Part shown: piece after piece, positions 1 to 64,000 of the stretch
How the letters are laid out: the number at the start of each line of letters is the position of its first letter
How positions within the stretch are numbered: position 1 is the first letter of the stretch
NCBI GenBank assembly: GCA_016203945.1
Contig: JACQLT010000001.1
Coordinates: 6,645-70,644 of the forward strand
DNA from: Parcubacteria group bacterium
Lineage (GTDB): Bacteria; Patescibacteriota; Minisyncoccia; Minisyncoccales; UBA10102
Length of the DNA stretch: 64,000 nucleotides
Direction: 5' to 3'
Program-made: the position numbers and the translations under genes
Notes under the pieces: model-generated
Seen by the model: the letters and a program-made list of their open reading frames with translations, nothing else
What the model was told of the DNA's origin: nothing
The model's database searches: none

Positions 1-73
1 GCTTGGCGTTCGTGCTTTGTTCTTCTGCGGGAGCTGTCTTTGAAGTTTTCGTGAAAAGTTGCGATTGCTTCAT
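1..73 (-). CDS. proS: prolyl-tRNA synthetase, first 24 codons only (gene runs off left edge)
   Basis: Reverse complement of 1-73 starts ATG and reads MKQSQLFTKTSKTAPAEEQSTNAK, a typical ProRS N-terminus; truncated so absent from ORF track. Confidence 0.5.
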   Translation of the reverse strand, partial: MKQSQLFTKTSKTAPAEEQSTNAK

Positions 74-74
74 G

Positions 75-1157
75 CTAATTTCCGGTTAAGCGACTAATAT
101 CCTGAAGGGTGACAAATAGGAGAAGAGAAATAAGGATGAGGAAGAATGCGGCATGGATGCGCTGTTCAATCCGCGCCTGCACCGGCTTCTTGCGTATCGC
201 TTCAATCGCGAGAAAGAGCAGCTTTCCTCCGTCAACCGCTGGAATAGGCAATGCGTTGAATACTGCAAGATAGACGGCAAGCAACGCCAGGAGCAAAAGG
301 AACGAAGCTAGGCCTCCGGCAAATGCGTTCTGCAGAAGGTCGAAAATGCCAACGACCCCCAGGAATTGCGTCCCTGCAGGAACTCCCCGGAAGCTCACGA
401 GGCCCGCCACCAGCTGCCATAGCCCCTGCACGACCTGCACCGTGAACTGCCAGGTGAACAGGAATCCTTTCACCGGAGCCTCATACCAGGGATATGAAAC
501 CAGGGCCGTTCTCGCAAGCGCAACCCCCAAAGGACCTTGGCCTTCGGGAACCCGCTCTCGGACGTTGAGCGTTACTTCATAGCTCTCCTTGCCAGAGCGT
601 ACACGCATGATTATATCCTGCCCTGCATGGCCCTGGGTAAACTCCTGCACCGCAGACACGGTGTTCATCTCTATGGGAAGCTCCTGAGTTCGGAATCCCT
701 CAATCACGTCCCCCACGGCTAGCCCCGCAGCAGCAGCCGGAGATCCGGGAACCACAGCAACTATCTGTACCTGAGCGTTTCCCGGATACTCATCTTGCAC
801 CTGGCTCGGAATGCCGAAGGTGGCTCCCAGAAAGGTAAGGATGAGAAACGCCACCAGCCAGAACGCAACCACGCCCGAAGCCACGATGAAGGAGCGCTGC
901 AGCACAGACTTGCCAGCATAGCTGCAGTTCCCAGCCATACCCGTTCCCTCTTCCCCTTCCAGGCGCACGAACGCACCCAGAGGAAGAAGGTTCAAGGAAT
1001 ACAGCGTTTCTCCCAAGCGCACTCCTGCAATGCGCGGAGGAAGCCCGACGCCGAACTCTTCCACCTTGACGCCGAATTTCTTTGCAACCAGAAAGTGCCC
1101 GAGCTCGTGCAGCACGACAAGCACAATCAAACTGATGAACACGATAAGTATGGTCAT
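75..1157 (-). CDS. rseP: RIP site-2 metalloprotease, M50 family (RseP-like)
   Basis: HELGH zinc motif in first TM helix, PDZ-like centre, C-terminal NALPIPAVDGG motif. Confidence 0.85.
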   Translation of the reverse strand: MTILIVFISLIVLVVLHELGHFLVAKKFGVKVEEFGVGLPPRIAGVRLGETLYSLNLLPLGAFVRLEGEEGTGMAGNCSYAGKSVLQRSFIVASGVVAFWLVAFLILTFLGATFGIPSQVQDEYPGNAQVQIVAVVPGSPAAAAGLAVGDVIEGFRTQELPIEMNTVSAVQEFTQGHAGQDIIMRVRSGKESYEVTLNVRERVPEGQGPLGVALARTALVSYPWYEAPVKGFLFTWQFTVQVVQGLWQLVAGLVSFRGVPAGTQFLGVVGIFDLLQNAFAGGLASFLLLLALLAVYLAVFNALPIPAVDGGKLLFLAIEAIRKKPVQARIEQRIHAAFFLILISLLLFVTLQDISRLTGN

Positions 1158-1708
1158 CCCTGTAATTCCTTAATTTTGCGCTCTTTCAAGGATTCAATCT
1201 TGCCCTGGTATTCGTCCACGAATTTCTGCAGCTCGTCCTTTCCCTTGAACTTTGCGTCTTCTCTGATTGTTCCTGTCCTTGACCAATTTTGCAACTGATC
1301 CCATGCGTCCTCTCTGCATTTCCGGATCGTCTTGCGCGCCTCTTCTGCTTTCATGCTGATCGCTTTTGCAAGGCTCTTGCGGAATTCCTCGGTCAGAGGA
1401 GGAAATGACAAACGGATCGTATCCTTATCCACGATAGGGGAAGCCCCCATGGAAGCCGCGAACAGCGCCTTTTCAATGGGTTCCAAATACGACCTGTCCC
1501 AGGGCTGTATGAGGAGGGAACGAGGCTCTGGGCAAGAAATTGAGGCCAGCTGTTTCAGAACCATCTTCTGGGAAAACGCCGTGACCTGAATATCCTCCAC
1601 CATGGCAGGAGAAGCGTGGGACGTGCGGACCTTGGAAAGCTCCTTTACAAAGAAGTCCAGTGCTTTTCCCATATCCTGTCGGGTTTTTACAAGAAGTTCT
1701 TTTTCCAT
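1154..1708 (-). CDS. frr: ribosome recycling factor
   Basis: 184 aa, full-length RRF-like sequence; 4-nt overlap with rseP start. Confidence 0.9.
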   Translation of the reverse strand: MEKELLVKTRQDMGKALDFFVKELSKVRTSHASPAMVEDIQVTAFSQKMVLKQLASISCPEPRSLLIQPWDRSYLEPIEKALFAASMGASPIVDKDTIRLSFPPLTEEFRKSLAKAISMKAEEARKTIRKCREDAWDQLQNWSRTGTIREDAKFKGKDELQKFVDEYQGKIESLKERKIKELQG

Positions 1709-1732
1709 GCGAAAATAAATTATTTATTTGAG
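1706..1732 (-). repeat. AT-rich start-proximal repeat (frr copy)
   Basis: catgcgaaaataaattatttatttgag, near-identical to 7161-7188. Confidence 0.8.
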
Positions 1733-1738
1733 CGCTCG

Positions 1739-2458
1739 TTAGAGGGCCAAGAGCACGTGCTCTAAAGCAAGACGGGTATTCACGTTCGTGGTGCGCAGCA
1801 TGAGCCAGGATTCTTGCATTCTCTCAAGAAGCGTCTGTAATGAAACAGGGAACGCAGATACTCTGGACTTCTCTAAGAAGAGAGTGTGAAGCCGGTCTTG
1901 CCAAGCCTCAAGCATAGAGATGACGTGCTCTGCGTCTTCCGCTTTCTCTTTCGCAAAAGCAAGGCGGCTGCGCAATGAAGATTTTTTCAGGCGGGAAAGC
2001 TCCTTTACATATGCTTCCTGCTCTTTATTTGGTTCGGCATATGGAGAAAAGAAGGGTATGTTTTGAAGCCTGGATCTGAGCGGCGAGGAGAGAAGCTGAG
2101 CCGGGTGTGCGAGCAAAAAAAACAGTACTGAGGAACTCGGCTCTTCCAGTATCTTGAGTAAAGCCGCCTGGCTCTCTTTCCCCATGTCTTGGGCTTCTTG
2201 AATAACGACGATCCTGAAAGGTGACTGGGCTGGAGTAAGCGAAGCGAAACGGCGAATCTCCTGCACCTTGGCTATCGCAGGACCCTCTGTAACCCAAAGA
2301 ACATCCCGGTGCGTATCCGTATATTCTCCCAGCAGATAGCGCAGGAGCTCCCGCACGGATTTGAGCTTGCGCTCTTTTGCGTTTCCGGACAACAGATAGG
2401 CATGGCTCATCCTCTCTTGCTCGGCTGACTTGAGGAGGAATGCTGAAGGATTTTTCAT
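1739..2458 (-). CDS. holB: DNA polymerase III delta-prime subunit
   Basis: HAYLLSG..., ALLKILEEP, SRLQ motifs; start moved to MKNPSAF (ATGA overlap with mreB stop) instead of ORF-track 2530. Confidence 0.65.
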   Translation of the reverse strand: MKNPSAFLLKSAEQERMSHAYLLSGNAKERKLKSVRELLRYLLGEYTDTHRDVLWVTEGPAIAKVQEIRRFASLTPAQSPFRIVVIQEAQDMGKESQAALLKILEEPSSSVLFFLLAHPAQLLSSPLRSRLQNIPFFSPYAEPNKEQEAYVKELSRLKKSSLRSRLAFAKEKAEDAEHVISMLEAWQDRLHTLFLEKSRVSAFPVSLQTLLERMQESWLMLRTTNVNTRLALEHVLLAL

Positions 2459-3468
2459 CGTTTTGTCATGATGCTGCGTTTGTATATCTCCAGGTTCTCC
2501 AAAACCACGCCGGTTCCCTTTGCAGCGCACAGCAGGGGTTCATCTGCGATAAAGCAGGGGACGCCGATTGCGCGCGAGATGAGTTGGTCCAGGTTCCTCA
2601 GTAGAGCCCCGCCTCCGGAAAGCACCATTCCCTTATCCATGATATCTGCGGAAAGCTCGGGGGGGGTATCATGCAGTAGAGCTTTGATGACTTGAATGAT
2701 TTCTCCGAGAGGTTCTTTCAGGGCTTCTGCGACATCGTTTGACGAAACCTTTATCGTCTTTGGCAGCCCAAGCAACAAATCCCTTCCCCGTACTTCTACG
2801 ACCTGCTCTTGCTTTTCTGGCAGCGCGCTTCCCACCTGTATCTTAATTTCTTCTGCGGTCTTCTCTCCCACGGCCACGTTATGCTTCTTCTTTATGAAGT
2901 CGGCGATTGCCTGATCGAACCGATCCCCTGCGACGCGCAAGGAAGCGAACGCAACCATCCCTCCCAGCGATATGACTGCAACCTCGGCCGTTCCTCCCCC
3001 GATGTTCACAATCATATGCCCCGAGGAAGAGTTGATGGGAATGCCAGCCCCAATGGCAGCCAAAATAGGCTCTTTTGCAATGTATGTGGCTCTGGCTCCC
3101 GCTTTGGTGGCTGCCTCGATCACGGCCCGGCGTTCGGTAGACGTGATGCCAGCTGGCACGGAAACCAATACTTCCGGCTTGAAAAACTGGAGTCCTGGCA
3201 CTACCCTTCTCAGAAAATATCTGATCATGGCGAGCGTCACGCGGAAATCCGCAATGACTCCGTCCCTCATGGGGCGGTACACGCGAATCGTATCCGGAGT
3301 GCGGCCGGTCATCTCCTTGGCGGCAGCTCCCACGGCTAAAATCCTGTTTTCGCCCAAAGACACCGCAACCACGGAGGGCTCCGAAAGAACCACTCCTTTC
3401 CCCGGAACGAACACCAGTGAGTTGCACGTTCCCAGATCAATGCCGATTTTTGTGATGAAAAATGCCAT
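2455..3468 (-). CDS. mreB: rod shape-determining protein MreB
   Basis: Actin-fold motifs IGIDLGTCNS, NIGGGTAEVAV, LSGGGALL. Confidence 0.92.
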   Translation of the reverse strand: MAFFITKIGIDLGTCNSLVFVPGKGVVLSEPSVVAVSLGENRILAVGAAAKEMTGRTPDTIRVYRPMRDGVIADFRVTLAMIRYFLRRVVPGLQFFKPEVLVSVPAGITSTERRAVIEAATKAGARATYIAKEPILAAIGAGIPINSSSGHMIVNIGGGTAEVAVISLGGMVAFASLRVAGDRFDQAIADFIKKKHNVAVGEKTAEEIKIQVGSALPEKQEQVVEVRGRDLLLGLPKTIKVSSNDVAEALKEPLGEIIQVIKALLHDTPPELSADIMDKGMVLSGGGALLRNLDQLISRAIGVPCFIADEPLLCAAKGTGVVLENLEIYKRSIMTKR

Positions 3469-3480
3469 TATAAAATAGAC

Positions 3481-4761
3481 TCATGCTTGCGTTACCCGTT
3501 TGATTCTTGCTCCCAGCTTCTGAAGGCGTTCCTCAATGCGTTCATATCCCCGATCAATCTGATAGATATTGTTAATGGTGCTCCTGCCTTTTGCGATAAG
3601 AGCGGCCATGAGAAGCGCTGCTCCCCCCCGGATGTCAAAGGTGCCGAGATCCGTTCCCTGCAGCTGGGTGGGGCCGTTGATGATGGCGCGGTGAGGGTCT
3701 GCGATGTAAATCTGGGCTCCCATTTTGTTCAATTCTTCCAAATACTTCAGCCGGCTCTCGTATAGAGGATCGTGCAGCAAGGTAGACCCTTGGGCTTGCG
3801 TAGCCAATACTCCGAATGCGTTCTGAAGATCAGATGCAATGCCGGGATAAATGAAACTCTGGATGTGTTCAATCCTGATGGACTTGGCGGGAAGCACCCG
3901 CACGTGAGCAAAGCCCTTCTTCTTGTTCCCAATCTTTACCTTGGCTCCGGCTTCCTTCAGGCGCTTGAAAAATAGATCCAGATAGCGAACTTCCACATTC
4001 TTTACCAGCACGGTTCCCTTTGTCCCGATCGCAAGCAGGATAAAAGTGGCGGCCTCAATGGGATCATACGACAGTGTGTGATGAAATCCTCTAAGATTCT
4101 TTTTGCCCTGAACCTCAAACACGTGAGGGCTAAGCTGCCGTATGGCAGCCCCCATGCTCTGTAATACCGAAACGAGTTCTTGGGTCTGGTAGTCCTGGTC
4201 TGCAATTTTAAGAAGCACCGGCGAGGACAGATGCGCCGCAAACAAGAGTGTATTGCAGGTTCCGGTCACAGAAAACTCGTTCAGCACCACCTCTCCTCCC
4301 TTTGAAGGGCGTTCTAAATTAAGGCTCACGCCCGTTTTATTTTTCCGAACCTTCGCTCCCAATTGCAAAAACGCGTCCAAGTGCGTATCAATGGGACGAG
4401 CTCCGATGATATCTCCTCCGGGCTGGGGAAGAGAAACTTTACCGAATCTGGCAAGAAGAGGGCCTAAAAAAAGGACGCTCCCGCGGAGCCGTAATACGGT
4501 CTCCCGCTTCATCAAAGAAGGGTTGAGTTTTGCGGTGTTCACGAGGATCCTGCGCTTTCTCTGCCACACGATTGTAGCTCCCATACTCTCCAATATCTCA
4601 AGCATGCGGAACACGTCTTCAATGAGCGGAAGATTGTCAATCACGCAGTCTTTTTTCGTAAGAATGGTGGCGGCTAAGACGGGAAATACTGCGTTCTTCG
4701 CCCCCCTCACCTCAATGGTTCCTCGCAAAGGCTTTCCTCCTTTGATGACGAACATTTCCAT
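3481..4761 (-). CDS. murA: UDP-N-acetylglucosamine 1-carboxyvinyltransferase
   Basis: 426 aa MurA-like; catalytic loop reads PGGDIIGARPID (Asp where E. coli has Cys115). Confidence 0.9.
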   Translation of the reverse strand: MEMFVIKGGKPLRGTIEVRGAKNAVFPVLAATILTKKDCVIDNLPLIEDVFRMLEILESMGATIVWQRKRRILVNTAKLNPSLMKRETVLRLRGSVLFLGPLLARFGKVSLPQPGGDIIGARPIDTHLDAFLQLGAKVRKNKTGVSLNLERPSKGGEVVLNEFSVTGTCNTLLFAAHLSSPVLLKIADQDYQTQELVSVLQSMGAAIRQLSPHVFEVQGKKNLRGFHHTLSYDPIEAATFILLAIGTKGTVLVKNVEVRYLDLFFKRLKEAGAKVKIGNKKKGFAHVRVLPAKSIRIEHIQSFIYPGIASDLQNAFGVLATQAQGSTLLHDPLYESRLKYLEELNKMGAQIYIADPHRAIINGPTQLQGTDLGTFDIRGGAALLMAALIAKGRSTINNIYQIDRGYERIEERLQKLGARIKRVTQA

Positions 4762-4767
4762 GCGCCT

Positions 4768-4796
4768 ATGGTATCGTGAAATATGATATAATGCAA
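4768..4796 (-). promoter_or_regulatory. murA promoter, leaderless type
   Basis: TTGCAT-17-TACCAT then 6 nt to ATG. Confidence 0.5.
4784..4792 (+). promoter_or_regulatory. extended -10 for PEGA gene, leaderless type
   Basis: TGaTATAAT, 7 nt to ATG 4800. Confidence 0.5.
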
Positions 4797-4799
4797 CAG

Positions 4800-5918
4800 A
4801 TGACCAAACGCACGAGAACTCTTCTCTTTTTCTCTTTGGTGCTGCTTTTCTCCGTGGTAGCTCCAGCCCTCATTTTGTACTCGTTGGGGTATCGCGTTGA
4901 CTGGCAAGAAGGAAGTATTGCCCAAACAGGAGGCCTTTATATTAAAACGGATCCTGCCAATGCCGTTATTTCTATCAATGGCAAGCAAGAAAAGAAAACT
5001 GATTTCCTCTTCGGCGAGCTTTTTGTGGATAACCTGCTTCCCGGAACCTACGCGGTGAAGATAGAAAAGGAAGGATACAAGCCCTGGCAGAAAAATCTTG
5101 TAGTACAAGCAAAGCAGGTGACGGAGGCGAAAAATATCATGCTATTTCCAGCCCAGACCGCCCTCAAAACACTGTTTGATTCTGTCGAGGAGGTATGGCC
5201 ATCTCCCGACTTGAACCTCCTCCTGCTTCAGCAAACATCCCCCCAAAGAGAAAGACACCTCTTGCTCTGGAACCCCAGAACCAACAAAGAGACCCCTGTA
5301 ATACAGCGGCTCACTTTTACTCAGAAAATCCAAAGCGTTCAATGGGATAAAAACGGAAAGGCCTTCCTTGTCCAGTTCCAGAAAGGAGGAGGCCAACCCC
5401 TGGTATTTAATGAGCAGGGAGAACCCTGCAAGGAATCTTTCTGTCTTGAGAACATTCTCAAGATTCAGCCCACGGACCAAGAAAAATTTCTTTCTGCCGC
5501 AGAAGAATCCTTGCGGCAGATTTTTCCTCAGATACAAGAACGAGCGCTCAGCCCTGATGAAAAGAAAATAGCCCTGACACAGGGTTCTGAGCTCTGGCTC
5601 CTCTACCTTCAGGACGACGAAGGTCAGCCCAAAAGAACTAAAGGAGAGCGGGTATTCTTAAGCAGGTTTGGAGAACAGATACAGAACCTTTCTTGGGTGA
5701 GCAACCACTATCTTCTATTGGGTATTGGCGGCGACGTTCGGATCGTAGAGATTGATGACCGAGATTCTCTGAATACGATCTCTTTGGGCTCATTCCCTGC
5801 CTTGCCTGCCTCGCCGGTAGGCGGGCCAAACCTTCGTATTTTCTGGGACAACAAAGAAAAAGTTATCTACATCCTGGGCAACGGCATCCTCTCGGTTTCA
5901 GAAAAACTCCTCCGATAG
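4800..5918 (+). CDS. membrane-anchored PEGA-domain protein
   Basis: N-terminal TM helix then PEGA-like block (YIKTDPANAVISINGK...LLPGTYAVKIEKEGYKPW); ATG 4800 preferred over GTG 4776 because TGaTATAAT lies 7 nt upstream. Confidence 0.6.
   Translation: MTKRTRTLLFFSLVLLFSVVAPALILYSLGYRVDWQEGSIAQTGGLYIKTDPANAVISINGKQEKKTDFLFGELFVDNLLPGTYAVKIEKEGYKPWQKNLVVQAKQVTEAKNIMLFPAQTALKTLFDSVEEVWPSPDLNLLLLQQTSPQRERHLLLWNPRTNKETPVIQRLTFTQKIQSVQWDKNGKAFLVQFQKGGGQPLVFNEQGEPCKESFCLENILKIQPTDQEKFLSAAEESLRQIFPQIQERALSPDEKKIALTQGSELWLLYLQDDEGQPKRTKGERVFLSRFGEQIQNLSWVSNHYLLLGIGGDVRIVEIDDRDSLNTISLGSFPALPASPVGGPNLRIFWDNKEKVIYILGNGILSVSEKLLR
5796..5825 (+). repeat. hybrid A/B-like 30-nt element in plus-strand PEGA gene
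   Basis: cctgccttgcc (first 11 nt of family B) + tgcctcgccggtaggcggg (family-A-like hairpin); encodes PALPASPVGG. Confidence 0.45.
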
Positions 5919-5930
5919 AACCCAGCTGGT

Positions 5931-5951
5931 GTTAGACATCGGATGTCTAAC
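5931..5951. terminator. bidirectional hairpin between convergent PEGA gene and rpsI
   Basis: gttagacat-cgg-atgtctaac, perfect 9-bp stem, T-rich flank. Confidence 0.55.
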
Positions 5952-5987
5952 ATTCTATATCTTGAGCGACGGTATGCTCTCGGTAAA

Positions 5988-6437
5988 CTACCGTTTCCTC
6001 CACTGCGTGGCGCGGCGGGCTCGGTGAAGTCCGAACTTCTTGCGCTCGCGCATGCGGGGATCTCTCGTTAAGAATCCAAGCGCTCTCAAGCGGCTTCTCA
6101 GCTCGGGGTCTCCTGCGACAAGAGCACGAGCTACGCCGTGACGGATGGCTTCTGCCTGAGCTGGCAATCCCCCGCCCTTCGTCAACACCTTCACCAAGAA
6201 AGAATCTTCTGTGCCGGCTTTTTCCAAAGATTCCTTGGCTACCCGCTGGAGTTCTGAATCCTGAAAGTATTGCTCCACCGGTTTCTCGTTCACCGTGAAT
6301 TTCTGCTCTTTAGTTTTTGAGGATGTAGGCCAAAGACGGACACGCGCCGTTGCGGTCTTTCTCCGTCCTACCCCCTCCAGATATTTGCCTGCCTGCGCAG
6401 GCAGGCCTTCTTTGTTGGTTTCTTTCTGCGCCGCCAT
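5988..6437 (-). CDS. rpsI: 30S ribosomal protein S9
   Basis: C-terminal ...GGGLPAQAEAIRHGVARAL...RKKFGLHRARRATQWRKR; start at MAAQKE (alternative 6452). Confidence 0.9.
   Translation of the reverse strand: MAAQKETNKEGLPAQAGKYLEGVGRRKTATARVRLWPTSSKTKEQKFTVNEKPVEQYFQDSELQRVAKESLEKAGTEDSFLVKVLTKGGGLPAQAEAIRHGVARALVAGDPELRSRLRALGFLTRDPRMRERKKFGLHRARRATQWRKR
6387..6406 (-). repeat. family B short variant (perfect 20-nt palindrome), rpsI copy
   Basis: gcctgcctgcgcaggcaggc; encodes (G)LPAQAG. Confidence 0.7.
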
Positions 6438-6441
6438 ATGG

Positions 6442-6804
6442 TTATGCCTCAATCGTCAATCGTTTGATAGTTTTGTTGCGCAGCCGGTTCTTGGGCAGCA
6501 TACCAAAGACGGCCCTTCTCAGTACTTCTGTCGGACGCTTGGCAAAAAGCGCCGCAAGAGGCTCTTTATGCAATCCTCCCATATATCCTGAGTGAGTGTA
6601 GTATATCTTCTGGCTGAGCTTCTTTCCGCTCAGCCTGATGCGCTTTGCGTTCTTCACGAGCACACGAGCCTCGCCGTCTATGTGGTGGCGAAAATCCACC
6701 CTGTTCTTGCCGCGCAGCAAAACCGCAACACGCACAGCCAACCTGCCCAAGGGCTGGTCGGTAGCGTCTACGACATGCGCGGGTTGTTTCTTGTTCTGTT
6801 CCAT
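6442..6804 (-). CDS. rplM: 50S ribosomal protein L13
   Basis: L13-like 120 aa, conserved rplM-rpsI pair. Confidence 0.9.
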   Translation of the reverse strand: MEQNKKQPAHVVDATDQPLGRLAVRVAVLLRGKNRVDFRHHIDGEARVLVKNAKRIRLSGKKLSQKIYYTHSGYMGGLHKEPLAALFAKRPTEVLRRAVFGMLPKNRLRNKTIKRLTIEA

Positions 6805-6812
6805 ACTATGCG

Positions 6813-7163
6813 TTATTGCACAAGCTCCAAAAGAGCCATGCGGGCTCCGTCGCTTCCCCGAACTCCAAGCTTGATAACACGGGTATAGCCCCCCCTCCTT
6901 TCTTTGTACCGGGGAGCTATTTCATCCAATAGTTTTTTTACCGCTCGCGCATCAAGATGCAAAGCCGCCTGCCTGCGAGCCATCATAGATCCTGTGCGCG
7001 TCTTGGTGATGAGCTTCTCTGCAAAGCGCCGCGTTTCCTTGGCCCGGGCTTCTGTCGTCTGGATGCGTCCCTTGATGATAAGGGCGCGGACAAGCGAATT
7101 CAAGAACGCCTTCCTGGGCGAGGCCATTCTTGAAAATTTTCTTCCCTGCTTTCTTTTTCGCAT
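6813..7163 (-). CDS. rplQ: 50S ribosomal protein L17
   Basis: L17-like (RKFSRMASPRKAFL...), follows rpoA. Confidence 0.9.
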   Translation of the reverse strand: MRKRKQGRKFSRMASPRKAFLNSLVRALIIKGRIQTTEARAKETRRFAEKLITKTRTGSMMARRQAALHLDARAVKKLLDEIAPRYKERRGGYTRVIKLGVRGSDGARMALLELVQ

Positions 7164-7188
7164 GCGAAAAATAAATTATTTATTTGAG
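7161..7188 (-). repeat. AT-rich start-proximal repeat (rplQ copy)
   Basis: catgcgaaaaataaattatttatttgag; includes rpoA stop; TTTTTCGCATGCGAAAAA palindrome centred on rplQ ATG. Confidence 0.8.
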
Positions 7189-7980
7189 TACCTTCTTCTT
7201 TGAAACCCGCTTCTTTCCGACAGCCGTTTTCCCCGCCTTGCTGCGAGGCAGGTTTGTCTTCTTCTCTTTCTTTTCCTCGGAGGGAGACGTTTCCTCTCTG
7301 CTCAGCCCTTCTCCGATGCGCTGGAATTGCCCCTGGAGGGTTTCGATTGCCTGCGCCAGGGCTGCTGTAGGAGTAAGCGCGCCGTCGGTCTCAATCTCTA
7401 GAATGAGCCGGTCAAAGTCGGTTCGCTCCCCAACACGCATGGCTTCCACCCGGAAGCTCACACGCCTGACAGGAGAGAAGACGGCGTCCAGGGCGATTGC
7501 TCCGATCTCTTGTTTTTCGCCTTTGCGCGCCTCCACGGCCACGTATCCGACGCCTCGCTCAATGCGCAGTTCCATGTCCAGCTCCGCGTGCTTATCCTGC
7601 AAGGTAGCGATGGCCATATCCTTGTTTATCACCTGAACCTCAGAGGAGGTTTTGATATCTCCTGCTTTTACCTTTTTCTCTCCCTTTACCTTGAGGGTCA
7701 CCGCCTGAGGTTCGTCTGAAAACATGCGAAAGCGCACCTGCTTGAGGCGCAAAAGAATGGTCACTACATCTTCTGTAACTCCGGGAATGGCCGAAAACTC
7801 ATGGGCAACACCCTTGATCTTCACCTGAGTAATGGCTGCTCCCTGCAAAGAAGAAAGGAGCACCCGCCTGAGCGTGTTCCCAACGCTCACTCCATATCCA
7901 GGATACAAAGCTTCAATCTCAAACACTCCCTTGTTCTCTGTCTGTTGCACTGTTTTTGCTGGTTGTGGAAGAGGAATCAT
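7180..7980 (-). CDS. rpoA: DNA-directed RNA polymerase alpha subunit, N-terminal domain plus Lys-rich tail (no alpha-CTD)
   Basis: alpha-NTD similarity over about 225 aa; ends in SREETSPSEEKKEKKTNLPRSKAGKTAVGKKRVSKKKVLK. Confidence 0.85.
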   Translation of the reverse strand: MIPLPQPAKTVQQTENKGVFEIEALYPGYGVSVGNTLRRVLLSSLQGAAITQVKIKGVAHEFSAIPGVTEDVVTILLRLKQVRFRMFSDEPQAVTLKVKGEKKVKAGDIKTSSEVQVINKDMAIATLQDKHAELDMELRIERGVGYVAVEARKGEKQEIGAIALDAVFSPVRRVSFRVEAMRVGERTDFDRLILEIETDGALTPTAALAQAIETLQGQFQRIGEGLSREETSPSEEKKEKKTNLPRSKAGKTAVGKKRVSKKKVLK

Positions 7981-8031
7981 ATAAATAAATTAAAGTATGA
8001 ATGATTAACGGGAATAAGCAAAGCTTTTTCT

Positions 8032-8559
8032 CTAACGAGAATAAAACTCAAAGATGAGGGGAATGTCGACTCCGGGATTGGCTTCTTGAACTGTGGGAAG
8101 CCCCTGCACGGTTCCCTTCATTTCTTCCTTGTTGAGCGCAATCCATGAAGGCGCCTCGTACTTCTTCATCGCAAGGCTCGCATTCTTAAACAAGACCTTT
8201 TCCAGCGATTGGGGGCGGATGGCGATGACATCCCCTACTTTTGTCCGGTACGAAGCGACTCCTACCTTTCTCCCGTTTACCAAGATATGTCCGTGAGAAA
8301 CCATCTGCTTTGCCTGATTACGCGTTTGCGCGAATCCCATGCGGAACACGGTGTTATCCAGTCTTCGTTCCAAATACTGGAGCAGCAGATCGCGGGAATC
8401 CCCTCCTTTCCTCGACTGCTCAACCGCTGCTTGCACATAGTTCTTAAACTGCTTCTCGCGGAGAAGGTATGAATTTCTCAAAACCTGCTTCTCTGAAAGC
8501 TGGCGTCCGTATTCTGAGGTCTGACCCGGCCTATGTTTTCGTACGACTGCGTTCTGCAT
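8032..8559 (-). CDS. rpsD: 30S ribosomal protein S4 (N-terminally short)
   Basis: SEYGRQLSEKQVLR..., S4 RNA-binding domain; 175 aa. Confidence 0.88.
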   Translation of the reverse strand: MQNAVVRKHRPGQTSEYGRQLSEKQVLRNSYLLREKQFKNYVQAAVEQSRKGGDSRDLLLQYLERRLDNTVFRMGFAQTRNQAKQMVSHGHILVNGRKVGVASYRTKVGDVIAIRPQSLEKVLFKNASLAMKKYEAPSWIALNKEEMKGTVQGLPTVQEANPGVDIPLIFEFYSR

Positions 8560-8563
8560 AGTA

Positions 8564-8998
8564 TTACACCCTTCTGACTTTGGGGGGGCGGGGCCCGTTA
8601 TGCGGGGTAGGGGTTAGGTCGGTGATAGAGCTGATTTCCAACCCTTTGGTGCCGAGCGAACGAACCGCAGAATCCCTGCCGGACCCCACGCCCCTGACAA
8701 AAACCGCCACGCGCTCAACTCCACGAAGCTTTGCTCCCTGGCTCAGTTGTTCTGCGACCTTGGAAGCCGCAAATGGGGTTGATTTCTTTGTGCCCCTGAA
8801 CCCCATGCGCCCGGCAGACACGCTCAAGACCACGTTTCCCCGCTCGTCGGTCAGGGTCATGATCGTGTTATTGTAGGAAGAATAGATATGTACGCGTCCC
8901 TCCTTAAACTTCTGCTTTCCTGAAACTGTCGTTTCCGGGGCCGCAGATACCGCCTGAGCCCCGGTTTCCCCTTTTTTAATGATTCGTTTCTTTCCCAT
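8564..8998 (-). CDS. rpsK: 30S ribosomal protein S11
   Basis: S11-like core ...NTIMTLTD..GN...SAG..GF.G..KSTPFAA. Confidence 0.92.
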   Translation of the reverse strand: MGKKRIIKKGETGAQAVSAAPETTVSGKQKFKEGRVHIYSSYNNTIMTLTDERGNVVLSVSAGRMGFRGTKKSTPFAASKVAEQLSQGAKLRGVERVAVFVRGVGSGRDSAVRSLGTKGLEISSITDLTPTPHNGPRPPKVRRV

Positions 8999-9000
8999 GA

Positions 9001-9390
9001 TTATGTGGGTGTTGCTGCGGGCTTCCTGCCAGATCCTACTGTTTTTCGTACGTTCCCTCGCACCGTCCTATTATTGGTCTTGGTACGCTGTCCGCGAGTC
9101 GGCAATCCCCTGCTGTGACGCATACCTCTCCAGGATCCGATCGCCTTCAGACGCCTGACATTCATGAGAATCTCTCTGCGCAGCTCTCCTTCAATCTTGT
9201 AGTTCTTCTCAACGTATTCTTTCAGACGGTTCAATTCGTCTGATGTGAGCTTTCCCACCTTCGTTTCCGGGGCGATACGAATCGCCTTGATGATATCCTT
9301 ACTCAACGCAGGACCCACTCCGTAAAGGTATCCTAACGCAATGTCCACCCGTTTATTGTCCGGCAATTGAATGCCGAGAAGTCGTACCAT
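9001..9390 (-). CDS. rpsM: 30S ribosomal protein S13
   Basis: MVRLLGIQLPDNKRV..., S13-like 129 aa. Confidence 0.92.
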   Translation of the reverse strand: MVRLLGIQLPDNKRVDIALGYLYGVGPALSKDIIKAIRIAPETKVGKLTSDELNRLKEYVEKNYKIEGELRREILMNVRRLKAIGSWRGMRHSRGLPTRGQRTKTNNRTVRGNVRKTVGSGRKPAATPT

Positions 9391-9444
9391 ATCGCTATGC
9401 GATATATCAAGTAAAGTTTGTTATAAAAAAATAGCAACTTGTTT

Positions 9445-9558
9445 TTAGCCTTGTCTCTGCTTATGCTTAGGATTTTTGCAGATGATATATATCTTTTGCT
9501 TTCTGCGCACCTGCTTGCAATCCTTGCATCGTTTTTTGATTGATGAACTTACCTTCAT
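9445..9558 (-). CDS. rpmJ: 50S ribosomal protein L36
   Basis: Hand translation: [37 protein letters not shown] (37 aa, below ORF-track size); ATGA overlap with infA stop. Confidence 0.9.
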
Positions 9559-9788
9559 GTTTTTCTGTATGCTCCCCGATATACGATCCTGCCCTTTGTA
9601 CGGTCATAAGGGCTGAGTTCCACGGTGACTTTGTCGCCAGGCAGAATGCGAATCTTATGCATGCGCAATTTGCCCGACACGTATCCCATCACCTCCTTCC
9701 CGTCATCCAGACGCAACTTGAAACGAAAGCTGGGCAGCGCCTCCAATACCTCTCCTTGGCATAGGAGACTTTTATCAGCTTCTTTCAT
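9555..9788 (-). CDS. infA: translation initiation factor IF-1
   Basis: S1-like IF1 sequence ...[35 protein letters not shown]. Confidence 0.93.
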
Positions 9789-9820
9789 CCTTGAATATGC
9801 CAGAATACACGCACCTTATT

Positions 9821-9849
9821 CATATACCATAGAGGCAAAAAAGGGTCAA
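9821..9849 (-). promoter_or_regulatory. infA-rpmJ-rpsM promoter
   Basis: TTGACC-17-TATATG with TGg extended -10; about 32-nt leader. Confidence 0.45.
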
Positions 9850-11118
9850 CTAGAGCGAATCCAGTCCCAGAGAAACATTGATGCGATTAAGATCAGTCGG
9901 AACTCGCCACTCCCAAAAAGGCCAAAGGGAAATAGCGAGGTTCTTCACCCCCTCTGTGGCTTCTCCCTGCCTGATTGCCATATCCGGAGCTTTCCCCTGG
10001 ACCCTGAGGGCAACATCCTGTTTTTGCACTGTCGCATACGCTTTTCCCTTTGAAAATCCTGCCAGCAGCAGAGCTCCCTTCTTGTGATCCACGTTCTTGA
10101 ACGTATACCCGCTCTGCACGGTCCTTTCAAGAATCGTTTCTCTTAGAGATAGCTCCTTTTGCATCGACCGGCTCAAAAAATCGTTGAGCGCGCTCCTGGA
10201 AAACGCTATCGCCAAAACCCGTACTTTTCCCGTCACATTGAACTGGCTCAGTTCAGCTCCCGCCTTTGCCAAAGAAGAGGTCTGCGATGACTCCACCAGA
10301 AAGGCGTCTTCCGGAATCTCATAGCCTGCAGGGAGCTGTTTTCGCAGTTCCTGTTTTGCCTGCTCCCTGAGCTCAGTTGCAATCATATCTTTGCCCCGGT
10401 CAAGATCATCCTGCGCTACGACCGTTGTTTCGCTTTTGGATCCTCCTGTCATAGGAGCTGACGACTTGCCGTAAATTGCGGTGTACAAGACAGAACCTGC
10501 AAGTCCGGGAAGTGAAAAGCTAGAAGGCCCGATATTGTAATCCTCCCCCGCTTCTGCGGCAACCACGTCAACATTCAGGGATCCGGGATCTCCGCCCTGA
10601 ACGGCTCCCTGTATCACCACGCGAGCCGTTGAGCGGAACAGCTTTCCGTCTTGGGAGACAAAGCGAGTGTTTGCGACAAGGATTTGGGGCGTGCTTGGCC
10701 TCGTATTGTATACGGTGATCACCCCTCGCGCCTGCCCTTGTTTGCTGGATTTCCCGGTTGCGGAAAACAGCCGCGTGCCGTCTTGTTGTTTTGTCAAAGG
10801 AAGCGCTTCGATAACTTCTCCTGCTTGCGCAGGCAGGATGGCTTCTTTCTTTGCGGCCAGAACCTCCTGCTCCACGAAAACTTCCCTGGAATCCGGGGTC
10901 ACCCTAATCGTTGCTTTTGCGGCAAAGAGATGGATGCCGAGTACGGAGACGAACACGAGACACAACGCTAACGCCGATAATACAAAAGACCTCGGGAGCT
11001 TACGACGAGGTTTCTGCGGCTTTGAAGGAATAAGAACCGGGGAAACCACAGGAACAGCCGGGGGCTTTTGTCGCGCGCCAGAGCGCGGAGTGATGTCAAC
11101 AAGTCTTCGATTATTCAT
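9850..11118 (-). CDS. membrane-anchored hypothetical protein (possibly baseplate-J/gp47-like fold)
   Basis: Basic Pro-rich N-terminus, one TM helix, large extracytoplasmic part; block RFVSQDGKLF...VDVVAAEAGEDYNIGP resembles baseplate J family. Confidence 0.4.
   Translation of the reverse strand: MNNRRLVDITPRSGARQKPPAVPVVSPVLIPSKPQKPRRKLPRSFVLSALALCLVFVSVLGIHLFAAKATIRVTPDSREVFVEQEVLAAKKEAILPAQAGEVIEALPLTKQQDGTRLFSATGKSSKQGQARGVITVYNTRPSTPQILVANTRFVSQDGKLFRSTARVVIQGAVQGGDPGSLNVDVVAAEAGEDYNIGPSSFSLPGLAGSVLYTAIYGKSSAPMTGGSKSETTVVAQDDLDRGKDMIATELREQAKQELRKQLPAGYEIPEDAFLVESSQTSSLAKAGAELSQFNVTGKVRVLAIAFSRSALNDFLSRSMQKELSLRETILERTVQSGYTFKNVDHKKGALLLAGFSKGKAYATVQKQDVALRVQGKAPDMAIRQGEATEGVKNLAISLWPFWEWRVPTDLNRINVSLGLDSL
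10820..10837 (-). repeat. family B short variant, hypothetical-gene copy
   Basis: cctgcttgcgcaggcagg; encodes LPAQAG. Confidence 0.65.
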
Positions 11119-11156
11119 ATCTCAATAGAAAGGAATGTTCCTGTATCATACCTTGT

Positions 11157-13034
11157 TTAGGAAGTTTTCAAAAGATGTCCGCGAATTCTCCGCACCCCGG
11201 CCGATACCGCTTCCTGTTTTCCGATGCGGAATCCCCCCACCTCTCTTGTGTGCTGCACGTGAGGGCCTCCGCACAGTTCTCTGGAGAACACGTCTCCTGT
11301 CTCAGGATTTCGGGCGGAATACACTTTCACCACGTCAGGATACTTCTCTCTCGGGGAATACAGAGCTCCCAAAGCTACCGCTTCCTGAAAGGGCATTTCC
11401 TTATATCCCATATCAAGATTCTGGCGAATCGCTTCGTTCACCAAGAACTCTATTTGTCGCACCTCTTCATCCGTCAGCTTCCGATCAAACGTAAAGTCAA
11501 AGCGGGTGCGTTCCGGGGTGATGTCAGAACCTGCCTGATGCACGCTTTCCCCTAATACCTTGCGCAGGGCAGCCTGCAGCAAATGGGTTGCCGTATGCAA
11601 ACGCGTGACAACCTTCAGTTCCTCCTCGTTCGCCGCCTTCAGCTCTCCCGTATCTAGTAAGAGCCCATGACCTCCGAACTTTCGCTCTTTCCCTGCTCTT
11701 GAAATTTCCTGATGTTTTCGAAATTCCTCATCAAATTCTTCCCTATCAATAAAAAGTGCGTGTTCGGCTAACAATTCGTTAATGAGCTCTAGTGGAAATC
11801 CATAACTCTGATATAAATCAAATGCTTCTTTTGGAGATATAGCATTGATGGTATAGGCAGACTTTTTACGAAGGTTTTTCGGAGGCCATCTAACAGCATA
11901 TTTTTTTTTGTTCTTTTCTCTTGATAAAAGCTTCTGAAACTCTGTAAGGCCCTTTTCAAGAGTCTTGCTAAATCTATCTGTCTCTTTCTGTAAAACTTCT
12001 AAAATAACCGACTTTTCTTCTCGTAAATTATTATAGTCAGGAACCTTACCATATATTCGTATGATTTCTTCTGCAGGACTTAAATAAAATTTTGAATCTA
12101 ACCCAGCTCCGATGTACTTATAGTGATTAAGCATGGCTCGCCTTATTAATCTCCGCAAAATATAACCCGCTTCTTTATTTGAGGGTCTTATTCCGTCTCC
12201 GATCAAAAATATACTGGCACGTAGGTGATCGGCAATAACACGGAGCTTTTCTATTGGTTTATCTCCAATAATTTCAATGATTGAACTGAAAATTGACATA
12301 AACAAATCTGTCTCGAATATATTCTTCTTGCCTTGGACAACCATCGCCAGTCTTTCTAACCCCATGCCGGTATCTACTCCCGGCTTCTCTAGCTTCCGCA
12401 ACTTCTTGTCCTTTGAGCAGTAGTACTCGTTGAATACGATGTTCCAGACCTCGGTGTTGTTGATATAGAGCTCGGTAGTGGGACCGCAGGGTCCCTCAGC
12501 TCCTGTGGGCCCCCAGAAGTTGTCCTCTCTCCCCTCCTCTCTGATATCCTTGACGCCAAGCTCACTCCAGAACTTTTTTGACTCCTCATCTCTGGGAACC
12601 TCCTTGTCTCCCCCGAACACGGTCACATACTGAATCTTCAACCCAATTTCTTTCAAGAACTCATGGGCAAGCCGTATCGCCTCCTCCTTGAAGTATCCGC
12701 CAAAAGAGAAGTTTCCAAGCATCTCAAAGAAGGTGAGGTGGGTCTCGTCTCCGACGCTGTCAATGTCTGAGGTGCGGAAGGATTTTTGAATGGATACCGC
12801 GTTCCTGCTTCCCAGGAACTTCCCTCCCAAGGTTTGATGAGGAGAAGACATGGGATCTGCCTCTCCCGTGTAATAGGGCTTAAACTGCTGCATGCCTGCC
12901 GTGGTAAGAAGCACAGAGGCGTCATCTGGAACCAAAGAAGACGAGGGCACAATGGTGTGCTTCCCGCCCGTGGCGGGTCCGCCTTGGGCGGAAAAAAACT
13001 CCAAAAATCTCCTGCGCAACTCCTGCGACTCCAT
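11157..13034 (-). CDS. alaS: alanyl-tRNA synthetase, short form (625 aa, no C-Ala domain)
   Basis: TAGMQQFKP, FEMLGNFSFGGYFK, GMGLERL, editing-domain HTATHLL and CGGPH motifs. Confidence 0.9.
   Translation of the reverse strand: MESQELRRRFLEFFSAQGGPATGGKHTIVPSSSLVPDDASVLLTTAGMQQFKPYYTGEADPMSSPHQTLGGKFLGSRNAVSIQKSFRTSDIDSVGDETHLTFFEMLGNFSFGGYFKEEAIRLAHEFLKEIGLKIQYVTVFGGDKEVPRDEESKKFWSELGVKDIREEGREDNFWGPTGAEGPCGPTTELYINNTEVWNIVFNEYYCSKDKKLRKLEKPGVDTGMGLERLAMVVQGKKNIFETDLFMSIFSSIIEIIGDKPIEKLRVIADHLRASIFLIGDGIRPSNKEAGYILRRLIRRAMLNHYKYIGAGLDSKFYLSPAEEIIRIYGKVPDYNNLREEKSVILEVLQKETDRFSKTLEKGLTEFQKLLSREKNKKKYAVRWPPKNLRKKSAYTINAISPKEAFDLYQSYGFPLELINELLAEHALFIDREEFDEEFRKHQEISRAGKERKFGGHGLLLDTGELKAANEEELKVVTRLHTATHLLQAALRKVLGESVHQAGSDITPERTRFDFTFDRKLTDEEVRQIEFLVNEAIRQNLDMGYKEMPFQEAVALGALYSPREKYPDVVKVYSARNPETGDVFSRELCGGPHVQHTREVGGFRIGKQEAVSAGVRRIRGHLLKTS
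12963..12992 (-). repeat. family A 30-nt in-frame double-hairpin element, alaS copy
   Basis: cccgcccgtggcggg|tccgccttgggcgga; encodes SAQGGPATGG. Confidence 0.8.
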
Positions 13035-13040
13035 GCATTG

Positions 13041-13069
13041 AGTATATCATTTATCCTTGACTCGGTTAA
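13041..13069 (-). promoter_or_regulatory. alaS promoter, leaderless type
   Basis: TTAACC-17-TATACT (TGa extended), 6 nt to ATG. Confidence 0.45.
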
Positions 13070-13070
13070 G

Positions 13071-13079
13071 TTATCCACA
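13071..13079 (+). promoter_or_regulatory. consensus DnaA box
   Basis: TTATCCACA, abuts alaS -35. Confidence 0.3.
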
Positions 13080-13108
13080 CCTTGACTTAGCCAAGGATAT
13101 ACGACCGT

Positions 13109-13149
13109 AAAAGAAAGGGGGGTCAGAGCCACTGATGTGGATAACCCCC
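13109..13149 (-). terminator. terminator-like hairpin after secreted-protein gene
   Basis: GGGGGT...ACCCCC with inner CCAC/GTGG, followed by TTTCTTTT on minus strand. Confidence 0.4.
13136..13144 (-). promoter_or_regulatory. consensus DnaA box (inverted)
   Basis: tgtggataa on plus strand; inside terminator-like loop. Confidence 0.25.
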
Positions 13150-13184
13150 TCGTTGCGAACTCCTGAGAGTCCTTAAGTTGATGA

Positions 13185-14234
13185 TTAGCGCTGCAGCGCT
13201 CCGGCGACGATATCTCCCCGGAAGATGACGTCAGCCCGGTGATACGGACCGATGCCGTTGATTCCCCAAGCAAGGTTGCCAGGGCTCGAATCGTCAAGCC
13301 GCACCTGGATTGCGTCGCCCAGATCGTCAAGATCGGTCGTGTCTCCGTACAGGTAGATCCTTCTCGTTTGCTGGGCTGGCACAACGAGTTCACCAAAACT
13401 GCCGAAGGAACTGCCGAAGTAAATCTCCACTGCGAGATCTGCTTCGTTTTCTCTGATCCCCACCAGAAGCTTGTCTCCAAGCCTGATTCCGTATTCGTCC
13501 CTCAAGACGAATCCCATGTGAGTTTTGGTTTGCTTGGAGATCGATCTGGTGATCCAAAACGTCACGTAGTCCAATTCCTGGAACGTTACGCTTTGGGTTC
13601 CCACTGCCGTGATGTCAAAGACGGCAAGCAGCGTATTGGAAGAAGGGGTGAGCGTTCCGGAAGGAGTGGCCGAGTTTATGGTGAACCTCGGATAGCTCCC
13701 GAAGTACCGATGCGTGGGACCGGGCACCGCATGAAAGTCCCATACCCTCTGGGATGGGGTGGTGCCCATCGCCCCGATGAGGCTCACCTCGATTGGCACC
13801 TCATTGTCTAATGGCGATACCATGGGATAGGTTTCGCCAAGAACCGTGATAGCCTTGAAACTCCCTGCTGGCACCGAAAGCACGCCGTCCTCAAAGTTTA
13901 GTTTGATGACTTGAGGAGAGCTTCCCCCGACTGCAAATTCTTTGATGAGATTGCCAGCGTGGTAGATGCTGAGCTTCGCTATATGCTCGCTGCCGACCAC
14001 GCGGAATACGAGCATAGTCACAGCCACGTTCTCGTTGCCGGCGCTCAGGATGAACGATGCCAAAGGGATATTCATATATCCTGCTGGCACCAGGCTGCTT
14101 ACGGATTCGGCCCGGAAATCCCGCTCCATGCTTAACGAACGGGCTCTCGTTCCCGCTCCCATTGCCGTGGACGCGGGAAGCATCACAGCTAGAACAGCGA
14201 GAATTGCGACCAGGACTGCTAGTTTCTTAAACAC
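13185..14234 (-). CDS. secreted hypothetical protein (two beta-rich repeats)
   Basis: GTG at 14234 preceded by AGAGGAGGG; signal-like FKKLAVLVAILAVLAVMLPASTAMG; ORF-track start 14324 judged too long. Confidence 0.5.
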   Translation of the reverse strand: MFKKLAVLVAILAVLAVMLPASTAMGAGTRARSLSMERDFRAESVSSLVPAGYMNIPLASFILSAGNENVAVTMLVFRVVGSEHIAKLSIYHAGNLIKEFAVGGSSPQVIKLNFEDGVLSVPAGSFKAITVLGETYPMVSPLDNEVPIEVSLIGAMGTTPSQRVWDFHAVPGPTHRYFGSYPRFTINSATPSGTLTPSSNTLLAVFDITAVGTQSVTFQELDYVTFWITRSISKQTKTHMGFVLRDEYGIRLGDKLLVGIRENEADLAVEIYFGSSFGSFGELVVPAQQTRRIYLYGDTTDLDDLGDAIQVRLDDSSPGNLAWGINGIGPYHRADVIFRGDIVAGALQR

Positions 14235-14316
14235 GGGAAATCCCTCCTCTATGCTATCTACATAGGGTTGTAGTTGCTGAATAGCACAATATCGTAAAAC
14301 GTTGGATCTGTCAATA

Positions 14317-15357
14317 TTAGACAATAACGCCGCCTGCGATGAGTTGGGTATCCTGATAGAGAGCCGCCACTTGGCCTGGAGTAATGGCGCGCTGAGGGGT
14401 TTGGAACGTAAGCTTGTACGCGTCCCCTATCTTGGAAAGCGTGGCTGGGGCCAGATGCTGGCGATATCTAATACGCGCATCCACCGAGATGAGATTCTTT
14501 CTCGTGTCCCCAGAAAGCCAGTTTATGTCCCGCAGTATCAGCTCTTTCTGATACAATCCCTCTTCGTTCTTGCTCACTACGAGAATATTGCGATCAATAT
14601 CCTTTTGCACGACGTAGTACGGACCCCCTCCCAATCCAATACCCTTTCTTTGCCCAATGGTGTAATACTGCGCTCCCTCGTGCGTTCCGAGCACGGTTCC
14701 CTGAACATCTATGATCTTCCCTGGCTTCACGGGCAAATAGTGCTTTAAGAAATCAACGACATCCACTTTTCCAACGAAACAAATGCCCTGGCTGTCTTTA
14801 CGTTCCGCATTCGGCAGCCCGAACCTCCTCGCCAGCTCCCGAACCTGAGGCTTCGTATGTTCCCCTATCGGAAACAACACCTTGCTCAGCACCTCTGGCT
14901 TGATAAACGAGAGGAAGTACGACTGATCTTTGTTTTCATCAACGGCCTCCCGCAGCTTTCCGTCCTTCAGGCGGGCATAGTGGCCGGTTGCGACGTATGC
15001 GGCTCCGAGCTGTATTGCCTTTTCAAAGAACAAGCCGAATTTGATTTCCTTGTTGCACATGGCATCAGGATTCGGAGTAATCCCTTTGCGGTAGCCTTCC
15101 AAGAGATAATCAACGACCCGTTTCTTGTACTCATCAATGAAGTTCACGGCGTAAAAGGGAATGTTCAGATGAGAAGCCGCCAGGCGAGCCATGCGCTCGT
15201 CTTCTTTGCTCGTGCACGCAGGAGACAATTCGGCCGACCAGCACTTCATGAAGATTCCGACAACCTCAAAACCGGCCTTCTTGAGCAAGGCCGCGGCTAC
15301 CGAAGAATCCACGCCTCCCGACATGGCGACTATAATTTTTGATCGCTTCTTGATCAT
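14317..15357 (-). CDS. mnmA: tRNA 2-thiouridine(34) synthase
   Basis: PP-loop AMSGGVDSSV, full-length MnmA/TrmU similarity. Confidence 0.9.
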   Translation of the reverse strand: MIKKRSKIIVAMSGGVDSSVAAALLKKAGFEVVGIFMKCWSAELSPACTSKEDERMARLAASHLNIPFYAVNFIDEYKKRVVDYLLEGYRKGITPNPDAMCNKEIKFGLFFEKAIQLGAAYVATGHYARLKDGKLREAVDENKDQSYFLSFIKPEVLSKVLFPIGEHTKPQVRELARRFGLPNAERKDSQGICFVGKVDVVDFLKHYLPVKPGKIIDVQGTVLGTHEGAQYYTIGQRKGIGLGGGPYYVVQKDIDRNILVVSKNEEGLYQKELILRDINWLSGDTRKNLISVDARIRYRQHLAPATLSKIGDAYKLTFQTPQRAITPGQVAALYQDTQLIAGGVIV

Positions 15358-15365
15358 AGGAAGGT

Positions 15366-15845
15366 TTAGGAGAATCGGTCGGCTACCGAGGACGCGGCAA
15401 AGGACTCTGGCTTGATGACTGGTTCAAATCCGTTGCCGCGGATGAGTCCTACGATCTCTTTAATCATGTCCTTGGTCGGCCCATTCTCCCCGACATCCGC
15501 GTGAATATACTGGATCTTGTCCCCAAAATGTTCTCGCAAAAACGAAGCGAAATCGCAAGAAAGCAGCACTTCTTGCAAGATGCGCTCATGCAGATTGTGA
15601 AACTTCCTAGCCTCAGGGTACTTTACCTTATGAATGAAAAAACGGCCGCCTTCCCCGTGCCGCAATACCACGACCACCAAGGGAAACGTGGGCTCCAAAG
15701 AAGAGGAGGAGTCGCAGCCGACGATGATCTCGTATTCTTTCTCCTGCTTCTCTTCCGTATAGTTCCGGATCTCCTCAAATACCTGCTCCATGGTAAGCTG
15801 ACCCTTGGTTGGATTGAAAAATTTTCCTTCCCAGAATATATTCAT
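15366..15845 (-). CDS. YkuK/DUF458 RNase H-like family protein
   Basis: IIVGCDSS...FIHKV...YIHADVG pattern; start at MNIFWEG, longer ORF overlaps tpiA. Confidence 0.55.
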   Translation of the reverse strand: MNIFWEGKFFNPTKGQLTMEQVFEEIRNYTEEKQEKEYEIIVGCDSSSSLEPTFPLVVVVLRHGEGGRFFIHKVKYPEARKFHNLHERILQEVLLSCDFASFLREHFGDKIQYIHADVGENGPTKDMIKEIVGLIRGNGFEPVIKPESFAASSVADRFS

Positions 15846-15859
15846 ACAACTCTCTGAGC

Positions 15860-16561
15860 TTACCCGAAACCCGTCTTTTTTACAAGATGTGCGAACTCTC
15901 TGGGCTTGAGCGATGCCTGGCCGACCAAGAATCCTTGCACCATGCCTTTTTTGAGAAACACGCCTGCGTTTTTGGCAGATACGCTTCCTCCGTACAGGAA
16001 GGTGGCGGATGGCGCAATTGCTCCCAGCCGCTGCACCATCTTTCTCACTTCGTTCGGACGCGCGGGCTTTGCCCCTTTGCGCGTACTGATTGCCCACGAG
16101 GGCTCATACGCCACTTTGATTTTTCCGTAGCTGCTCTTTGAAACTCCCTTGAGGGCCTTCATAAGCTGAGCCACGTTCTCTACGCAAACGACGGGAACAA
16201 GCCCTGCTTTGAGCGCAGCGCGCAGTTTCCCGTTGACCATGAAATCGGTTTCGCCAGATTCTCGCCTGAGCTCCGGGTGTCCCAGGATGACGAATGCACA
16301 GCCAAGCGCTTTGAGCATGGCAGGAGCAACTTGGCCCGTGTGAGCCCCCTCTTCTTCCGATGACATGTCCTGGGCGCCGAGCGGCAGCCCGCTGCGCTTC
16401 AACTGGCGCCCCACGGCCGCAAGATACGGGAACGGCGGACAGATGACGACGCGGACCCCATGCGTGTCCCTCAGATGCCGTTTCACAGAACCCGCCAGCA
16501 CAATAGCCAGATTGAGGCTCTTTGGATTCATCTTCCAGTTCGCTATGACCAGGCGTTCCAT
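15860..16561 (-). CDS. tpiA: triosephosphate isomerase
   Basis: ANWKMN, ILGHPELR, AYEPSWAIST motifs; start MERLVIANWKMN. Confidence 0.88.
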   Translation of the reverse strand: MERLVIANWKMNPKSLNLAIVLAGSVKRHLRDTHGVRVVICPPFPYLAAVGRQLKRSGLPLGAQDMSSEEEGAHTGQVAPAMLKALGCAFVILGHPELRRESGETDFMVNGKLRAALKAGLVPVVCVENVAQLMKALKGVSKSSYGKIKVAYEPSWAISTRKGAKPARPNEVRKMVQRLGAIAPSATFLYGGSVSAKNAGVFLKKGMVQGFLVGQASLKPREFAHLVKKTGFG

Positions 16562-16563
16562 AT

Positions 16564-17028
16564 TCAAGAAAATACGGAGAATAATCCGAGACTGACCATT
16601 GTCACAACGGCTCCCCCGAGCATGGACCCTATGACGAGCAACGGAAACGCTTGCCGCAAGGACATGCCAAAGGCAAAGGCCGCAATGGCTCCGGTCCATC
16701 CTCCTACGAAAGGAATCGGAGTCGCAACAAGAAGCAGAACCGTGGCATTCTTGCCCCAGCGTTCAGCCGTGGATTGATGAGTTCTTCGTGTGTGTTCAAA
16801 CACCCGAGACGCAATGCTTCCCAAGAATGGCATATGCCTTGTAAAAAACTTTAGGAAGAGGTTGCCAGTCCCTACGATCAGGCACAAGGGCACGAGATTC
16901 CCAAGCACTGACCACACGTACGCTGACCACACGGGCATGTCGGAATAATGGAGAGCCCAGGGGATGGCGCCCCGCAACTCAACAATCGGAGACATGGCAA
17001 TAAGAAATGTTTTGAGTTCCGGAGTCAT
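16564..17028 (-). CDS. small membrane protein (putative small multidrug export family, COG2426-like)
   Basis: 4 predicted TM helices; SPIVELRGAIPWAL N-terminal motif. Confidence 0.45.
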   Translation of the reverse strand: MTPELKTFLIAMSPIVELRGAIPWALHYSDMPVWSAYVWSVLGNLVPLCLIVGTGNLFLKFFTRHMPFLGSIASRVFEHTRRTHQSTAERWGKNATVLLLVATPIPFVGGWTGAIAAFAFGMSLRQAFPLLVIGSMLGGAVVTMVSLGLFSVFS

Positions 17029-18041
17029 TGTTTGCGCAAAAAAGCTGCTGCTTGTTCCGGCTCAATGGTGGATATCTCAATACCCGTGCTAATCTCAAAC
17101 CCCGCCCAGGTTGAGGTCTTGGGGAATATCTCCAGGTGCCAGTGGTAATACATGTGCTTTCCTTCGTCCACGGGAGCCGTGTGGATGAAATAGTTGTAGT
17201 CGGGATTATTCAGGGCCCTTGAGAGCTTCTTCATGGCAACCAACAAGACTTCTGAGAACTGTTCTTTCTGTCGCTCGATTATCTGTTCAAAATACGAAAG
17301 GTGCGCCTTGGGATACACACGGACCTCAAATGCAACCCTTGAAGCGAACGGGCACAGGACAACAAAGGCGTCGTTTTCAAAGACGATGCGCTTCTTCTCC
17401 TTCAGATCCCACTCCAGCATGCTGCAGTGCACGCATGTGTTGTATGTGACAAAATATTGTTTTGATCCCCGCAGGCTACGCTGGATGTCTGCTGCGATGA
17501 CCGGGGTCGCGATGAGCTGGGAATGTGGGTGGGCGATGGTCGCTCCCGCAGCCTTTCCCTTGTTCTTGAAGATAGAAATGTAATCTACAAACTCTTTTTT
17601 CATGAGGCTCAAGTACCGCTCTTGGTAAACATCTATAAGCTCTTTTGTTTCTGACAAGGAAAATTCAGGGATGTCTCTCGTGTGGTCCTTCGTAATGATT
17701 ACCTCATGGAATCCCACGCCCTCCATGGTCTGATAGGGACCGATGATGCTTGTGTGGGGAGAAGCAATGGGAGAAAACGCCGGATACTTGTTCGGGATTG
17801 CGATGGTGCTCCATGCCGACCCCTGCCCAACCTGTTTTCCATTCAAGAAAATGGCAGTAGGCTTCTCCTGCTCATCAAGTTTCTCAAAGGGACATGCGGA
17901 AGCAGAATCTTCCACCGAAACCCGCGCATCTTTCTGAAACGTTTCGGGACGCCGCGCGCGTCCGGTTGCGATCAGTACCCAGTCCTGAGAGACAGGATCC
18001 AATCTAAGCTCTGAGGGAAACTTTTGCTTCTTATCTTTCAT
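17025..18041 (-). CDS. galactose-1-phosphate uridylyltransferase-like (GalT/HIT superfamily)
   Basis: NKYPAF and HPHSQL (HxHxQ) motifs, two half-barrel repeats. Confidence 0.7.
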   Translation of the reverse strand: MKDKKQKFPSELRLDPVSQDWVLIATGRARRPETFQKDARVSVEDSASACPFEKLDEQEKPTAIFLNGKQVGQGSAWSTIAIPNKYPAFSPIASPHTSIIGPYQTMEGVGFHEVIITKDHTRDIPEFSLSETKELIDVYQERYLSLMKKEFVDYISIFKNKGKAAGATIAHPHSQLIATPVIAADIQRSLRGSKQYFVTYNTCVHCSMLEWDLKEKKRIVFENDAFVVLCPFASRVAFEVRVYPKAHLSYFEQIIERQKEQFSEVLLVAMKKLSRALNNPDYNYFIHTAPVDEGKHMYYHWHLEIFPKTSTWAGFEISTGIEISTIEPEQAAAFLRKQ

Positions 18042-18783
18042 ATATTCCTTTCCAAAGGTTAATCCTGATTTTCAATACTTCAAGCAGCATCTTTATCATG
18101 CCAGACAGCTTCACCCTGCTATTGGGATCATTGATCCATCTGACCGGAATCTCTTGTATTTTGTATTTGCGTTTCTTCGCCAGGACGAGAATTTCTACGT
18201 CAAACGCCCACCTGTCAATAGTGGCCCGCGAAAACAATTCTTCCGCCGCCTTTCTGGTAAATCCCTTAAACCCGCACTGCGTGTCCCATATGCCCCAGAG
18301 GCCCGAGATGGTCTGGACGATGAGGTTAAAGATATCTCCCAGGCGCATCCGCAGCCAAGACTGGGGCACAGGAAGCTCGGCTCCCTTGATGTCGCGGGAA
18401 CCAATGACCACCTCAAATCCCTTTTCTCCGCCAGAGGCGGACCCGCCTTGGGCGGGAAACCATGGCCACATTCGTTCCACCTGATCTACCGAAGTTGAGT
18501 TGTCGGCATCCATAAACAGGCGAAAGTCCCCGTGCGCAGCCAGCATGCCCTGTTTTACCGTGTATCCCTTTCCACGATTCTCCTTGCGATCAATAAGCCA
18601 AAGATTCTTGATAGATTCCGCCGCCTGCCGCACCACGTCTGCCGTGCTGTCTTTGGAGCCGTCGTTCACCACCAGAATCTCGTATTTATAGGATTGCCTC
18701 CTCAAGTATTCATCCACCGCCTTCAAGGTATTCGGAAGGCGCTCTGCCTCGTTGTATGCGGGAATAATAACAGATAATCGCAT
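18031..18783 (-). CDS. family 2 glycosyltransferase (dolichyl/polyprenyl-phosphate hexosyltransferase-like)
   Basis: SVIIPAYNE, VNDGSKDST, DADNS motifs. Confidence 0.8.
   Translation of the reverse strand: MRLSVIIPAYNEAERLPNTLKAVDEYLRRQSYKYEILVVNDGSKDSTADVVRQAAESIKNLWLIDRKENRGKGYTVKQGMLAAHGDFRLFMDADNSTSVDQVERMWPWFPAQGGSASGGEKGFEVVIGSRDIKGAELPVPQSWLRMRLGDIFNLIVQTISGLWGIWDTQCGFKGFTRKAAEELFSRATIDRWAFDVEILVLAKKRKYKIQEIPVRWINDPNSRVKLSGMIKMLLEVLKIRINLWKGIYER
18427..18456 (-). repeat. family A element, glycosyltransferase copy
   Basis: tccgccagaggcgga|cccgccttgggcggg; encodes PAQGGSASGG. Confidence 0.8.
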
Positions 18784-18801
18784 TACGCTATTGTAGCAAA
18801 A

Positions 18802-19551
18802 TTACCTCACCTTCGTCAGTATCTCGGGCCCCTTCTTGGTAATAGCAATGGTATCTTCAAAATGGCAGGATAGGGAGCCGTCTTCGGTCGTAAAGCCGTG
18901 ACCGTCTTTCATATGCTTGAGTTTCCAATGGCCTTGGGTCACCATGGGCTCTATACAAATAACCATGCCTTCTTTCAGCGTTTCCCCTTCGTGCCGCTTG
19001 CCGAAGTTCGCAACCTTGGGGTCCTCGTGCAGTTCTTTTCCGATGCCGTGGCCGCACAACTCCCGCACGACCTGATATCCCTGGCCTTCCACAAATCGCT
19101 GGATTGTTTCCCCTATATCCCCGACCGTATTCCCTACGGTCGCCTTCTTCACGCCGAGGCGCAGCGCTTTTTTGGTCACATCAATCAGATGGCGGGTTTC
19201 GGGAGTGACAGCACCGACTCTGAGCGTGCGCGCCATATCCAGATAGAACCCCTTCCAAATGCATCCGATGTCCAGTGTGATGATATCTCCATCTTTGAAC
19301 ACGCGCTTTGAGGGAACCACGTGGACAATCTCCTCGTTCACCGAGATGCAGATGGCACCGGGAAACCCGTGGTACCCCTGAAACGCCACCTGGGCACCTG
19401 ACTGCACGATGAGTTTTTTTGCCGCCCCATCTAATTCCTTGGTGGTGACTCCCGGCCGCACCATAAACTGCAGTTGCTTCATGATGAGGGCGAGCTTCCT
19501 GCCGCCTTCGCGCATGCAGGCCAACTCTTCAGGACTCTTAATGGATATCAT
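18802..19551 (-). CDS. map: type I methionine aminopeptidase
   Basis: Pita-bread metal ligands context (DIGCIW..., GHGIG, EPM). Confidence 0.9.
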   Translation of the reverse strand: MISIKSPEELACMREGGRKLALIMKQLQFMVRPGVTTKELDGAAKKLIVQSGAQVAFQGYHGFPGAICISVNEEIVHVVPSKRVFKDGDIITLDIGCIWKGFYLDMARTLRVGAVTPETRHLIDVTKKALRLGVKKATVGNTVGDIGETIQRFVEGQGYQVVRELCGHGIGKELHEDPKVANFGKRHEGETLKEGMVICIEPMVTQGHWKLKHMKDGHGFTTEDGSLSCHFEDTIAITKKGPEILTKVR

Positions 19552-20144
19552 CTGATGCCAAGCTTCTTGAGCTTGCGAAGGATGTCTTTATGGATTGTCT
19601 CTACGCTGCGTTCTCCGTCAATATCAACACGGATGTCTTTCCTTTGATAGAATCTCAGCACCGGTATGACCTCGATTCTAAACCATGCCAAACGCCTTTT
19701 GATATCGTCTCTATCATCATCATGGCGATCGCGCTTTAAAAGACGCTTCATCGCCTCCTCGGGAGAAATGATGAGGTTCAGCACAATCATGTTTTGTCCC
19801 CACCCGTAAAAATCCAGCGCCTCGTCTAACATACGGGCTTCGTAGAGCTTGCGGGGAGACCCGTCAAGAATCACCCCCTTAAACTTTTTATCGTGGCGAA
19901 AGCGTTCCAGCCGCGGCATCCAGAGCTGGAACACGAGAGGCGTGGGAACCAATCCCCCAACATTCATAACTTTCTTCAGGGTCCGACCTACAAAATCTCT
20001 ATGCTTATTCCGTTCTCTCAAAAGAGCGCCTGTGCTAAGATGTTCAAATTTGAATTTCTTTTCCAGGAGAGCGGCTTGAGTTCCTTTTCCAGAACCCGGC
20101 CTTCCCAGAATGACGATAAGATAGGGTTTTCGTAAAGAAGGCAT
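19548..20144 (-). CDS. adk: adenylate kinase
   Basis: P-loop GRPGSGKGTQ, between secY and map. Confidence 0.85.
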   Translation of the reverse strand: MPSLRKPYLIVILGRPGSGKGTQAALLEKKFKFEHLSTGALLRERNKHRDFVGRTLKKVMNVGGLVPTPLVFQLWMPRLERFRHDKKFKGVILDGSPRKLYEARMLDEALDFYGWGQNMIVLNLIISPEEAMKRLLKRDRHDDDRDDIKRRLAWFRIEVIPVLRFYQRKDIRVDIDGERSVETIHKDILRKLKKLGIR

Positions 20145-20148
20145 GTCT

Positions 20149-21429
20149 CTAAAACGTATCGTAATCTCTCATTTGAAGCTGCGAGCGCAACTGCCGTATG
20201 GTTTCAAGCACCACGCTCACAAGAATGAGGAGGGAAGTTCCTCCTACGAGAAATTGAAATGTCTGCACGCCGGTCGCCCCCTGAACAATAGCTGGCATCA
20301 AGGCAACCGATCCCAGAAAGAGAGCGCCGATGAGAAGAATTCGGTTCAAGACATAGCTCAAAAAGTGAGTTGTCGAGATCCCAGGCCGCACGCCGGGAAC
20401 AAACCCTCCCATCTTCTGAAGGTTGGAGGCGATGGCTTTCGGGTCAAAGGTCACCGACGTGTAGAAATAGGTGAAGACGCCCACGAGCAGGAAATAGGAG
20501 AACCCGTACGTCCATGGATTGGCGACAAAGTTCTGAACGGCCTGCGCGATACTTCCCAAGATGCCGGGAGACGCCTGGAAAAACGAGGCTATCATACCAG
20601 GAAACAGCAAAAGGGACAGCGCGAATATGATGGGGATCACGCCTGCCGGGTTCACGTTGAGCGGAAGATACGTTGAGACCCCTCCGTACATCCTGTTCCC
20701 CCGCACGCGCTTGGCGTAGGAGACCGGGATATTTCTCCTGGCGTCGGTGATCATGACCACTCCTGCGATGATAAGGAATGAGACCACGAAGAACGCAAGA
20801 TACGGCACGGCCTGGGAAGCATCCCAAGTGAGAAACAACTGCCTGATAGACGTGGGTAGGCTGGACACGATGCCAGCAAAAATGAGCAGGGATACTCCGT
20901 TCCCAATGCCTTTTTCTGAGATGAGCTCTCCTAACCACATGAGGAACACGGTGCCCGCGGTGATCGTAAGAAGCGTAGGGATGAGGGAGATGAGCGAGAA
21001 CTGATCAATGACCTGCTGCCTGACGAGAATCGTCAGGAACGCGTATCCCTGAAAAAACGCAAAGGGCACGGTGAGCATGCGGCCGTATTGATTGAACTTC
21101 TGCTTTCCCTGCTCCCCCTCTTCTTTGTAGAGTTTCTCCAAAGCCGGGAAGATCATCGTCAGGAGCTGGAGCACGATGGTTGCCGTAATATAGGGCCCAA
21201 CTCCGAGCATGACGATGGAAAGATTGTCTAAGGCCCCCCCGGTAAAGACGTTGAGCAATCCAAAGAGCTGGTTCCCGGCAAAAAATTCGCGGAGTCGCTC
21301 TTGATCGATCGCCGGAATGGGAATGTTCGCCATTATGCGGAATATGACGAGTATGCCGAATACGAAAAGAAGCTTGTTTCGAAGCTCTGGAATCTTGAAT
21401 ATTTGTATTGCTTTTAAAAGCCAGTTCAT
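20149..21429 (-). CDS. secY: preprotein translocase subunit SecY
   Basis: 10-TM SecY-like 426 aa. Confidence 0.93.
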   Translation of the reverse strand: MNWLLKAIQIFKIPELRNKLLFVFGILVIFRIMANIPIPAIDQERLREFFAGNQLFGLLNVFTGGALDNLSIVMLGVGPYITATIVLQLLTMIFPALEKLYKEEGEQGKQKFNQYGRMLTVPFAFFQGYAFLTILVRQQVIDQFSLISLIPTLLTITAGTVFLMWLGELISEKGIGNGVSLLIFAGIVSSLPTSIRQLFLTWDASQAVPYLAFFVVSFLIIAGVVMITDARRNIPVSYAKRVRGNRMYGGVSTYLPLNVNPAGVIPIIFALSLLLFPGMIASFFQASPGILGSIAQAVQNFVANPWTYGFSYFLLVGVFTYFYTSVTFDPKAIASNLQKMGGFVPGVRPGISTTHFLSYVLNRILLIGALFLGSVALMPAIVQGATGVQTFQFLVGGTSLLILVSVVLETIRQLRSQLQMRDYDTF

Positions 21430-21857
21430 GTGATTTTCCCGCCCGCTTTCTCAATTTTCGCCTTTGCGCTCTTGGAAACTTCGCATCCCTGAATGGTAAA
21501 AGACTTGGACATCTCTCCTCTTCCGAGGATTTTCACTCCGGACGTCTTCCCTTCCATTCTACGAATAATCTTGCGTTCAAGCAAAAGCTCAGGAGTCACG
21601 GTCGTTCCCGGTTCAAATCGGCTCTCAAGCACGTCAACGTTGAGCGTTGCTTTCCTAGTACGCAATATCTTGGCTCTTGTGCCGCGCAGTTTGGGATAGC
21701 GCTTGATGAGTTCGCGTATGGAAGGGGGGAACTTGCCGCCGGCTCTCGCTCCCTGCCCTTTCATGCCTCGGCCCGCATACGTTCCCCGTTTTCCTCCGCG
21801 TCCCACACGTTTCTTCTTTTTGCGCTTATGGATTGGTCGCAACTCGTGTAATTGCAT
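21426..21857 (-). CDS. rplO: 50S ribosomal protein L15
   Basis: KRVGRGGKRGTYAGRG motif. Confidence 0.9.
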   Translation of the reverse strand: MQLHELRPIHKRKKKKRVGRGGKRGTYAGRGMKGQGARAGGKFPPSIRELIKRYPKLRGTRAKILRTRKATLNVDVLESRFEPGTTVTPELLLERKIIRRMEGKTSGVKILGRGEMSKSFTIQGCEVSKSAKAKIEKAGGKIT

Positions 21858-21859
21858 AA

Positions 21860-22423
21860 TTAAGATTCTAATGAATTTGTTTCGCCCACCTGCAACGCTT
21901 GATGCGTAGCGTCTGCGGGCAGGGATTTCGTGCTTCGTGCTTTGAGTTTGCGCAATGCTTCTATCGTAGCCATGGCGTTGTTGAGCGGATTCTTTGTCTT
22001 GCTCAGGAATTTCGCCGAAACGTTCGCAATCCCCGCGCGCTCGCAGATCACGCGCACGGCTCCCCCCGCAATCAATCCCCTACCTTTGGGTATGGGTTTT
22101 AAGAGCACGCGCGAAGCCCCGAACTTCGCCTCTACCTGGTGCGCAATGGTTTCGTTTACTATGGGCACGTCAACAAGATGCTTGCGGGCGGCCCGGGTTG
22201 CTTTTGCCACCGCCTGCTGGACGTCCTGACCCTTGCCGATGCCGACTCCCACCTTCCCTTTCTTGTTTCCCACGACCACGGTTGCCCGAAAGCGAAATTT
22301 CCTGCCGCCGGCTGCCACTCTTGTGACGCGGGCAAGATCCAAGGTTTTTCCCTCAAACTCATCCCTGGGTCCCCTGGAACCTCTCCTATCTCCTCTTCTA
22401 TTGTTTTCTCTTCGTTGCATCAT
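21860..22423 (-). CDS. rpsE: 30S ribosomal protein S5
   Basis: VTRVAAGGRKFRFRATVVVGN..., basic N-terminal extension. Confidence 0.92.
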   Translation of the reverse strand: MMQRRENNRRGDRRGSRGPRDEFEGKTLDLARVTRVAAGGRKFRFRATVVVGNKKGKVGVGIGKGQDVQQAVAKATRAARKHLVDVPIVNETIAHQVEAKFGASRVLLKPIPKGRGLIAGGAVRVICERAGIANVSAKFLSKTKNPLNNAMATIEALRKLKARSTKSLPADATHQALQVGETNSLES

Positions 22424-22439
22424 GGTCAGAATTGAACAC

Positions 22440-22808
22440 TCAAAATATCAATCCTCCTTCCCGCGCCCCTTCGGCCAAGGCCTTTACGAGGCCGTGATAC
22501 TTGTATCCTCCGCGGTCAAACACAACCTTTGAGATTTTCTTTGTTTTCGCCTTGCTCGCAATCGCGCTTCCGATTTCCTTTGCCACATGTTGCGGCTTCT
22601 TTTTTATCTTTGTGGTTATATCGCGGTCAGAATAACTCATAAGAACGTTTCCCGCCTCGTCGTCAATGAGGCTGGCATACAGATGCTGATTTGAGCGGAA
22701 CACCATAAGGCGGGGTACCTTCACGGTGCCCTGAATCCGGCCCCGAACCCTGCGGTGACGCCGCATTCTTCGTTCTCTTTTCGTTGATGGATTCCTGTTC
22801 GTTCTCAT
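22440..22808 (-). CDS. rplR: 50S ribosomal protein L18
   Basis: L18-like ...RLMVFRSNQHLYASLIDD...FDRGGYKYHG. Confidence 0.92.
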   Translation of the reverse strand: MRTNRNPSTKRERRMRRHRRVRGRIQGTVKVPRLMVFRSNQHLYASLIDDEAGNVLMSYSDRDITTKIKKKPQHVAKEIGSAIASKAKTKKISKVVFDRGGYKYHGLVKALAEGAREGGLIF

Positions 22809-22816
22809 ATGATTTT

Positions 22817-23377
22817 TTATGCCTTGCCCGCAGATACCACGGCTTTCTTGCCGAGCTTTCTTCTTACGAACTGTCCCTGGTACCGAATGCCCTTTCCCTT
22901 GTACGGCTCCACCGGCCTGACGCGTTTTACTGTTGCCGCAAACTGTCCCACCCGTTCCTTTGAAGCGCCTGATACGGTTATCAAGTTTTTCTCCACAACA
23001 ATCTGCAAGCCAGTCGGAATAGGAAACCTGATTGGTTTGCTGTATCCGACCGTAAGCACCAGGTCCTGCCCCTCAACTGCGGCGCGGTATCCAACTCCTT
23101 CAATTTCAAGCTTCTTGTCATATCCCTTGGTGACACCTTCCACCATGTTGGAAAGAAGCTGACGCGCCAATCCCCAGAGGGCCCGATCTTTCCTTGAAAG
23201 CTTGGCAGATTCCATGGGAGAAACGGTGATACTCTTCTTGTCTTGCTGCAGGTTCACGCGAGGGATGCGGTCCTGCCGCAACTCACCCTTAGGGCCTTTC
23301 ACGCGGATGCTCCCGGCATCTATCTGAACCTCAACTCCCGAAGGTATGAGGACTGGTTTTCTTCCGATTCTACTCAT
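22817..23377 (-). CDS. rplF: 50S ribosomal protein L6
   Basis: MSRIGRKPV..., two L6 repeats. Confidence 0.92.
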   Translation of the reverse strand: MSRIGRKPVLIPSGVEVQIDAGSIRVKGPKGELRQDRIPRVNLQQDKKSITVSPMESAKLSRKDRALWGLARQLLSNMVEGVTKGYDKKLEIEGVGYRAAVEGQDLVLTVGYSKPIRFPIPTGLQIVVEKNLITVSGASKERVGQFAATVKRVRPVEPYKGKGIRYQGQFVRRKLGKKAVVSAGKA

Positions 23378-23399
23378 AGTTTGAGCGTTAGCGAGAACT
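23378..23399 (-). repeat. 22-nt conserved sequence immediately upstream of rplF ATG
   Basis: agtttgagcgttagcgagaact, 20/22 identical to 23835-23856. Confidence 0.75.
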
Positions 23400-23441
23400 A
23401 TATGGTTCTGAGCGATAGCGAATGGTTCATATATGTATGTA

Positions 23442-23834
23442 TTACCATACTTCGCATAGTATTTCTCCTCCGCATCCCTGTTCTTTTGCCTCCTGGTCCG
23501 TCATCACGCCCTTAGAGGTTGAAATGATGCTGATGCCATATCCGCCTTTCACCCGCCTCAGCCGTGAAACTCCAGCATATCTCCTAACCCCGGGCTTTGA
23601 GACGCGCTTCAACCCTGCGATAGCGGCTTTACCGGTCTGAAGATACTTAAGCTCAAGCTCAAGGATTCTTCTGCCCCGAAGCTTGCGCATCTCCACTCCC
23701 CGTATAAATCCCTTGCGTTCCAGCACCTTGCTTATGGCAAGCTTCAGTTTGGAAAACGGGATCTCAACAAGCTCCTTTTTCAGGGCGCTTGCGTTCCGAA
23801 TCCGCGTCAACATGTCTGAGATTGGATCTGTCAT
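23442..23834 (-). CDS. rpsH: 30S ribosomal protein S8
   Basis: MTDPISDMLTRIRNA... Confidence 0.93.
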   Translation of the reverse strand: MTDPISDMLTRIRNASALKKELVEIPFSKLKLAISKVLERKGFIRGVEMRKLRGRRILELELKYLQTGKAAIAGLKRVSKPGVRRYAGVSRLRRVKGGYGISIISTSKGVMTDQEAKEQGCGGEILCEVW

Positions 23835-23856
23835 AGTTTAAGCGTTAACGAGAACT
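23835..23856 (-). repeat. 22-nt conserved sequence immediately upstream of rpsH ATG
   Basis: agtttaagcgttaacgagaact. Confidence 0.75.
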
Positions 23857-23863
23857 TGTCGAA

Positions 23864-24049
23864 CTACCAGCTTGATTTTTGTATTCCCGGAATCAACCCT
23901 TTGTTTGCCATTTCCCTGAAGCAAATTCGGCACAACCCGAAGTCTCTCATGAATGCCCGCTTCCTGCCGCATCGAAAACATCGACGCGTGATACGACTCG
24001 AGAACTTCGGCTTCTTCTTTGATTTTGCGATTTGCGCTTTGGTTGCCAT
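23864..24049 (-). CDS. rpsZ: 30S ribosomal protein S14 type Z (zinc form)
   Basis: 61 aa, CFRCGR...CRIC cysteines. Confidence 0.92.
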
Positions 24050-24058
24050 ATATATAAA

Positions 24059-24622
24059 TTACGCTTCCTTCTTGAATGGGAATCCGAGGAGTTTAAACAG
24101 CTCCAGGCCCTGTTCTTTGTTCGGAGCCGTAGTCACGACGGTCATTTCCAAGCCCAGAGAGGAACGGACCTTTTCTGGCGCTATTTCAGGAAAAAATATA
24201 TGTTCCTTAAAGCCAAGTGTCAAATTTCCCATGGGATCCACGGATTTGGGGTCAATCCCCCGAAAGTCGCGCGATCGGGGCAGCACGACGTGAATAACCT
24301 TGTCCAAAAAACTTTCCATGCGCCTCCCTCTCAATGTCACCTTTGCGCCCGACGCCATTCCTTTACGCAGCTTAAAAGTCGCAATAGAGACCTTGGCCTG
24401 CGTGAGCGCGGGCTTCTGCCCCGCGATGGCGGCGAGATCCTCCATAACAGCCGCGATGGTCTTTTCCCTATCCTGTCCGGTCTTTACTCCCACCAGTTTC
24501 CCGATGCCGATGTTCAACGCCACTTTCTCCAAACGGGGAACCGCCATGCTGTTGCCATAGCCAAACTTCTTTTTCATCTCCGGAACCGCCTCTTTTTGAT
24601 ATGTTTCCCGTATGTATTTCAT
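24059..24622 (-). CDS. rplE: 50S ribosomal protein L5
   Basis: L5-like; start at MKYIRETY gives ATGA overlap with rplX stop (alternative 24637). Confidence 0.9.
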   Translation of the reverse strand: MKYIRETYQKEAVPEMKKKFGYGNSMAVPRLEKVALNIGIGKLVGVKTGQDREKTIAAVMEDLAAIAGQKPALTQAKVSIATFKLRKGMASGAKVTLRGRRMESFLDKVIHVVLPRSRDFRGIDPKSVDPMGNLTLGFKEHIFFPEIAPEKVRSSLGLEMTVVTTAPNKEQGLELFKLLGFPFKKEA

Positions 24623-24939
24623 GTGGTTACTCCGCATTTCTTGCAGGTCCGGTGCTTCTCATCTCCCGCAAAGACAAATCCGACTCGCGTGGCTTTTCCG
24701 CAGTGCGAACACACAAGTTTCGCCTTGCCCGCAGAAAACGGGGCGGGGATCTGCACCACCTGTCCCTTCTCGCCCTGGCGCCGGGGCTTCGTATGCTTCT
24801 TTCTCATGTTCATCCCCTCCACGGTCAAGCGGCCCTGCTGAGGAAATACGCGCAGCACCTTTCCCTTTCGTCCCCGGTCCTTTCCCGAAATGATCAAGAC
24901 GGTGTCTCCCTTTTTTATTTTAGATCCGATTACGTTCAT
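24619..24939 (-). CDS. rplX: 50S ribosomal protein L24 (Cys4 C-terminal variant)
   Basis: KOW motif [16 protein letters not shown]; CSHCG...CKKCG. Confidence 0.9.
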
Positions 24940-25304
24940 ATGACTTCTGGAGCCAGCGTCGCTATTTTCACGAATCCTTTCTCGCGAATCTCCCGGGGAA
25001 TCGGACCGAAGATTCTTCCTCCCTTGGGCTCCTTGTCTTTTTCTAAGATAACGGCTGCGTTCTCGTCAAAGGAAATGTATGAGCCGTCTTTTCTTCGGTA
25101 CTGCTTCTTCTGACGCACGATGACCGCTTTCACCACTTCGTGCTTCTTGACCTGACGCCTGGGCTCTGCATCCTTGACCGCGGCCACGATGATGTCTCCA
25201 AGCTGGGCGTACCGTTTTCTGGTACCCCCCAACACCCTGAAACACTGAATGATTTTTGCCCCCGTGTTGTCGGCAACGGTAAGCATTGTGCGCGGCTGTA
25301 TCAT
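24936..25304 (-). CDS. rplN: 50S ribosomal protein L14
   Basis: [17 protein letters not shown]... Confidence 0.95.
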
Positions 25305-25549
25305 GATTGGCTCTTCTCAATCTTCTGTACTACGCGCCATCGCTTATCTCGAGAAGCGGGCCTGGTCTCCTCAATGATGACTTTATCTCCAGTCTTATAT
25401 TCGTTGTTTTCGTCGTGCGCCTTGTAGCGGTTGTGCTGCTTGAAATACCTCAGGTATTTGGGGTGTTTCTTGATAGATTGGACTTCCACGACGACGGTTT
25501 TCTGCATCTTGTCTGAGACAACGATGCCTTCAAGTTTCTTTTTAGGCAT
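25301..25549 (-). CDS. rpsQ: 30S ribosomal protein S17
   Basis: [14 protein letters not shown]...KYKAHDENN. Confidence 0.92.
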
Positions 25550-25730
25550 GATGGTTTTTACTCAAGGTAAGTATGCGCGAGATGACCTTTTTTGTATCCC
25601 GCACTTCTCGTATGTTCTTTACCTTTCCAGATGACATGTCAAACCTAAGCTGAGCTAACTTCACTCGCAACTCGGAAAGAAGATGCTGCAGCTCCACTTC
25701 TGATTTTCCTTGTAATTCTTTCGTATTCAT
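25542..25730 (-). CDS. rpmC: 50S ribosomal protein L29
   Basis: 62 aa, ELQ..L..L...LAQLRF pattern. Confidence 0.88.
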
Positions 25731-26140
25731 ACTGGTTGCCGCGTGATGATGGTGGTTTTCACCCCCAGCTTGCCAGCTGCCATCTTCAAAGCTTCCCTGG
25801 CCTGGTCTTCCGGGAGCCCTTCAATCTCAAAAATGATGCGTCCGGGACGCAACGGGTATACGTAGTGGTCCACCGATCCCTTGCCTCCGCCCATGGGCGT
25901 CTCAGCTCCCTTTTTGGTGACGGGCTTGTCCGGGAATATGCGGATCCACATCTTTCCTCCTTTCCTCAGGAATCGGACGATCACGCGCCTTCCTGCTTCA
26001 AGCTGACGGGCCGTGATCCATTTCGCTTCCAGGCCTTTCAGCCCGTAGCTTCCGTGCACCAAGAGGGTGCCCCGCGAATCCGGCAGGGCAGAAGCCCGCT
26101 TTCGCCACTTTCTGTGTTTTACCCGCTTTGGAGTCAACAT
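25727..26140 (-). CDS. rplP: 50S ribosomal protein L16
   Basis: MLTPKRVKHRK...MGGGKGSVDHYV. Confidence 0.93.
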   Translation of the reverse strand: MLTPKRVKHRKWRKRASALPDSRGTLLVHGSYGLKGLEAKWITARQLEAGRRVIVRFLRKGGKMWIRIFPDKPVTKKGAETPMGGGKGSVDHYVYPLRPGRIIFEIEGLPEDQAREALKMAAGKLGVKTTIITRQPV

Positions 26141-26165
26141 AAATATTTAAGGTAAACCATATTGG

Positions 26166-26807
26166 TTATGCTCTTTCTCCCTTATACATCCATACCTTTA
26201 CCCCGATGGTTCCATAGGTAGTCTGCGCTTCAGCTTGCGCGTAGTCAATGTCAGACCGAAGCGTCTGTAAGGGCAGTGTCCCTTTTCTCAGCTGCTCCCG
26301 CCTTCCGATTTCAGCCCCTCCGAGACGACCCGATACCTCCACTTTCGCTCCTTGCACCTCCTTGTTTGCCATCATCTTTTCTACGACCTGCCTCAAGGTC
26401 CTCCGATGAGGCATGCGCTTCTCCAACTGTTGAGCGACCCACTGTGCGCACAGGGGAGCCGATACCCAGGGGTTCCTGATCTCCCGAATCTCCAAACGGA
26501 TCTCGGTCTTCTTATTTTGTATCCCCAAAAGCTTCCTGAGGCTGTTTCGCACCTCTTCAATGCCAGATCCTCCCCTTCCGATCACCAGCCCGGGGCGCGC
26601 GGTGTTTATGATCACCGTAATCTTGTTCGCTGACCGTTCAATTTCAACTCCTTCCAGACTGCTCTCCTTGAACCGTTTTTCCAGGAACGTGCGGACGGCA
26701 AAATCCTCTGCCAGAAGCTGAGGCATGCGTCTGACATTCATCCACCGGCTCTGCCAAGAGCCTGTTTCATGAAGGCGAAATGATTTTGGATGCACTTTAT
26801 GCGCCAT
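26166..26807 (-). CDS. rpsC: 30S ribosomal protein S3
   Basis: MAHKVHPKSFRL..., KH domain GRGGSGIEE. Confidence 0.93.
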   Translation of the reverse strand: MAHKVHPKSFRLHETGSWQSRWMNVRRMPQLLAEDFAVRTFLEKRFKESSLEGVEIERSANKITVIINTARPGLVIGRGGSGIEEVRNSLRKLLGIQNKKTEIRLEIREIRNPWVSAPLCAQWVAQQLEKRMPHRRTLRQVVEKMMANKEVQGAKVEVSGRLGGAEIGRREQLRKGTLPLQTLRSDIDYAQAEAQTTYGTIGVKVWMYKGERA

Positions 26808-26815
26808 AAATAAAA

Positions 26816-27328
26816 TTATATGCTCTTCCTTCTGAACATGCGTCTCATCCCTTGTTCTTTTTTCGGTACCTCCTTTCGTGTCATAGCTCGTGGAATCTGT
26901 TTTCTGGATTCGTCTTTCATCGTCTGTTCCTGCTCATCTTGAACTTCCTGCGCCTCTTGCACTGCTTTGGATTCCTGCTTTTTCTCTTTTAATTCTTCGC
27001 GGGATCCCAGCACCAAGGTAATGTGTGAGGTCTTCTTTTGAATCTCGAAGGCCTGGCCGCGCGAGCGTGCCCTCCGGCGCTTTAGCTTAGAACCTTCATC
27101 TACGGTAAGCTTCTCAATATACATCTGATTCTCCTGAACTTCAAAACGTAGCTTTGCTGCGGCTGCAGCTGCCTTCAGAAGTTTGGAGAAGGAATCGGTC
27201 CCTTTCTTGGTGGTAAAGCGCAAAATCGCCTCAGCTTCTCTGATGCTTTTTCCCCGGATCAAATCTGCCACGAGGCGGACCTTTCTGGGAGCTATTCTTA
27301 GGTTGCGTAATGTTGCGGATGATTGCAT
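26816..27328 (-). CDS. rplV: 50S ribosomal protein L22 with acidic/basic C-terminal extension
   Basis: Start at MQSSATLRNLRIAPRKVRLVADLIRG; ORF-track start 27451 overlaps rpsS. Confidence 0.88.
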   Translation of the reverse strand: MQSSATLRNLRIAPRKVRLVADLIRGKSIREAEAILRFTTKKGTDSFSKLLKAAAAAAKLRFEVQENQMYIEKLTVDEGSKLKRRRARSRGQAFEIQKKTSHITLVLGSREELKEKKQESKAVQEAQEVQDEQEQTMKDESRKQIPRAMTRKEVPKKEQGMRRMFRRKSI

Positions 27329-27332
27329 GGGA

Positions 27333-27716
27333 TTATTTTCCGCCAGAGGCGGATCCGTCTTTGGCGGACTTTCCTTCTGCTGACGCAGCTGTGGTTGCTG
27401 CCGCTGCCGCCTGTTGCCCTTGCTCAAGTTCCTTCTGGATCCTTCCTCCATGCTTGCCGAACTTAGTGGAGGGAGAAAACTCTCCCAACCTATGGCCTAC
27501 CATTTCTTCAACCACGAGCACGGGAATAAAATCCTTCCCGTTGTGCACGCCAAAGGAAAATCCGATCATGTCGGGAGTGATGGTAGCAGCCCTGCTCCAG
27601 GTCTTTATCACGGTCTTGCCTGCCTTGCCGTCAGGCAGGTCCCCTGACTTGAGCTTTTTGACCTTGAGCATGAGCTTCTCGTCTATATACGGGCCTTTTT
27701 TGAGTGATCGAGCCAT
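27333..27716 (-). CDS. rpsS: 30S ribosomal protein S19 carrying two in-frame hairpin elements
   Basis: MARSLKKGPYID...TWSR...VHNGK...EMVGHRLGEF; 7-aa LPDGKAG insertion and Ala/Gly-rich C-terminal extension. Confidence 0.92.
   Translation of the reverse strand: MARSLKKGPYIDEKLMLKVKKLKSGDLPDGKAGKTVIKTWSRAATITPDMIGFSFGVHNGKDFIPVLVVEEMVGHRLGEFSPSTKFGKHGGRIQKELEQGQQAAAAATTAASAEGKSAKDGSASGGK
27339..27368 (-). repeat. family A element, rpsS 3'-end copy
   Basis: tccgccagaggcgga|tccgtctttggcgga; encodes SAKDGSASGG just before stop. Confidence 0.75.
27619..27639 (-). repeat. family B 21-nt in-frame hairpin element, rpsS copy
   Basis: cctgccttgccgtcaggcagg; encodes LPDGKAG; identical to 44222-44242. 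Confidence 0.85.
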
Positions 27717-27722
27717 ATTGAA

Positions 27723-28502
27723 TTATTTGTTCTTCTTTTTTCTCCTTTCCAGTATCAGCTTGTTTGTCCATTTCTTTCTATTTCTGGTCTTGACGCCAAG
27801 GGCGTGCTTTCCCCACGGGGTCTTCGGATACCTCAATCCGATGGGTTGCCTCCCTTCTCCTCCTCCGTGCGGGTGATCAACCGGGTTCATGGCGGTCCCT
27901 CTAACGTGAGGCCGTCTGCCCTTCCTTCTTTGCGATCCCGCTTTTCCGATGACCTTATACCTGTGTTCCGGATTGGAAACAGCTCCGATGGAGGCAAACC
28001 CGCGCTCGTCCACTTTGCGTATTTCAGAAGAGGGCATGCCAAGATGCGCGTATCCTCCTTCGTGAGCAAGCAGGGTGGCGCTAGACCCCGCGCTTCGCGC
28101 CATTCTGCCTCCTCTTCCGGGTTCCAGCTCAACTGAATACACCTGGGTTCCGACAGAAATATTCGAAAGCCGCATGCGGTTCCCTGGCCGAACTTCGGTC
28201 TTCTCCGCGCACAGCACCTCTTGCCCGGTTTCCATGCCGTGGGCGGCAAGCAGATATCCTTTGTTTCCGTCTTCGTACTGCACAAAGGCGAGAAAGGCAG
28301 TGCGGTTGGGATCATACTCAATCCCAACGACCTTCCCTTTCACGTCCATATGCTCCTGTCCGAAATCAACCTGGCGCCACAGCTTGCGCAACCCTCCTCC
28401 CCGATGGCGGATCGTAATCCTGCCCTGCGCGTTCCTGCCTCCGTGCTTTTGCAAAGATACGAGCAGACTCTTCTCTGGTTTTTTCCTGTCTATGACAGCC
28501 AT
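27723..28502 (-). CDS. rplB: 50S ribosomal protein L2
   Basis: RHRGGG, GTAMNPVDHPHGGGEG motifs; start at MAVIDRKKP. Confidence 0.93.
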   Translation of the reverse strand: MAVIDRKKPEKSLLVSLQKHGGRNAQGRITIRHRGGGLRKLWRQVDFGQEHMDVKGKVVGIEYDPNRTAFLAFVQYEDGNKGYLLAAHGMETGQEVLCAEKTEVRPGNRMRLSNISVGTQVYSVELEPGRGGRMARSAGSSATLLAHEGGYAHLGMPSSEIRKVDERGFASIGAVSNPEHRYKVIGKAGSQRRKGRRPHVRGTAMNPVDHPHGGGEGRQPIGLRYPKTPWGKHALGVKTRNRKKWTNKLILERRKKKNK

Positions 28503-28506
28503 AATG

Positions 28507-28899
28507 TTAACGAGGAAGCACCTCAATAGTATGACCCTCTGCCAGCTTCACGATTGCCTTGCGGAATCCGGATTTCTCCCCTATGCGCCTTCCCACTCTC
28601 CTCTTCTTTGCAGGCATCGTGCTTGTCCTTACGCGTGCGACTTTCACTCTGTATCGTTCTTCCACGGCGGCCTTGATCTGGCGCTTGTTGGCTTCGGAAG
28701 AAACTACAAACACGTATTCGTTGCGTTCAGCCAGTATCCCCGCCTTCTCTGAAATGTGTGGGCGCCGCAGCACGTACGCCAAAGCTCCCGCGGTATCAGA
28801 AATAACTTGAAGTTCGTGGGCTGCTTCTTTTTTCTCTTCCTTGCTCTCCGTAGCCTTGGCGGAGGAGGGTTCCTTTTTCTTGAAAATATTGAATGCCAT
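28507..28899 (-). CDS. rplW: 50S ribosomal protein L23 with N-terminal extension
   Basis: L23 core LRRPHISEKA...YVFVV; about 35 extra Lys/Glu-rich N-terminal residues. Confidence 0.85.
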   Translation of the reverse strand: MAFNIFKKKEPSSAKATESKEEKKEAAHELQVISDTAGALAYVLRRPHISEKAGILAERNEYVFVVSSEANKRQIKAAVEERYRVKVARVRTSTMPAKKRRVGRRIGEKSGFRKAIVKLAEGHTIEVLPR

Positions 28900-28903
28900 A
28901 CTA

Positions 28904-29539
28904 TTATTTCACAAATGTGGTCTTGATCACCTCTATGGTCTCTTTCGGCATCACCAAAGAATGGAAGGATAGGACATCCAGCGCATTCAGGTCTTTTGCC
29001 TGCATGGTTTGAACGTTCGGAAGATTGTTTGCACTCTGGATGATATTGCGTTCCATGCCAGGCAACACGAGCATTGCCTTTGCCGTTTTCTTCTGCAGCG
29101 GCAGTTGTTTGAAGGTCTGGGTTAAGATCTTTGCTTTCGCGGAACCTGCGTGCAGTTCGTCTAGTATGATAATCTGACTGCGCCTTGCCTTTTCGGAAAG
29201 CGCCATGAACAGCGCCTTCCTCCTCAACTTCTTGTTTATTTTCTGCAAAAACACCTTGTCTTTGCGGGGGCCGAACGTAATGCCTCCTCCCCTCCACAAA
29301 GGAGAGCGGATGCTGCCCGCTCGCGCCCTGCCCGTGCCCTTCTGGCGCCACGGCTTCTTTCCTCCTCCCGAGACCTCTCTGCGATCTTTGGTGTGGGCCA
29401 ACGTCTGCCTGCGATTTGCCATCTGGGAGATCACAACCTGGTGCAAAGCATCTTGCTGCAAAGCAACCTCAAAGATTTCCTTGGGAAGCTCTACCTGGCC
29501 CACTTCTTTGCCTTCCTGGTTGTATACCGGCGTCTTCAT
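28904..29539 (-). CDS. rplD: 50S ribosomal protein L4
   Basis: Start MKTPVYNQEGKEVG; GGGKKPWRQKGTGRAR motif. Confidence 0.92.
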   Translation of the reverse strand: MKTPVYNQEGKEVGQVELPKEIFEVALQQDALHQVVISQMANRRQTLAHTKDRREVSGGGKKPWRQKGTGRARAGSIRSPLWRGGGITFGPRKDKVFLQKINKKLRRKALFMALSEKARRSQIIILDELHAGSAKAKILTQTFKQLPLQKKTAKAMLVLPGMERNIIQSANNLPNVQTMQAKDLNALDVLSFHSLVMPKETIEVIKTTFVK

Positions 29540-29540
29540 A

Positions 29541-30101
29541 TTACAATGAGCGGATTTCCAACAGCGTTCCTTTGGCTCCGGGCAATGCACCCCGTACCGC
29601 CAGGAGGTTGTTTGCCGCATCCACCTTCATGATCTCCAAGTTCTTTACGGTGACGCGATCTGCTCCCATGTGGCCCGGCATGCGCTTTCCCTTTACCACG
29701 CGCTGAGGAAAGCGGCCGCCCACAGAGCCCAGCGTACGGTGTTCGTGCTTCACTCCGTGGGTCGCGTTTCTTCCGGAAAATCCGTGTCGTTTCACGGCAC
29801 CCTGGAATCCCTTACCCTTGGAAATACCTGAAATCTTCACCTTGTCGCCTTCCTGAAATGCCGAAACCGAAATCTCTTGTCCGACCTCAGCATCAAAGCC
29901 GTTTTTGAATTCCCGAAGGAACTGATATTTGCCCTTTTTTCCCTTGCGCCCCAATTGAACCGCCTCATACCCGTCTGTATCTTTTGTGCGAATGCGCACC
30001 ACTGTGCAGGGGGCAGCTTCAATCAGGGTAACAGGAAACACTCTTCCGTCTGCATGAAAGATTTGAGTCATTCCTACTTTTTTTCCTAGTAATGTCTTCA
30101 T
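29541..30101 (-). CDS. rplC: 50S ribosomal protein L3
   Basis: LLGKKVGMTQIF...; ATG 30101 preferred over TTG 30116. Confidence 0.9.
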   Translation of the reverse strand: MKTLLGKKVGMTQIFHADGRVFPVTLIEAAPCTVVRIRTKDTDGYEAVQLGRKGKKGKYQFLREFKNGFDAEVGQEISVSAFQEGDKVKISGISKGKGFQGAVKRHGFSGRNATHGVKHEHRTLGSVGGRFPQRVVKGKRMPGHMGADRVTVKNLEIMKVDAANNLLAVRGALPGAKGTLLEIRSL

Positions 30102-30196
30102 ATCTATTTGCAACAAAAGACCGGGTACTCACCCGGCCAACACCGCGAGTACTCGGACAATCAATTCCTTATGAGGCTGCGCTCCACATCCCCATA
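30102..30196 (-). promoter_or_regulatory. rplC 5' leader with terminator/antiterminator-like elements
   Basis: ccgggtgagtacccgg + tcttttgtt 10 nt before ATG; upstream cgagtactcg can pair with gagtac of the hairpin. Confidence 0.4.
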
Positions 30197-30202
30197 CAAA
30201 CC

Positions 30203-30231
30203 AGTGTAGAAAACTTCCGCCCAAATGTCAA
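30203..30231 (-). promoter_or_regulatory. internal promoter for rplC-rplD... operon
   Basis: TTGACA-17-TACACT; phased A-tracts upstream. Confidence 0.55.
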
Positions 30232-30293
30232 CACCTTCTTGCACCTTCTTGTCCGGGACAAGGAAAAACAAGGAAAAAAACAAGGATAGAACC

Positions 30294-30314
30294 AAAACGC
30301 CCCTTTCGGGGGCG
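30294..30314 (-). terminator. intrinsic terminator after rpsJ
   Basis: cgcccc-cgaaa-ggggcg followed by TTTT on minus strand. Confidence 0.65.
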
Positions 30315-30359
30315 CTGGCTTCCCGCTCATCCTTGACTCAGTCAAGGATGAGTCAAGGA

Positions 30360-30698
30360 TTAGACGGTTTTGATTTCGATGTCTACTCCGGCCGGCAAAT
30401 TGAGGTTTCCTAAGGCGTCGATGACTTTGGGATTCGGATTAAGAATGTCTATGAGGCGCTTGTGCACTCTCATCTCAAACTGCTCCCGAGCATCCTTGTG
30501 CACGAAGGAAGAGCGGTTGACGGTGTATTTCTTGATCTCGGTGGGAAGGGGTACGGGACCTACGATTTGACATCCCTGGCGCAAGACGGCTTCCGCGATC
30601 TGCTTGCAGGAAGCGTCAATAACCTTGTGGTCGTATGCCACAATGCGGATTCGTAGTTTCTGTGAAAGAGCTTCTTTTTCTGCCCGCTTTGCCACCAT
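30360..30698 (-). CDS. rpsJ: 30S ribosomal protein S10
   Basis: [15 protein letters not shown]...GPVPLPT. Confidence 0.93.
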
Positions 30699-30716
30699 CC
30701 CGTCTTGAGTTTTTTG

Positions 30717-31913
30717 TTACTTGATGATCTTGGTTACCACTCCGGCTCCCACGGTCTTGCCTCCTTCGCGGATGGCGAACCGCTGTTGTTCCTCCATAGC
30801 GATGGACTGAATGAGCTTAATGGTCATCTTGACCGTGTCTCCGGGCATCACCATTTCAGTACCCTGGGGAAGGGTCGCCTCTCCGGTCACGTCCGTGGTA
30901 CGGAAGTAGAACTGGGGCTTGTAGCCGGTGAAGAATGGCGTGTGCCTTCCTCCTTCTTCCTTGGTGAGAATATAGACCTCTGCCTCAAAATCCGAGTGGG
31001 GTGTGATGGAACCCGGCTTTGCCAATACCTGGCCTCGTTCCACATCTTCTTTCTTCAGTCCGCGCAAGAGAATACCCACGTTGTCTCCGGCTCGGGTCTC
31101 GTCCAAGGTCTTGTTGAACATTTCCATGGATACAACCACGGTCTTTTGGGTAGGCTTCAATCCAACAACCTCCAACTCGTCGTTTGCCTTCACTTGGCCT
31201 CGCTCCACCCGGCCCGTAACCACGGTTCCCCGTCCTTCAATGGAAAAGACGTCTTCTGCTGCCATGAGGAAGGGCTTGTCTATTTCGCGCTTGGGCTCTG
31301 GAATATGCTGGTCTACGGCTGCCATGAGTTCAATGACTTTCTTGACCCATTCGTCGTCAGCAGATTTCCCTTCCAATGCCTTGAGAGCCGAACCTCGGAT
31401 CACGGGAATCGTGTCGCCGGGAAACTGGTACTTTTTTAAGAGTTCTCTCACTTCTGACTCCACGAGATCCACGATCTCAGGATCATCCACCATGTCGGTC
31501 TTGTTCAGGAATACCACGAGCGCTGGCAATCCTACCTGGCGAGCCAAGAGGATGTGCTCTCTGGTCTGCGGCATAGGGCCGTCAGGAGCTGACACCACCA
31601 AAATGGCGCCGTCCATTTGGGCAGCTCCCGTAATCATGTTCTTGATGTAGTCCGCGTGCCCGGGAGCGTCAATGTGCGCGTAGTGGCGGTTTGCGGTCTC
31701 GTACTCTGAGTGGTGAAGGGCGATGGTGATTCCTCGCTGGCGCTCTTCTGGGGCGTTGTCAATATCGGTGACGCTTTCTGCCTTTACCTTGTTGCCGGCC
31801 AACGCCAAAGAATGCAGGATGGCTGCGGTCAAGGTGGTTTTGCCGTGGTCCACGTGTCCGATGGTCCCGATGTTTACGTGCGGCTTTGTTCGCTCAAATT
31901 TTTCTGCTGCCAT
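30717..31913 (-). CDS. tuf: elongation factor Tu
   Basis: [19 protein letters not shown] motifs; 398 aa. Confidence 0.97.
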
Positions 31914-31962
31914 GATGGTTGTTGATTTAGCTTATTTATATCTATTTATATCGCCTACGCTA

Positions 31963-32187
31963 TCATTCTATCGGCAAATCGTCAAGGGTAAACTCTTCTT
32001 CGGGCGGCTGCGCTGTATCGTTCTCCATGCCGTTGTTTCCGTTATTCCCATTGAGAGCACGATTCATCCCCAGCCCCTGCCTATCGTATTCTTCGAAGGG
32101 AAGGATGACGAGGGTCGGCTTTCCGTCTTCCACGATAATAACCCGCTCTCCGTTTCTGATGAGGTGTTTGACGTCTTTCAAGTCCAT
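31963..32187 (-). CDS. small Phd/YefM-like antitoxin-fold protein with acidic tail
   Basis: 74 aa; ERVIIVEDGKPTLVILPFEEY resembles Phd/YefM core; Asn/Gly linker; tail EEEFTLDDLPIE; ATG 1 nt after fusA stop. Confidence 0.45.
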   Translation of the reverse strand: MDLKDVKHLIRNGERVIIVEDGKPTLVILPFEEYDRQGLGMNRALNGNNGNNGMENDTAQPPEEEFTLDDLPIE

Positions 32188-32188
32188 G

Positions 32189-34297
32189 TTACCTGCGCTT
32201 TCCCTCAATAATCTCCTGGGCGATAGAGGGAGGAACTTCCTCGTATCGGTCAAACTCCATGGTAAATGTCCCTCGTCCCTCTGTCAATGAGCGGAGAGAG
32301 GTGGCATACCCGAACATTTCAGAAAGGGGTACCTTGGCGTGCACTATCTTCATCTGCAGCCGATCTTCGGTGTCCTGAATGGCAGCCCTCTTTGCAGAAA
32401 GGTCCCCGATGACGTCTCCGAAGAAATCAGCAGGGATTAACACCTCAAGCGCCATGATGGGCTCGAGCAGCACGGTCTGCGCCTTCCTGGCCGCCGCCTG
32501 CAGAGCCATGGAGGCTGCGATCTTAAAAGCGATTTCTGAAGAATCCACGTCGTGATAGCTGCCGTCAAAGAGCGTTGCCTGCACGTCAATCATAGGGTAT
32601 CCGGCGAGCACGCCTTTGTCCAATGCTTCCTTCACTCCTTTTTCCACCGCGGGAATGTACTCCCGGGGAATTGATCCTCCTTTGATTTCATCTACGAACT
32701 CAAATCCCTCCCCTCTCAACTTCGGAGCAAGTTTGAGCCATACGTGTCCGTATTGGCCGCGGCCTCCAGACTGCTTGATGTATTTGCCCTCGGCCTCTTC
32801 TTCCTTTTTGATGGTTTCTTTGTAGGCAACCTGGGGGCGGCCGATGTTCGCCTCCACGTTAAACTCGCGCTTCATGCGGTCCACAATGATTTCCAAATGA
32901 AGCTCTCCCATGCCAGCGATAAGGGTTTCTCCTGTTTCCATGTCAGAGCGAACCCTGAATGTCGGGTCCTCGTCAGAAAGGCGCTTGAGGGACATACCCA
33001 TGCGCTCCTGGTCGGCTTTGGTCTTGGGCTCAATGCGAATGGAGATGACGGGCTCGGGGAACGAAATCTGTTCTAAGAGTAAGGGAGCCTGCTCGTCGCT
33101 GAGCGTGTGTCCCGTGGACGTGTTCTTGAGGCCGATGGTGGCTGCAATGTCTCCTGCATAGAGATCTTCCACTTCTTCCCGTTCGGCTGCATGCATACGC
33201 AGTATCCTGCTGATGCGCTCTTTTTCCTGGGTCGTAGTATTCAAAATGTACGAACCCTTCTTGAGCGTGCCCGAATACACCCTAAAGTACGTGAGGGTGC
33301 CGACGTACGGGTCTGAAGCCACTTTAAACGCAAGAGCTGAGAAGTGTTCTTCATCTAAGGGTTTGCGCTCTTCTTCTGCTCCGGTTTTTGGATTCGTGCC
33401 CTTGACCGGAGGAAGATCGGCGGGGCTGGGAAGGTAATCGGCTACCCCGTCCAGCACAAGCTGCACTCCCTTGTTCTTCAGGGATGACCCGCAGAATACG
33501 GGGACCAATGTTCCCGTCAGGGTCCCCTTGCGGATGACGCGCTTTACATCCTCGACCTTGAGTTCTTCTCCTGCCAGATAGGCTGCAAGAAGCTGTTCGT
33601 CTTCTCCCGCTATCTTTTCCAGCAGTCGGCTCCGCCATTCCTTGGCTGACTCTACATACTCTGCCGGAATGTCGCGCTCCTCCACTTGGCGCCCCATTTC
33701 TCCTTCAAAGAAGTATGCCTTCTGCCTCAGAAGGTCAATGATGCCTTCAAACTTCTCTTCTTCCCCAATCGGAATCTGCAAAGCTATTGCGTTGGGAGTG
33801 AGTTTCGTGAATACGGAGTTCAGGCTCTTCTCAAAGGACCCTCCCATGCGATCCAATTTGTTGATAAAACAGATGCGGGGAACGTGGAACTTGTCCGCCT
33901 GGTGCCATACGGTTTCAGACTGGGGCTCCACTCCTGCCACGCCGTCAAACACGACAACGGCCCCGTCCAGCACGCGCAGGGAACGCTGCACTTCTGCGGT
34001 AAAATCAATGTGGCCGGGGGTGTCAATGATGTTGATGCGGTATTCATTGCTCTTGGAACGATCCTGAACATACGTGGGCGTCCAGAAGCAAGTCGTCGCG
34101 GCCGAGGTAATGGTGATGCCGCGCTCGCGCTCCTGAGCCATCCAGTCCATGATAGCCGCCCCCTCGTGCACCTCCCCTATCTTGTGGGAAATGCCCGTGT
34201 AAAACAAAATGCGCTCGGTTGTCGTTGTTTTCCCGGCGTCAATGTGCGCGATGATTCCGATATTCCGGTATTTTTCTATGGGATATTGTCTGGGCAT
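32189..34297 (-). CDS. fusA: elongation factor G
   Basis: [18 protein letters not shown] motifs; 702 aa. Confidence 0.97.
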
Positions 34298-34303
34298 ACT
34301 TAT

Positions 34304-34319
34304 GCGAAATGAGCAAATG
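34304..34319 (-). repeat. 16-nt direct repeat copy A' just upstream of fusA ATG
   Basis: gcgaaatgagcaaatg, identical to 34419-34434 (last codons of rpsG). Confidence 0.9.
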
Positions 34320-34414
34320 TCGCTTCGCTCCTTAATAACCTTCGGTTTTTAATATTTTTCCACCACGGGAGGATACCCAATCCTCCCGACCCCTCCTGTG
34401 ATTTGCTCATTTCA

Positions 34415-34879
34415 CTAAGCGAAATGAGCAAATGCTCTGTTGGCGTCTGCCATGCGATGCACGTCTTCCTTTTTCCTGAACGCCGTCCCCTCCTTCTTGG
34501 ACGCGAGTAAGATCTCTTCTGCGAGCTTCTGGGCCATGGGCTTTCCCTTCTGGGAACGGGCGGCTCCAAGAAGCCAACGCAATGCCAAACTGAACTTCCT
34601 GTTCCCCTTCACCTCAACCGGCACCTGGTAGGTTGCTCCTCCAATGCGGCGGGACCTCACCTCCACAAAAGGAGAAATATTCTCCATCGCGAGCTGAAAT
34701 ATTTCCAGGGGCTCTTTTTTGCTCTTCTCTTTGATCAAGGCAAAAGCTCCGTACACGATCTTTCTCGCAACGGATTTCTTTCCCCGTTCCATGACATGGT
34801 TGATAAGCTTTGAAACGATCACATCTTGGTATATGGGGTCTGGGTGGATGAGCCGGGGGGGTGTTTTTCTGCGAGCCAT
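34415..34879 (-). CDS. rpsG: 30S ribosomal protein S7
   Basis: MARRKTPPR...ANRAFAHFA. Confidence 0.95.
34419..34434 (-). repeat. 16-nt direct repeat copy A (rpsG 3' end)
   Basis: gcgaaatgagcaaatg; pairs with inverted copy 34401-34413. Confidence 0.9.
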
Positions 34880-34913
34880 AAAGTATTAAATTCGAATTTT
34901 CGTCATCGGATTT

Positions 34914-35324
34914 TTACTTGGATTGTTTAGATCCATATTTCGAGCGCTCCTGCTTTCTTCCTTCAACTCCAGCGGCATCCAGCACGCCGCGCACAATGTG
35001 ATAGCGTACGCCAGGAAGGTCTTTTACCTTTCCTCCTCGAAGCAATACTACGGAGTGCTCCTGGAGGTTGTGACCTTCTCCGGGAATATAGGCCGTGACT
35101 TCCGTACCGTTGCTCAAACGCACCCTGGCTACTTTGCGCAAGGCCGAGTTGGGCTTCTTTGGAGTCGTGGTAAACACGCGCAAGCACACTCCGCGCTTAA
35201 ACGGGGCAGGAAACTCTACGGGCCGGTTTTGCAAAAGGTTAAACCCAAACATCAACGCGGGCGCCTTGGATTTCTTCTTGGCCCTTTGTCGCTCCTTTTT
35301 GATGAGTTGATGAATCGTCGGCAT
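34914..35324 (-). CDS. rpsL: 30S ribosomal protein S12
   Basis: Start [12 protein letters not shown]; [16 protein letters not shown] motif. Confidence 0.95.
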
Positions 35325-35374
35325 AAACTCAACGGCTATCGTACCAAGAGACGGAGAATATGTCAATTCGCTTC

Positions 35375-35989
35375 TTACAGAGAAAACCCGACGATGAGGG
35401 AAAAAAGAATGCGCACGAGAGACACGAGCCAGTCAAAGAAGAAAAAGATGAATATGAGCAGCAGAAAGAATCCGTACTGTTGAAGGAATGCGCGCATGGA
35501 ACGCATAGAGTCCGGCAACACGGAAAACAGGAGATGGGAGCCGTCAAGCGGCGGAATGGGAAGGAAGTTGAACAACGCAAGGAGCAGGTTTACAGAAACA
35601 ATGGAAGCCAAGAAATACGGGACAGCCGAGGGCAGGGCCGCGAGAGGAAGAAAGCGGAGCAATAATCCGAATACAAGCGCTATCAGTAGATTTGAGGCGG
35701 GACCTGCAATACTTACCTTGGCATGCCCCCATTTCTGATCTCGCAAGCGCATGGGATTTACGGGAACCGGCTTTGCCCATCCAATGGCAAACCCTCCCCC
35801 GCTTACCAAAAGCAAGAGCAGAGGAAGGATAACAGAACCAAAGGGATCGAGGTGCGGGATGGGATTGAGAGTCAGCCTCCCCTCGTCCTTTGCCGTAGAG
35901 TCTCCCAGCGCGTTGGCGACAGCGCCGTGTGAAACCTCGTGCAGCACCACGGAAATCAAGAGCACCGCGATAAGAAATATAAAATCCAT
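35375..35989 (-). CDS. M50-family site-2 protease homologue (small, SpoIVFB-like)
   Basis: HEVSHG zinc motif in TM helix, [15 protein letters not shown]; start MDFIFLI. Confidence 0.75.
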
Positions 35990-35997
35990 ACCGTTCA

Positions 35998-36026
35998 AGT
36001 ATATCGCAAAACGATATATCAAGCAA
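35998..36026 (-). promoter_or_regulatory. M50 gene promoter, leaderless type
   Basis: TTGCTT-17-TATACT, 8 nt to ATG. Confidence 0.45.
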
Positions 36027-36044
36027 GGCTCGCTATAGCACGGC

Positions 36045-36073
36045 TTGCGAACCAAAACAATCCCTGATATAAT
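36045..36073 (+). promoter_or_regulatory. rpmB promoter, leaderless type
   Basis: TTGCGA-17-TATAAT with TGa extension, 7 nt to ATG. Confidence 0.5.
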
Positions 36074-36080
36074 CCTGCGT

Positions 36081-36287
36081 ATGACACGAACATGCGCCCT
36101 GTGCGGAAAAGGGATCAACAAAGCGTGGACGCTCGTAAAGCTCCGCGGAAAATACAACCCGAGCACTTCTCACAGACAGAAGCCGAATTTGCAATGGCTC
36201 CGCTTGCCTGTCTCGCAGCAAGGCGGACTTTCTGGAAAACGCATACGGGCCTGCACGAAGTGCATCAAGGCGCTGGGGAAACGATAA
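36081..36287 (+). CDS. rpmB: 50S ribosomal protein L28
   Basis: MTRTCALCGKG...PNLQ...; start 36081 not 36045. Confidence 0.8.
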   Translation: MTRTCALCGKGINKAWTLVKLRGKYNPSTSHRQKPNLQWLRLPVSQQGGLSGKRIRACTKCIKALGKR

Positions 36288-36302
36288 TTCTGGCATTTGT
36301 TG

Positions 36303-36332
36303 AAAAAAAGAAGCCCTGGCGTCAGCCGGGGC
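36303..36332 (-). terminator. terminator-like hairpin at end of tmk-like gene
   Basis: 8-bp GC stem (one A-C mismatch on minus strand) with the stop codon in the loop, then T7 run. Confidence 0.4.
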
Positions 36333-36927
36333 CTGTAGAACAGGGGTCAGAGCAGTTTCGTAGAGCCGGGAGAATCGCTTGCAGGCAAGCTTCCCTGACC
36401 CGAGCCGGAGACAACGTGGCATCCACACGAACCCAAGAGAAAATATTTGCAAGCTCCTGGTAGCCGCGCTCCACTCGACGAGCAAAGCTCGGATCGCCCA
36501 TCGTCGTCGCCTCCTTTCTTTCTCGTACCACACAAAGTGGAGCTTCAAAAAGAAGGGTGATGTCTGGCTGTCGCTTGATGTGCTGGCCGACCCAATCAAG
36601 GAGCTCGCGCGGTACGCCGTTGCCGTAAACATCAAAGGCGATAGTAGAACCCCAGAAACGGTCAGCGAAGATGATGTCGGCCTTGTCCAGCATCTCCTGC
36701 ATTGTGTCGTACTGCTGAATCCGAAGCACCCAGAAGAGAAGAATTCTTGCCGGATGACCGAGCGGATATGTCCGCGCGATCGCGCGGAGAGTGGGCGCGT
36801 GGCCGATGGTCTCAACATCAACCATCTCGACCTGAAGTCCGCAACTCCGCAATTCATCCTTCAGCATCCCAATGATGGTCGTCTTCCCGCATCCGGGAAG
36901 TCCCTCTACGCCAATTATCAAACTCAC
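36322..36927 (-). CDS. thymidylate kinase-like P-loop NTPase
   Basis: GVEGLPGCGKTT P-loop, DRFWGSTIAF (dTMP-kinase DRY..S..AY-like). Confidence 0.55.
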   Translation of the reverse strand: MSLIIGVEGLPGCGKTTIIGMLKDELRSCGLQVEMVDVETIGHAPTLRAIARTYPLGHPARILLFWVLRIQQYDTMQEMLDKADIIFADRFWGSTIAFDVYGNGVPRELLDWVGQHIKRQPDITLLFEAPLCVVRERKEATTMGDPSFARRVERGYQELANIFSWVRVDATLSPARVREACLQAILPALRNCSDPCSTGPG

Positions 36928-37066
36928 GAGCGTCGCCTCCCCTCAGATCGTATTGGCAAGGTACGGTACGCAGAAGTATACCAGCAGATCTCAGAAAATC
37001 AATCCTTTCATTTCCCTCCTCTTTCAGGTACACTCAACTCGGATGATTCAAAATTAGCACAGAACG

Positions 37067-37140
37067 CGGGGCGTAGTATAATGGTAGTACGCGAGGCTGG
37101 GGGTCTTGCAGCTCGGGTTCGATTCCCGACGCCCCGACCA
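37067..37140 (+). tRNA. tRNA-Pro (anticodon GGG), CCA encoded
   Basis: Hand-folded cloverleaf: acceptor CGGGGCG/CGCCCCG with C1-G72 and A73 (Pro identity), D stem GTAT/GTAC, anticodon arm CGAGG-CTGGGGG-TCTTG with G37, T arm TCGGG-TTCGATT-CCCGA. Confidence 0.85.
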
Positions 37141-37147
37141 AAAACAC

Positions 37148-37774
37148 ATGGATCAAGAACAACCAAGTAAATACGAACAAAAGAAACTCAGGCGCGAAGA
37201 GAAGGAAAAACAAAGAATGCGAGGGCGCGCAAAGCGACGGTGGGGAACATGGCTTATGCTTCTACTTGGAACCGCAGTTATCGCTACGGGAATATTTTTC
37301 TTGATCAACAACAAAGGCAAAAGAGACAATGTGCCAGATCTCTCCCGGGCAATGCCAGATGAAGGCAGTATCCACGTGCCAGAAGGTACGGATGTAACAT
37401 ATCAATCCAATCCTCCAACTTCGGGAAATCATTGGCCCATTCCCCTGTTCCCTAAACTGTATGACGTGGAAAAACCAGATGAAGCAATCATACATAGTTT
37501 GGAGCACGGACGCGTCTGGATTTCCTACAAGCCTTCTATCCCGGAAGAAACAAAACAGGGGCTTACAAAACTCCTTCGAGGACGCTCAGGTGTTATTCTT
37601 ACGCCGCGGCTAGCGAACGATACCGATATTGCCATGGCCGCTTGGGGACGACTGGATACGTTTAATCTTTTTGCGGACGGCGAACTTTCAAGAGACCGAA
37701 TCCTAAACTTTGTGAACCGCTACCTCAACAAGGGCCCCGAATACGTTCCCACGATGGACGGGAAAGAATACTAG
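37148..37774 (+). CDS. DUF3105-domain membrane-anchored protein
   Basis: Lys/Arg-rich N-terminus, TM helix, NPPTSGNH and HSLEHGRVWISY motifs; ATG 8 nt after tRNA CCA. Confidence 0.65.
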   Translation: MDQEQPSKYEQKKLRREEKEKQRMRGRAKRRWGTWLMLLLGTAVIATGIFFLINNKGKRDNVPDLSRAMPDEGSIHVPEGTDVTYQSNPPTSGNHWPIPLFPKLYDVEKPDEAIIHSLEHGRVWISYKPSIPEETKQGLTKLLRGRSGVILTPRLANDTDIAMAAWGRLDTFNLFADGELSRDRILNFVNRYLNKGPEYVPTMDGKEY

Positions 37775-38343
37775 CGCGAACGAGGGACTTTACCAGCAAG
37801 CACCTCGTTTTTTATTTTCTTCCACCACGACTTGTTGTATTTTTTAAGCGAAGCAAGCTCCTTTTTGTAGATCGGCTTGAAGAACTGGTTACCTCCTTTC
37901 ACCTCCTCTGAGCATTTTGCGATCAACGAAAGCCGGTCTGCCAGCTTGACCACCTGGGCCTCAATCACCTTCTGCTCCCCTTCTTCGTTCCATAACGAGA
38001 CAAAGTGGTTAGCGAGTTGGTTGGGAAGCCCGGCAAACACTTTCTTGATCAAACGCTCATTCACCTTGCGGATGGCGCCCATCACGTCGGGAGAATAGTG
38101 CTTGAAGGGTCCCAGGATGTCTCCTGAAAACATTTCTTCCATGTCGTGGACGAGCGCCATCATGACCGCTTTTTCAGAATTAATCTTTACTTTCTTTCTC
38201 TTGAGCAGCTGACAAAACACCGCTGTTGTATACGCGACAAAAAAAGAGTGTTCTGCCACACTCTCCGGAAAATTCTGAGCATACGCGCTGAAACGCACGA
38301 TGTGTGCAAGCGACCTCTTCTGTAGGTGGGTGAACATATTCAT
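37771..38343 (-). CDS. HD-domain phosphohydrolase (YfbR-like 5'-nucleotidase family)
   Basis: ESVAEHS ... ALVHDMEE ... D motifs of HD superfamily. Confidence 0.7.
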   Translation of the reverse strand: MNMFTHLQKRSLAHIVRFSAYAQNFPESVAEHSFFVAYTTAVFCQLLKRKKVKINSEKAVMMALVHDMEEMFSGDILGPFKHYSPDVMGAIRKVNERLIKKVFAGLPNQLANHFVSLWNEEGEQKVIEAQVVKLADRLSLIAKCSEEVKGGNQFFKPIYKKELASLKKYNKSWWKKIKNEVLAGKVPRSR

Positions 38344-38354
38344 AAGAAGGGTTC

Positions 38355-38391
38355 ATAAAATACCCGCGAGAGCCAAGCAGTTGGCTCTCGC
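38355..38391 (-). terminator. strong hairpin ending candidate sRNA, 22 nt before HD gene ATG
   Basis: gcgagagccaa-ctgc-ttggctctcgc (11 bp) then gggtatttta. Confidence 0.5.
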
Positions 38392-38528
38392 CCCCATCTT
38401 CTTCCTATCGAGATTTATTCCAAAGTATCCAGGTGGGTGCCTCAGCCTCCGCCCAAGGGCGAAGAACATATCCGGCTCCCGAAAGAAATGTTTGTAGAAA
38501 AATCACGACAGAGGAAGCAGACAGGGCT
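38355..38528 (-). ncRNA. candidate rod-shaped small RNA or cis-leader (unclassified)
   Basis: Own TTGACC-16-TACAAT promoter, 5' arm 38500-38526 largely complementary to 3' arm 38393-38416, then 11-bp terminator hairpin. Confidence 0.35.
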
Positions 38529-38534
38529 ACTTCC

Positions 38535-38562
38535 ATTGTAGAACGCCCAATGCCTCGGTCAA
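38535..38562 (-). promoter_or_regulatory. promoter of candidate sRNA/leader
   Basis: TTGACC-16-TACAAT starting 5 nt after ndk stop. Confidence 0.5.
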
Positions 38563-38566
38563 GACC

Positions 38567-39154
38567 TCAGAACATCATGTCCTCCTCTGCCCTTTTGTAG
38601 TCGTGTATCTCTTCTGGAGCAAACCAAAACGTAATCTCGTGTTCTGCTTCCTCGGGAGTTTCTGAGGCGTGTAGGATATTGTGGATGGCACGCTTATCCC
38701 TGTTGGCAGCGGTTGCGTCATCCACGGAGAAGTCCCCTCTAATGGTGCCCATCTCAGCTACTGCCGGCATCGTATTCCCTGCGATCTTTCTCATCATATC
38801 CACCGCATGAATGCCCTTGACTACCATTTTTACCAAAGGGCTTGAAGTCATATAGTCAATGAGCCAGGATCGCACCATAATTCCAATTTCTTCTGGTTTA
38901 TCCGTGCCCAGTTCCTGGCTGGCATCCCATCCGTACTTCTTATAGTTTGCAAGAGTTTTCTCTCCAAGGCGCTTAATCCAGGAAGAATCTTTTGGATAGT
39001 GATCGTCAATTTGCGCTTTTGTCGCGGTAAACATCTCCAAAGCAATAATCTTTAATCCCCTTCTTTCCAGACGAGAAATAATCTCGCCGATGAGTCCGCG
39101 CTTTACTCCGTCTGGTTTAACAATGACAACGGTCCTTTCTTCTTTTGGATGCAT
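38567..39154 (-). CDS. ndk: nucleoside diphosphate kinase (long form, 195 aa)
   Basis: VIVKPDGVKRGLIGEIISR..., NILHASE (catalytic His) context. Confidence 0.85.
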   Translation of the reverse strand: MHPKEERTVVIVKPDGVKRGLIGEIISRLERRGLKIIALEMFTATKAQIDDHYPKDSSWIKRLGEKTLANYKKYGWDASQELGTDKPEEIGIMVRSWLIDYMTSSPLVKMVVKGIHAVDMMRKIAGNTMPAVAEMGTIRGDFSVDDATAANRDKRAIHNILHASETPEEAEHEITFWFAPEEIHDYKRAEEDMMF

Positions 39155-39160
39155 ATACGG

Positions 39161-40018
39161 CTATCGTAAATAAAATCTAATATCTCCTTCTTGATCTGTT
39201 CTCCTTATCTGTATACCATATTGTTCCAACTTCGCAAGGGTTTCTTGGTGAGGATGGCCGTATGTATTTTCTTTACCGCTTGAGATAATGGCAACGCTGG
39301 GACCCACCGCCTGCAAAAATCCGGAAGCGCTGGAATTTTTGCTCCCGTGATGGGCAACCTTAAGAATATCTGAAGCAAGCTGCGCGCCGATCTTTACCAG
39401 ATCCATCTCTACTGATGCCGGAATATCTGCAGTGAGAAGTATGGAATGCTTGGGCAAAACCAAGCGCGCCACAATGCCGCTTTCGTTGCTCATATCCATC
39501 ATCCTTCCCGCATAGTCTTGTACGGGAGACAGGATGTCCAGATGCTGAGATTGATTCTGTGTCCAGGAAATCCGCTGTGGCGCCCGGGCAAGCACTACGT
39601 TGTGCTCTGCAAGTTCCAGCTCCCAGGCCGCATATTCTGCGGTTTTTCGCCGTACTCCTGTCCAGTACACGGTATCTGCCTGAAACCGCTGAAGTATGCC
39701 AATAAGTCCAAAGATATGATCTTTGTCCGGATGGGACAAAATCACAAGATCAATGCGTTTTTCCCATGGAAGAAGCATCCTCCCTACCTTCTCTTGCACT
39801 TGAGTATCCGGACCCCCGTCTATGAGCACGGTATGGCCCCAGGGACTCCTCATGAATATGGAATCGCCCTGCTTAACGTCAAAAAATGCGATAAGAAAAG
39901 AAGGGCCCTGCCAGATATCCCGCCACACAATGAGATTTCCTATAGAGAGAGCGAATAAAAAGAAACACACCAGTATCGTCTGTAAACTCCGATACTGATG
40001 TGTATCCATGAGAGACAC
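39161..40018 (-). CDS. ComEC/Rec2-related metallo-beta-lactamase domain protein (MBL domain only)
   Basis: TM helix, ILSHPDKDH metal motif, VAHHGS; GTG 40018 or ATG 40009. Confidence 0.7.
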   Translation of the reverse strand: MSLMDTHQYRSLQTILVCFFLFALSIGNLIVWRDIWQGPSFLIAFFDVKQGDSIFMRSPWGHTVLIDGGPDTQVQEKVGRMLLPWEKRIDLVILSHPDKDHIFGLIGILQRFQADTVYWTGVRRKTAEYAAWELELAEHNVVLARAPQRISWTQNQSQHLDILSPVQDYAGRMMDMSNESGIVARLVLPKHSILLTADIPASVEMDLVKIGAQLASDILKVAHHGSKNSSASGFLQAVGPSVAIISSGKENTYGHPHQETLAKLEQYGIQIRRTDQEGDIRFYLR

Positions 40019-40180
40019 CTATTTCTTCCCCATGATGCGGAACATCTTGGTGCCGCACTTCGGGCAGGTCCCGGTCATAGCCCGTCTGGTCACTCCTCCC
40101 TTGCCTGCCATGGAAACCTCCTTCTCGTTAGACATCGTCCTCTTTGCCTTGCACTTAACACAGTATCCTTCTGTTGCCAT
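40019..40180 (-). CDS. DUF5679-type small zinc-ribbon protein
   Basis: Hand translation MATEGYCVKCKAKRTMSNEKEVSMAGKGGVTRRAMTGTCPKCGTKMFRIMGKK (53 aa, below ORF-track cutoff). Confidence 0.7.
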   Translation of the reverse strand: MATEGYCVKCKAKRTMSNEKEVSMAGKGGVTRRAMTGTCPKCGTKMFRIMGKK

Positions 40181-40288
40181 ATGGTTCGTATGAAAATGGA
40201 TTGCTTACGCGACCTTTGCCGCCTTTCTGCAAATGGATGAGCAGATTACTATAGCCTAAACGCCCCTTTTGAAGCTGTCAAGCGTGGA

Positions 40289-40981
40289 TTACTGCGCAAG
40301 CGCAGCATCAATGACAGCCTTCAGGGTCTCGTACGGCACGGCTCCCGATACTGGAACGCCGTTCACAAAAGATCCTGGAGTACCGTTCACTCCCAAAGAA
40401 ATCCCATACTGGTAATCCTCTTCCACGTGATCTGCGTATGTTCCGCTATTCAAGCACGCTTCAAATGCGGCCCTGTTCAAACCGATCTCTTGCGCAATTT
40501 GAGGAAGAAGCGCGAGATCCAATCCATTGTTTGAAGGAGTGATTTCGAAGACGCGATCCACGTATTTCCAAAACATATCGTTCCCGCCCAATTCTCCGGC
40601 GCATTCTGCAGCTTCCGCCTCTTTATCTGCCTTGGGGTGAAGCTGGTCAAGAGGAAAATGCTTGTAGACCCAGCGTACATTTTCTCCATATTCTGCAAGC
40701 GCTCGATTTACCGTGGGATGAAAACTCTTGCAGAACGGGCACTCAAGATCAGAAAACTCCACAATCGTAACGGGAGCCGCTATATTTCCACGGACGTGAT
40801 CCTGCTCTGACACCTGCACTTCTGCGGGAACTCCGGCTTGCGGAGCATTGTTCGAACCCAGCTGGGAAAGAGGGCTGGAACTTCCCTCGCGAATAACGGG
40901 GCCGTAAATAATGGCTCCTGCCACGAGAATGCCTACGACTACGATGGCTCCCGGAACAAAGAAATCTTTATATCGCTCCAT
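40289..40981 (-). CDS. DsbA-family thiol:disulfide oxidoreductase, membrane anchored
   Basis: N-terminal TM helix, CPFC active site, thioredoxin fold. Confidence 0.8.
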   Translation of the reverse strand: MERYKDFFVPGAIVVVGILVAGAIIYGPVIREGSSSPLSQLGSNNAPQAGVPAEVQVSEQDHVRGNIAAPVTIVEFSDLECPFCKSFHPTVNRALAEYGENVRWVYKHFPLDQLHPKADKEAEAAECAGELGGNDMFWKYVDRVFEITPSNNGLDLALLPQIAQEIGLNRAAFEACLNSGTYADHVEEDYQYGISLGVNGTPGSFVNGVPVSGAVPYETLKAVIDAALAQ

Positions 40982-41011
40982 GATGGTAGTACTTTAGTGT
41001 ATATTAGTTTT

Positions 41012-41935
41012 TTATGTCTTCGACTGGTTTTTATATTCGTAAGCAGAGGTGGCCGCTACCGCCCCCATGGCAGCGGCAGTAATGTCCTGCTTAAAACTTC
41101 CGAAATGGTTCGTTGCGTCTCCTGCCGCAAACACTCTAGAAACATTCGTTCTCATCTTATTATCCACTATAATATAGTTTTTTTCATCAAGCTTCAACCC
41201 CAGCTGCTTTGGAAGCGAAGTATCGGGATCAAATCCAATCTCAATAAATAGTCCATCTACCTTCAAATCAGACGACCCTTGATAGGACTTTGAAAGAACG
41301 AGTTTTTCGAGCATCTTGTCGCCCACGATCGTAGTAACCTCGGTTTCTGTAAGCACCTCAACCTTGTCTCCGAGTTTCTTCATCTGGTCCAGGTTTATCG
41401 GCTCAGCTAAAATTTCTTTGCCTTTGGCGATCAGATAGATTTTTTGGGCGTACTCTCCCAAAAAGTTTACCCCTTTCACCGAAGAATCTCCTCCTCCCAC
41501 CATGGCGACCGTCTTTCCTCCATACAGGGGGCCGTCGCACGTCCAGCAATAGTGCACCCCTTTTCCCGTAAGTTCTTTTTCATTGGGAAGATTCAAATGG
41601 CGCCTTCGAGAACCAAAAGCAAGGATAACGGTTTTTCCTTCAAATGTTTCTTCTTTGGTAGAGAGCTTGAAAGCTGACCCCTCTTTTTGGATACTGTCCA
41701 CTCTTCCATCCGCAAGCTTCACTCCCAACGAAAGAGCCTGATCTTTCATTGTCTTCATAAAATCATACCCGTCAATGGAAGCAATGGCGGGATAATTTTC
41801 TATCGTTCCTGCCGTTGCGGTCTCTCCTCCAAACTCTCCTGCAATGACAAGCGTAGTCATCTTATACCTTCCTGCATACAAAGCCGCTGCCAAGCCGGCA
41901 GCTCCAGATCCTATAATAATGAGGTCGTATATCAT
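41012..41935 (-). CDS. trxB: thioredoxin-disulfide reductase
   Basis: GSGAAGLAAA FAD motif, redox CWTCDG, GGGDSS NADPH motif. Confidence 0.88.
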   Translation of the reverse strand: MIYDLIIIGSGAAGLAAALYAGRYKMTTLVIAGEFGGETATAGTIENYPAIASIDGYDFMKTMKDQALSLGVKLADGRVDSIQKEGSAFKLSTKEETFEGKTVILAFGSRRRHLNLPNEKELTGKGVHYCWTCDGPLYGGKTVAMVGGGDSSVKGVNFLGEYAQKIYLIAKGKEILAEPINLDQMKKLGDKVEVLTETEVTTIVGDKMLEKLVLSKSYQGSSDLKVDGLFIEIGFDPDTSLPKQLGLKLDEKNYIIVDNKMRTNVSRVFAAGDATNHFGSFKQDITAAAMGAVAATSAYEYKNQSKT

Positions 41936-41942
41936 ACGTATT

Positions 41943-41948
41943 ATTATA
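41943..41948 (-). promoter_or_regulatory. trxB -10 box, leaderless type
   Basis: TATAAT, 7 nt to ATG. Confidence 0.4.
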
Positions 41949-41975
41949 TTCTACTACGACGTCCTCAAAAGAGAA

Positions 41976-42212
41976 TTAGGAAACTTTGAGGAGTTCGGAG
42001 AGTTTCCGCTTATCAAATCCAATGACAATAGAGCCGTCAACATCAATGACCGGCACCCCGAGCTGGCCGGACTTCTTGATCATATCCTCTCTGGCGCGCA
42101 TATCGCCCACAACATCCAGTTCCTTATACGAAACGTTGTGCTCCTTAAAGAACTCTTTAGCCGACTTGCAGTAGACACAGGAAGGCGTGGTGTAAATGGT
42201 TATGTTTGGCAT
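41976..42212 (-). CDS. glutaredoxin-like/NrdH-like small redoxin
   Basis: 78 aa, ITIYTTPSCVYCK active site. Confidence 0.75.
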   Translation of the reverse strand: MPNITIYTTPSCVYCKSAKEFFKEHNVSYKELDVVGDMRAREDMIKKSGQLGVPVIDVDGSIVIGFDKRKLSELLKVS

Positions 42213-42221
42213 AACATATTT

Positions 42222-42250
42222 ATGATAATCGTATGCGCATATGCTGTCAA
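42222..42250 (-). promoter_or_regulatory. glutaredoxin-like gene promoter, leaderless type
   Basis: TTGACA-17-TATCAT, 9 nt to ATG. Confidence 0.55.
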
Positions 42251-42278
42251 CACGGAAACATTGTCTCGCAGTTTTATT

Positions 42279-42671
42279 TTAAAACGAGATCACCTTTCCT
42301 GAAAGGGGAATAAAGTATTTCTCTATCGCCTGAGGAAAAGACTTCATCAGTAGTGTCTCCGCCTTATCAAGCTCCGCTCGTTGCGCCGCCCGCTCTTCTT
42401 CGGGGCTTGAAAATGCCCTACTTCCTCCGTATGCTCCACAATCCTCGTGCTGGATAAGGAGAATGGTTTTGGGGCTGTGGAGCCGTGAAGAAATTTGAAG
42501 CTGTTTGAGCAGGAAGTCGCGTTCTACACCCTCGCTGTTCAATGCCTGGACGGATCCCGCAACCGAAATCAGGTCGTATCCTTCGAAGAATCGAGGCGCG
42601 AGATACGCGGTGAGCGCCTTTCTGAGCCGAAAATCAATACAATGAATGACAAGAGCTTCGCACCGGTGCAT
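42279..42671 (-). CDS. minimal beta-carbonic-anhydrase-like protein
   Basis: HCIDFR (CxDxR) and HEDCGAYGG (HxxCG) motifs; only 130 aa. Confidence 0.4.
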   Translation of the reverse strand: MHRCEALVIHCIDFRLRKALTAYLAPRFFEGYDLISVAGSVQALNSEGVERDFLLKQLQISSRLHSPKTILLIQHEDCGAYGGSRAFSSPEEERAAQRAELDKAETLLMKSFPQAIEKYFIPLSGKVISF

Positions 42672-42676
42672 GTAAA

Positions 42677-44319
<1,643 letters not shown>

Positions 44320-45246
44320 TTAATCCGCGGTTAATGCTTCTTTTGCTGTTGTCACTTCTGCGAGCTCCTGCGTGATTGCGGCTTGCCTTGCCTTGTTCAG
44401 CTGCAGGGTCAAGGATTCAATGAGGTCTTCTGCGTTTTCCGTGGCATTCTTCATGGCAACCATGCGCGAAGAATGTTCGGATGCGTTTGATTCAAATATG
44501 ATATGGAGGATAACCGCGCGCACGAGTTCTGGAAGAATGCTTTCAAAAATCTCTTGAGCAGACGGTTCAAAGAGATGGGAACCACCCACTTCTTCTCTCT
44601 TTGTTTGCATCTCTGAATACTTGCCCCGCGAGGGCACGATCCCTTCAATGATGTTTTGAAGGCCCTCCATGGTGAGAGGGAGCAGGTCTGTGAGTTCCGT
44701 TCTCTGAACGAGGGCAGAAACAAACATGGTTGAACAGAACGTCACTTTATCATACGTATGGTTCTGATAGCGCGTGATCAGCCATTCTGCCAAGGGAGAT
44801 ATCTCAGACAATGTGGCAACGCTTGAAAAGCCGGCGAAAGACGCAACCGCCTTCACGCCGCGCCTCGCGAAGAATTCTTCCGCCTTCTTGCCCACGGCGA
44901 CAATATCAACATTCGCATGCTCCTCGTGAAAACGCATAGCTCTGCGCAGTACATTCGCGTTAAAGGCTCCGGCAAGACCGCGATCTGAAGTCACCACGAC
45001 AAGACACATAGGACCGCCTTCTGCCTTTTTAAAATAGTGGCTGTGGTGCGTCAGTTCCTCCTTCTGGGCGATGAAAAGGAGGTTGCGCAAGAGCGTGACT
45101 GCCTCTTTCGCGTAGGGACGCGCCCTCAGAGCGGTTTCTTCTGCTTTGCGCATCTTGGTGGCAGCCACCATCTCCATTGCCTTCGTGATCTGCTTGATGT
45201 TGGAGGTTGCCCGTATCTTGTCTTTTACCTGTCTCGTTACTGCCAT
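44320..45246 (-). CDS. atpG: F1 ATP synthase gamma subunit
   Basis: gamma-like N/C helices (ITKAMEMVAATKMRKA ... ITQELAEV). Confidence 0.92.
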   Translation of the reverse strand: MAVTRQVKDKIRATSNIKQITKAMEMVAATKMRKAEETALRARPYAKEAVTLLRNLLFIAQKEELTHHSHYFKKAEGGPMCLVVVTSDRGLAGAFNANVLRRAMRFHEEHANVDIVAVGKKAEEFFARRGVKAVASFAGFSSVATLSEISPLAEWLITRYQNHTYDKVTFCSTMFVSALVQRTELTDLLPLTMEGLQNIIEGIVPSRGKYSEMQTKREEVGGSHLFEPSAQEIFESILPELVRAVILHIIFESNASEHSSRMVAMKNATENAEDLIESLTLQLNKARQAAITQELAEVTTAKEALTAD

Positions 45247-45252
45247 ATCATG

Positions 45253-46803
45253 TTATATGAATTCTTTGCGAACCTGCTCAATGATCAGCTGTAGTTTCTT
45301 TTGCGTGTCTTCTGAAAAATCCTGGGTTTTGCGTATGTCCTCTAAAATATCCGGATGCAGATTCCGGAGAAGTTCCAGCAGTTTTTGTTCAAATGCGAGT
45401 ACCTTGTGTACCGGAATCTCGTCCAAAAATCCAGCAACGCCGGCAAATAGAGAGCACACCTGTTCTTCCATTGGCATGACTGCGTACTGATCCTGCTTGA
45501 GCAGCTCGGTGAGCCTAGCTCCCCGGTCAATGCGCTTTCTGGTTGCCTCGTCCAAGTCCTGCGAAAACTGCGCGAACGCGGCAAGCTCCTGATACTGGGC
45601 GAGTTCCAGCTTCAGCTGAGAAGCCACTTTCTTCATTGCTTTTGTTTGCGCGGAAGAACCCACGCGCGATACCGACAATCCGATGTTCATCGCAGGCCTC
45701 TGGCCCTTAAAGAAAAGCTCTGGCTCCAAATAAATCTGGCCGTCCGTGATGGAAATGACGTTTGTGGGGATATACGCGGAGACATCTCCGAGCTGGGTCT
45801 CTACGATCGGAAGCGCGGTCAAGGATCCCCCGCCCTGCTCCTTGGAAAGCTTTGCCGCGCGCTCCAGTAGACGGGAATGAAGATAGAAAATGTCTCCAGG
45901 ATATGCCTCGCGCCCTGGCGGTCGCTTTAGGAGAAGCGCGATTTGGCGCCACGCCCACGCATGCTTGGAAAGATCATCATAGATGACCAGGGCATCCTTT
46001 CCCTTGTCGCGGAAATATTCTCCTATAGTGCATCCCGCAAAGGGAGCCAGGTACCAGAGGGCAGCTGAGTCTGCGGCGGTTGCCGCCACCACGACAGTGT
46101 ATTCCATAGCTCCCCTGCTTTCTAAATCGCGAATGAGCTTTGCAACCTTGGACGCTTTCTGGCCGATTGCGACGTAAATGCAGATTGGCCGCGTCTTTGC
46201 GGGACTGTTGAGCTGATTGAGAATGACGTCTTGAGCCAAGGCGGTTTTTCCGATTTGCCGGTCTCCGATGATGAGCTCGCGCTGGCCGCGGCCTATAGGG
46301 CACGTGGCGTCAATGACCTTAATGCCTGTAGCCAGCGACGTATTCACCGGCTCTCTAGCCATGACCGAGGGAGCGTTGCGCTCCAAGGGCGATGAAGAAA
46401 GGCCTTCTTTTGAAAGTTTGCCCTTTTCATCCAGCTCTTTTCCCAGCGGGTTTATTACTCTGCCCAGAAGAGCTTCTCCCACCGGAACAGAGAGCACCTG
46501 TCCCGTGCGTTTCACGACGTCTCCTTCGCGAACCTTCACGTCGTCTCCCAGCACCACGGCTTCCACGAGGTATTCCTGGAGGTTTAGTACGAGAGCAGCC
46601 ACGGGAGGCTGATTGAGACTTGCAGGCCAGGAAGAGATGAGCACCATTTCAGAAAACATGGCATTCGCCAGCCCTTCAATGGAAACAATGCCGTCTCCGA
46701 CGCTCACAATTCTGCCGATCTCCTCTGCCTTTGGCTTGAGGTTTGCTCCCTGGATCTGTTTCTGTAAAAGCTCGATGATAAAATCTTTTTCCATGGTGGT
46801 CAA
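45253..46803 (-). CDS. atpA: F1 ATP synthase alpha subunit
   Basis: [10 protein letters not shown]-loop, full-length alpha. Confidence 0.97.
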
Positions 46804-47192
46804 AGAAACATGCGGTATAGTTTTTCTCTCAGTGTTCCATCCATTAAATATTCATTTCCCAGAAAGATTGCTATCCCCCCCAGGAGTTGTGGATTCACGC
46901 GCACAGTGATCGCTCCAAATCCTTTTGGTTTCAATATTGATAACGCCTTCTTTTGAGTAGTCAGAGAAAGAGGAGCCGCGCTTACCATCTCAACTACCTT
47001 TTTCCCTTTTGCTTTGTATTCGTTTTGAACCCCAACTAAGCAGGCCTGCAGGAATTTCGTATCCCCTCGGCGCTTTACGAGCGCAAAGAAATTGCTCATC
47101 TGTGCCTTCGCTTCTTTTCTGGTCTTGGCTTTTGCAAGAGAGCCGACTAATGCCTTAACGTATCTCCGTATCTTATTATTTCTTGCTTGCAT
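46800..47192 (-). CDS. atpH: F1 ATP synthase delta subunit, short (130 aa)
   Basis: Operon position; C-terminal [23 protein letters not shown]-like; start MQARNNK overlaps atpF end. Confidence 0.7.
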
Positions 47193-47694
47193 ATCCTTGC
47201 GCCACAGAATGAAGCAACTCTGCCGTGAGTTTCTCTTGGTCTTTTTTGCTGATCGTTCGTGCAAGCACGCGTGCGGCTGCTGCAAACGCCATGTCTCGCA
47301 CCTGACCCTGCAACTCCTTGAGAGCCGCTTCCTGCTCCCTGGAAGCCTGGTCTTTAGCCGATTTCACGATTCCTTCGGCTTTTCTCTTTGCAAGGCTCAT
47401 CTGCTGCTGCTCCATGGCTTGAGAGCGCGCCTGAGTTTCTCTCATAACCTGCTGCGCCTCGCCTTGCGCCTTATGCAGCACATCTTCCCTCAATACTTTC
47501 GTGCGCTCAACTTCCCGCTCAGCTGTGGCTTTGAGCTCCAAGCCCTTTGCAATTTCGCGCTTTCTGTTCTCAATAAAATCCAGGAGTCGCTTGAAGACGA
47601 AACGCCGGAGTAGCCAGAACACCAATAGAAAATTCAGCACCTGCGCCGCCAGGAGCTTTCCGTTGATCCCAAGGTTCTCCAAAAGCTCTGCCAT
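47176..47694 (-). CDS. atpF: Fo ATP synthase subunit b
   Basis: One TM helix then long charged helix. Confidence 0.85.
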   Translation of the reverse strand: MAELLENLGINGKLLAAQVLNFLLVFWLLRRFVFKRLLDFIENRKREIAKGLELKATAEREVERTKVLREDVLHKAQGEAQQVMRETQARSQAMEQQQMSLAKRKAEGIVKSAKDQASREQEAALKELQGQVRDMAFAAAARVLARTISKKDQEKLTAELLHSVAQGYASKK

Positions 47695-47708
47695 GCTATG
47701 TGAACGAA

Positions 47709-47942
<234 letters not shown>

Positions 47943-47981
47943 TTATTGAATTATGTGTTTGTTATTCTTTTTGACCTTTAG

Positions 47982-48728
47982 TTAATGTGCGGTTTCAGTC
48001 GCCATCCTCGCAAATATCATGGCCAGCATGGAAAACACAAGCGCCTGCACCAGCCCCACGAACAACTCAAGGAGTAGAAAGGGAAAGGGAGCCACTAGGG
48101 GAACAAGCGTCATGATGATGACCAGAAGAACCTCTCCCGCAAAGATATTCCCAAACAAACGGAACGAGAACGAAAGAACTTTGGCGAACTCCGCGATGAG
48201 TTCCAAAATGCCGACGAAGAAATAGATGGGCCCTTTGGTAAACGTAAAGAACTTGGAGAGGTGCCGCAAGAACCCGAGCTGCCGTATGCCGTATAGCTGA
48301 ATGGCAATCATGGTAACGAGCGTCAAGGCAAGCGTGCTATTCAAATCGCTGTTTGCCGACCTGAAAAACGGCACAAACGCGCGTTCTCCCTCATGCATCT
48401 CGTATATACCGAACGACCCCACTCCCGGCACCAGCCCGATCCAGTTGTTTAGAAGAACAAAAAGAAATATGGTGGCAATGAGAGGGAAAAACTTTTTTGC
48501 CTGCTCCCTATTTCCTAAGGTTTGCGCCATGAAATCCAGAATGCCGTCCACCACGATTTCAGCTCCGTTTTGAATGCGGCCGGGCACTCGTTGAAGTCGC
48601 CGGACCGCAAAAAAACCGGCTCCGCAAAGCAGGAGCGCGGTCAACAAAGAGAGAATCAAACTATTGGAAATGGGGATTCCTGCGAGGTGAGCTATAATCT
48701 CTGGCTTCAAACTAATGTGAATATCCAT
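47982..48728 (-). CDS. atpB: Fo ATP synthase subunit a
   Basis: Conserved LSFSFRLFGNIFAGE (Arg) motif. Confidence 0.92.
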   Translation of the reverse strand: MDIHISLKPEIIAHLAGIPISNSLILSLLTALLLCGAGFFAVRRLQRVPGRIQNGAEIVVDGILDFMAQTLGNREQAKKFFPLIATIFLFVLLNNWIGLVPGVGSFGIYEMHEGERAFVPFFRSANSDLNSTLALTLVTMIAIQLYGIRQLGFLRHLSKFFTFTKGPIYFFVGILELIAEFAKVLSFSFRLFGNIFAGEVLLVIIMTLVPLVAPFPFLLLELFVGLVQALVFSMLAMIFARMATETAH

Positions 48729-48747
48729 AACAATTACTCAACGCTTA

Positions 48748-49173
48748 TCATACCTTGCTTATAGGATGCTTGTAAAGAGCCCGCACTATGGAGATGGATA
48801 TCCCCTGTTCCGCCATCCACTGTTTCAGATCCTTCTCAAGCGCGTCCTGATCATAGCCGAGGCAGATGACGTCAGGCGCAAGTCGCTCAAGCACCCGCCA
48901 GGAAGACAGATCCTTGTCACCCAACACAGCCCAACTCACCAAGGGCTCCTGACTTACGAGGCGCATGCGCTCCTGCTCTGGAAGCCGAGGTTCTTTCTTC
49001 TTGAACTCCCGCACGAAGCTATCCCTGCCAACAATGGCAACTAGTTCAATATCTGTGCGGACTTGCCCCGAGCGATCCGCCGACTGGGCGGAGAGTCGAT
49101 GGGCCTGGTCGAACAAAGAACGGTGACCCTCATGCACCCCGTCAAAAATACCGAATACGACAACTCGTTTCAT
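48748..49173 (-). CDS. cytidylyltransferase-like nucleotidyltransferase, archaeal RibL (FAD synthase)-like
   Basis: VVVFGIFDGVHEGH (HxGH) motif, about 141 aa; ATGA overlap with upstream gene. Confidence 0.55.
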   Translation of the reverse strand: MKRVVVFGIFDGVHEGHRSLFDQAHRLSAQSADRSGQVRTDIELVAIVGRDSFVREFKKKEPRLPEQERMRLVSQEPLVSWAVLGDKDLSSWRVLERLAPDVICLGYDQDALEKDLKQWMAEQGISISIVRALYKHPISKV

Positions 49174-49913
49174 GCCTTTCCCTTCTTCCATGGAGCTCGG
49201 AGAAGTATAGACGCATACAGGTCTTCTTCCAATGAAATACGGAGTCCCGCAAGCTCTTCTTGGCTTGGGTTCCTATCTTGAAACTGCACAAACGGAACGT
49301 CTTCGATCACCGCAAGAGGAGTTTGCTCGCTTCCTTCTCCCATCTCAAGGACTGCCGACGAAGCCAAGCCGTCCGCGACATTCACCTGCGTTACTTTCAA
49401 TGGCCTGCCAAAAAGGTCTGGCGTGCCGCGATAATCGTTCAGCGCCAAAAATCCAGAATGCGAAATGGCAATACCATTGACCCCCCATCTCAAGGGACGG
49501 GTCGTGCTGTCTGTGATGATAACCCCTACGCGCTCCAGAGAAAACCGTTTCTGTAAAAACTCCCGAATGCTATCTGCGCTCCCTTGAGGGTCACGCGGCC
49601 AGAAGACATAGAGGTCTGACGCGTTGGATTCATCAATGCCCGCGGTGGCGGCAAGCATCCCTCGCTTGACCGCCAGAAAAAAGTGGTGCTTGTTTTCGTC
49701 TGCCGGAAGATACATCTCTGCCTCCTGCTCCACCAGCTTCTTCTTTTCCGCGCCTTCCTTTTTTATAACCCTCCCTTCGCACAGGGAAACGATCTTGGAG
49801 GTGACGGCTAATACGGAACCCTCGGGCATTTCTTTTAGGTATACGTTAATAACCGCAAGGATATCCGTATCCTTCTGCGTTATCTTGTGTGTTTTCACCG
49901 TCCGGACCTTCAT
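49170..49913 (-). CDS. CofE-family (F420-0:gamma-glutamyl ligase-like) protein
   Basis: VTSKIVSLCEGR, ATAGIDESNA, IITDSTTRPLRWG motifs. Confidence 0.7.
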   Translation of the reverse strand: MKVRTVKTHKITQKDTDILAVINVYLKEMPEGSVLAVTSKIVSLCEGRVIKKEGAEKKKLVEQEAEMYLPADENKHHFFLAVKRGMLAATAGIDESNASDLYVFWPRDPQGSADSIREFLQKRFSLERVGVIITDSTTRPLRWGVNGIAISHSGFLALNDYRGTPDLFGRPLKVTQVNVADGLASSAVLEMGEGSEQTPLAVIEDVPFVQFQDRNPSQEELAGLRISLEEDLYASILLRAPWKKGKA

Positions 49914-49919
49914 GGTCGT

Positions 49920-49928
49920 ATCGTAGCA
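49920..49928 (-). promoter_or_regulatory. extended -10 for cofE-like operon, leaderless type
   Basis: TGcTACGAT, 6 nt to ATG. Confidence 0.4.
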
Positions 49929-49933
49929 AAAAA

Positions 49934-49942
49934 TGGTATAAT
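49934..49942 (+). promoter_or_regulatory. extended -10 for 49952 gene, leaderless type
   Basis: TGgTATAAT, 9 nt to ATG. Confidence 0.5.
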
Positions 49943-49951
49943 TAAAAAAAC

Positions 49952-51079
49952 ATGCAATACCTTATCATCCCCCTTCTTATCATCCTTGCGATTGGGGTCG
50001 TGGCAGCTCGCATTGATCTCCCCGGGTTTGATTTTCCAAACGTGCTTTCAATCCTTGGGTGGGGAACTTCAACTCCTTCATCTCAAGGCGAGGTATATCT
50101 CTCGCAACGAGATACGCAACCCACAAATCCTCTCTTAGATACGGCAATTATAGAGGGTCCGCAGAATAATACCGTATTCCTTACTACAACCACCGTCACA
50201 TTTATATTTTCCGGAACAGGGCCTAAAAATATTCCCGTAAACACTCTCTCGTTTGAAACAAAAATAGAGGGTCTCGAGGAATCCTGGCAGTCCTCATCGG
50301 GAAACTCCAGAACCGTTACGCTTCCCGGAGGCAAAAAAACCTATCGGTTCTCGGTGCGTTCAAAACTGGGAAACGAGGTGGACCCAACCCCTGCCTCAAG
50401 AATCTTTGTTGTCCGGGTGTCTCCGTACTTTGGCAAAGTGAGCATCGGGAGCATTCGGGCACCCAGCTCTTTTCAGTCAGGCACCGTCACTCTTCAGGCG
50501 TATTCCCTGGGACAGAACGAATCGGTTTCTGTAACCGGCTGGAAGCTGCAGGGAAGAAACGATGACTTTGTTATTCCTCAGGGCGTGAAAAAGTATCTTC
50601 TTTTAGGGCAAAATTCTAGAGAGAATATAATAATGATACCGGGAACTTCTGTTATTATCTCTGAAAACCAGAATCCTTTGGCAGGAGGAATTGCATTCCA
50701 ACCCAATCGGTGTTTCGGGTATTTTACGGCAAATCGCACCTTCCCGATTTCGGTGCCATCCAGTTGTCCTGATTTTAATCCTCCGCGTTCTGCAATTTCC
50801 TATCTTTCTCCCATATGCCAGGACTTTATTTCGCAACTTTCCGGCTGCAGAAAACCGGACTATCGGCAGCATGCAGTATCTGCAGATGTGGAATGCAAGG
50901 ATTATTTAGATAACCATTTTACCTACGACATCTGCGTTCGCGATTATGGGACGACGTCCAATTTTCTGGTCAATCAATGGCATATATATACCGAGCAAGA
51001 ACGATTCCTCAGGCCGGGCCACGACCAAGTTAGCCTCTACGACTCTGACGGCCTCTTCGTCCAACGCTACGACTACTAG
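49952..51079 (+). CDS. secreted hypothetical protein with possible lamin-tail-like domain
   Basis: N-terminal hydrophobic anchor; block VTLQAYSLGQNESVSVTGWKLQGRNDDFVIPQG resembles LTD; Cys-rich C-terminus. Confidence 0.4.
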   Translation: MQYLIIPLLIILAIGVVAARIDLPGFDFPNVLSILGWGTSTPSSQGEVYLSQRDTQPTNPLLDTAIIEGPQNNTVFLTTTTVTFIFSGTGPKNIPVNTLSFETKIEGLEESWQSSSGNSRTVTLPGGKKTYRFSVRSKLGNEVDPTPASRIFVVRVSPYFGKVSIGSIRAPSSFQSGTVTLQAYSLGQNESVSVTGWKLQGRNDDFVIPQGVKKYLLLGQNSRENIIMIPGTSVIISENQNPLAGGIAFQPNRCFGYFTANRTFPISVPSSCPDFNPPRSAISYLSPICQDFISQLSGCRKPDYRQHAVSADVECKDYLDNHFTYDICVRDYGTTSNFLVNQWHIYTEQERFLRPGHDQVSLYDSDGLFVQRYDY

Positions 51080-51510
51080 TCAATCCGATCTCCTACAATA
51101 ACTCCGTAGCGGTCTGCCCATCCTGCAGAAATTTCCAGTACATACTGCACAGGCAACCCAGAAGAAAATGTCTGTGGAAAGGTGTCTGGAGAAATATCGG
51201 GCGCAATGCCAACGATGGTTTTGTATTCGTCAATCCATATAATGTCTATGGCAAAACGCATGTCCTTCATCCAGAAAGACAGGGCCTGAGGGTTTTCGTA
51301 TACAAACAGCATCCCCTCTCGTTCTCCCAGAGACGGGCGCCCAGACAGTCCGCGTATCTGAAGCTGCCTCGTGTCTGCGATCTCTACCAGAAGCTCTTGA
51401 TTCCCTATGCGAATTATCCTCTGTTCCGTTTGTACATCCTTTCCCTTCGGCAGAAAAACCGCCGAAGCTCCGAGGAAAAGAGTGACTCCGATGACGATCA
51501 GCGCGCGCAT
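51076..51510 (-). CDS. DUF192-domain protein
   Basis: RGLSGR...GMLFVY...FWMKDMRFAIDIIWID pattern. Confidence 0.7.
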   Translation of the reverse strand: MRALIVIGVTLFLGASAVFLPKGKDVQTEQRIIRIGNQELLVEIADTRQLQIRGLSGRPSLGEREGMLFVYENPQALSFWMKDMRFAIDIIWIDEYKTIVGIAPDISPDTFPQTFSSGLPVQYVLEISAGWADRYGVIVGDRID

Positions 51511-51513
51511 GAT

Positions 51514-52545
51514 CTATCCATGCTTGAATTCAATGACGTCTCCGTCTTGCACCTCGTATTCCTTTCCTTCCGTGCGCACAAGGCCGCGGGAAGCAGCCGA
51601 TGCGATGCTTTCCGATTCAAGCAGCTGCTCGCTTGGAACAACCATGGCTTTGATGAACTTCGTTTCAAAATCGCTGTGAATGACGGCTCCAGCTGTGGGC
51701 GCACGCGTCTCCTTGCGTATCGTCCAAGCTCGAACCTCATCTGATCCTGCAGTGAAAAAAGTTATGAGGCCCAACAGTTCGTATGATTTCGCGATCAATT
51801 CCGGCAACCGCGGAGCCATGCCAAGCTCGGTTAATCCGGCCTCGTTCAGTCCTGCCATATCAAACTCTTCCTTGATGTTCAGAGCGATGAAAGACATATC
51901 CATGCTTTCAAGCTTCTTTCTGAGAGAAACTGAAACATCACTGCTTTCGGCATTCAATACATAGAGTACCGGCTTTGCAGAAAGAAGATGGAGATTGGGC
52001 TGGGCTTCGGCGATCGGCTTACCTTCTGCCAATGCCGCACGAGCCCTGGAAAGAATCTCCAGTTCTTCTTGGACCTCCTTTTTTCCGGTCTTGGCATCCC
52101 GCTGAAGATCAAACATCCTCCGGTCAACGGTTTCCATGTCTTTGAGGGCAAGCTCCGTGCGTATGGTTTCAATGTCTCTGAGAGGATCTGGCGCTCCCTC
52201 GACATGAGTAATCTCGGGGTCTTTAAAACAGCGCACCACATGCAGAATGGAAGCCACTTCGCGAATGTGAGCTAAAAACTTGTTTCCGAGCCCTTCTCCT
52301 GCGGCAGCTCCCTTCACCAATCCTGCGATATCCACAAATTCAACGATGGCCGGGATGGTCTTTTCTGGTTTGAATAGCTGGCTGAGTTTCTCAAGCCGTG
52401 CGTCCTGCACGGTCGCGATGCCAACGTTCGGCTCAACGGTGCAGAACGGGTAGTTTGCAATATCCACGGGTTTCTTGGTGAGCGCCTGAAACAGCGTTGA
52501 CTTCCCCACATTCGGCAACCCGACAATTCCGACAGAGAGCTTCAT
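51514..52545 (-). CDS. ychF: ribosome-binding ATPase YchF
   Basis: GIVGLPNVGKST, TGS-like C-terminus DGDVIEFKH. Confidence 0.9.
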   Translation of the reverse strand: MKLSVGIVGLPNVGKSTLFQALTKKPVDIANYPFCTVEPNVGIATVQDARLEKLSQLFKPEKTIPAIVEFVDIAGLVKGAAAGEGLGNKFLAHIREVASILHVVRCFKDPEITHVEGAPDPLRDIETIRTELALKDMETVDRRMFDLQRDAKTGKKEVQEELEILSRARAALAEGKPIAEAQPNLHLLSAKPVLYVLNAESSDVSVSLRKKLESMDMSFIALNIKEEFDMAGLNEAGLTELGMAPRLPELIAKSYELLGLITFFTAGSDEVRAWTIRKETRAPTAGAVIHSDFETKFIKAMVVPSEQLLESESIASAASRGLVRTEGKEYEVQDGDVIEFKHG

Positions 52546-53261
52546 GGAGTAATGATAGTGCCTTCAAAGGATTTTCCGTCAATGGCGGCCTTGAAGCTTT
52601 TCAAATCCGCTGCCTTAAAAATTTTTGCGGTGAGCGAGAGCTTTTCTGCCAGGCGCGTGGCAACCGGGTCCACGGGAGTAGAAAGTCCAGGGACCCACGT
52701 CCGCGGAATAAGTTTTTTGTAATTGCTCCAGGAAATTCTCCTGATTGGCTTTGCCTTTGAGTTTTTTCTCGGGTCGCTGTCGTGCACAAATGAGGTGTCT
52801 TTTGCAATGATGACGTCTCGGGCATCGAATTTCTGCGCAAGCCGCACTGCGATATAGTCGGTTGACCATCCGGGCCTCCAGCCAGAAGCAAAGAAAATCT
52901 CCCTGTTTGAGTGCTTCATCATTTCTACTTCTTCTTCCAAAGGATCGTGATCAATAACTATAGGATATGCTTCTTTCACGAAAATCGTTCTCAATAAATG
53001 AGCGTTTAGGCGCGTAGCGTGAATGCCGATCCAGTCAAGATCCCAATCAGAAACCTTTTTTACCTTGTTAGCCGACTCTTGATATACCCTGCATATCTTG
53101 CCCCCGCCCACGACAATGACAAAGCGTTTGCCTTTACCAAGCTGTCTGCGCATGAATATGAGGAAGTCCCTCAAAAAAGCGGTGTTGATTCCGCCTTGGT
53201 CTGAAAGATGGGGAACAACCGCAGATCCCCCCAAATGGATGACAATGTACGAGGATTTCAT
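52542..53261 (-). CDS. pyrH: amino-acid-kinase family protein, archaeal-type UMP kinase-like
   Basis: IHLGGS, VIVVGGGK, TTDY-like WSTDYIAVRLA, final GTIITP resemble archaeal PyrH. Confidence 0.6.
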   Translation of the reverse strand: MKSSYIVIHLGGSAVVPHLSDQGGINTAFLRDFLIFMRRQLGKGKRFVIVVGGGKICRVYQESANKVKKVSDWDLDWIGIHATRLNAHLLRTIFVKEAYPIVIDHDPLEEEVEMMKHSNREIFFASGWRPGWSTDYIAVRLAQKFDARDVIIAKDTSFVHDSDPRKNSKAKPIRRISWSNYKKLIPRTWVPGLSTPVDPVATRLAEKLSLTAKIFKAADLKSFKAAIDGKSFEGTIITP

Positions 53262-54103
53262 GATCGGGAATATTGTAGCATAAATTTTGCCAGACCCTTC
53301 TTTTTGAGCTCCTGATGAAGCTTATAGTACCCGCACCATTCTTTGGAGCATATCCAGGACTCCGCGGGATGCAGGCAGTAGAATACGTTATGCTTTACGG
53401 CTTCCAAGATGGCATGCGCAGCCCGAAGCACCGTCGCATAGTTGTGCGCGGGACGCTGTACCTGGAATCGCACGATCCTGGAATCTTGTTTTGAGAATAC
53501 GATGTAGTCCTTGCTTATCCCGCGAACGGGCTTTCCCTTGAGCCGCAAGAATGCCTCCTGGTAAATTGAGATCTGCGGATCGTTATTGATATCCTGCCAG
53601 CTGGGCGTGCGGCGCGTGGTCTTCATCTCGTGGATGACGTGGCTCGTGTCGGAAAGATCAATCCTGCCCACCATTTCCAGGCCCTTGCCCGCGGGAAAGT
53701 TGAACGCGGTCTCCACGAGATCCGGCTTGATCTTGGGCTCCAATTCTTTGTAATAGACGTCTATGCCCCTGGCCCCCGTAAGCAGGAGGTTCGGTATGCT
53801 GCTCTTGCGCTCCTTTGCGAGGTATTCTTTCGTGAGAAGCGCGCGGGATTGCTCCATTTCAATCTCATAATCTTCCAGTGCCGATTGGAAAATCCCCGCG
53901 AAGAAATCCTTCGCGTCCCGCGCCTTCACGCCTTTCCGATCCAGTTTTTTCTGCTCAAAATGGTAGGCGAACGTCTCATGCAAGGCAAAGCCGTGCTTCT
54001 GGGCTTTGGTCGGAGGCCGCCTGATACCCAAGACGTAGCGAAACAGAAAATGTTCCGGACATCGCACATAGACCATCAATTGACTAAAGCTTATATGTTT
54101 CAT
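53258..54103 (-). CDS. PD-(D/E)XK nuclease, RecB/Cas4-like with Cys cluster
   Basis: GRIDL...IHEMKT (D...ExK), QISIYQ, Cys at VRCPEH plus C-x8-C-x4-C near C-terminus. Confidence 0.65.
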   Translation of the reverse strand: MKHISFSQLMVYVRCPEHFLFRYVLGIRRPPTKAQKHGFALHETFAYHFEQKKLDRKGVKARDAKDFFAGIFQSALEDYEIEMEQSRALLTKEYLAKERKSSIPNLLLTGARGIDVYYKELEPKIKPDLVETAFNFPAGKGLEMVGRIDLSDTSHVIHEMKTTRRTPSWQDINNDPQISIYQEAFLRLKGKPVRGISKDYIVFSKQDSRIVRFQVQRPAHNYATVLRAAHAILEAVKHNVFYCLHPAESWICSKEWCGYYKLHQELKKKGLAKFMLQYSRS

Positions 54104-54134
54104 GGTTCTTCAAAAGATACACTCTGTGAGTGCA

Positions 54135-54914
54135 TCATTTGTCTTTCTTTGCTTTTTTTCGAAAAGGAGTAAGCGCCGTCTGCACCGCCTCCCGGTACGT
54201 GCAGAATTCGCACTCTGCTCCTGCGCGCGGAAGCTCGTCTTGCATCAAAGTCAGCTTCGCCTGTTTGAGCATATCCCCAACCCAGGAATCGTCTCCCTTG
54301 TATGGGATGACTTTCACGTCAAACTCAAGCTTTGCGTCAAACGCCTTGGCGTCCGCTTTTCCGTTCACGTATACGAAGTATCCTACTGGCGAAACCCTGA
54401 ACCCGTTCTTCCGCATCAGCCATTGGTAGATTTCAATCTGGCGCTTGTACCCCTGCTGCCAGTCGGCGTCAATGTTCACCTCCCCGTTCTTTGCGGTTGC
54501 CTTGTAATCAACGACGTGCAGCTCTCCTGCCGCGTTCTCCCAGATATCGTCCACTCCTCCCGTCACCAGAAAATTCGTTTCAGGATCAAGATATCGCACT
54601 CCCTTGAAGGGGTCTCTCCACTCGTCCATGAGCGCGTGCTGAAAAGGGACCGCCTCAATACCGTAGGCCTCCATGAGAGGATGGGGGGTGGCGCTCGCGC
54701 GATGTCCGTCAAACTCCTTTTTCAAGAGCGTGTCCACGGCGGCGTTCAGACTGAATGGGTACCCGGGGGGCTGGTCTACGCCGAGGCGGCGGTCGATATA
54801 AAAGCATCTGGCGCATTTGATGAAATTATCCAAACGGCTCCTGCTTAGAACAAAGGGTTCCTTGGAAGCTACGTCAAATACGTTTTTTTTCCGTTTTCCT
54901 GGGTAAAAGACCAT
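54135..54914 (-). CDS. PD-(D/E)XK nuclease family protein (second, distinct)
   Basis: GGVDDIW...VVDYKAT (D...DxK), QIEIYQ, CARC and CEFC pairs; start MVFYPGK. Confidence 0.6.
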   Translation of the reverse strand: MVFYPGKRKKNVFDVASKEPFVLSRSRLDNFIKCARCFYIDRRLGVDQPPGYPFSLNAAVDTLLKKEFDGHRASATPHPLMEAYGIEAVPFQHALMDEWRDPFKGVRYLDPETNFLVTGGVDDIWENAAGELHVVDYKATAKNGEVNIDADWQQGYKRQIEIYQWLMRKNGFRVSPVGYFVYVNGKADAKAFDAKLEFDVKVIPYKGDDSWVGDMLKQAKLTLMQDELPRAGAECEFCTYREAVQTALTPFRKKAKKDK

Positions 54915-54930
54915 ATAGTTGTATTTTACC

Positions 54931-56109
54931 TTATGCCGTCTTTGTGACCAATACTGACTTTGCAAAAAATAACGAGCTCCCTATCAAAAACAGAGCTCCC
55001 AGAAGAAATTGGCTATGGATGCCAGCTGCATTGATGAGAAATCCTCCTACGAGCGGCCCTATGACTCTTCCTAACGACTCAAAAGAAAAGGCAAGGCCCA
55101 TGGTGGTTCCCTGCCCCTCTCTTGTTCCTTTGGAAAGGAGCGCGTTTACCGTGGGCCGCATTAATGCGGATCCCAATGTGGAAACTGATACGAATAAAAA
55201 CAGAATCCCAAGATTTGGAGCATATGAAATAAGCGCTTGTCCTGCTGCCATGCCAAGGCCGCCCGCAATGATCGTGCGAAACTCACCAAACTTTTTCACT
55301 ATAAAAGGCAGAAATACCCATTGCACAAAGGCGGCCACGCTTCCCATCCAGGCAAACACCACTCCGATTTGCTGCTCATGGAACGACAGCTGCTGCTCTG
55401 CAAACAACGGAAACCCTACCTCCAGATTCGCCAGGGCGAATGCCCAGGCAAAGAGCATAAAAAACAGAGTTCCAAATTCTCCCCTAAATCCGTGAAGGAT
55501 TGCTTTCACGTTAACCAATCCTTCTTTTAATACAAGCTTCTCTGCTTTTGCGGTCAGGGATTCGCGCAAGAAAAAGAATATGAACGTTGCGTTTAAAAAG
55601 GCTAATATGCCTGCTGCCACAAAAGGAAATGCGGGCGCAAAACCCGCCAACAGTCCGGAAGCTGCGGGCCCCACGATAAATCCCAAGGCAAAAGTCGCAG
55701 TCAGTCTACTCATATACGTCACTCGCTCCTCTTTTGAAGTGCTGTCTCCGATGTAGGCAGCGGCAATGGGAAATACCCCAGAAGAAAATAATCCGTGCAC
55801 CGCGCGCGCGATGAAAAGCCAGAACAAAGAGGGGGCGAGTCCAAACGCCACAAAGGAACCCGCGGTCCCTAAAAGAGCTACTACAAGCACGGGTTTTCTT
55901 CCATATCTGTCGGAGATGCGACCTACGATGGGTGAGACCAAAAACTGGGTGATGGAAAAAGAAGCTGCTAAAAATCCCAGCTGCAAAGGGGTGGCCCCGA
56001 AGTGCTGGGCATAAAAAGGCAAAAGCGGGAATACCATTCCGTATCCCACGATGGTGATAAACGCCGCTAAATATAAAAAAAGAAGGCGATGCCCCAAAAA
56101 TCTTTTCAT
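54931..56109 (-). CDS. MFS transporter
   Basis: 12 TM helices, GRISDRYGRKP motif. Confidence 0.85.
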   Translation of the reverse strand: MKRFLGHRLLFLYLAAFITIVGYGMVFPLLPFYAQHFGATPLQLGFLAASFSITQFLVSPIVGRISDRYGRKPVLVVALLGTAGSFVAFGLAPSLFWLFIARAVHGLFSSGVFPIAAAYIGDSTSKEERVTYMSRLTATFALGFIVGPAASGLLAGFAPAFPFVAAGILAFLNATFIFFFLRESLTAKAEKLVLKEGLVNVKAILHGFRGEFGTLFFMLFAWAFALANLEVGFPLFAEQQLSFHEQQIGVVFAWMGSVAAFVQWVFLPFIVKKFGEFRTIIAGGLGMAAGQALISYAPNLGILFLFVSVSTLGSALMRPTVNALLSKGTREGQGTTMGLAFSFESLGRVIGPLVGGFLINAAGIHSQFLLGALFLIGSSLFFAKSVLVTKTA

Positions 56110-56133
56110 GCCTGTTCCACTATAGCTTATTTT

Positions 56134-56460
56134 CTAGAAAGATTCAATCTTGGCCGCCAAAATGAAGTCGTTTTCGGAGAGGCCGCCGATGGCGTGGGTG
56201 GAAAGATCTATCGCAACCCTCCCCCACCCAAGCTCAATGTCTGGATGATGATTTTCTTGTTCGGCAAGCTCCCCCACCTTGTTCACGAAATCCAAAGCTT
56301 CTTTGAAGTTTTTAAATTTGAACTCCTTGCGTATTGTTATTCCATCAACAATCTCCCAGGGCGTTGTAAGCTGGGAAAGATATTCTTGGATCTGCGCACC
56401 CCGCAAAGGAGCTGTTCCCCCTTCGCATGCTGCGCATTTCTTTTGCGCTAAATCGGTCAT
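56134..56460 (-). CDS. pterin-4-alpha-carbinolamine dehydratase
   Basis: ENHHPDIELGWGRV motif; start MTDLAQKK, ATGA overlap with nth. Confidence 0.8.
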   Translation of the reverse strand: MTDLAQKKCAACEGGTAPLRGAQIQEYLSQLTTPWEIVDGITIRKEFKFKNFKEALDFVNKVGELAEQENHHPDIELGWGRVAIDLSTHAIGGLSENDFILAAKIESF

Positions 56461-57083
56461 TGTAATGAAGGATGTTTGCTGCAATCGTGAGGACGGGCCG
56501 GGCAATACTGTCTGCCGTACTCAATGAGGCGGTACGTGAAATCAAACCATTCTTTCTTGGGCAGGAGCTCCATGAGGTCGCGCTCTATCTTCACGGGATC
56601 TTTGTGGGACGTAAGACCAAGCTTCTGGCTTAGACGCATAACATGGGTATCCACCGCAATGCCCTCAACCACCCCGTATGCATTCCCCAGCACCACGTTT
56701 GCCGTCTTTCTCGCCACGCCCGGGATCCTCAACATCTCTGCCATGGTTCGGGGCACCTTCCCATGATACTCTTTCTGCACCATTCTGGCCGCAGCTAAAA
56801 TATTCTTTGTCTTTGCTCGAAAAAATCCCGTCTGTCTGATGTCTTTCTCAAAGACCCTTGGATTTGCACGCACGTAATCCTCCAGCTTGCGATATTTCTT
56901 GAATAGCTTCTCGGTAACCTCATTCACCTTCTTGTCCGTGCATTGAGCAGACAGTTCTACTGCCACCAGCAGCTCCCAGTTGTTTGAAAAACGCAGGGCG
57001 ATCTTGGCTTTTGGAAAAAGCTTCTTGAGCTTGCGCACGACGGCGAAGGCCCGCTTCTTTCGCTCTGAAAAAGAACCTATCAT
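56457..57083 (-). CDS. nth: endonuclease III
   Basis: HhH-GPD (LRIPGVARKTANVVL), C-terminal Cys cluster. Confidence 0.88.
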   Translation of the reverse strand: MIGSFSERKKRAFAVVRKLKKLFPKAKIALRFSNNWELLVAVELSAQCTDKKVNEVTEKLFKKYRKLEDYVRANPRVFEKDIRQTGFFRAKTKNILAAARMVQKEYHGKVPRTMAEMLRIPGVARKTANVVLGNAYGVVEGIAVDTHVMRLSQKLGLTSHKDPVKIERDLMELLPKKEWFDFTYRLIEYGRQYCPARPHDCSKHPSLQ

Positions 57084-57709
57084 TCCAGTTCAAGCGTGTT
57101 GCCGGTTTCAAGCCCCCGGAACTCAATGCCGTGCTCCTTAAAGTATGCTGCAAGGCGTTCGTACATTGTCTTGCGGGCCTCGTCACGCCAATGCCAGTCG
57201 TGGATCGGAATGACAACCCTGGGCCTGAGTTGCAGCGCTTTCTCTACCGCCTGCGTCGTGCTTCCCCACGGGGCCTGGACCGGAAGTGCAAGAACCTCTC
57301 GCGTCTCAAAAAAAGCGAATGAGTCTCCGGGATGGGTCAGCCGTGAAAACACGTGGAACAAAATGTTTTGAGGGGGAGAGGAAAAAGGCAGCCGTTCATG
57401 GCTGGCTTCAGCAATACTCACATCCTTGTTCCCCCTAGACGACGCCTTGACGCCTTGTTGCTCCAGCAAAAGAACGACCGATGGGTTGCTTATGATTTCA
57501 ACATTCGGAAACTGGGCAAGAATGGTCCTCAAGAACGGAACGTCAAGGTGATCTTGATGCTCGTGGGTAATAAGCACGAAATCCAGCTTCTCTATATACC
57601 GCACATCCAGAGCCTTGCTCTGGAACGTATAGTTCCCAGGGTCAATGAGCGCCGCCTTCCCTTGCTCCTCAACGAGTAGGCACGAATGAACGTATTTGGT
57701 AATCTTCAT
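57080..57709 (-). CDS. MBL-fold metallo-hydrolase
   Basis: MKITKYVHSCLLVE, ITHEHQDH motif; start 57709 overlaps upstream gene by 41 nt. Confidence 0.75.
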   Translation of the reverse strand: MKITKYVHSCLLVEEQGKAALIDPGNYTFQSKALDVRYIEKLDFVLITHEHQDHLDVPFLRTILAQFPNVEIISNPSVVLLLEQQGVKASSRGNKDVSIAEASHERLPFSSPPQNILFHVFSRLTHPGDSFAFFETREVLALPVQAPWGSTTQAVEKALQLRPRVVIPIHDWHWRDEARKTMYERLAAYFKEHGIEFRGLETGNTLELE

Positions 57710-58151
57710 TGGAAACAGACTGGACTTCCCTGGCAAAACATGTGCGGCCTTTTGTGTGATTCCACTGTTCCGCCGAAAAAGGAGTCGTGGTCTTCGTCTT
57801 TGCCTCAACCTGAGAGGAATCCGTGGCAAACACCGCGCAGAGTTCATACGTCTTCTCTCCCAACACCCGGTACTCGTATAGAACCTTGGTCTCGGGATCC
57901 TGGACCGACTGGATGTACGCGAACTGCTGCTGTTTCAAGTCGTCAAATCCCTGCGGAAGCTTTCTCTGCTGCTCCCAGTACATCTGAACTGCTGAGGATA
58001 TCTGCTGAAGGTCAGATGTCCTTCTTTGGTCAAATTGACGAGCGCGCTGTTCTGCCGGACTTCCGACGAGCAGCATACCGTATACCACGGCGGCAACAAC
58101 GCTGCAGATTATAGCTCCCAAGAAGATTGGTGAATGGAAAAATGATTTCAT
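57669..58151 (-). CDS. membrane-anchored pilin-like hypothetical protein
   Basis: N-terminal TM helix then RRTSDLQQISSAVQMYWEQQRKLP, like pseudopilin helix; no GFTLIE processing motif. Confidence 0.35.
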   Translation of the reverse strand: MKSFFHSPIFLGAIICSVVAAVVYGMLLVGSPAEQRARQFDQRRTSDLQQISSAVQMYWEQQRKLPQGFDDLKQQQFAYIQSVQDPETKVLYEYRVLGEKTYELCAVFATDSSQVEAKTKTTTPFSAEQWNHTKGRTCFAREVQSVSNEDYQIRSFVPTR

Positions 58152-58783
58152 GATTCCTTTTCTTCCTTTTGAAGGCCCGCAAGATAGAAGCCGAGAATGG
58201 CCCCACCAATGAGGAACACGACGAGGGACTTCAGTAAGAATCGCATAGTCGTCTCCCCTCCCAATACATTAAAGAGTAGTGAGATGGAGTCTCCGATGAG
58301 GACTCCCGCAACCACTACGAGCGTAAGATACGTGAGCCATTTGCGCACGAGCGACCGGCTGCGCTCAGGATCCTGAGCCGCGGACTTCATGAGTCTCGCC
58401 ATGAGCGCAAGATGAAGCGGGAACGCGATGACCAAAGAAGCAATAGCCATGCGCAAGGAGCTCAAAGAAATGTCCTGCCCGTAGAGGACGCGCGAGGCGT
58501 CCGGAAACCAGCGGTCAATGAACTGGAACAGAAGCGCCCCAAAGCTGAAGGCCGAGATGTACAGGGTGATGAAAGAAAGCAGATAGAGGAATGCTTCTCT
58601 GGCAGCCAAATAGGGCTTGGGTTTTGGAACCGGAAGCGGGAAAGGTACTTGGGTAAAGGCCGAAAGCGCTTTCTTTACCTCTTCTTCCTGCCAATGTGCC
58701 GCAAGAAGGGCATCGCGTATTGCCTGCCTGCTCATCCCCCTTCCTAGGGATTCTTTTACGAATTCCCGAAGATCAGAACTCAT
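58148..58783 (-). CDS. DUF5671-like integral membrane protein
   Basis: N-terminal soluble helix bundle then 4-5 TM helices; ATG 58783 chosen because TACACT lies 6 nt upstream. Confidence 0.5.
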   Translation of the reverse strand: MSSDLREFVKESLGRGMSRQAIRDALLAAHWQEEEVKKALSAFTQVPFPLPVPKPKPYLAAREAFLYLLSFITLYISAFSFGALLFQFIDRWFPDASRVLYGQDISLSSLRMAIASLVIAFPLHLALMARLMKSAAQDPERSRSLVRKWLTYLTLVVVAGVLIGDSISLLFNVLGGETTMRFLLKSLVVFLIGGAILGFYLAGLQKEEKES

Positions 58784-58789
58784 ACTCGT

Positions 58790-58795
58790 AGTGTA
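58790..58795 (-). promoter_or_regulatory. -10 box for DUF5671 gene, leaderless type
   Basis: TACACT, 6 nt to ATG 58783; TTGCGG about 16 nt upstream. Confidence 0.4.
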
Positions 58796-58897
58796 CCTCA
58801 ACAAAGCCAGACCGCAAGGTCAGCTTTCCGCATTTGTGCTACACTCACATCAGAACACCCAGCACATTACCATTACAAAGAAAGTAGAGAGTGTCGT

Positions 58898-60271
58898 ATG
58901 AAGAGAATAGCCGTTGTCGGCGCTGGCATGGTGACAGCGCACGGCAGAAGCAAGGAGACCTGGTCTGCGGTCTGCAATGGAAGGTCTGCTATCGCTGAGC
59001 TTCCGCAGACATGCGAGCTTGCGGCAGACGAAGAGCGCATCGGAGACGCGGCCTTCGAATGCTTTAGGGAGTGCGAAACGACCATCGGAGGATACCTCCC
59101 GAGAGAATGTCTGTCCGGTCTCGTCTTCGCCTCTCGTCCGGCGCTAGCGGTACGGGACATTGAGCGGAGTACGCCCCCAACGCAGTTCGCCTTTGTCGCG
59201 GTTCACGAGGCCCTCTTAACGGCCCGGCTCCTCGGTGAAGACGGGACGCTGCTCCCTCGGTTAGCTGAACGAACCGGTATTTCGCTCGGAAGCGGCATCG
59301 GTTCCTCCTCGAGAGTCGGAGACCTCGCCTCGCGCCTCCTCCAGATTCGGCGCGAGCCGAATGAGGAGACAAGGCAAAAGCTGTTCAGGACGCTGTTGAG
59401 GTCTCATCTGGACTCGGCGGCCACGGCCCTGCCGGACGCCTCCTCGTATCTCTTGGCAAAGACGTTTCAACTGCAGGGGCCTACCAACTGCACAATCAAC
59501 GCCTGCGCCACGGGAGCTGGAAACATCCGGCATGCCGCCATGGAAATCCTCCTGGGATATGTGGACGTAATGGTGGCCGGAGGAACGGAGGCCCTGAGCG
59601 CCATTGCGATGAAGGCGTTCAACATGTACGCCAAAAGCGGCGCTTTGAGCCGGCAAAACGGGCTGGGACCAAGAGCGAGCCGTCCGTTCGATGAAGCCCG
59701 GGACGGATTCGTGCCGGCCGAGGGAGCGGGAGTAGTCGTTCTCATGCGAGAAGAGCTCGCCTCAGACCTCCAGATTCCACCCCTGGCATATCTGGAGGGG
59801 TATGGCGCCTCCAACGACGCCAAACATCTCACGGACCCCGACGTGCACGGCCAGAGCCGCGCCATGAAAGAGGCCATCTCCATGGCAGGCCTCACCCCAG
59901 AAGACATCGGGGCTGTAAAGGCGCACGGCACGTCCACAAAAAACGGGGACGTGGCAGAGCTCAGGAGCATCAGGCAGGTGCTGGGAGAGAGGCGCTGTCC
60001 CATCTGGGCCCCCAAGTCCGTTCTCGGACATACCGTGGGCGCGTGCGGAGGCATTGAAACGGTACTTGCCGTGCTCGCGCTCAAGCACCAGGTCATTCCG
60101 GGAACCATCAACATCGAGAATCCGATCCCGGACTGCGGAGAGGAGCATTTACACAAAGAAGCGTGTTTTCCAAAAATTCCTCACCGCACCACGGAGGCGA
60201 ATGTTCGGCACATGCTGCTCAACTACTTTGGGTTCGGAGGCCAAAATGTCTGTCTCGTGCTGGGAAAGTAA
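58898..60271 (+). CDS. beta-ketoacyl synthase (KAS I/II, FabF-like) orphan
   Basis: Cys-His-His triad contexts NACATGAGN, AHGTSTKNGD, LGHTVGACGG; FGFGGQN C-terminus. Confidence 0.85.
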   Translation: MKRIAVVGAGMVTAHGRSKETWSAVCNGRSAIAELPQTCELAADEERIGDAAFECFRECETTIGGYLPRECLSGLVFASRPALAVRDIERSTPPTQFAFVAVHEALLTARLLGEDGTLLPRLAERTGISLGSGIGSSSRVGDLASRLLQIRREPNEETRQKLFRTLLRSHLDSAATALPDASSYLLAKTFQLQGPTNCTINACATGAGNIRHAAMEILLGYVDVMVAGGTEALSAIAMKAFNMYAKSGALSRQNGLGPRASRPFDEARDGFVPAEGAGVVVLMREELASDLQIPPLAYLEGYGASNDAKHLTDPDVHGQSRAMKEAISMAGLTPEDIGAVKAHGTSTKNGDVAELRSIRQVLGERRCPIWAPKSVLGHTVGACGGIETVLAVLALKHQVIPGTINIENPIPDCGEEHLHKEACFPKIPHRTTEANVRHMLLNYFGFGGQNVCLVLGK

Positions 60272-60291
60272 ATTGGCCAAGGAACCAAAAA

Positions 60292-60322
60292 GGCGGAGAG
60301 TTTCTCTCCGCCTCTTTTTTTT
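60292..60322. terminator. bidirectional terminator between KAS gene and yvcK-like gene
   Basis: ggcggagag-ttt-ctctccgcc flanked by A5 and T-run. Confidence 0.7.
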
Positions 60323-60327
60323 CGCGC

Positions 60328-61287
60328 CTATGCGAGACGCAAAAGGGCCTGGACGATCTTTTCCGCGTCGTGGCGCAAAAGACCCAATTCGTGCCACTTG
60401 TGTTTTACTTCTTCATTGACAAAGTCGCCTTCGATTATCTTAATTCCTTCCAGGTTTTCTTTGTCAATGCGCACGGGTTCGGCCGACTCCTTCCGGAATT
60501 CTTCTATGACTTCTTCGCTCAGATGTTTCGTGTTCACGAGTACGTAATCGAGCACGCCCTTGCCCAGATACTTTTCAATCTCTCGGACGTGATCGGACAA
60601 CGCATACCCTTCCGTAGTATGGGGCTGAGTCATGATGTTTGCAATAAACGCTTTCTTAGCCGAGGATCTCACAATGGCATCCCTGAGATCGCCGACGAGC
60701 AGATTCACGATAACGCTGTTATACAGCCCCCCGGGACCAAGAACGATGAGATCGGCAAGATTCAGAGCATTGATAACCTCGGGAATCGTCTTGAGATTCG
60801 AGGGTTCTGTAAACACTTCCTCAATGGGAGCTCTTGACTCGCGCGGCGACTTGATCTCGTGCTCTCCCCTGACAACAGTTCCGTCGGCCAGCCGAGCGAG
60901 AAGCGTCGCATTTTGAAGCGTACAGGGCAGAACGGTACCCCGAACCTGCAGGATCTTTGAGGCCTCTTGGACCGCCGTCAGAAACGAGTGTTGGATTTCG
61001 CTAAGAGAAGCAATGAGCAGATTGCTCATATGGGTTCCGTCCAGATACCCCTTTGTGAAACGGTAAGAAAACACCTGTCTGAGCCCTTCTGAAGCGTCAG
61101 AAAGCGCAAGCAGAGCGTTCTTAATGTCAGCCGGGGGCAAAACCCCAAGCTCTCTTCTGAGAACGCCCGAGTTCCTCCCATTATCCAGAACCGTTATGAT
61201 GGCAGTAATGTCTACGCCCTTGTCCTTGAGCCCCGCAAGCACGGTTGGCACCCCCACACCCCCGCCGATGATAACGAGTTTCTTCAT
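60328..61287 (-). CDS. YvcK/CofD-family (UPF0052) protein
   Basis: IIGGGVGVPTVLAGLK, GPGGLYNS motifs. Confidence 0.75.
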   Translation of the reverse strand: MKKLVIIGGGVGVPTVLAGLKDKGVDITAIITVLDNGRNSGVLRRELGVLPPADIKNALLALSDASEGLRQVFSYRFTKGYLDGTHMSNLLIASLSEIQHSFLTAVQEASKILQVRGTVLPCTLQNATLLARLADGTVVRGEHEIKSPRESRAPIEEVFTEPSNLKTIPEVINALNLADLIVLGPGGLYNSVIVNLLVGDLRDAIVRSSAKKAFIANIMTQPHTTEGYALSDHVREIEKYLGKGVLDYVLVNTKHLSEEVIEEFRKESAEPVRIDKENLEGIKIIEGDFVNEEVKHKWHELGLLRHDAEKIVQALLRLA

Positions 61288-61883
61288 AGAACAATGCCGA
61301 ACGACTTGAGACCGTCTTCCAGCATTTTGATGTCGTGCTCCCGGAAGAGAACGGTGTTTAAACCAAGAGCCTGGGCCGCCATGACGTTTCGCTCCTTGTC
61401 GTCAATGAAGACTGCGTCTTTTGGCGTAATTCCATACTCATCCAAAATGACGCGGAACGCGCGTTCGTCCGGTTTTCGGATGCCGTGCTCAAAGGAAAAA
61501 TACATCTTATCAAAAAACGAATCCAGATTATGATGCGCAATGAGATGCTCGGCCCACTCCCTGGCATAATTGGAAGAGAGAACCACCGAATGCCGTTTTC
61601 TGAGTTTCTGCACTCGAGAGAGAAGATCCGCGTTAACAACCAAAGAGTCCCTGATTCTCCGCTTCAGATCCTCCTCGTCAGCCTCAATGGACAGCGCCGT
61701 TTTCAGATGTCCCAAGAACTCATATTCGCTTATCTTGCCTCGATGAAGGTCTTTGCGAATCTCGGATGCGTCAAACTCGTGAAACACGTGCGGGGGAACC
61801 TGAAACTCTCCCTGAAGAAACACGTCGTGCCAGCTATCCACGAACACGCGCTCTAGGTCAAAAATGATGAGAGGAAGATTCAT
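61284..61883 (-). CDS. HAD-superfamily hydrolase
   Basis: IIFDLERV (DxD-like motif I variant), SSN, IDDKERN motifs. Confidence 0.65.
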   Translation of the reverse strand: MNLPLIIFDLERVFVDSWHDVFLQGEFQVPPHVFHEFDASEIRKDLHRGKISEYEFLGHLKTALSIEADEEDLKRRIRDSLVVNADLLSRVQKLRKRHSVVLSSNYAREWAEHLIAHHNLDSFFDKMYFSFEHGIRKPDERAFRVILDEYGITPKDAVFIDDKERNVMAAQALGLNTVLFREHDIKMLEDGLKSFGIVL

Positions 61884-62851
61884 GTCGTCTTGAGACGCGA
61901 TTTAAAGTCCCGGACCATAGGAACCTCGCTTGGGTTCTGTTTGTAAAACAACGCGAGATAGTACGCAACCCAATCTGCTAAAATTAAAGAAGAGAATATG
62001 CGTTCGAGTTTCGTCTCGCCCTCTGCGTCAATGATGTGGACGGCAAAACTTTTTTCTTTAAGCATTGCTGCCGATACGTCCACGCGTTCTTGAATGCGCG
62101 GCCTGTCTTCCGGATCTCGCAGAAATACAAACGAAAAACGTTCCGAGAGTGCCCTTGTTGAATCAATGACATCAAAACCCTGCATCTCGTTGTGATTGAA
62201 TTCAGGCAGCTGATTGGCAAAGCAAGGAATTTTTGTTGTCTCGTTTATCTTAATTTTCCACTGAAACGACAAAAAGCGGTTGTGTCGAGAACTATAGAGT
62301 ATGGGTACCTTGCCTTGCAAAGAAGCCGCGATGTTTTTCCCGCGCTCTTCAAGAGCTTCCGGATGCAGGCGTGCGGCTAATTCGCGGGCCTCTCGCTGCA
62401 TCTCTTTTTGCCCCATGAATTCCAAGAGCCCCATGAGCACCCATCCGGTAATGGCATGATGCAGCACATTGGAGCTGGGCAGTTGAATGTACGGAATATT
62501 GTTTTTCTTTGCTATCTCAAGCAATATTCCTCCTGTGCATAACGCGGCTGCCGGAAGATTTCGCCTGATTGCTTCTTTCAAAGCGTCGATCGTTTCCTCG
62601 GTATTTCCGGAATACGAACTTGCAATAAACAGCGTATGGCGTAGAAAATGTTCCGGGAGTTCGGGAAGGCCGTAATCCTGGTGAACGGTAATCTCCAAAA
62701 GCGGCTTGTGTCCGTCGAGAATGTCTGCTGCAAGATGGGAACCTCCCATTCCGATAACGACAAAACGCTCGTATTGTTTCCAGTGTTCCTTATTCTGGAT
62801 TACGGGTTCAAATAAAAACTGGTGGGGAAATGCCTTGATGAATTCGTACAT
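61880..62851 (-). CDS. bifunctional phosphoglucose/phosphomannose isomerase (SIS domain, archaeal type)
   Basis: GMGGSHLAADIL, SSYSGNTEET motifs. Confidence 0.7.
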   Translation of the reverse strand: MYEFIKAFPHQFLFEPVIQNKEHWKQYERFVVIGMGGSHLAADILDGHKPLLEITVHQDYGLPELPEHFLRHTLFIASSYSGNTEETIDALKEAIRRNLPAAALCTGGILLEIAKKNNIPYIQLPSSNVLHHAITGWVLMGLLEFMGQKEMQREARELAARLHPEALEERGKNIAASLQGKVPILYSSRHNRFLSFQWKIKINETTKIPCFANQLPEFNHNEMQGFDVIDSTRALSERFSFVFLRDPEDRPRIQERVDVSAAMLKEKSFAVHIIDAEGETKLERIFSSLILADWVAYYLALFYKQNPSEVPMVRDFKSRLKTT

Positions 62852-62852
62852 A

Positions 62853-63902
62853 TTATGTGCGAAACACTCCCGCTTTTTTCACCATCGCGTCGTTCTGAAC
62901 AATCCATGCATACAGTCGCCGTACCCCTTCTTTGGCGGAAACGCGAGGGGCCCAGCCAAAATCCCGTTGTGCCTTGGAAATATCGGAAATATAAATTTTT
63001 TGGTCGCCGGCCCTCCACGGACCAAAACTATACCGGAACTTCTTTCCAGAAATGCCTTCTAAGATGGCAAACAGCTCCCAGAGAGAAAGCGAGTGGTTCC
63101 TGCCTCCTCCCACGTTGTACACGTTTCCTTTTGTGACGGCAATATGGCTGAATGCAAGATCGTACGCTCGCACGAGATCATCCACAAACAGCACGTCTCG
63201 TACCTGTTTTCCGTTCCCAAAAATGGTAACCGGCTTTTGAAATAGCAGAGCGTTGCAGAACCAGGCAATCCACCCCTGCTCTTCAATGCCGAATTGGTGG
63301 GGTCCGTAAATGCCCGATTGTCGGAATACGACGGTTCGAAGTCCAAAAATCCGCGCGTAGTCAAGAAAATACTGATCCCCGCATCCTTTGGAGCATCCGT
63401 AGGGGCCGTGGAAATCGAGCGGAAAGCTTTCGTCAATGCCCGCGATGGCTCGATATTCGTATCGCCGTTCCTTTTCTGCGACTGGCAAGGCGGTCAATTC
63501 TCCATATACCTTGTTCGTGCTGGAATATAAAGCGGCTGCCTTGCTTTTTGTTTTGCGAAGCACCTCAAGCACGTTAAATGTTCCCAGGGCGTTAATCTCA
63601 AAGTCCTCTCTCGGATTCGTAATCGAGGTCACCATGGTCACTTGAGCTGCCAAGTGAAGCACCCGATCAGGACGATATTTTTTGAATACGGCAAGAAGTT
63701 TTTTATCGTCCCGTACATCGCCCTTCACAAACAAAAAGCTTCCCTTTTGTTTTTTAAGCCATGCTAAATTTTCTTTTGCTCCAACTCGCGAAAGATTATC
63801 GTATACCACCACACGGAATCCCTTTTTTACATAGAAGATGCTTGCATTGGTTCCTATAAACCCCGCGCCTCCCGTGATAAGAATGGTTTTTGTCATAACC
63901 AT
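62853..63902 (-). CDS. NAD-dependent sugar epimerase (CDP-paratose 2-epimerase-like SDR)
   Basis: ITGGAGFIG Rossmann motif, YGCSKG (YxxxK). Confidence 0.8.
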   Translation of the reverse strand: MVMTKTILITGGAGFIGTNASIFYVKKGFRVVVYDNLSRVGAKENLAWLKKQKGSFLFVKGDVRDDKKLLAVFKKYRPDRVLHLAAQVTMVTSITNPREDFEINALGTFNVLEVLRKTKSKAAALYSSTNKVYGELTALPVAEKERRYEYRAIAGIDESFPLDFHGPYGCSKGCGDQYFLDYARIFGLRTVVFRQSGIYGPHQFGIEEQGWIAWFCNALLFQKPVTIFGNGKQVRDVLFVDDLVRAYDLAFSHIAVTKGNVYNVGGGRNHSLSLWELFAILEGISGKKFRYSFGPWRAGDQKIYISDISKAQRDFGWAPRVSAKEGVRRLYAWIVQNDAMVKKAGVFRT

Positions 63903-64000
63903 TAGCTTCCGTTTTTCCAGTTTATTATCGCCTTCTCCCAGCGCTCAAACGTTCCGATATCCATCCACCGCCCCCTCCATTTATATCCGTACAGTTTCTT
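63902..64000 (-). CDS. sugar-phosphate nucleotidyltransferase, C-terminal 32 codons only
   Basis: Reads ...KKLYGYKWRGRWMDIGTFERWEKAIINWKNGS*; W.DIGT motif of G1P nucleotidyltransferases; TAATG overlap with epimerase start. Confidence 0.5.
   Translation of the reverse strand, partial: KKLYGYKWRGRWMDIGTFERWEKAIINWKNGS

Follow-up and report, generated by a model that had tools for sequence, protein, structure and literature searches.

In the 64-kb window, which is the whole stretch of Parcubacteria DNA analyzed here, 15 genes carry a -10-like hexamer 6-10 nt before the ATG. These hexamers probably belong to sigma-70-type promoters that abut the start codons, so that the transcripts would start at the A of the ATG or 1-4 nt before it. 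A sequence-only reading of the window had proposed that operon-first genes are transcribed from or beside the A of the ATG. This proposal is supported by the position of the boxes, their promoter context, the fixed start codons, conservation in relatives and an annotation-free test.

The window has a G+C content of ~51% and contains ~90 genes, nearly all of which lie on the minus strand. The gene content includes a large ribosomal-protein cluster, the ATP synthase operon and one tRNA, and a search for rRNA in the window found none. The gene model combines a dicodon score with manual curation, in which rpmJ, rpsS and rpsN were added, antisense shadow ORFs were dropped and the M50/rpmB region was resolved. 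The murA protein is 87-88% identical to its counterparts in two Parcubacteria-type MAGs, one of which is recorded as Saccharibacteria, and 64-67% identical to those of groundwater Candidatus Wildermuthbacteria, a clade within the Parcubacteria group of Patescibacteria/CPR. The same DNA was found in three Logan assemblies from groundwater samples (SRR12113430, SRR12113420 and SRR12113383). Pfam searches bear out the gene names for the EPSP_synthase family (murA), PEGA, class II alanyl-tRNA synthetase, Peptidase_M50, L28, thioredoxin-reductase-type Pyr_redox_2, Glutaredoxin, F420_ligase (the cofE-like gene) and DUF5671, and the Pfam search of the 49952 gene gave no match. The S19 protein (27333-27716, minus) consists of 127 aa with an Ala/Gly/Ser-rich C-terminal tail, which agrees with the enlarged uS19 reported in CPR bacteria (PMC9297842). 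Between fusA and tuf, a 74-aa ORF (MDLKDVKHLIRNGERVIIVEDGKPTLVILPFEEY...; 31963-32187, minus) begins 1 nt past the fusA stop, and such an ORF is unusual inside the str operon.

The ten promoter/ATG strings that the sequence-only reading had listed are all present in the window exactly as written. Two of them occupy the intergenic region between the divergent murA and PEGA genes (4762-4799, both strands). The 38 nt that had been said to pack two divergent promoters are the entire gap between the ATG at 4761 (minus) and the ATG at 4800 (plus), and they carry both. The murA arrangement (4759-4796, minus) reads TTGCAT-17-TACCAT-6-ATG, with the -35 element at 4791-4796, the -10 element at 4768-4773 and the ATG at 4761. 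The PEGA arrangement (4784-4802, plus) reads TGaTATAAT-7-ATG, with the -10 element at 4787-4792 and the ATG at 4800. Each promoter overlaps the other, the murA -35 with the PEGA -10 and the murA -10 with the zone of the PEGA -35. A second divergent pair with a 38-nt gap (49914-49951) is formed by the cofE-like gene of the F420_ligase family (49911-49928, minus; TGcTACGAT-6-ATG, ATG at 49913) and the 49952 gene (49934-49954, plus; TGgTATAAT-9-ATG). Because the promoters physically overlap in both 38-nt pairs, we infer that the two promoters of a pair cannot be occupied simultaneously. Divergent gaps of ~38 nt are not a general rule among the relatives.

The remaining listed genes display the same layout. 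On the minus strand, it is found at alaS (13032-13049; TGaTATACT-6-ATG, ATG at 13034), for which a generic scanner finds the same promoter, at the M50 peptidase gene (35987-36026; TTGCTT-17-TATACT-8-ATG, ATG at 35989), at trxB (41933-41948; TATAAT-7-ATG, ATG at 41935), at the glutaredoxin gene (42210-42250; TTGACA-17-TATCAT-9-ATG, ATG at 42212) and at the DUF5671 gene (58781-58817; TTGCGG-16-TACACT-6-ATG, ATG at 58783). The rpmB gene for L28 (36045-36083, plus) is preceded by TTGCGA-17-TGaTATAAT-7 with the ATG at 36081. Five additional genes with short upstream gaps share this layout, raising the total to 15, and all five are located on the minus strand. They comprise a glycosyltransferase-like gene (18781-18798; TGcTACAAT-6-ATG, ATG at 18783) that follows map after an 18-nt gap and is matched by the generic scanner, the 39154 gene (39152-39168; TACGAT-8-ATG), which starts 6 nt past the upstream stop, the 53261 gene (53259-53280; TGcTACAAT-10-ATG), a borderline case that has an ATGA overlap with the upstream stop, the 54914 gene (54912-54951; TTGGTC-17-TAAAAT-8-ATG) and the 56109 gene (56107-56147; TTGAAT-17-TATAGT-9-ATG). 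The box of the 39154 gene has neither a -35 element nor a TGn extension and is the weakest of the 15. The spacer between box and ATG measures 6 nt in five genes, 7 nt in three, 8 nt in three, 9 nt in three and 10 nt in one. Spacers of 6-7 nt are found at murA, alaS, the cofE-like gene, the DUF5671 gene, the 18783 gene, the PEGA gene, rpmB and trxB, and spacers of 8-10 nt at the M50 and glutaredoxin genes and the 49952, 39154, 54914, 56109 and 53261 genes. The start codon is ATG in all 15.

The start codons are fixed to a large part by the proteins that they open. In seven of the ten listed genes, the proposed ATG is the first start codon of the ORF. In six genes (murA, alaS, L28, TrxB, glutaredoxin and cofE-like), the match to the Pfam profile already sets in at residue 3-9, which rules out a downstream start. 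The EPSP_synthase profile starts at residue 7 of murA, and profile position 1 corresponds to residue 5 of alaS (tRNA-synt_2c), residue 3 of rpmB (Ribosomal_L28) and residue 3 of trxB (Pyr_redox_2). The start of the PEGA gene had been assigned to 4800, and this assignment is supported by the closest relative (L004), which has ATA in place of the ATG at 4791 and keeps TGaTATCAT-7-ATG. Public gene calls put the PEGA start at that ATG 4791, inside the -10 box, and thereby exemplify how gene callers tuned to the Shine-Dalgarno (SD) sequence misplace starts in such genomes. For the DUF5671 gene, a start at 58783 is plausible given its fit to the promoter, and two TTG codons in the same frame, at 58804 and 58801, are located upstream of the box. 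Exact-product look-ups for PEGA from 4800, for DUF5671 from 58783 and for a 218-aa version of DUF5671 all returned no record.

The arrangement is retained at orthologous genes. Among the murA orthologs of 19 relatives, nearly all display TTGCAA or TTGCCA, a 17-nt interval and TAnnnT, followed by 6-14 nt to the ATG (21 nt in one of them), and the rest of the upstream sequence diverges. The commonest spacer of these orthologs is 11 nt. In ten distinct trxB orthologs (68-74% identity), the box reads TATAAT, TACAAT or TACGAT, in many cases with a TG extension, and is separated from the ATG by 6, 7 or 9 nt. The N-termini of the murA and trxB orthologs align to the same ATG. Single orthologs of other genes likewise carry a box near the ATG, with TGaTATACT-6-ATG at the M50 gene and TGgTACATT-8-ATG at rpmB in L106, and TGgTAGGAT-6-ATG at the 49952 gene in L084. 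The glutaredoxin ortholog in L084 keeps TTGACA-17-TATCAT with a spacer of 12 nt.

A positional scan for TANNNT, which had been put forward as a check, was run on the window and on ~1.5 Mb from relatives and revealed enrichment at 6-9 nt. In the relatives, for which crude automatic gene calls were used, 27-28% of the first genes have TANNNT at 6-9 nt versus 8-14% in background windows, and this excess covers only ~15-20% of the crudely called first genes. A test that is free of annotation was performed on the same ~1.5 Mb by counting each ATG at the head of an ORF of 60 aa or more downstream of TTGNNN-N17-TANNNT. The ATG rate per offset is 0.19% at 0-5 nt, 1.82% at 6-9 nt and 0.52% at 10-40 nt (P = 3e-21). 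If transcription begins at the ATG, the geometry of RNA polymerase would produce just such a step, with hardly any ATGs closer than 6 nt and a sharp rise at that distance.

The genes of the window make little use of the SD sequence. An SD core (GGAG or GAGG 4-13 nt upstream) precedes only 7 of the 90 window genes (8%), versus 41 of 65 genes (63%) in the syntenic E. coli region, which was scored in the same way using RefSeq starts. Conversely, TANNNT at 6-9 nt is found at 26 of the 90 window genes versus 2 of 65 genes in the E. coli control. Among relatives from the Parcubacteria (L004-L108), 5-6.5% of the genes have an SD core. The sequence-only reading had described the listed genes as lacking an SD sequence, and indeed none of the ten has an SD core between box and ATG; the spacers of all 15 genes are likewise free of it. 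The sole SD core near the ten listed genes is the GAGG of the DUF5671 gene, which lies on the upstream side of the -10 element at 12 nt from the ATG. Only two genes of the window must start at GTG (14234 and 36927, both minus). One product is a secreted protein and the other a P-loop protein resembling thymidylate kinase, and GGAGG lies 8 nt before each of the two starts. The SD sequence seems to be kept for leadered genes with a non-AUG start.

Does the host retain the anti-SD sequence? In Wildermuthbacteria-like relatives, GGAGG is enriched eightfold at the SD position, yet it is found at only 3.5% of the genes. Because of this enrichment and the two GGAGG-GTG genes, the anti-SD sequence is probably still present in the host and used by a small minority of genes; the two GGAGG-GTG genes specifically suggest that the host 16S rRNA keeps CCUCC. 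A search for the 16S 3' end in 105 Parcubacteria-related loci found none. The 16S 3' end was located in four distant loci, with CCTCC intact (L109, ~19640-19690; L112, ~16990; L125, ~17543-17590; L131, ~353-400). These are distant trxB loci (40-46% identity) that contain an intact GGATCACCTCCTTTC near trxB. Even so, only 5-22% of their genes have an SD core, and a retained anti-SD sequence therefore need not mean frequent SD use.

Genes inside operons are closely packed. The 81 same-strand junctions include 19 ATGA overlaps, 4 other overlaps and 25 gaps of 0-10 nt, and the next ATG overlaps the stop codon or lies within 10 nt of it at 48 junctions. The claim that internal genes are coupled by overlaps holds for ATGA, which occurs at 19 of the 81 junctions, but not for TAATG, given that no junction has a -1 overlap (0/81).

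Could the arrangement have arisen by chance from AT-rich intergenic DNA and selective reading by eye? TANNNT is a loose motif, and the total number of promoter-like sequences is not above that in shuffles: a generic promoter/terminator scanner applied to positions 1-20000 found 11 promoter-like matches versus 14 expected. With the overall promoter count at the chance level, the signal resides only in position. Eleven of the 25 candidate first genes, which either follow a gap of 35 nt or more or have a divergent neighbor, carry TANNNT 6-9 nt before the ATG, whereas shuffled upstream sequences yield a mean of 2.8 (P = 5e-5), and across the 1974 ATG triplets in the whole window the rate is 4.4%. 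Promoter-like matches that end 5-10 nt before a gene start number 11 of 117 on both strands versus 0.49 expected (Poisson P = 7e-12). A TGn extension or a TTGnnn -35 element at 16-18 nt accompanies 13 of the 15 boxes but only 12.8% of the 1166 TANNNT sequences in the window (P = 2e-10). Because of this context, the 15 boxes look like real sigma-70 promoters rather than AT-rich noise. Shuffling, base rate, context and the annotation-free test reject chance at P values of 5e-5 to 3e-21, the E. coli control has only 2 of 65 genes with the box and the box is conserved at orthologous genes. The probability that the pattern reflects chance is accordingly minimal.

A signal of another kind is an unlikely but more serious explanation, in which the hexamers would be an AT-rich non-SD translation-initiation signal in longer leaders, of the Bacteroidetes type (GeneMarkS-2 group B), and not promoters. 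The genome is SD-poor, and internal genes also have TANNNT at 6-9 nt (15/64, 23%), although part of this internal signal is due to TAA stop codons and AT-rich junctions. An AT-rich start and a pyrimidine at -1 are, moreover, common to all genes. G+C content is 39-41% over the initial 30 nt of coding sequences, compared with 51% in the window, and the -1 pyrimidine is found at 13 of the 15 promoter-abutting genes, 64 of the 75 others and thus 77 of all 90. The two features represent a genome-wide start context that is independent of promoter class, and the -1 pyrimidine was rejected as support for a leaderless class since it is equally common in other genes. The folding energy of the 5'-proximal region (first 25, 40 or 60 nt) was no different in the 15 genes than in the other genes. 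A translation signal, however, would not account for the TGn or TTGnnn elements at exact promoter spacing in 13 of the 15 boxes or for the higher enrichment at first genes than at internal genes (44%, 11/25, versus 23%). It also conflicts with the two 38-nt divergent gaps, which offer no room for other promoters outside coding sequence, and with the sharp onset at offset 6 after near nil at 0-5 nt, which is typical of polymerase geometry and not of ribosome binding. Alternatively, the promoters may be real and translation may begin at a downstream in-frame codon, in which case ordinary leaders would be hidden in presumed coding sequence. The N-termini of the PEGA, DUF5671, M50 and 49952 genes, which are not pinned by a conserved domain, would allow such a shift. 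In murA, alaS, rpmB, trxB, glutaredoxin and the cofE-like gene, however, it would truncate the Pfam domain, and ortholog N-termini align to the same ATG, making a downstream start very improbable.

Not all promoters of the window abut a start codon. Leadered promoters follow TTGACA-17-TAnnnT and are located before rplC, the 40180 and 14234 genes and tuf. Since they share the same consensus, the host polymerase evidently reads E. coli-like signals. The promoter-abutting type accounts for ~15 of ~27 predicted promoters, and the rest have leaders of ~10 to ~185 nt. The dominance that the sequence-only reading had attributed to the promoter-abutting type therefore amounts to approximately half of the predicted promoters and does not extend to all of them.

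Several elements accompany the leadered and other genes. The rpsJ-rplC spacer (30102-30359, minus) is 258 nt long and contains an inverted repeat and a terminator-like GC hairpin with a T run, followed by a TTGACA-17-TACACT consensus promoter and a ~95-nt leader. At its end, immediately ahead of the rplC ATG, the leader carries another hairpin with a T run, and it could regulate the rplC operon in the manner of an attenuator; an Rfam search of this spacer gave no match. A 223-nt non-coding gap (38344-38566) precedes the 38343 gene and contains TTGACC-16-TACAAT 191 nt upstream of the ATG. The gap implies a long leader or an unrecognized element, and it also has no match in an Rfam search. A near-identical AT-rich palindromic element, CTCAAATAAATAATTTATTTT(T)CGCATG, is located before frr and rplQ (1706-1732 and 7161-7188; minus) and includes the upstream stop codons. 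In the 37067-37150 region (plus), a tRNA-Pro(GGG) gene with encoded CCA ends at 37140, and a 208-aa ORF starts with an ATG at 37148. The 7 nt between them therefore leave no room for a promoter, and 3' processing of the tRNA would yield an mRNA with a 7-nt leader for the 208-aa ORF. The adjacency of tRNA-Pro and ATG is not kept in L106 or L063.

We propose that the promoter-abutting genes are expressed as follows. The promoters would consist of a -10 element, TAnnnT, that is aided by a TTGnnn -35 element at 16-17 nt or by a TGn extension. According to E. coli rules, transcription is predicted to start at or beside the A in the eight genes with 6-7 nt spacers, which would be strictly leaderless, and to produce leaders of 1-4 nt in the seven genes with 8-10 nt spacers. 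Given that 7 of the 15 spacers are 8-10 nt long and that murA orthologs commonly have 11 nt, "very short leader" may describe many cases better than "leaderless". Such mRNAs would have no room for an SD sequence and therefore would have to use 5'-end-dependent, SD-independent initiation on the AUG. On the downstream cistrons, which lack an SD sequence, ribosomes would terminate and then restart, since at 48 of 81 junctions they meet the next ATG either in an overlap with the stop (ATGA) or no more than 10 nt from it. The start sites of transcription, the way in which ribosomes are recruited and the coupling by restart are all inferred here from what has been established for leaderless genes (PMC6028130, PMC3898074, PMC4633059 and PMC8459731).

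The layout itself is a known one. Bacterial leaderless genes are recognized in published work by a Pribnow box that lies 6-8 nt away from the start codon (PMC6028130). Genomes of this kind, designated group C by GeneMarkS-2, are frequent in Actinobacteria and Deinococcus-Thermus (PMC6028130), where a quarter to two thirds of the transcripts are leaderless (PMC6028130, PMC3898074 and PMC4633059). Similar to Mycobacterium tuberculosis, M. smegmatis and Deinococcus deserti, the window has a -10 element near the start of first genes, no SD sequence and a 5' AUG, which is predicted here, and it exhibits the group C geometry in ~15 of ~27 predicted promoters. The window differs from group C in four respects. 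The host lineage is Parcubacteria of the Wildermuthbacteria-like CPR type and not Actinobacteria or Deinococcus. The remaining first genes and the internal genes carry a ribosome-binding site in group C, as in M. tuberculosis (PMC6028130), whereas only 7 of the 90 window genes have an SD core. The spacers extend to 9-10 nt in the window and to 11-12 nt in murA orthologs, compared with 6-8 nt in group C. Finally, the start sites of the window are predictions from sequence. The layout corresponds to the known group C signature, from which the window departs in lineage and in the near absence of SD sequences at the remaining genes.

Other groups share single features with the window. In archaeal leaderless expression (haloarchaea and Sulfolobus; group D), many operons are transcribed from the start codon and translated independently of SD, as proposed for the window. 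However, the archaeal promoter box is located ~26 nt upstream (PMC6028130), whereas the window contains bacterial -10/-35 or extended -10 elements, and its spacer histogram has no peak at 24-28 nt, where an archaeal-type box would lie. Group B of the Bacteroidetes/FCB combines a motif with very low genome-wide SD use, and the window is similarly SD-poor. In group B, leadered mRNAs have the motif ahead of first and internal genes alike, so that it cannot be a promoter (PMC6028130). The window motif, unlike that of group B, has a promoter context and is enriched at first genes. At the internal genes of the window, 23% of which have TANNNT at 6-9 nt, an AT-rich initiation signal may nevertheless play a part.

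In the clade of the window, Tsurumaki et al. (2022) detected the anti-SD motif in only 48% of Parcubacteria and found bS21 to be often absent (PMC9297842). Their analysis of ribosomal components carries the same implication as the present study, namely, that the SD helix plays little or no part. It makes no mention of leaderless mRNAs and does not state how mRNAs are selected, and a literature search for leaderless expression in combination with Patescibacteria, CPR or Parcubacteria found no substantive report. As a tentative extension to the lineage, which we consider possible and somewhat doubtful, Wildermuthbacteria-like Parcubacteria may have largely given up SD-based initiation and may rely either on starts at the 5' end, with 0-4 nt before the AUG in approximately half of the transcription units, or on restart.

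The 38-nt bidirectional promoters provide compact parts for tests in heterologous hosts. If the tentative extension to Wildermuthbacteria-like Parcubacteria is true, they would constitute a further large bacterial lineage with frequent leaderless expression beyond Actinobacteria and Deinococcus-Thermus. Their mode of initiation would also supply the mechanism that has so far been missing beside the anti-SD and bS21 losses described for Parcubacteria (PMC9297842). The leaderless-plus-restart layout offers a concrete and testable answer to the question of how SD-poor Parcubacteria select their start codons.

Follow-up and report, generated by a model that had tools for sequence, protein, structure and literature searches.

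Yeast mitochondrial GC clusters are organellar elements of 30-50 bp for which short target duplications have been reported. Rickettsia palindromic elements (RPEs) are about 100-150 bp long, are restricted to Rickettsia and its relatives, and are said to have been described by Ogata et al. in 2000. Among sequences that recur as signals, DUS/USS are invariant short sequences that lie inside genes in favoured frames, and parS is a low-copy palindrome common to phyla, whose sites cluster near the origin and bind ParB. In REPs, the end of the stem-loop bears a conserved GTAG or CGTC tetranucleotide (PMC3733652). Some REPs lie wholly within ORFs and add residues to the protein (Di Nocera et al. 2013, PMC3733652), and RPE-4 and RPE-6 are mentioned in the same paper (PMC3733652).

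Here we analyzed a short palindrome in the ribosomal protein gene rpsI of a Parcubacteria group bacterium. The window, that is, the whole stretch of 64,000 nucleotides that was analyzed, is a CPR-type segment of 51% GC that carries ribosomal operons and the genes for EF-Tu/EF-G and ATP synthase. Full-text searches for the sequences and peptides, together with topic searches, found no description of this palindrome in the literature. The nearest described kinds are REPs, including intragenic REPs (Di Nocera et al. 2013), Rickettsia palindromic elements and yeast mitochondrial GC clusters.

Results

The palindrome in rpsI and a second copy in the window

The palindrome, the unit within it, the second copy and the two host genes are as follows.

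6387-6406, no strand: perfect 20-nt palindrome GCCTGCCTGCGCAGGCAGGC, arms of 10+10 with zero spacer
6388-6405: inserted 18-bp unit CCTGCCTGCGCAGGCAGG in S9, flanked by G (-1) and C (+1); minus-strand translation (G)LPAQAG, in the N-terminal tail
5988-6437, minus strand: rpsI (ribosomal protein S9), the host gene; ATG likely at 6437, just past the rplM stop
10820-10837, no strand: second 18-bp copy CCTGCTTGCGCAGGCAGG, plus strand CCTGCTTG...; one mismatch; LPAQAG is residues 95-100
9850-11118, minus strand: gene for a 422-aa membrane-anchored protein, host of the second copy

The first-pass annotation had described the perfect 20-nt palindrome in an N-terminal extension of S9, the second copy in the 9850-11118 gene and the reading LPAQAG for both, and all three descriptions held. 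The palindrome and its position agreed with the sequence and with structure alignments, the second copy was present with one mismatch, and the codons of both genes gave LPAQAG: CTG CCT GCG CAG GCA GG in S9 and CTG CCT GCG CAA GCA GG in the 422-aa gene, the mismatch (CAG>CAA) being synonymous on the coding strand. The N-terminal peptide of S9 reads MAAQKETNKE-GLPAQAG-KYLEGVGRRK, and the peptide around the insert in the 422-aa protein reads KKEAI-LPAQAG-EVIEAL. Solved S9 structures align with the query only from about residue 20 onward, so the copy lies in an extension at the N-terminus that is not part of the conserved fold. In the 422-aa protein the insert lies in a linker between a transmembrane helix and a weak GlxA beta-barrel match at residues 130-182, the sole recognisable domain of the protein.

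Apart from the one at 6387-6406, the whole window holds no GC-rich zero-loop palindrome with 10-bp arms. No dinucleotide-preserving shuffle (0 of 100) contained any arm-loop-arm match, and the window held two matches to the 18-mer at three mismatches or fewer against 0.03 expected from shuffles; these counts exclude a chance origin. The octamer CAGGCAGG occurred 10 times in the window against 2.55 expected. As RNA, the 18-mer would form a hairpin with a GC stem of 7-8 bp at -15.8 kcal/mol, and the folding energies of the hairpins ranged from -15.8 to -21.6 kcal/mol.

The conserved core of S9 contains LPAQA as well, in the motif GGGLPAQAEAIRHG (GGGLPAQAEA, 6148-6170), which uses other codons, matches the palindrome at 13 of 18 nt and could be mistaken for a third copy. 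Intragenic duplication of the core LPAQAE was rejected as the source of the insert: the two are written in different codons, with 15 of 21 nt identical, and the 18-mer is CPR-wide, and for these two reasons we regard the shared LPAQA as a coincidence.

Filled and empty sites among orthologues

DNA alignment of the 5' ends of rpsI showed a clean 18-nt gap in L002 and L005/L006 relative to the window, L003 and L004, and a check at the codon level agreed. The filled site AAAGAAGG[CCTGCCTGCGCAGGCAGG]CAAATAT and the empty site AAAGAAGACAAATAT differ by exactly 18 nt. S9 relatives of 74-91% identity split into a filled group, with the peptides GLPAQAG, GPPAQAG, GPPAQAR, GEPGRAS and NLSVQTG, and an empty group (P0004, P0005, P0008, P0009, P0010 and P0011); the insert was absent from all more distant S9 proteins compared. 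In the 422-aa gene, exactly 18 nt were missing from six of eight close orthologues (71-80% identity), the syntenic one in L001 among them; the copy in P0246/L278 carried a different single mismatch than that of the window, in the same codon phase. At neither gene did filled and empty sites differ by a target duplication; the difference was the unit alone. Judged from these alignments, the S9 and 422-aa gene copies are clearly insertions of a discrete 18-bp unit.

It had been suggested that S9 orthologues be examined for absence of the hexapeptide, and that a conserved LPAQAG motif written in divergent codons would refute the observation. As expected at first pass, S9 proteins of 77-91% identity were found to lack both LPAQAG and exactly 18 nt, and with these orthologues and six of the eight of the 422-aa protein being without the insert, LPAQAG was ruled out as a conserved peptide motif.

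In a tree of the S9 core, filled and empty sequences were mixed inside two clades (bootstrap 98% and 94%), which requires several gains or precise losses. Filling of the same site in separate lineages was seen in S9, the 422-aa gene and S19, and hot-spot insertion, an old polymorphism with repeated precise loss, and homologous recombination all fit it. Decay of the S9 copies was evident in L003, L272 and L001. The L004 copy ACCTGTCTGTGCAGACAGGT kept nine pairs through two double transitions, and its peptide is now NLSVQTG. This pairing hints at structural constraint or correction of the palindrome, but it is only suggestive (p of about 0.05 by a rough estimate); clean double changes occurred in L004 alone, and the alignment of L001 was ambiguous. 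The extra residues in S9 of P0008 come from an unrelated 12-nt tandem duplication, GAAACCAAGAAA (ETKK-ETKK, L273:2081-2130), in the same N-terminal tail, indicating that the tail tolerates other indels.

Distribution and reading frame of the 18-mer

The exact 18-mer CCTGCCTGCGCAGGCAGG occurred in at least 120 stretches of species-representative genomes, against about 9 expected in 596 Gb at uniform composition; our collection counts for the 18-mer and for family B (below) are lower bounds. Taxonomy of the 18-mer carriers was taken from record titles. Among the matches listed, 71 of 120 (about 60%) bore CPR or Patescibacteria labels, from more than 20 named groups in many classes, and 8 of 120 were unclassified 'bacterium' records. 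The CPR groups included WWE3, Microgenomates, Woese-, Gottesman-, Shapiro-, Beckwith-, Dojka- and Saccharibacteria, and also Kaiser-, Nomura-, Uhr-, Yonath-, Zambryski-, Wildermuth-, Magasanik- and Staskawiczbacteria and Paceibacterota. The other carriers among the matches listed were mainly Bacteroidota, with some Gammaproteobacteria-labelled MAGs and some GC-rich genomes, in which a chance match is likelier. One Sphingobacteriales MAG accounted for six of the listed stretches, with seven copies, and two carriers were cultured isolates, Litoribacter ruber and Rosettibacter primus (Bacteroidota, Ignavibacteriota).

Many 18-mer loci had a GC content of 32-45%, CPR carriers included genomes of 32-40% GC, and the flanks were unrelated, being shared among only 5 of 125 copies. 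Because the same GC-rich codons occur in unrelated proteins of AT-rich genomes, selection on the peptide cannot explain the identity of the 18-mer. Stop-free stretches of at least 120 codons contained 83 of the 125 copies, which were read as LPAQAG in 58 cases (70%), as PACAGR in 15 and as CLRRQ in 10. Copies were sparse: 880-970 kb of sequence around them held just five further perfect and six one-mismatch copies, and the density of the element was about one per 30-170 kb. Only 5 of the 120 listed loci had two copies within 8 kb, kilobases apart, the copies being otherwise singletons, and one 598-kb contig carried three unclustered copies at about 41, 151 and 344 kb.

In IMG/VR, 25 stretches contained the 18-mer, most of them in phages of 58-67% GC, and no copy of the family B 21-mer was found. 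A phage vector was rejected, since the viral 18-mer copies were mostly intergenic or plausible chance or terminator hairpins and family B was absent there.

An association with tRNA genes was also rejected: 11 of 154 18-mer copies had a tRNA no more than 500 nt away, where about 4 were expected, and the excess was driven by one type of tRNA-Gln locus together with the scarcity of non-coding DNA. At that locus type, five Paceibacteria-type genomes carry the 18-mer at a fixed spot (..GGRTCR, 18-mer, TCTAATGGTAGGA..) of a duplicated tRNA-Gln 5' fragment that lies upstream of the intact tRNA-Gln.

L033:1725-2105: tRNA-Gln-fragment locus
L116:385-765, minus strand: tRNA-Gln-fragment locus
L043:3530-4013: tRNA-Gln-fragment locus
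L044:6725-6935, minus strand: tRNA-Gln-fragment locus
L048:360-487: tRNA-Gln-fragment locus

Three of the five carry, between the fragment and the intact tRNA-Gln, either a small ORF of the GIY-YIG type, which is degenerate in L116, or one for an HNH endonuclease. These loci look like a homing-endonuclease cassette aimed at tRNA-Gln, in which the palindrome would disrupt the leftover copy of the target.

Family B and loop variants

Four further copies in the window belong to a related unit with a 7-nt loop, family B, which encodes LPDGKAG.

27619-27639, minus strand: family B 21-bp unit CCTGCCT-TGCCGTC-AGGCAGG (plus strand) in rpsS (S19); LPDGKAG, 7-nt loop
44222-44242, minus strand: family B 21-bp unit near the N-terminus of atpD (F1 beta subunit); LPDGKAG
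5805-5825, plus strand: decayed B-like copy in the PEGA-domain gene 4776-5918; four mismatches, read in the opposite orientation as PASPVGG
7232-7252, minus strand: decayed B-like copy in the C-terminal tail of rpoA; four mismatches, LPRSKAG (NLPRSKAGK)

The copies GCCTGCCTTGCCGTCAGGCAGG at 27618-27639 and 44221-44242 have the arms CCTGCCT/AGGCAGG of the 18-mer, so that the sharing of arms with the LPDGKAG element noted at first pass was correct for both; the flanks of the atpD copy add an outer stem of 6 bp. The two decayed copies, with four mismatches each, compare with 0.1 expected in the window. All four B-type copies point the same way along the chromosome. At the B sites S19 and AtpD are six to seven residues longer than their solved homologues, and S19 relatives of 88-90% identity lack the insert.

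The B 21-mer CCTGCCTTGCCGTCAGGCAGG was present in at least 120 metagenome stretches, on host contigs mostly of 30-45% GC. Among the matches listed, copies in ORFs of at least 150 codons were in the sense orientation (the LPDGKAG strand) in 52 cases and antisense in 6, and at a cut of 120 codons 52 of 62 copies read LPDGKAG. Intergenic B copies showed no such bias relative to neighbouring genes (10 in the same and 12 in the opposite orientation), so that the bias within genes comes from selection on the peptide and is not inherent in insertion; a replication-strand cause was rejected on the same grounds.

The same S19 site carries CCTGCCT-ACCGGAC-AGGCAGG (LPTGQAG) in a distant lineage and CCTGCCT-GCCGGCA-AGGCAGG (LPAGKAG) in a Giovannonibacteria genome (CP066687.1), that is, three loops at one site in three lineages. 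Further loop variants were sporadic. In logos of 154 18-mer and 106 B copies, both families had a purine at -1 (80-92%) and a pyrimidine at +1 (about 78-80%), with no pairing preference between these positions. The rule also held in non-coding copies, so that a codon artefact was rejected and the rule is a property of the element or of its target. Given the same 7-bp arms, the same flanks and several loops at one S19 site, the 18-mer and family B are therefore loop variants of one superfamily that is defined by its arms and has unit lengths that are multiples of three.

In the sampled loci, about 1.55 Mb in total, the two families were never found together, and no orthologous site among those compared showed conversion between 18-mer and B. 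Deletion from B within this genome is thus unsupported, and the first-pass view of the LPAQAG copies as a deletion derivative of family B was not upheld: the 18-mer is an invariant family of its own (at least 120 genome stretches), and B is separate and similarly widespread.

Neighbourhood of the copies

Stems of 7 bp or more flanked 6% of the 18-mer copies (0.9% in controls) and 14% of the B copies (1.6% in controls). Some copies, most of them intergenic and most from outside CPR, are nested in the loops of other hairpins, for example at the following loci.

L149:5621-5668: nested copy
L133:6058-6105: nested copy
Many B loci, e.g. L171, L184, L214, L225 and L233: nested copies

The host hairpins are widespread repeats of the types TTCCCGC..GCGGGAA and TTCCGAA-ACAAG-TTCGGAA, and the nested 18-mer or B copy adjoins one arm of the host hairpin directly.

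We compared 786 ORFs lying no more than 400 nt from copies at about 240 loci by all-against-all BLAST, and no gene family recurred beside the copies. No transposase or RAYT was seen in the part of the window that was covered, ten unassigned proteins by Pfam and further sequence by eye.

Several other features of the window were observed. The repeat CCGCCAGAGGCGGAyCCGyCTTkGGCGG, two tandem hairpins with 5-bp stems, occurs at 12960-12991, 18424-18455 and 27336-27367 and is probably what the first-pass annotation called family A; its copy at 27336-27367 encodes a C-terminal tail of S19 (..KDGSASGGK), and of 18 aligned S19 relatives just 3 carry such a tail. Two copies of a 37-nt sequence, ATATCGCnnnnCGATATATCAAGnAAnGnTnGnTATA, occur in direct orientation at 9389-9425 and 36001-36037, upstream of rpsM and of another operon, and this repeat is possibly a shared promoter or operator. 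Long AT-moderate hairpins with stems of 12-13 bp at 30326-30360 and 34401-34433, near the start of the S10 operon and downstream of rpsG/fusA, are candidate attenuators or terminators. Adjoining genes at 53258-54103 and 54135-54965 encode PD-(D/E)XK (PDDEXK_1) nucleases.

Discussion

Like REPs and REPINs, the 18-mer is a short GC-rich stem-loop palindrome without coding capacity of its own. It differs from them in several respects. The 18-mer and B carry no GTAG or CGTC tag but only the purine and pyrimidine at -1 and +1; at 18-21 bp they are at or below the size range of REPs; they are present in few copies per genome and mainly within genes, whereas REPs number in the hundreds and are mostly extragenic; their sequence is identical across phyla, whereas REP families are species-specific; and their copies are singletons, whereas the mobile unit of REPINs is a doublet of inverted REPs. 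The gene for RAYT, a Y1 transposase, is flanked by repeats, and none was seen beside copies of the element in about 240 loci from partial genomes; CGTC-type REPs are without an identifiable transposase (PMC3733652).

With RPEs the element would share the character of palindromic selfish DNA that lies in frame in genes, essential ones included, of small gene-dense genomes, where surface regions tolerate it. In-frame insertion and absence from orthologues, as in RPEs, were found for the element in S9, the 422-aa protein and S19. Unlike RPEs, it is 18 or 21 bp long and occurs in many phyla, with hosts that are mostly CPR. Yeast GC clusters are similar in being GC-rich palindromic mini-elements of AT-rich genomes, with presence/absence polymorphism, a mobilising activity that is not known and in-frame copies in a ribosomal protein gene, var1, but their sequences are unrelated to the element. 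MITEs exceed about 50 bp and have terminal inverted repeats and target-site duplications, from which the bare 18 bp differ.

Exact insertion of 18 or 21 bp, absence from orthologues, decay, a wide distribution of identical copies, a frame bias and a flank rule are the observations that we seek to explain. In the reading that we propose, the palindrome represents one copy of a miniature hairpin DNA element, non-autonomous, selfish or neutral and REP-like, which is moved in trans and filtered by selection on the peptide, and we consider this reading probable, if by no great measure. The unit, a purine, CCTGCCT-GCGC-AGGCAGG (18 bp) and a pyrimidine, would go in as a discrete piece with no evident target duplication. 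Since its 18 bp are six codons, insertion into a gene would never shift the frame, and the unit is free of stops in every frame, so that just six residues would be added. Surviving copies would lie mostly in tolerant loops, linkers and tails of proteins, and mostly within genes because CPR genomes are gene-dense and most of their DNA is coding. Selection would purge the readings rich in Cys or Arg (PACAGR, CLRRQ), leaving mostly LPAQAG, and later substitution decay or precise loss would produce the presence and absence seen among close relatives. Copies decay, yet perfect copies are common across phyla, which argues for continuing production of new copies. Spread as selfish or neutral DNA would presumably depend on a trans-acting enzyme specific for hairpins or palindromes, perhaps a single-strand transposase of the HUH/Y1 type, or a structure-specific nuclease acting with repair. 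In all likelihood neither S9 nor the 422-aa protein derives any function from the palindrome.

Against the reading as an element stand the failure to find a mobilising gene beside the copies or among the window proteins scanned, the lack of target-site duplications and the low copy number. In the classical REP/RAYT system each species has its own REP, unlike the one sequence seen here across phyla, and to our knowledge single hairpins of 18-21 nt are smaller than any element shown to transpose. Filling of the same site could moreover mean a hot spot, long-lived polymorphism, recombination or selection at those sites, and the pairing kept by the L004 copy is a slight hint of structural constraint. 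If the palindrome were instead a selected nucleic-acid signal, such as a candidate site for a dimeric DNA-binding protein (a parS-, NBS- or matS-like site that organises the chromosome, or an operator) or a structured RNA motif recruited into many genes, then its spacer-less symmetry, which suits binding of a dimer better than an RNA hairpin, the symmetric flank rule without pairing preference, the invariance across phyla at low copy number as with parS, and the retention of the L004 arms through two double changes would all be accounted for; so would the two 18-mer and four B-type copies in a 64-kb window rich in ribosomal operons. We nevertheless consider a signal unlikely. The sites arise as 18-bp indels, absent from close relatives with the same gene order, whereas parS sites arise by substitution; copies decay freely; family B combines the same arms with an asymmetric 7-nt loop, which a dimer of fixed spacing would not accept; the unclustered state of the three copies on the 598-kb contig is a hint in the same direction; and many copies of other phyla are nested inside other hairpin repeats. 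The hairpin might also be filler that repair takes, by copying or ligation, from an abundant cellular or phage-borne source (a small RNA or DNA, for instance) and places at double-strand breaks or at nicks in hairpin loops, with no transposition from copy to copy. This would agree with the exact unit length, the unrelated flanks, the missing target duplication and the low copy number, and with the fixed spot shared by the five tRNA-Gln loci, where the GIY-YIG or HNH ORFs of three lead one to expect breaks. No conserved 'master' context was seen, however, and flanks were common to only 5 of 125 copies; we know of no such templated repair in bacteria, and we rate this origin slightly below that of a signal.

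The remaining explanations are weaker still. Derivation of both LPAQAG copies from LPDGKAG copies in this genome by a 3-nt loop deletion, as proposed at first pass, appeals to the identical arms, the 3-nt difference in length and the presence of both families in the window, but going from the loop TGCCGTC to GCGC takes more than a simple deletion, 880 kb around the at least 120 other genome stretches with the exact 18-mer held no B copy, and the filled relatives at the S9 and 422-aa sites were all 18-nt versions and never 21-nt ones, making this derivation very improbable. CPR bacteria encode competence machinery, and a short sequence common to many taxa that lies within genes with a frame bias could be a DUS/USS-like signal enriched by biased uptake in competent CPR cells. 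DUS/USS, however, occur about once per kb, roughly 100 times more densely than the one per 30-170 kb found here, and are born of substitution, whereas the element arises as indels and not by point mutation; we give this idea even less credence. That LPAQAG is a functional peptide motif, or that the copies are a chance or low-complexity match, we regard as almost certainly wrong: LPAQA does recur in the conserved S9 core, but orthologues lack LPAQAG, unrelated proteins from genomes of 32-55% GC encode it with the same codons, and shuffles gave 0-0.03 matches.

A bolder form of the proposal for a mobile hairpin is that the 18-21 bp unit (CCTGCCT/AGGCAGG with a variable loop) is the smallest known mobile DNA unit, currently active throughout CPR and in several phyla besides, with a conserved putative enzyme that recognises the arms and moves it in trans, and that it is shaped, as a multiple of three that is stop-free and encodes the loop-friendly LP...AG, for life inside essential genes. 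We put this forward tentatively, as a possibility against which we would still wager.

If the hairpin is indeed a mobile element, streamlined CPR genomes would host ultra-short selfish insertions that repeatedly add six or seven residues to essential proteins, including such conserved ones as S9, S19, RpoA and the ATP synthase beta subunit. Indels of this kind are homoplastic and can mislead CPR alignments and marker-gene phylogenies, and they can make 'CPR-specific insertions' in ribosomal proteins seem commoner than they are and give rise to spurious peptide motifs. One and the same 18-bp sequence recurs across phyla in few copies and must have some agent that inserts it, so that the search for a new hairpin-specific DNA-inserting activity becomes directly testable; the carriers Litoribacter ruber and Rosettibacter primus offer cultured experimental systems.

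Follow-up and report, generated by a model that had tools for sequence, protein, structure and literature searches.

Rickettsia palindromic elements (RPE), which are about 100–150 bp in length and known only from Rickettsia and its relatives, are selfish palindromic sequences that lie in frame within protein-coding genes, housekeeping genes included, and add a tolerated peptide to the product. The element analyzed in this article, a doublet of two hairpins, shares these properties, although it measures only 30 nt, goes into a dyad target of defined sequence, and is spread over many phyla. Bacterial mobile repeats of merely 20–30 nt, which can sit within other sequences, have also reportedly been found. 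The small dispersed repeats (SDR) of cyanobacteria differ from the present element in sequence and taxa, are not known to be dyads of hairpins with identical stems, and are not known for in-frame persistence in conserved proteins as a hallmark. They are the subject of a paper by Elhai et al. (2008), entitled "Very small mobile repeated elements" (title cited in PMC3116915).

One end of a REP or REPIN sequence carries a tetranucleotide tag, GTAG or CGTC (PMC3733652). Like a REPIN, the present element is non-autonomous and consists of an inverted pair of short G+C-rich palindromic units, of which the doublet, not the singlet, appears to replicate; both can fold either into a single long hairpin or into a two-hairpin "clover", which a dimeric enzyme has been proposed to recognize. 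It differs in being spacer-less and 30 nt rather than roughly 100 nt long, in having flanks of T-T-Y (left) and R-A-A (right) instead of a GTAG or CGTC tag, in being mostly intragenic (69 of 127 copies in frames of at least 200 aa, among the matches listed) rather than extragenic, and in having a stem common to several phyla, whereas REP families are species-specific.

In yeast mitochondria, GC clusters such as GC42 are short G+C-rich hairpins, with a putative AG target duplication in GC42 (PMC4478555), and double-hairpin elements are known from Allomyces mtDNA through a citation in the same source (Paquin et al. 2000, cited in PMC4478555). The double-hairpin architecture is shared with the latter, while the resemblance to GC clusters extends to G+C-rich hairpins amid A+T-rich sequence, conserved stems with variable loops, a dispersed distribution, the lack of any gene carried, and the merging and shuffling of units. 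Both kinds of element are organellar, in contrast to the present one, which resides in bacterial chromosomes, makes no target duplication, and shows a strong phase bias. With MITEs it shares the non-autonomous character and terminal inverted repeats, here two 15-nt halves that are themselves hairpins, but MITEs duplicate their target and this element does not (GT2, UvrA, T9SS domain, AlaRS). The absence of target duplication is a likeness to IS200/IS605 elements, which, however, insert 3' of an asymmetric 4–5-nt target, on one side only, and need guide sequences beside the hairpins, whereas here the hairpins abut and both flanks are jointly constrained. By these comparisons, the element behaves like a REPIN without a spacer or like a GC cluster of mitochondria, yet it departs from each in defining features.

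Copies in the window and their host genes

The window, that is, the whole stretch of 64,000 nt analyzed here from a Parcubacteria group bacterium, contains three double hairpins of 30 nt, perfect or near-perfect, in minus-strand genes. Their coordinates and peptides agree with those given in a first-pass annotation made from the sequence, as does its claim of a common codon phase, all three copies reading [S/P]AxGG[S/P]AxGG.

12963–12992, minus strand: alaS copy, cccgcccgtggcggg followed by tccgccttgggcgga; sense strand TCCGCC-CAA-GGCGGA and CCCGCC-ACG-GGCGGG, read as SAQGG PATGG; FLEFF codons (TTT TTT) immediately 5', AAG CAC (KH) 3'
11157–13034, minus strand: alaS, 625 aa, short Parcubacteria-type AlaRS with PF01411 and PF07973; protein P0001 is 100% identical
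18427–18456, minus strand: GT2 copy, tccgccagaggcgga followed by cccgccttgggcggg; sense strand CCCGCC-CAA-GGCGGG and TCCGCC-TCT-GGCGGA, read as PAQGG SASGG; stems perfect; between TTT (F) and GAA (E)
18031–18783, minus strand: family-2 glycosyltransferase (GT2) gene, 250 aa; orthologue in L131 annotated PF00535
27339–27368, minus strand: rpsS copy, tccgccagaggcgga followed by tccgtctttggcgga; sense strand TCCGCC-AAA-GACGGA and TCCGCC-TCT-GGCGGA, read as SAKDG SASGG; one stem mismatch; final ten codons ahead of K-stop
27333–27716, minus strand: rpsS (S19), 127 aa, low-complexity C-terminal tail, PF00203

The likely rplV start lies 10 nt downstream of the end of the rpsS copy. The single-hairpin pattern is matched 14 times in the window against 2.7 expected, with 14 reached in 0 of 100 shuffles, and every hairpin with zero mismatches belongs to one of the three doublets; further 30-mers with at least 18 of 24 stem positions were found neither in the window nor in 20 shuffles of it. 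As single-stranded DNA, every window copy forms a pair of hairpins (alaS and GT2, −13.6 kcal/mol; z −3 to −4.3), while the doublet as RNA folds into one long hairpin. In the AF2 model of the GT2 protein (pLDDT 95), residues 114–119, within the insert, form the sole low-confidence stretch, and in that of AlaRS the insert occupies residues 15–24, after helix 3–16 and before strand 27–28.

Occurrence across genomes

A pattern scan of species genomes returned at least 120 loci with at least 127 copies, whereas fewer than 20 would be expected by chance for the entire collection according to a rough estimate. Among the matches listed, the hosts belong to many classes of Patescibacteria and to Omnitrophota, PVC, and Ignavibacteria/Bacteroidota (FCB) lineages. 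The setting proposed in the first-pass annotation, essential genes of a CPR-like genome, is one in which the element does occur, but it is limited neither to this genome, nor to essential genes, nor to CPR. The host genes confirmed by Pfam or NCBIfam encode aminoacyl-tRNA synthetases, UvrA, DnaJ, and T9SS domains, and copies also lie in intergenic palindromes and in tRNA-like fragments, including sequences whose D-loop holds the copy. The same 12-nt stem recurs in Patescibacteria, Omnitrophota, PVC, and FCB lineages, although stem conservation in the sample is partly a product of the search pattern itself.

The number of copies per genome is apparently low, from a few to perhaps tens. All genomes among the matches listed (120 loci) are MAGs or SAGs, which come from many laboratories, assemblers, and platforms and include contigs of 0.7–1.6 Mb and one single-cell genome. 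The element was not matched in 5,426 E. coli genomes, and the screening of 72,556 plasmids gave weak partial matches only, none convincing. Thirteen loci from TPA MAGs labelled "Uncultured Gammaproteobacteria" were not counted as Proteobacteria; this label is distrusted because the UvrA of one such locus (L022) is 75–78% identical to Magasanikbacteria/Patescibacteria proteins. Carriage by phages was rejected, given that only 3 of 2.9 million viral contigs contained the pattern.

Consensus, target, and propagating unit

The consensus is TTY^TCCGCC-RRA-GGCGGA·TCCGCC-TYY-GGCGGA^RAA (carets mark the borders of the element), in which one 15-nt hairpin unit is followed by its reverse complement. The module U, YCCGCC-RRA-GGCGGR, has 15 nt, a G+C stem of 6 bp, and a triloop rich in purines with A as its last base; the arrangement U plus reverse-complement(U), with two mutually inverted 15-nt halves and nothing else present, is found in more than 92% of 128 copies. 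As a consequence of this arrangement, the hairpin with the RRA loop comes first on either strand. Of the same 128 copies, 118 have A at the third loop position, and 119 have T as the first base of the second loop. Since the doublet is a dyad, orientation is undefined and either direction gives the same type of peptide, so that the shared orientation of the window copies, correctly described in the first-pass annotation, carries little information.

The flanks are constrained as well, with T at −2 in 107 and A at +2 in 100 of the 128 copies. Both occur together in 86 of 128, against approximately 30% expected if one side alone mattered, and a one-sided, IS200-like target was rejected on account of this joint constraint. 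The insertion point is the center of a short A+T-rich dyad, TTY^RAA, into which exactly 30 nt are inserted without target duplication and, initially, without target loss.

The outer stem pair has switched from T-A to C-G within one unit 12 and 18 times, compared with about 2–3 expected; as such switches would be mismatched in the pairing of one long hairpin, the hairpin unit is the conserved module. Fully compensated variant stems are also found (CCAGCC/GGCTGG, CCCTCC/GGAGGG, and CCCGCT/AGCGGG), and the length of 30 nt is constant across the insertions compared. A perfect 30-nt palindrome was rejected as a description, the loops being complementary in 17 cases versus 15.4 by chance. Among pairs of copies within one genome, 8 of 35 have the same loop pair, where 1.0 was expected and 0 of 5000 shuffles reached 8, and in five of these eight the flanks are unrelated. 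This recurrence suggests that the propagating unit is the whole 30-nt doublet, copied from an existing doublet.

Empty sites, age, and decay

The syntenic sister genome L131, with approximately 79–80% nucleotide identity across 11 kb, provides an empty GT2 site. Where the window has TGG TTT^30 nt^GAA AAG GGA, L131 has GAA TTT^GAA AAG GGA, a difference of exactly 30 nt in which TTT and GAA occur once each, with no duplication and no loss; because the L131 site is empty, the GT2 copy is younger than the split between the two genomes. The spacing between the DxD and GSR motifs is 33 in the window GT2 and usually 23 among the 150 GT2 representatives compared, in all of which the copy is absent. 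Clean insertions of exactly 10 residues, with intact native motifs, are likewise seen in UvrA (ELF^SEEEC), in T9SS sorting domains (NPF^NPST, with a higher TIGR04183 score once the 10 residues are removed), and in AlaRS (FF^EERGH, ETRGH, KERGH).

By contrast, an orthologous rpsS copy is present in L131 (TCCGTTAAAGGTGGATCCGTCTCTGGCGGA), and the rpsS copy is older than the split. Its one stem mismatch in the window marks it as an older, decaying copy. The two rpsS copies differ at 5 of 30 nt, compared with about 20% genome-wide, and the substitutions since the split include stem-breaking and amino-acid-changing ones; judged from this sequence divergence, resident copies decay at an approximately neutral rate. 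Among the closest S19 relatives, P0123 and P0124 (S19 88–89% identical) are both without the copy.

In AlaRS, 116 of 120 homologues have no copy, and an empty relative (L128) reads TTT TTT GAA AAA CAC GGG CAC. The window alaS copy amounts to a net gain of 7 residues relative to empty orthologues because 33 nt replace 12 nt, 9 nt of adjoining native sequence having been lost. The first-pass annotation had described units of exactly 10 codons that cause no frameshift; in GT2 the unit is a plain addition of 30 nt, whereas the alaS copy is not a simple 10-codon insertion. AlaRS alleles with 10, 9, 8, and 7 additional residues exist, the shorter ones missing 1–3 native codons beside the element, and this series explains the net gain of the window copy; a proposed stepwise trimming within one lineage (L135/L139) was dropped, those AlaRS being only 63% identical. 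A decayed AlaRS copy with its length kept (P0022) reads SSQEKSALSQ. The same codon boundaries have been targeted repeatedly in different lineages, namely in AlaRS (FF^E/K), the S19 tail, and UvrA. The earlier suggestion of a selfish in-frame element, tolerated within ORFs like RPE but far smaller, is borne out by the empty GT2 site and by orthologues without copies in AlaRS, GT2, and the closest S19 relatives; the peptides are thus not universal in orthologues, and copies at many more loci have come to light.

Coding phase and peptide

Among the matches listed, the copies in ORFs of at least 200 aa (69 of 127) fall into phase 0 in 58 cases and into phases 1 and 2 in 7 and 4 cases, respectively, the favored phase being the one that reads [S/P]AxGG[S/P]AxGG. 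This 58:7:4 bias suggests that the insert is translated. It also argues against an intron- or intein-like insert, for which any phase would be harmless and which finds no Rfam match. Among the copies examined, doublets with a stop codon in a loop were seen only in non-zero phase, or, in the case of L133 (TAA loop), close their own frame. Genes appear to have been purged of insertions that read RRRRIRLRRK or PPxADPPxAE in the other phases and of copies whose loops contain a stop codon, while the SAxGG-SAxGG peptide forms a disordered surface loop. With a length of 30 nt, divisible by 3, and the same benign peptide in either orientation, the element would be unusually suited to lasting in gene-dense small genomes.

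Searches for machinery and earlier descriptions

An all-against-all comparison of 1,442 ORFs around the 120 loci among the matches listed revealed no recurrent neighbor protein family; the largest neighbor cluster (5 loci) consists of the T9SS host proteins themselves. A Pfam sweep of the 50 window ORFs outside the central ribosomal-protein operon turned up no transposase, HUH protein, recombinase, or RT, and no RAYT, the Y1 HUH gene that REP repeats flank, was found beside the element, either among the neighbors of the 120 listed loci or among these 50 ORFs. Approximately 1 Mb of element loci contained no candidate for an autonomous IS that shares these termini and could be the parent, and the search for longer elements bounded by single units gave nothing convincing. 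A pair of loci (L002 and L004) considered as a polymorphic single unit was rejected, as the contigs merely diverge upstream. The element matches no Rfam family, a scan of the window at gathering thresholds returning one tRNA only. Searches of a paper library by sequence strings (GGCGGATCCGCC, SAKGGSASGG) and keywords retrieved only cloning primers and general reviews, in line with the earlier remark that no description of such an element in CPR-like genomes was known to its author.

Proposed mechanism and alternative explanations

The three sites are probably copies of a very small, selfish, non-autonomous, dyad-symmetric DNA element that was inserted in frame and moved in trans. An existing doublet would be copied, probably through a folded single strand with two hairpins ("clover") or a cruciform, and the folded doublet would be recognized by a dimeric, structure-specific enzyme acting in trans, for which a RAYT-like transposase of the Y1/HUH type, or some other nuclease-ligase specific for hairpins, may be named as a guess only. 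Insertion at TTY^RAA would then be followed by decay in place, with trimming of adjoining native codons in AlaRS. Counting against this reading, no trans-acting gene was found among the neighbors of the 120 listed loci or the 50 window ORFs, and, to our knowledge, blunt, duplication-free insertion into a symmetric target matches no characterized bacterial transposition pathway. A further-reaching version, put forward tentatively, is that the doublet represents a new and the smallest known class of mobile DNA, in which machinery shared across phyla would recognize the folded dyad and place it bluntly into TTY^RAA, with no target duplicated; the sequence of the doublet would have evolved to give a benign loop either way.

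The doublet might instead be made afresh as a repair scar, in which some template or enzyme gives both 3' ends of a blunt break at TTY^RAA an identical 15-nt extension able to form a hairpin, after which the ends are joined, with no parental doublet. The order of the units, with the RRA loop first on each strand, has the polarity of two 3' ends extended alike; the loops of one doublet are not complementary beyond chance; target duplication is absent; and resection would give AlaRS alleles without 1–3 adjoining native codons. We nevertheless regard this origin as unlikely, as the recurrence of loop pairs at independent loci of one genome, far above chance, points to copying of the whole doublet, a constant 12-nt stem across phyla would still require a template or a dedicated enzyme, neither of which was found, and clean insertions exist without any loss.

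It is also quite improbable that the doublet is a structural signal of benefit to the host, recruited repeatedly for protein binding, for pausing of translation or transcription, or for stabilizing mRNA. Such a role would accord with the repeated targeting of the AlaRS, S19 tail, and UvrA sites in different lineages, with compensated changes that keep stems paired, with the proximity of the rpsS copy to the likely rplV start (10 nt), and with the T before and A after the hairpins on both strands, by which a terminator-like hairpin with a U-tract never arises. Against it, the divergence of the orthologous rpsS copies, stem-breaking changes included, is close to that of the genome as a whole, and close relatives lack the copies; the element is scattered over unrelated genes, intergenic palindromes, and tRNA-like fragments, Rfam offers no family match, and the phase bias indicates that the survival of copies is set by coding constraints.

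A selected flexible Gly/Ser/Ala linker, or low-complexity drift, with independent origins and no common nucleotide element, is very improbable, for although the peptides are linker-like and lie in loops or tails, synonymous positions are identical between genes and phyla (TCC GCC xxx GGC GGA), which already contradicts this reading, the 30-mer is also present in further phases and outside genes, and the length of 30 nt is invariable. A technical artifact of metagenome sequencing or assembly, whether a linker or adapter remnant or a palindrome artifact, is scarcely conceivable: the restriction of the listed matches to MAGs and SAGs and the negative E. coli and plasmid screens would fit it, but the variety of laboratories, assemblers, and platforms, the long contigs and the single-cell genome, the strong phase bias, the specific target, and the orthologous copies diverged by substitution and decayed copies do not.

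Significance

If the preferred reading of a selfish element moved in trans is true, the element would be among the smallest mobile elements known and would indicate a lower size limit. Its propagation would fit neither of the usual bacterial routes, one with a target duplication and the other with a one-sided target, and would therefore point to an unknown enzyme or pathway, while the shared 12-nt stem in distant phyla would require either frequent horizontal spread or conserved machinery. For work on uncultivated bacteria, recurrent indels of this kind can mislead alignments, domain detection (the T9SS score falls), and marker-gene phylogenies in MAGs, and the presence or absence of copies is a possible marker for strain tracking. 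The copies also map sites permissive for a 10-residue loop in AlaRS, AspRS, ValRS, PheRS, UvrA, DnaJ, and S19, which may be of use in protein engineering. Should the tentative assignment to a new mobile class hold, the element would act in nature as a widespread means of writing 10-residue linkers into the conserved proteins of small-genome, uncultivated bacteria.

Copies of the element in the window

The three 30-nt double hairpins (doublets) reported by the first-pass annotation of this Parcubacteria-group metagenome-assembled genome (MAG) are present at exactly the positions it gave, each within an open reading frame (ORF) on the minus strand:

12963-12992, minus strand: copy in alaS (host ORF 11157-13034), encoding SAQGGPATGG
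18427-18456, minus strand: copy in the GT2 glycosyltransferase gene (host ORF 18031-18783), encoding PAQGGSASGG
27339-27368, minus strand: copy in rpsS (host ORF 27333-27716), encoding SAKDGSASGG

The hairpin pattern matched 14 times in the window against 2.7 expected, at least 14 matches being reached in 0 of 100 shuffles, and every perfect hairpin belongs to one of the three doublets; no additional 30-mer with at least 18 of 24 stem positions was present in the window or in shuffled sequence. Folded as single-stranded DNA, each copy forms two tandem 6-bp hairpins (z -3 to -4.3; -13.6 kcal/mol for the alaS and GT2 copies); under RNA parameters, a single long hairpin is favoured. Single 15-mers with 10 of the 12 stem positions of one hairpin unit (U), such as those at 38448-38462, 52575-52589 and 34359-34373 (e.g., TCCGCCCAAGGGCGA), were found 7 times against about 2.5 expected and may represent decayed single units or chance.

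Consensus, target and structure of the family

The core reading of that annotation, a palindromic element inserted in frame in genes, proved real and essentially right, the element being far commoner and more regular than had been supposed. Scanning one genome per species with the pattern YCCGCCNNNGRCGGRYCYGCYNNNGGCGGR returned at least 120 loci; the 120 listed contain 127 copies, against a rough chance estimate of fewer than about 20 over the whole genome collection. The profile reads tTT^TCCGCC RRA GGCGGA TCCGCC TYY GGCGGA^AAa (^, insertion boundary), with loop base 3 being A in 118/128 copies and base 1 of the second loop T in 119/128; the doublet therefore consists of U (TCCGCC-RRA-GGCGGA) and, after it, the reverse complement of U. 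Few doublets have the opposite order. The two loops of a doublet are complementary in 17 copies versus 15.4 expected, no excess over chance. Position -2 is T in 107/128 copies and +2 is A in 100/128, jointly in 86/128, indicating that the target is a small dyad; a one-sided signal is ruled out, both flanks being constrained within the same copies.

Changes of the outer stem pair from T-A to C-G within one unit number 12 and 18, where 2-3 were expected, a variation compatible with two-hairpin pairing and incompatible with long-hairpin pairing, and fully compensated variant stems stand beside canonical units. When about 1 Mb of loci was screened without bias for tandem double hairpins of any sequence with 6-bp stems and 3-nt loops, 151 were obtained, versus 4 in shuffled sequence; 131 were canonical, and about half of the remainder were variants of the same family. 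One perfect 30-nt double hairpin with another stem (L098:755-784, CCACCC-TAC-GGGTGG CCACCC-GTA-GGGTGG) may represent a sister family. Arrays of at least three units, with adjacent doublets in different phases, occur at L037:3666-3732 and L044:7400-7468 (peptide ...PPKAGPPTAEVVPAEGGSAY...), which shows that units can build up or merge at one place.

Insertions in the GT2, rpsS and alaS genes

The GT2 copy is an insertion. A related Parcubacteria MAG contig, L131 (GCA_016188735.1), is syntenic with window positions 18000-29000 at about 79-80% DNA identity and reads ...CCG GAA TTT^GAA AAG GGA... at the site where the window reads ...CCA TGG TTT^CCCGCCCAAGGCGGGTCCGCCTCTGGCGGA^GAA AAG GGA..., the two differing by exactly 30 nt, with no duplication and no loss. 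The element peptide was found in 0 of 150 representative GT2 homologues, and the DxD-to-GSR spacing is 33 residues in the window protein versus typically 23 in homologues. In the AlphaFold model (pLDDT 95), the sole low-confidence stretch, residues 114-119, falls within the insert (109-118).

The rpsS copy is older than the GT2 copy. It occupies the same place in L131 (TCC GTT AAA GGT GGA TCC GTC TCT GGC GGA) as in the window (TCC GCC AAA GAC GGA TCC GCC TCT GGC GGA); the 5 differences in 30 nt include stem-breaking and amino-acid-changing substitutions, and the divergence is about the genome-wide level. S19 proteins with 88-89% core identity end in ...AAPAAPVKK without the copy, and two distant ones (61-62% identical) have SAKGGSASGG or PAKGGSASGG ahead of KK-stop. 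In the surrounding region (27326-27368), the copy ends 10 nt 5' of the probable rplV start (ATG at 27328-27326, minus strand, 4 nt past the rpsS stop), placing its 3' arm GGCGGA at the expected ribosome-binding-site position of rplV. The listed ORF 26816-27451 extends too far upstream and so runs across the element in another phase.

The motif FLxFF-xxxGH-xIVPSSSL is canonical in 116/120 homologues of alanyl-tRNA synthetase (AlaRS). Two homologues (P0028, P0110) bear a doublet at the same place as the window copy and a third (P0022) a decayed version of equal length, the hairpins being visible in the DNA of these carriers, which are not mutual closest relatives: the window protein is nearest to the empty P0010, P0008 and P0013 (70-72%), and P0028 to the empty P0104 (76%). 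Compared with the empty relative L128, the window alaS has 33 nt in place of 12 nt, a net gain of seven residues. This puzzle was settled by a metagenome scan for doublets with H-x-[IV]-V-P no more than 15 nt downstream, which returned 15 loci with the element directly after FLxFF and a variable number of native residues behind it.

Table. AlaRS copies by net residue gain, residues after the element and loci
+10 (clean): EERGH, ETRGH, KERGH; L134, L145, L147/L148
+9: KRGH; L135
+8: KGH, EGH; L139/L144, L141, L143/L150
+7: KH, EH, QH; window, L002/L137, L138/L149, L001/L146

Native codons adjoining the AlaRS element are trimmed after insertion. Because the loops vary by lineage, the carriers are mutually only 52-76% identical, and empty relatives are close (L147 versus L128, 75%; L002 versus L130, 78%), the FF^E/K boundary (TTY TTY^GAA or AAR) is a hot spot that has received the element on several occasions. 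The AlaRS model places the insert between helix 3-16 and the first strand. Directly 3' of alaS in another Parcubacteria lineage lies a perfect 56-nt palindrome (L002:3882-3937, equal to L004:3357-3412), unrelated in sequence to the doublet.

Sites within and outside genes

Among the matches listed, the copies in open frames of 200 aa or longer are split 58:7:4 between phase 0 (the frame reading [S/P]AxGG[S/P]AxGG), phase 1 and phase 2. No doublet with a stop-codon loop was seen in phase 0 of a continuing open frame among the loci examined; the L133 copy, with a TAA loop, closes its own frame. Confirmed hosts include a class I aminoacyl-tRNA synthetase, DnaJ, UvrA, a GH9 enzyme, an amylase, two AspRS-type enzymes with the element at different sites, and PheRS beta with two copies in one gene. 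In UvrA, the element splits ELF^SEEEC in a zinc-finger loop, and the corresponding site is also occupied in another UvrA of 71% identity. T9SS sorting domains are split at NYPNPF^NPST, and the TIGR04183 score increases once the 10 residues are taken out (28.6 to 33.5, 36.7 to 45.9 and 33.9 to 39.6). In an IMG/VR contig (L126:390-419), a copy encodes the terminal SALGGSASGG-K-stop of a 494-aa frame that, by eye, resembles a group II intron reverse transcriptase, a C-terminal-tail insertion like that of rpsS.

Outside genes, long intergenic palindromes of heptamer repeats in the Omnitrophota MAG JADHWG01 carry the doublet at their apex, (CAGGTTA/CAGGTTT)n TTT^element^AAA (CCTGTAA)n, at L088:6106 and 7396, L115:712 and 2424, and L056:3242, with 10/10 loops being GAA or GGA. 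In tRNA-like fragments, it lies exactly at the D-loop position, AGCTCA(A/G)TT^30 nt^GGTTAGAGCG... (L075:608-637; L122:2409-2438 and 2499-2528); the two interrupted 5'-half-like fragments of L122 lie upstream of an intact tRNA-Arg(TCG), and ARAGORN called none of the interrupted sequences in L075 and L122.

Host range

All records among the 120 loci listed are MAGs or SAGs, labelled as Patescibacteria of many classes (53), PVC lineages (14), Omnitrophota (13), Ignavibacteria/Bacteroidota (7), Chloroflexota (4), unclassified 'bacterium' (10), others (6) and 'uncultured Gammaproteobacteria' (13: L015, L021, L022, L025, L032, L034, L045, L046, L061, L092, L093, L107, L117). The last labels, from a TPA_asm MAG series, appear unreliable, the UvrA of L022, the one tested of these 13, being 75-78% identical to Magasanikbacteria/Patescibacteria proteins. 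Hosts beyond Patescibacteria are supported by independent submitters' labels, Ignavibacteriota contigs of 1.6 Mb and T9SS domains, which to our knowledge are confined to the FCB group. None of 5,426 E. coli genomes contains the element, 72,556 plasmids gave no convincing match, and 2.9 million viral contigs include only 3 with a copy.

Probable mechanism and relation to known systems

Exactly 30 nt are inserted at TTY^RAA without duplication, are present or absent among orthologues, and use the same sites repeatedly; copies decay neutrally, with trimming in AlaRS, and survive mainly in one phase. The main rival to mobility is a repair scar, in which each 3' end at a blunt break is extended by U, accounting for unit polarity, independent loops and AlaRS trimming. 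It fails to account for the sharing of loop pairs within genomes: 8/35 within-genome pairs of independent loci have the same loop pair, versus 1.0 expected (at least 8 in 0/5000 shuffles), and 5 of these 8 have unrelated flanks. On these statistics, doublets therefore appear to be copied whole. A host function is unlikely because copies decay neutrally and are dispensable, even if individual copies could be functional.

In the most likely mechanism, a trans-acting, structure-specific, probably dimeric enzyme would recognise the two-hairpin fold, and copies in other phases or with stop loops would be purged from genes. No gene was linked to the element among the 120 loci listed; no candidate enzyme was found, nor any suggestive gene in the 64-kb window. 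The only nucleases of note in the window are two adjacent PD-(D/E)XK superfamily genes (PF12705), the sole matches to that superfamily among the ORFs scanned:

53258-54103, minus strand: PD-(D/E)XK nuclease superfamily gene
54135-54965, minus strand: PD-(D/E)XK nuclease superfamily gene

Closest in working is the REPIN, in which two inverted copies of a palindromic unit likewise replicate as a doublet and can adopt long-hairpin or 'clover' folds; mitochondrial GC clusters and double-hairpin elements share conserved stems, variable loops, the lack of a gene and an obscure mechanism. On the features tested, the element is not a member of REP/REPIN, GC clusters or Rickettsia palindromic elements. 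Unlike REP/REPIN, it is neither extragenic nor species-specific, has no GTAG/CGTC tag and has no RAYT nearby at the loci examined; unlike GC clusters, it is not organellar and causes no target duplication; and it is several-fold smaller than Rickettsia palindromic elements and occurs in different taxa. The open-access literature searched contained no prior description, although an earlier one is possible. The element is rated as a small palindromic non-autonomous mobile DNA whose mechanism has a substantial chance of being new.

What the first reader, a model, noticed from the sequence alone, without database searches (positions are those of the whole stretch)
11700..12345. Compositionally foreign 645-bp core inside alaS (mosaic gene)
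G+C drops from roughly 50-55% in both flanks to roughly 32-40% (my per-line eyeball counts) between about 11700 and 12345, which corresponds to residues ~230-445. The segment still encodes bona fide AlaRS sequence (RVIADHLRA, GYILRRLIRRA, FDLYQSYGFP). It is therefore not an intron, intein or IS. It looks like a homologous replacement from an AT-rich donor. It also contains an odd basic insertion (KNKKKYAVRWPPKNLRKKSAYT) with a T9/A9 homopolymer at 11901-11909, which is slippage-prone in an essential gene.
Basis: seen in the sequence. Interest (0 to 1): 0.6.

Follow-up and report, generated by a model that had tools for sequence, protein, structure and literature searches.

The report
Swapped tRNA-binding domain inside alaS
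The AT-rich middle third of this Parcubacteria alanyl-tRNA synthetase gene is its whole tRNA-recognition domain, most likely swapped in from a more AT-rich relative, and related genomes show that this domain is exchanged between lineages again and again.

Summary
In alaS (window 11157-13034, minus strand, 625 aa), G+C falls from 0.53 to 0.35 over about 11685-12323. This is the lowest G+C of any 645-bp stretch in the 64-kb window (z = -5.6). Third-codon-position G+C falls from 0.63 to 0.29, so amino-acid bias does not explain it.

The segment is the complete tRNA-recognition domain. It runs from motif 3/NIFETDLF to KHQEISRAG/KFGGHG.

The three parts of the protein have different nearest relatives. 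Only the C-terminal editing domain matches the divergence of the neighbouring genes from syntenic relatives.

The dip is not general. Among 130 alaS genes, 13 have a strong dip and none has a strong rise. One member of the same clade as the syntenic relatives (L165) has no dip.

Other pairs of genes show the same cassette moving. In L166/L167 the middle domain has dS 0.28 while the flanks are saturated. In L111/L126 and L003/L165 the flanks are 94-98% identical but the middle domain only 36-46%. Their breakpoints lie in or next to the same conserved motifs.

No donor was found for this copy; the best match is 59%. Chimeric assembly cannot be excluded without reads.

The "odd basic insertion" is a loop variant shared by about a fifth of relatives.

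The parts
11157..13034 (-). alaS, alanine--tRNA ligase, 625 aa. This is the short form without a C-Ala domain.
   Evidence: ORF listing. Pfam tRNA-synt_2c at residues 5-453 (E 7e-103) and tRNA_SAD at 579-617. The product is identical to an NCBI Parcubacteria MAG protein, P0001. It matches solved AlaRS structures at E 2e-65.
12324..13034 (-). N segment (codons 1-237): the aminoacylation domain through motif 3. Its composition is host-like (GC 0.53, GC3 about 0.65), but it is phylogenetically discordant with the syntenic relatives.
   Evidence: for composition. It is 69-75% identical to group A, whose members are 79-95% identical to each other. Nearest neighbours are P0005/P0009/P0043, and group A is nearest in only 1% of bootstraps. 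dN is 0.22-0.26 and dS is saturated against L002/L003/L165.
12300..12380 (-). Left recombination anchor. It comprises the conserved motif 3 GVDTGMGLERL (12348-12380) and NIFETDLF (12300-12323). The composition switch falls here.
   Evidence: Coordinates. GC3 breakpoint support is codons 232-253. AT-type codons (TTA GAA AGA) already appear at codons 226-228. In L111/L126 the breakpoint is near codon 221, and in L166/L167 near codon 240.
11685..12323 (-). M segment (codons 238-450): the complete tRNA-recognition (helical middle) domain. It is AT-rich (GC 0.349, GC3 0.29) and is the putatively replaced cassette. The ML estimate of the low-GC3 tract is 11652-12311.
   Evidence: It aligns to residues 183-429 of solved AlaRS N-terminal fragments. 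It is 38-45% identical to the syntenic relatives and at best 56-60% to P0003/P0002/P0006/P0079. Exhaustive HMMER over 1.84 billion representatives finds no representative above 54%. The AF2 model is helical with block pLDDT mostly 75-93.
11850..11915 (-). Basic loop insertion KNKKKYAVRWPPKNLRKKSAYT (residues 374-395, net charge +9). It lies between the long helix 341-375 and helix 401-411.
   Evidence: for coordinates. Between F355 and F405, 85 of 120 relatives have 23 residues, and about 22 have 41-76; the window has 50. P0011 has the similar HFAVRV..KEDF..KSEHFINLIS. pLDDT is below 50 at 379-395. No alternative frame reads through.
11901..11909 (-). A9 run on the coding strand (T9 on +), encoding part of KKK.
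   Evidence: It is the only homopolymer of 9 or more in 64 kb.
11661..11717 (-). Right recombination anchor. It comprises the conserved KHQEISRAG (11691-11717) and KFGGHGL (11661-11681). The composition switches back here.
   Evidence: for coordinates. GC3 breakpoint support is codons 445-465. A 17-nt exact match to L003 starts at codon 465. The L111/L126 breakpoint is near codon 441 and the L166/L167 breakpoint near codon 436.
11160..11684 (-). C segment (codons 451-625): linker plus editing domain, with HTATH and CGGPH motifs. Its composition is host-like, and it is the only part whose divergence matches the neighbouring genes.
   Evidence: GC 0.537. It is 88-92% identical to group A. dS is 0.8-1.05 and dN 0.04-0.07 against L002/L003/L165, compared with neighbour genes at dS 0.5-1.5 and dN 0.03-0.16.

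Best explanation
The AT-rich core is the entire tRNA-recognition domain of a functional alanyl-tRNA synthetase. It was most likely installed by homologous (allelic) replacement. DNA from a more AT-rich Parcubacteria lineage recombined into alaS by a double crossover. From the GC3 regression, the donor genome is inferred to have about 38-40% G+C. One crossover lay in the DNA encoding motif 3/NIFETDLF and the other in the DNA encoding KHQEISRAG/KFGGHG. These two stretches are conserved across the clade and bracket a structurally self-contained domain. The hybrid enzyme works because the conserved contact residues of the domain are retained. The window is one instance of a recurrent process: in this Parcubacteria clade the middle domain behaves as an exchangeable cassette, and many deeply divergent types circulate among close relatives. 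What is shown: the compositional break at synonymous sites; the domain identity of the segment; incongruent relatives for the N, M and C segments; vertical behaviour of C only; and cassette transfer or replacement, with breakpoints in or next to the same motifs, in other gene pairs. What is inferred: that the window's own M arrived by the same route; the direction and AT-richness of the donor; and the crossover mechanism. The N-terminal catalytic domain also has a non-vertical history, from a separate or older event.
For: GC and GC3 break. Domain mapping onto solved AlaRS fragments. Retention of all clade-invariant M residues (F240, T242, F245, R265, D269, H270, F276, P284, Y291, R294, R298, E351, F355, F405, G412, H441, S445). 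Synteny (mnmA - alaS - 415-aa protein - infA - rpsM) with L002/L003. Segment identities and incongruent bootstrapped neighbours. C matches the background divergence, while N and M do not. The dip is sporadic and one-directional in 130 genes (13 below -0.15, none above +0.15), with the window second strongest at -0.35. Among pairs with N 85-95% identical, M identity is bimodal (30-50% or 70-95%). There are pairs where M is more similar than the flanks. DNA-level cases: L166/L167 have M dS 0.28 and dN 0.044 with saturated flanks, and come from two independent data sets; L111/L126 have N dS 0.28, C dS 0.12 and M dS 2.35; L003/L165 have flanks 94-95% aa identical and M 36-38%, with M GC3 of 0.31-0.32 and 0.59-0.60 respectively. 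The same L003 gene was recovered in an NCBI assembly and a Logan assembly. The amino-acid composition of M is also shifted towards AT-rich codons (FYMINK 0.36 against 0.26 in L165's M).
Against: No donor was found. The window's M has no close relative, at best 59% identity over about 5.8 billion clustered proteins and at most 54% to any 50%-cluster representative. The event therefore cannot be dated or traced. The two syntenic relatives (L002, L003) also have AT-rich M domains, and the median alaS shows a slight dip (-0.05). Strong anomalies are all negative, so some intrinsic AT tendency of this domain cannot be ruled out as a contributor. All sequences come from metagenome assemblies. This protein occurs on one contig only, and no independent record of it exists.
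Confidence: 0.75

Rival explanations
1. In-situ origin. The middle domain is the least constrained part of AlaRS. In this clade it evolves very fast and drifts towards AT under mutational bias and weak codon selection, so the dip would be an intrinsic domain property and not foreign DNA.
For: M is the least conserved segment everywhere: mean identity to the window is 45%, against 73% for N and 69% for C. The median dip is slightly negative (-0.05 over 130 genes; -0.06 in 63 Parcubacteria loci). No strong positive deviations occur. The syntenic relatives L002 and L003 also dip.
Against: L165 has a host-like M (GC3 about 0.6) although its flanks are 94-95% identical to the dip-bearing L003. Of 45 genes with flank GC3 of at least 0.5, 38 show no strong dip. 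M identity among close relatives is bimodal and not graded. In several pairs M is more similar than the flanks; L166/L167 have M dS 0.28 against saturated flanks, which in-situ divergence cannot produce. The GC3 switch is abrupt and coincides with mapped breakpoints in other pairs.
Confidence: 0.1
2. Chimeric metagenome assembly. The assembler joined the alaS flanks of this organism to the middle of alaS from a co-occurring AT-rich Parcubacterium, through shared k-mers in the conserved motifs.
For: The contig is from a MAG. The protein is a singleton seen on one contig and has no exact record elsewhere. The junctions lie in the most conserved motif-coding stretches, where cross-genome k-mer sharing is most likely.
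Against: It would need two in-frame switches at homologous positions. Exact nucleotide matches between the window and three relatives in this gene reach only 14-35 nt, and the few at the junctions are 14-17 nt. The same architecture occurs in many independent assemblies, with M copies that are 74-90% and not 100% identical across backgrounds. The L003 mosaic is recovered by two assembly pipelines. No other fragment matching this M exists in the databases searched.
Confidence: 0.08
3. Selected AT-richness. The low G+C is maintained for a function at the nucleic-acid level, such as slowing translation between domains for co-translational folding, keeping mRNA structure low, or hosting an internal or antisense signal.
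For: The tract coincides with a domain boundary, and several relatives share a dip there.
Against: Most alaS genes, including close relatives, lack the dip. The ORF listing of the region shows no ORF of 60 aa or more inside 11685-12323 on either strand other than alaS. This idea does not explain the phylogenetic incongruence or the transfers. No direct test was run.
Confidence: 0.03

Closest known systems
Mosaic genes made by interspecies homologous recombination (the classic cases are pbp genes of Streptococcus and Neisseria; from my own knowledge)
   Same: A block inside an essential gene is replaced by a homologous block from a diverged relative. The crossovers fall in conserved stretches, the composition and divergence are discontinuous, and the events recur in many lineages.
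   Different: Here the block is exactly one structural domain of an aminoacyl-tRNA synthetase. The alleles differ by 55-65% at the protein level, far more than in pbp mosaics, so the conserved anchors are short. No selective agent comparable to an antibiotic is known.
aaRS homeoalleles and biased gene transfer (Andam and Gogarten, Biol Direct 2011, PMC3191353)
   Same: Deeply divergent versions of one aminoacyl-tRNA synthetase coexist within a group of related organisms and replace each other by transfer plus recombination.
   Different: My recollection is that the described homeoalleles are whole genes (for example TyrRS, SerRS, ThrRS) swapped through flanking homology; I located this paper but did not read it. 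Here the exchanged unit is a single internal domain with both crossovers inside the gene, and many types circulate (50 M clusters among 120 proteins at 62% linkage) instead of two.
Canonical bacterial AlaRS (E. coli AlaRS 1-441 fragment, PDB 3HXU; A. aeolicus, 1RIQ)
   Same: The aminoacylation domain, helical tRNA-recognition domain and editing domain occur in the same order. Motif 3, RVIADH, PSN..GY.LRR..RR and YGFP are conserved.
   Different: There is no C-Ala domain (625 aa, ending after the editing domain). A 22-aa basic loop is inserted. The residue aligned with the conserved Asp of LYDTYGFP is Gln.

Membership tests
Alanyl-tRNA synthetase (class IIc aaRS) | Class II catalytic core with motif 3, matching Pfam tRNA-synt_2c | tested here: met
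   PF01411 at E 7e-103 over residues 5-453. GVDTGMGLERL lies at 219-229. Solved AlaRS chains match at E 2e-65.
Alanyl-tRNA synthetase (class IIc aaRS) | Helical tRNA-recognition domain following motif 3 | tested here: met
   Residues 179-449 align to residues 183-429 of chain 9jc7_A, and 3-446 align to 1riq_A. The AF2 model is helical over 246-452. All clade-invariant residues are kept.
Alanyl-tRNA synthetase (class IIc aaRS) | Editing domain with HxxxH and CxxxH zinc motifs (tRNA_SAD) | tested here: met
   PF07973 at E 1e-12. HTATH lies at 480-484 and CGGPH at 588-592.
Alanyl-tRNA synthetase (class IIc aaRS) | C-terminal C-Ala domain of full-length bacterial AlaRS | tested here: not met
   The protein ends at residue 625, directly after the editing domain. 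The 120 listed relatives are 541-656 aa. This is a short form, not a truncation peculiar to this gene.
Mosaic gene by homologous replacement | Abrupt compositional discontinuity at synonymous sites within one continuous ORF | tested here: met
   GC3 is 0.29 against 0.63, LLR 35, and z = -7.9 against the flanks.
Mosaic gene by homologous replacement | Segments have incongruent phylogenetic affinities | tested here: met
   Bootstrapped nearest neighbours differ for N, M and C. dS and dN are discordant with the neighbouring genes for N and M but not for C. Only distance-based tests were run, not GARD or RDP.
Mosaic gene by homologous replacement | An identifiable donor lineage with high identity to the replaced block | tested here: not met
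   The best identity to M is 59%. It is 48% among short proteins and at most 54% to any 50%-cluster representative.
Mosaic gene by homologous replacement | The junctions are real in the organism, backed by reads or an independent assembly | not testable with these tools
   No reads are available. The exact protein is on one contig only. Analogous mosaics in relatives are supported by independent assemblies.
Intein, intron or insertion sequence | An inserted element with no homology to the host protein at that position | tested here: not met
   Apart from a loop of about 20 residues, the AT-rich segment aligns with the AlaRS tRNA-recognition domain of solved structures and carries its conserved motifs.
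aaRS homeoalleles (PMC3191353) | Two or more deeply divergent forms coexist in a related group and are exchanged by transfer | tested here: met
   Pairs with N 85-95% identical have bimodal M identity. Transfer pairs are seen.
aaRS homeoalleles (PMC3191353) | The exchanged unit is the whole gene | tested here: not met
   Breakpoints lie inside alaS, at codons of about 221-245 and 436-461. That homeoalleles are whole genes is my recollection; I did not read the paper.

The most novel reading that the evidence does not exclude
In a clade of Parcubacteria, the tRNA-recognition domain of the essential AlaRS may be a horizontally circulating, domain-level 'homeoallele' system. Dozens of cassette types, as divergent from one another as those of different phyla, would be kept in circulation by selection and not by neutral recombination. 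Possible selective agents are escape from an inhibitor, toxin or phage factor that binds this domain, or matching to variant tRNA-Ala acceptor stems. The cassettes turn over about as fast as species diverge: the eight close relatives in group A carry six M types.
Probability: 0.2. Interest if true: 0.75.

Novelty: new variant of a known kind. Interest (0 to 1): 0.55.

Why it matters
Aminoacyl-tRNA synthetases are used as stable phylogenetic and genome-quality markers, and horizontal transfer is usually discussed for them at the whole-gene level. Here a single internal domain of an essential synthetase, the one that reads the tRNA acceptor stem, is exchanged repeatedly between lineages of uncultivated, reduced-genome bacteria. 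The crossovers fall in short conserved motif-coding stretches.

This has three consequences. First, alaS is an unreliable marker in these groups. Second, AlaRS tolerates heterologous tRNA-recognition domains in nature, which is useful for enzyme engineering. Third, it raises a testable question: does something, such as an inhibitor, a phage factor or tRNA-Ala variation, select for turnover of this domain?

For this window alone, the finding is a well-supported example of a mosaic essential gene.

Tried and rejected
1. Domain-specific amino-acid bias. This is rejected because the drop is as strong at third codon positions, and because many alaS genes lack it, including one whose flanks are 94-95% identical to a dip-bearing relative.

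2. Search for a donor. The full-length search, the M-only search and an exhaustive HMMER search with M found nothing above 59-60% identity. The M-only search returned only proteins of 385 aa or less, apparently because of a length filter.

3. Exact-protein look-up, to seek an independent assembly of the window gene. Nothing is on record.

4. Naturally split AlaRS genes as the source of modularity. Two M-containing proteins on long contigs, P0230 (281 aa) and P0149 (341 aa), were examined. They sit in loci where alaS (and, in L169, dnaG and a sigma factor as well) is broken into pieces. I read these as frameshift-ridden assemblies (the contig names suggest long reads), not real splits.

5. A phage vector. 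Viral contigs hold only relatives at 25-34% identity.

6. The basic insertion as a frameshift artefact around the A9 run. The other two frames have stops, and the loop is homologous to insertions in P0011 and others.

7. Intein, intron or IS. These are rejected because homology is continuous.

8. Literature search for AlaRS intragenic recombination or domain swapping in CPR bacteria. Nothing relevant was found; only the homeoallele papers turned up.

They returned a broad sample and not the closest relatives. This was useful as a background distribution but not for finding a donor.
Full report
THE OBSERVATION

alaS occupies window 11157-13034 on the minus strand and encodes 625 aa. Its product is identical to an NCBI protein from a Parcubacteria-group MAG.

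The rest of the gene has 0.53 on both sides. This is the lowest 645-bp G+C in the 64-kb window: the minimum is 0.349 at 11685, the next lowest outside alaS is 0.437, and z = -5.6.

The drop is just as strong at third codon positions. GC3 is 0.29 inside and 0.63 outside. A two-breakpoint model beats the one-rate model by 35 log-likelihood units. It places the tract at codons 242-461, with support intervals 232-253 and 445-465. No 200-codon stretch in the other 56 long ORFs of the window goes below 0.39; their mean is 0.60 and SD 0.067.

The quoted peptides, the 22-aa basic stretch (residues 374-395) and the A9/T9 run at 11901-11909 are all present. That run is the only homopolymer of 9 or more in the window.

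WHAT THE SEGMENT IS

Pfam gives tRNA-synt_2c over residues 5-453 and tRNA_SAD at 579-617. The protein aligns with the solved N-terminal AlaRS fragments. The AT-rich part corresponds to residues of about 240-430 of those chains. This is the helical tRNA-recognition domain, which follows motif 3 and ends where the E. coli 1-441 fragment ends (the domain names are from established knowledge of AlaRS).

The tract begins at GVDTGMGLERL/NIFETDLF and ends at KHQEISRAG/KFGGHGL. Every residue that is invariant in this domain across 30 relatives is retained. An AlphaFold model is helical there, with pLDDT mostly 75-93. The segment is therefore bona fide AlaRS sequence and not an intein, intron or IS.

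The "odd basic insertion" is a long-loop variant found in about 22 of 120 relatives. P0011 has a recognisably similar sequence. The other reading frames contain stops. The loop is predicted to be flexible.

WHO THE RELATIVES ARE

Two loci, L002 (protein P0007) and L003 (protein P0034), share the gene order mnmA - alaS - 415-aa protein - infA - rpsM - rpsK with the window. Their neighbouring genes are 64-95% identical to the window's, with dS 0.5-1.5 and dN 0.03-0.16. They belong to a set of proteins I call group A.

The window's alaS C-terminal part (residues 451-625) is 88-92% identical to group A. Its dS of 0.8-1.05 and dN of 0.04-0.07 match the background. The middle domain is only 38-45% identical, with dN about 0.67-0.69. 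The N-terminal catalytic domain is only 69-75% identical, with dN 0.22-0.26 and saturated dS, although group A members are 79-95% identical to one another there.

Bootstrapped nearest neighbours also differ between segments:
- N: P0005, P0009 or P0043 (group A in 1% of replicates).
- M: the P0003 group (96%).
- C: group A (100%).

Only the editing domain tracks the organism. The gene has three parts with separate histories.

IS THE DIP A GENERAL PROPERTY OF alaS?

L002 and L003 also show a GC3 dip in the middle domain.
- In 80 diverse genomes, the mean dip is -0.03.
- In 63 Parcubacteria metagenome loci, the mean is -0.07.
- In a merged set of 130 non-identical genes, the median is -0.05. Thirteen genes are below -0.15 and none is above +0.15. 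The window (-0.35, z = -7.9) is second only to L115.

Of 45 genes whose flanks have GC3 of at least 0.5, 38 show no strong dip. The key case is L165. It is 94-95% identical to L003 in both flanks, yet its middle domain has GC3 of about 0.6, against 0.31-0.32 in L003. The two middle domains are only 36-38% identical.

The dip is therefore sporadic and tied to which middle domain a gene carries. It is not a property of the domain as such. A slight general AT tendency of this domain does exist.

THE CASSETTE BEHAVIOUR

Among the 120 closest proteins, pairs whose N domains are 85-95% identical have a bimodal M identity, either 70-95% or 30-50%. Conversely, some pairs have M more similar than either flank. 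Examples are P0021/P0018 against P0057 (N 73, M 90, C 72-74), P0011 against P0033, and P0007 against P0008/P0024.

At the DNA level:
- L166 (JGI) against L167 (Logan): M has dS 0.28 and dN 0.044, so it is under purifying selection, while both flanks are saturated with dN about 0.2.
- L111 against L126: N dS 0.28, C dS 0.12, M dS 2.35.
- L003/L165 and L141/L142 behave like L111/L126.

Breakpoints in these pairs fall near codon 221 (motif 3) or 240 (IFETDLF) on the left, and near codons 436-441 (just before or in HQEISRAG) on the right. These positions are in or next to the conserved blocks where the window's composition switches.

The copies of one M type in different backgrounds are 74-90% identical, not 100%. 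They come from independent data sets. The L003 gene was recovered by two assembly pipelines. These mosaics are therefore biological and not assembly artefacts.

EXPLANATION

The best-supported reading is that the window's middle domain arrived by homologous replacement from a more AT-rich Parcubacteria lineage. The crossovers lay in the conserved motif-coding blocks that bracket the domain.

Using the regression of M GC3 on flank GC3, a GC3 of 0.29 implies a donor with flank GC3 of about 0.35. The sampled loci with flank GC3 near 0.35-0.39 have locus G+C of about 0.37-0.40; this is inference. The amino-acid composition of the segment is also shifted towards AT-rich codons. That fits long residence in an AT-rich genome.

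All strong anomalies are AT-rich. This fits the general observation that acquired DNA tends to be AT-rich and ameliorates slowly in GC-richer hosts (from my own knowledge). It also fits the low G+C of most of the sampled Parcubacteria loci.

WHAT IS NOT SHOWN

No donor was found. The best match to this M is 59%, and an exhaustive profile-free HMMER scan gave at most 54% to cluster representatives. The protein is known from a single contig, with no independent record. A chimeric assembly of this particular MAG therefore cannot be excluded without reads.

I rate chimerism at about 8%, for three reasons. Two in-frame homologous switches would be needed. Exact nucleotide matches between the window and three relatives at the junctions are only 14-17 nt. 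The same architecture is demonstrably natural in relatives.

An in-situ, relaxed-constraint origin gets about 10%. A selected nucleic-acid-level function gets about 3%.

WHY THE DOMAIN TURNS OVER SO OFTEN

The cause is unknown. The eight close relatives in group A carry six M types, and 120 proteins fall into 50 M clusters.

Neutral exchange enabled by short conserved anchors and a self-contained domain is the default explanation. Selection is an open possibility, through escape from something that binds this domain or through matching to tRNA-Ala variants. I put this at about 20%.

The basic loop might add tRNA affinity in enzymes that lack C-Ala. This is speculation.

COMPARISON WITH KNOWN SYSTEMS

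Mosaic essential genes and aaRS homeoalleles (PMC3191353, found but not read) are the closest concepts. This case differs in two ways. The exchanged unit is a single internal domain, with both crossovers inside the gene. Many very divergent types circulate.

Four literature searches found no description of AlaRS domain exchange. I classify the finding as a new variant of a known kind.

VERDICT

The mosaic interpretation is supported and extended. Interest is moderate (0.55).

Noticed in passing
window 12324-13034 (alaS codons 1-237): The catalytic domain has host-like composition but is much more diverged from the syntenic relatives than the neighbouring genes or the editing domain are (dN 0.22-0.26, dS saturated, against dN 0.03-0.16 and 0.04-0.07). 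Its nearest relatives (P0005, P0009) differ from those of M and C. It seems to have its own non-vertical history.
   Followed up: partly
window 13035-14324; L003:3382-5888; L002:3164-3183; L167:1215-1631: The space between mnmA and alaS varies in gene content among syntenic relatives. The window has one 379-aa protein with no Pfam match (63% identical to an L003 protein). L003 has three genes, L002 has none, and L166 and L167 have one small ORF each. L003 and L167 also carry an extra gene downstream of alaS. alaS sits at the edge of a variable spot, which may promote recombination that ends inside it.
   Followed up: partly
window 11808-11810 (alaS Q409 in FDLYQSYGFP): The residue aligned with the Asp of LYDTYGFP in solved bacterial AlaRS is Gln here. 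It is Gln or Glu in different M types of relatives (LYQS or LYES). From memory, that Asp takes part in G3:U70 recognition, so M types may differ in how they read the acceptor stem.
   Followed up: no
L168:3435-5201 and L169:4001-5476: In these two contigs alaS is called as several consecutive small genes. In L169, dnaG and a sigma factor are also broken. These look like frameshift errors of long-read assemblies (the contig names suggest long reads) and not genuinely split AlaRS genes.
   Followed up: partly
L115 (Ga0155884_110), alaS: This gene has the strongest middle-domain dip of all 130 genes: flank GC3 0.71, M GC3 0.28, z = -9.4. It is another likely recent cassette replacement, and it would be a good second case for read-level validation.
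   Followed up: no
window 35544-36026 (-) and 59100-60300: A 161-aa ORF has the lowest whole-ORF GC3 in the window (0.39). A 1.2-kb stretch has G+C of about 0.62, inside a 458-aa ORF (58898-60271, +) with GC3 0.70. These are the other compositional outliers. Neither was examined.
   Followed up: no
window 9850-11118 (-): The 422-aa protein downstream of alaS is conserved in position in all syntenic relatives. Its only Pfam match is a weak one to the GlxA beta-barrel domain (E 2e-6). Its function is unknown.
   Followed up: no
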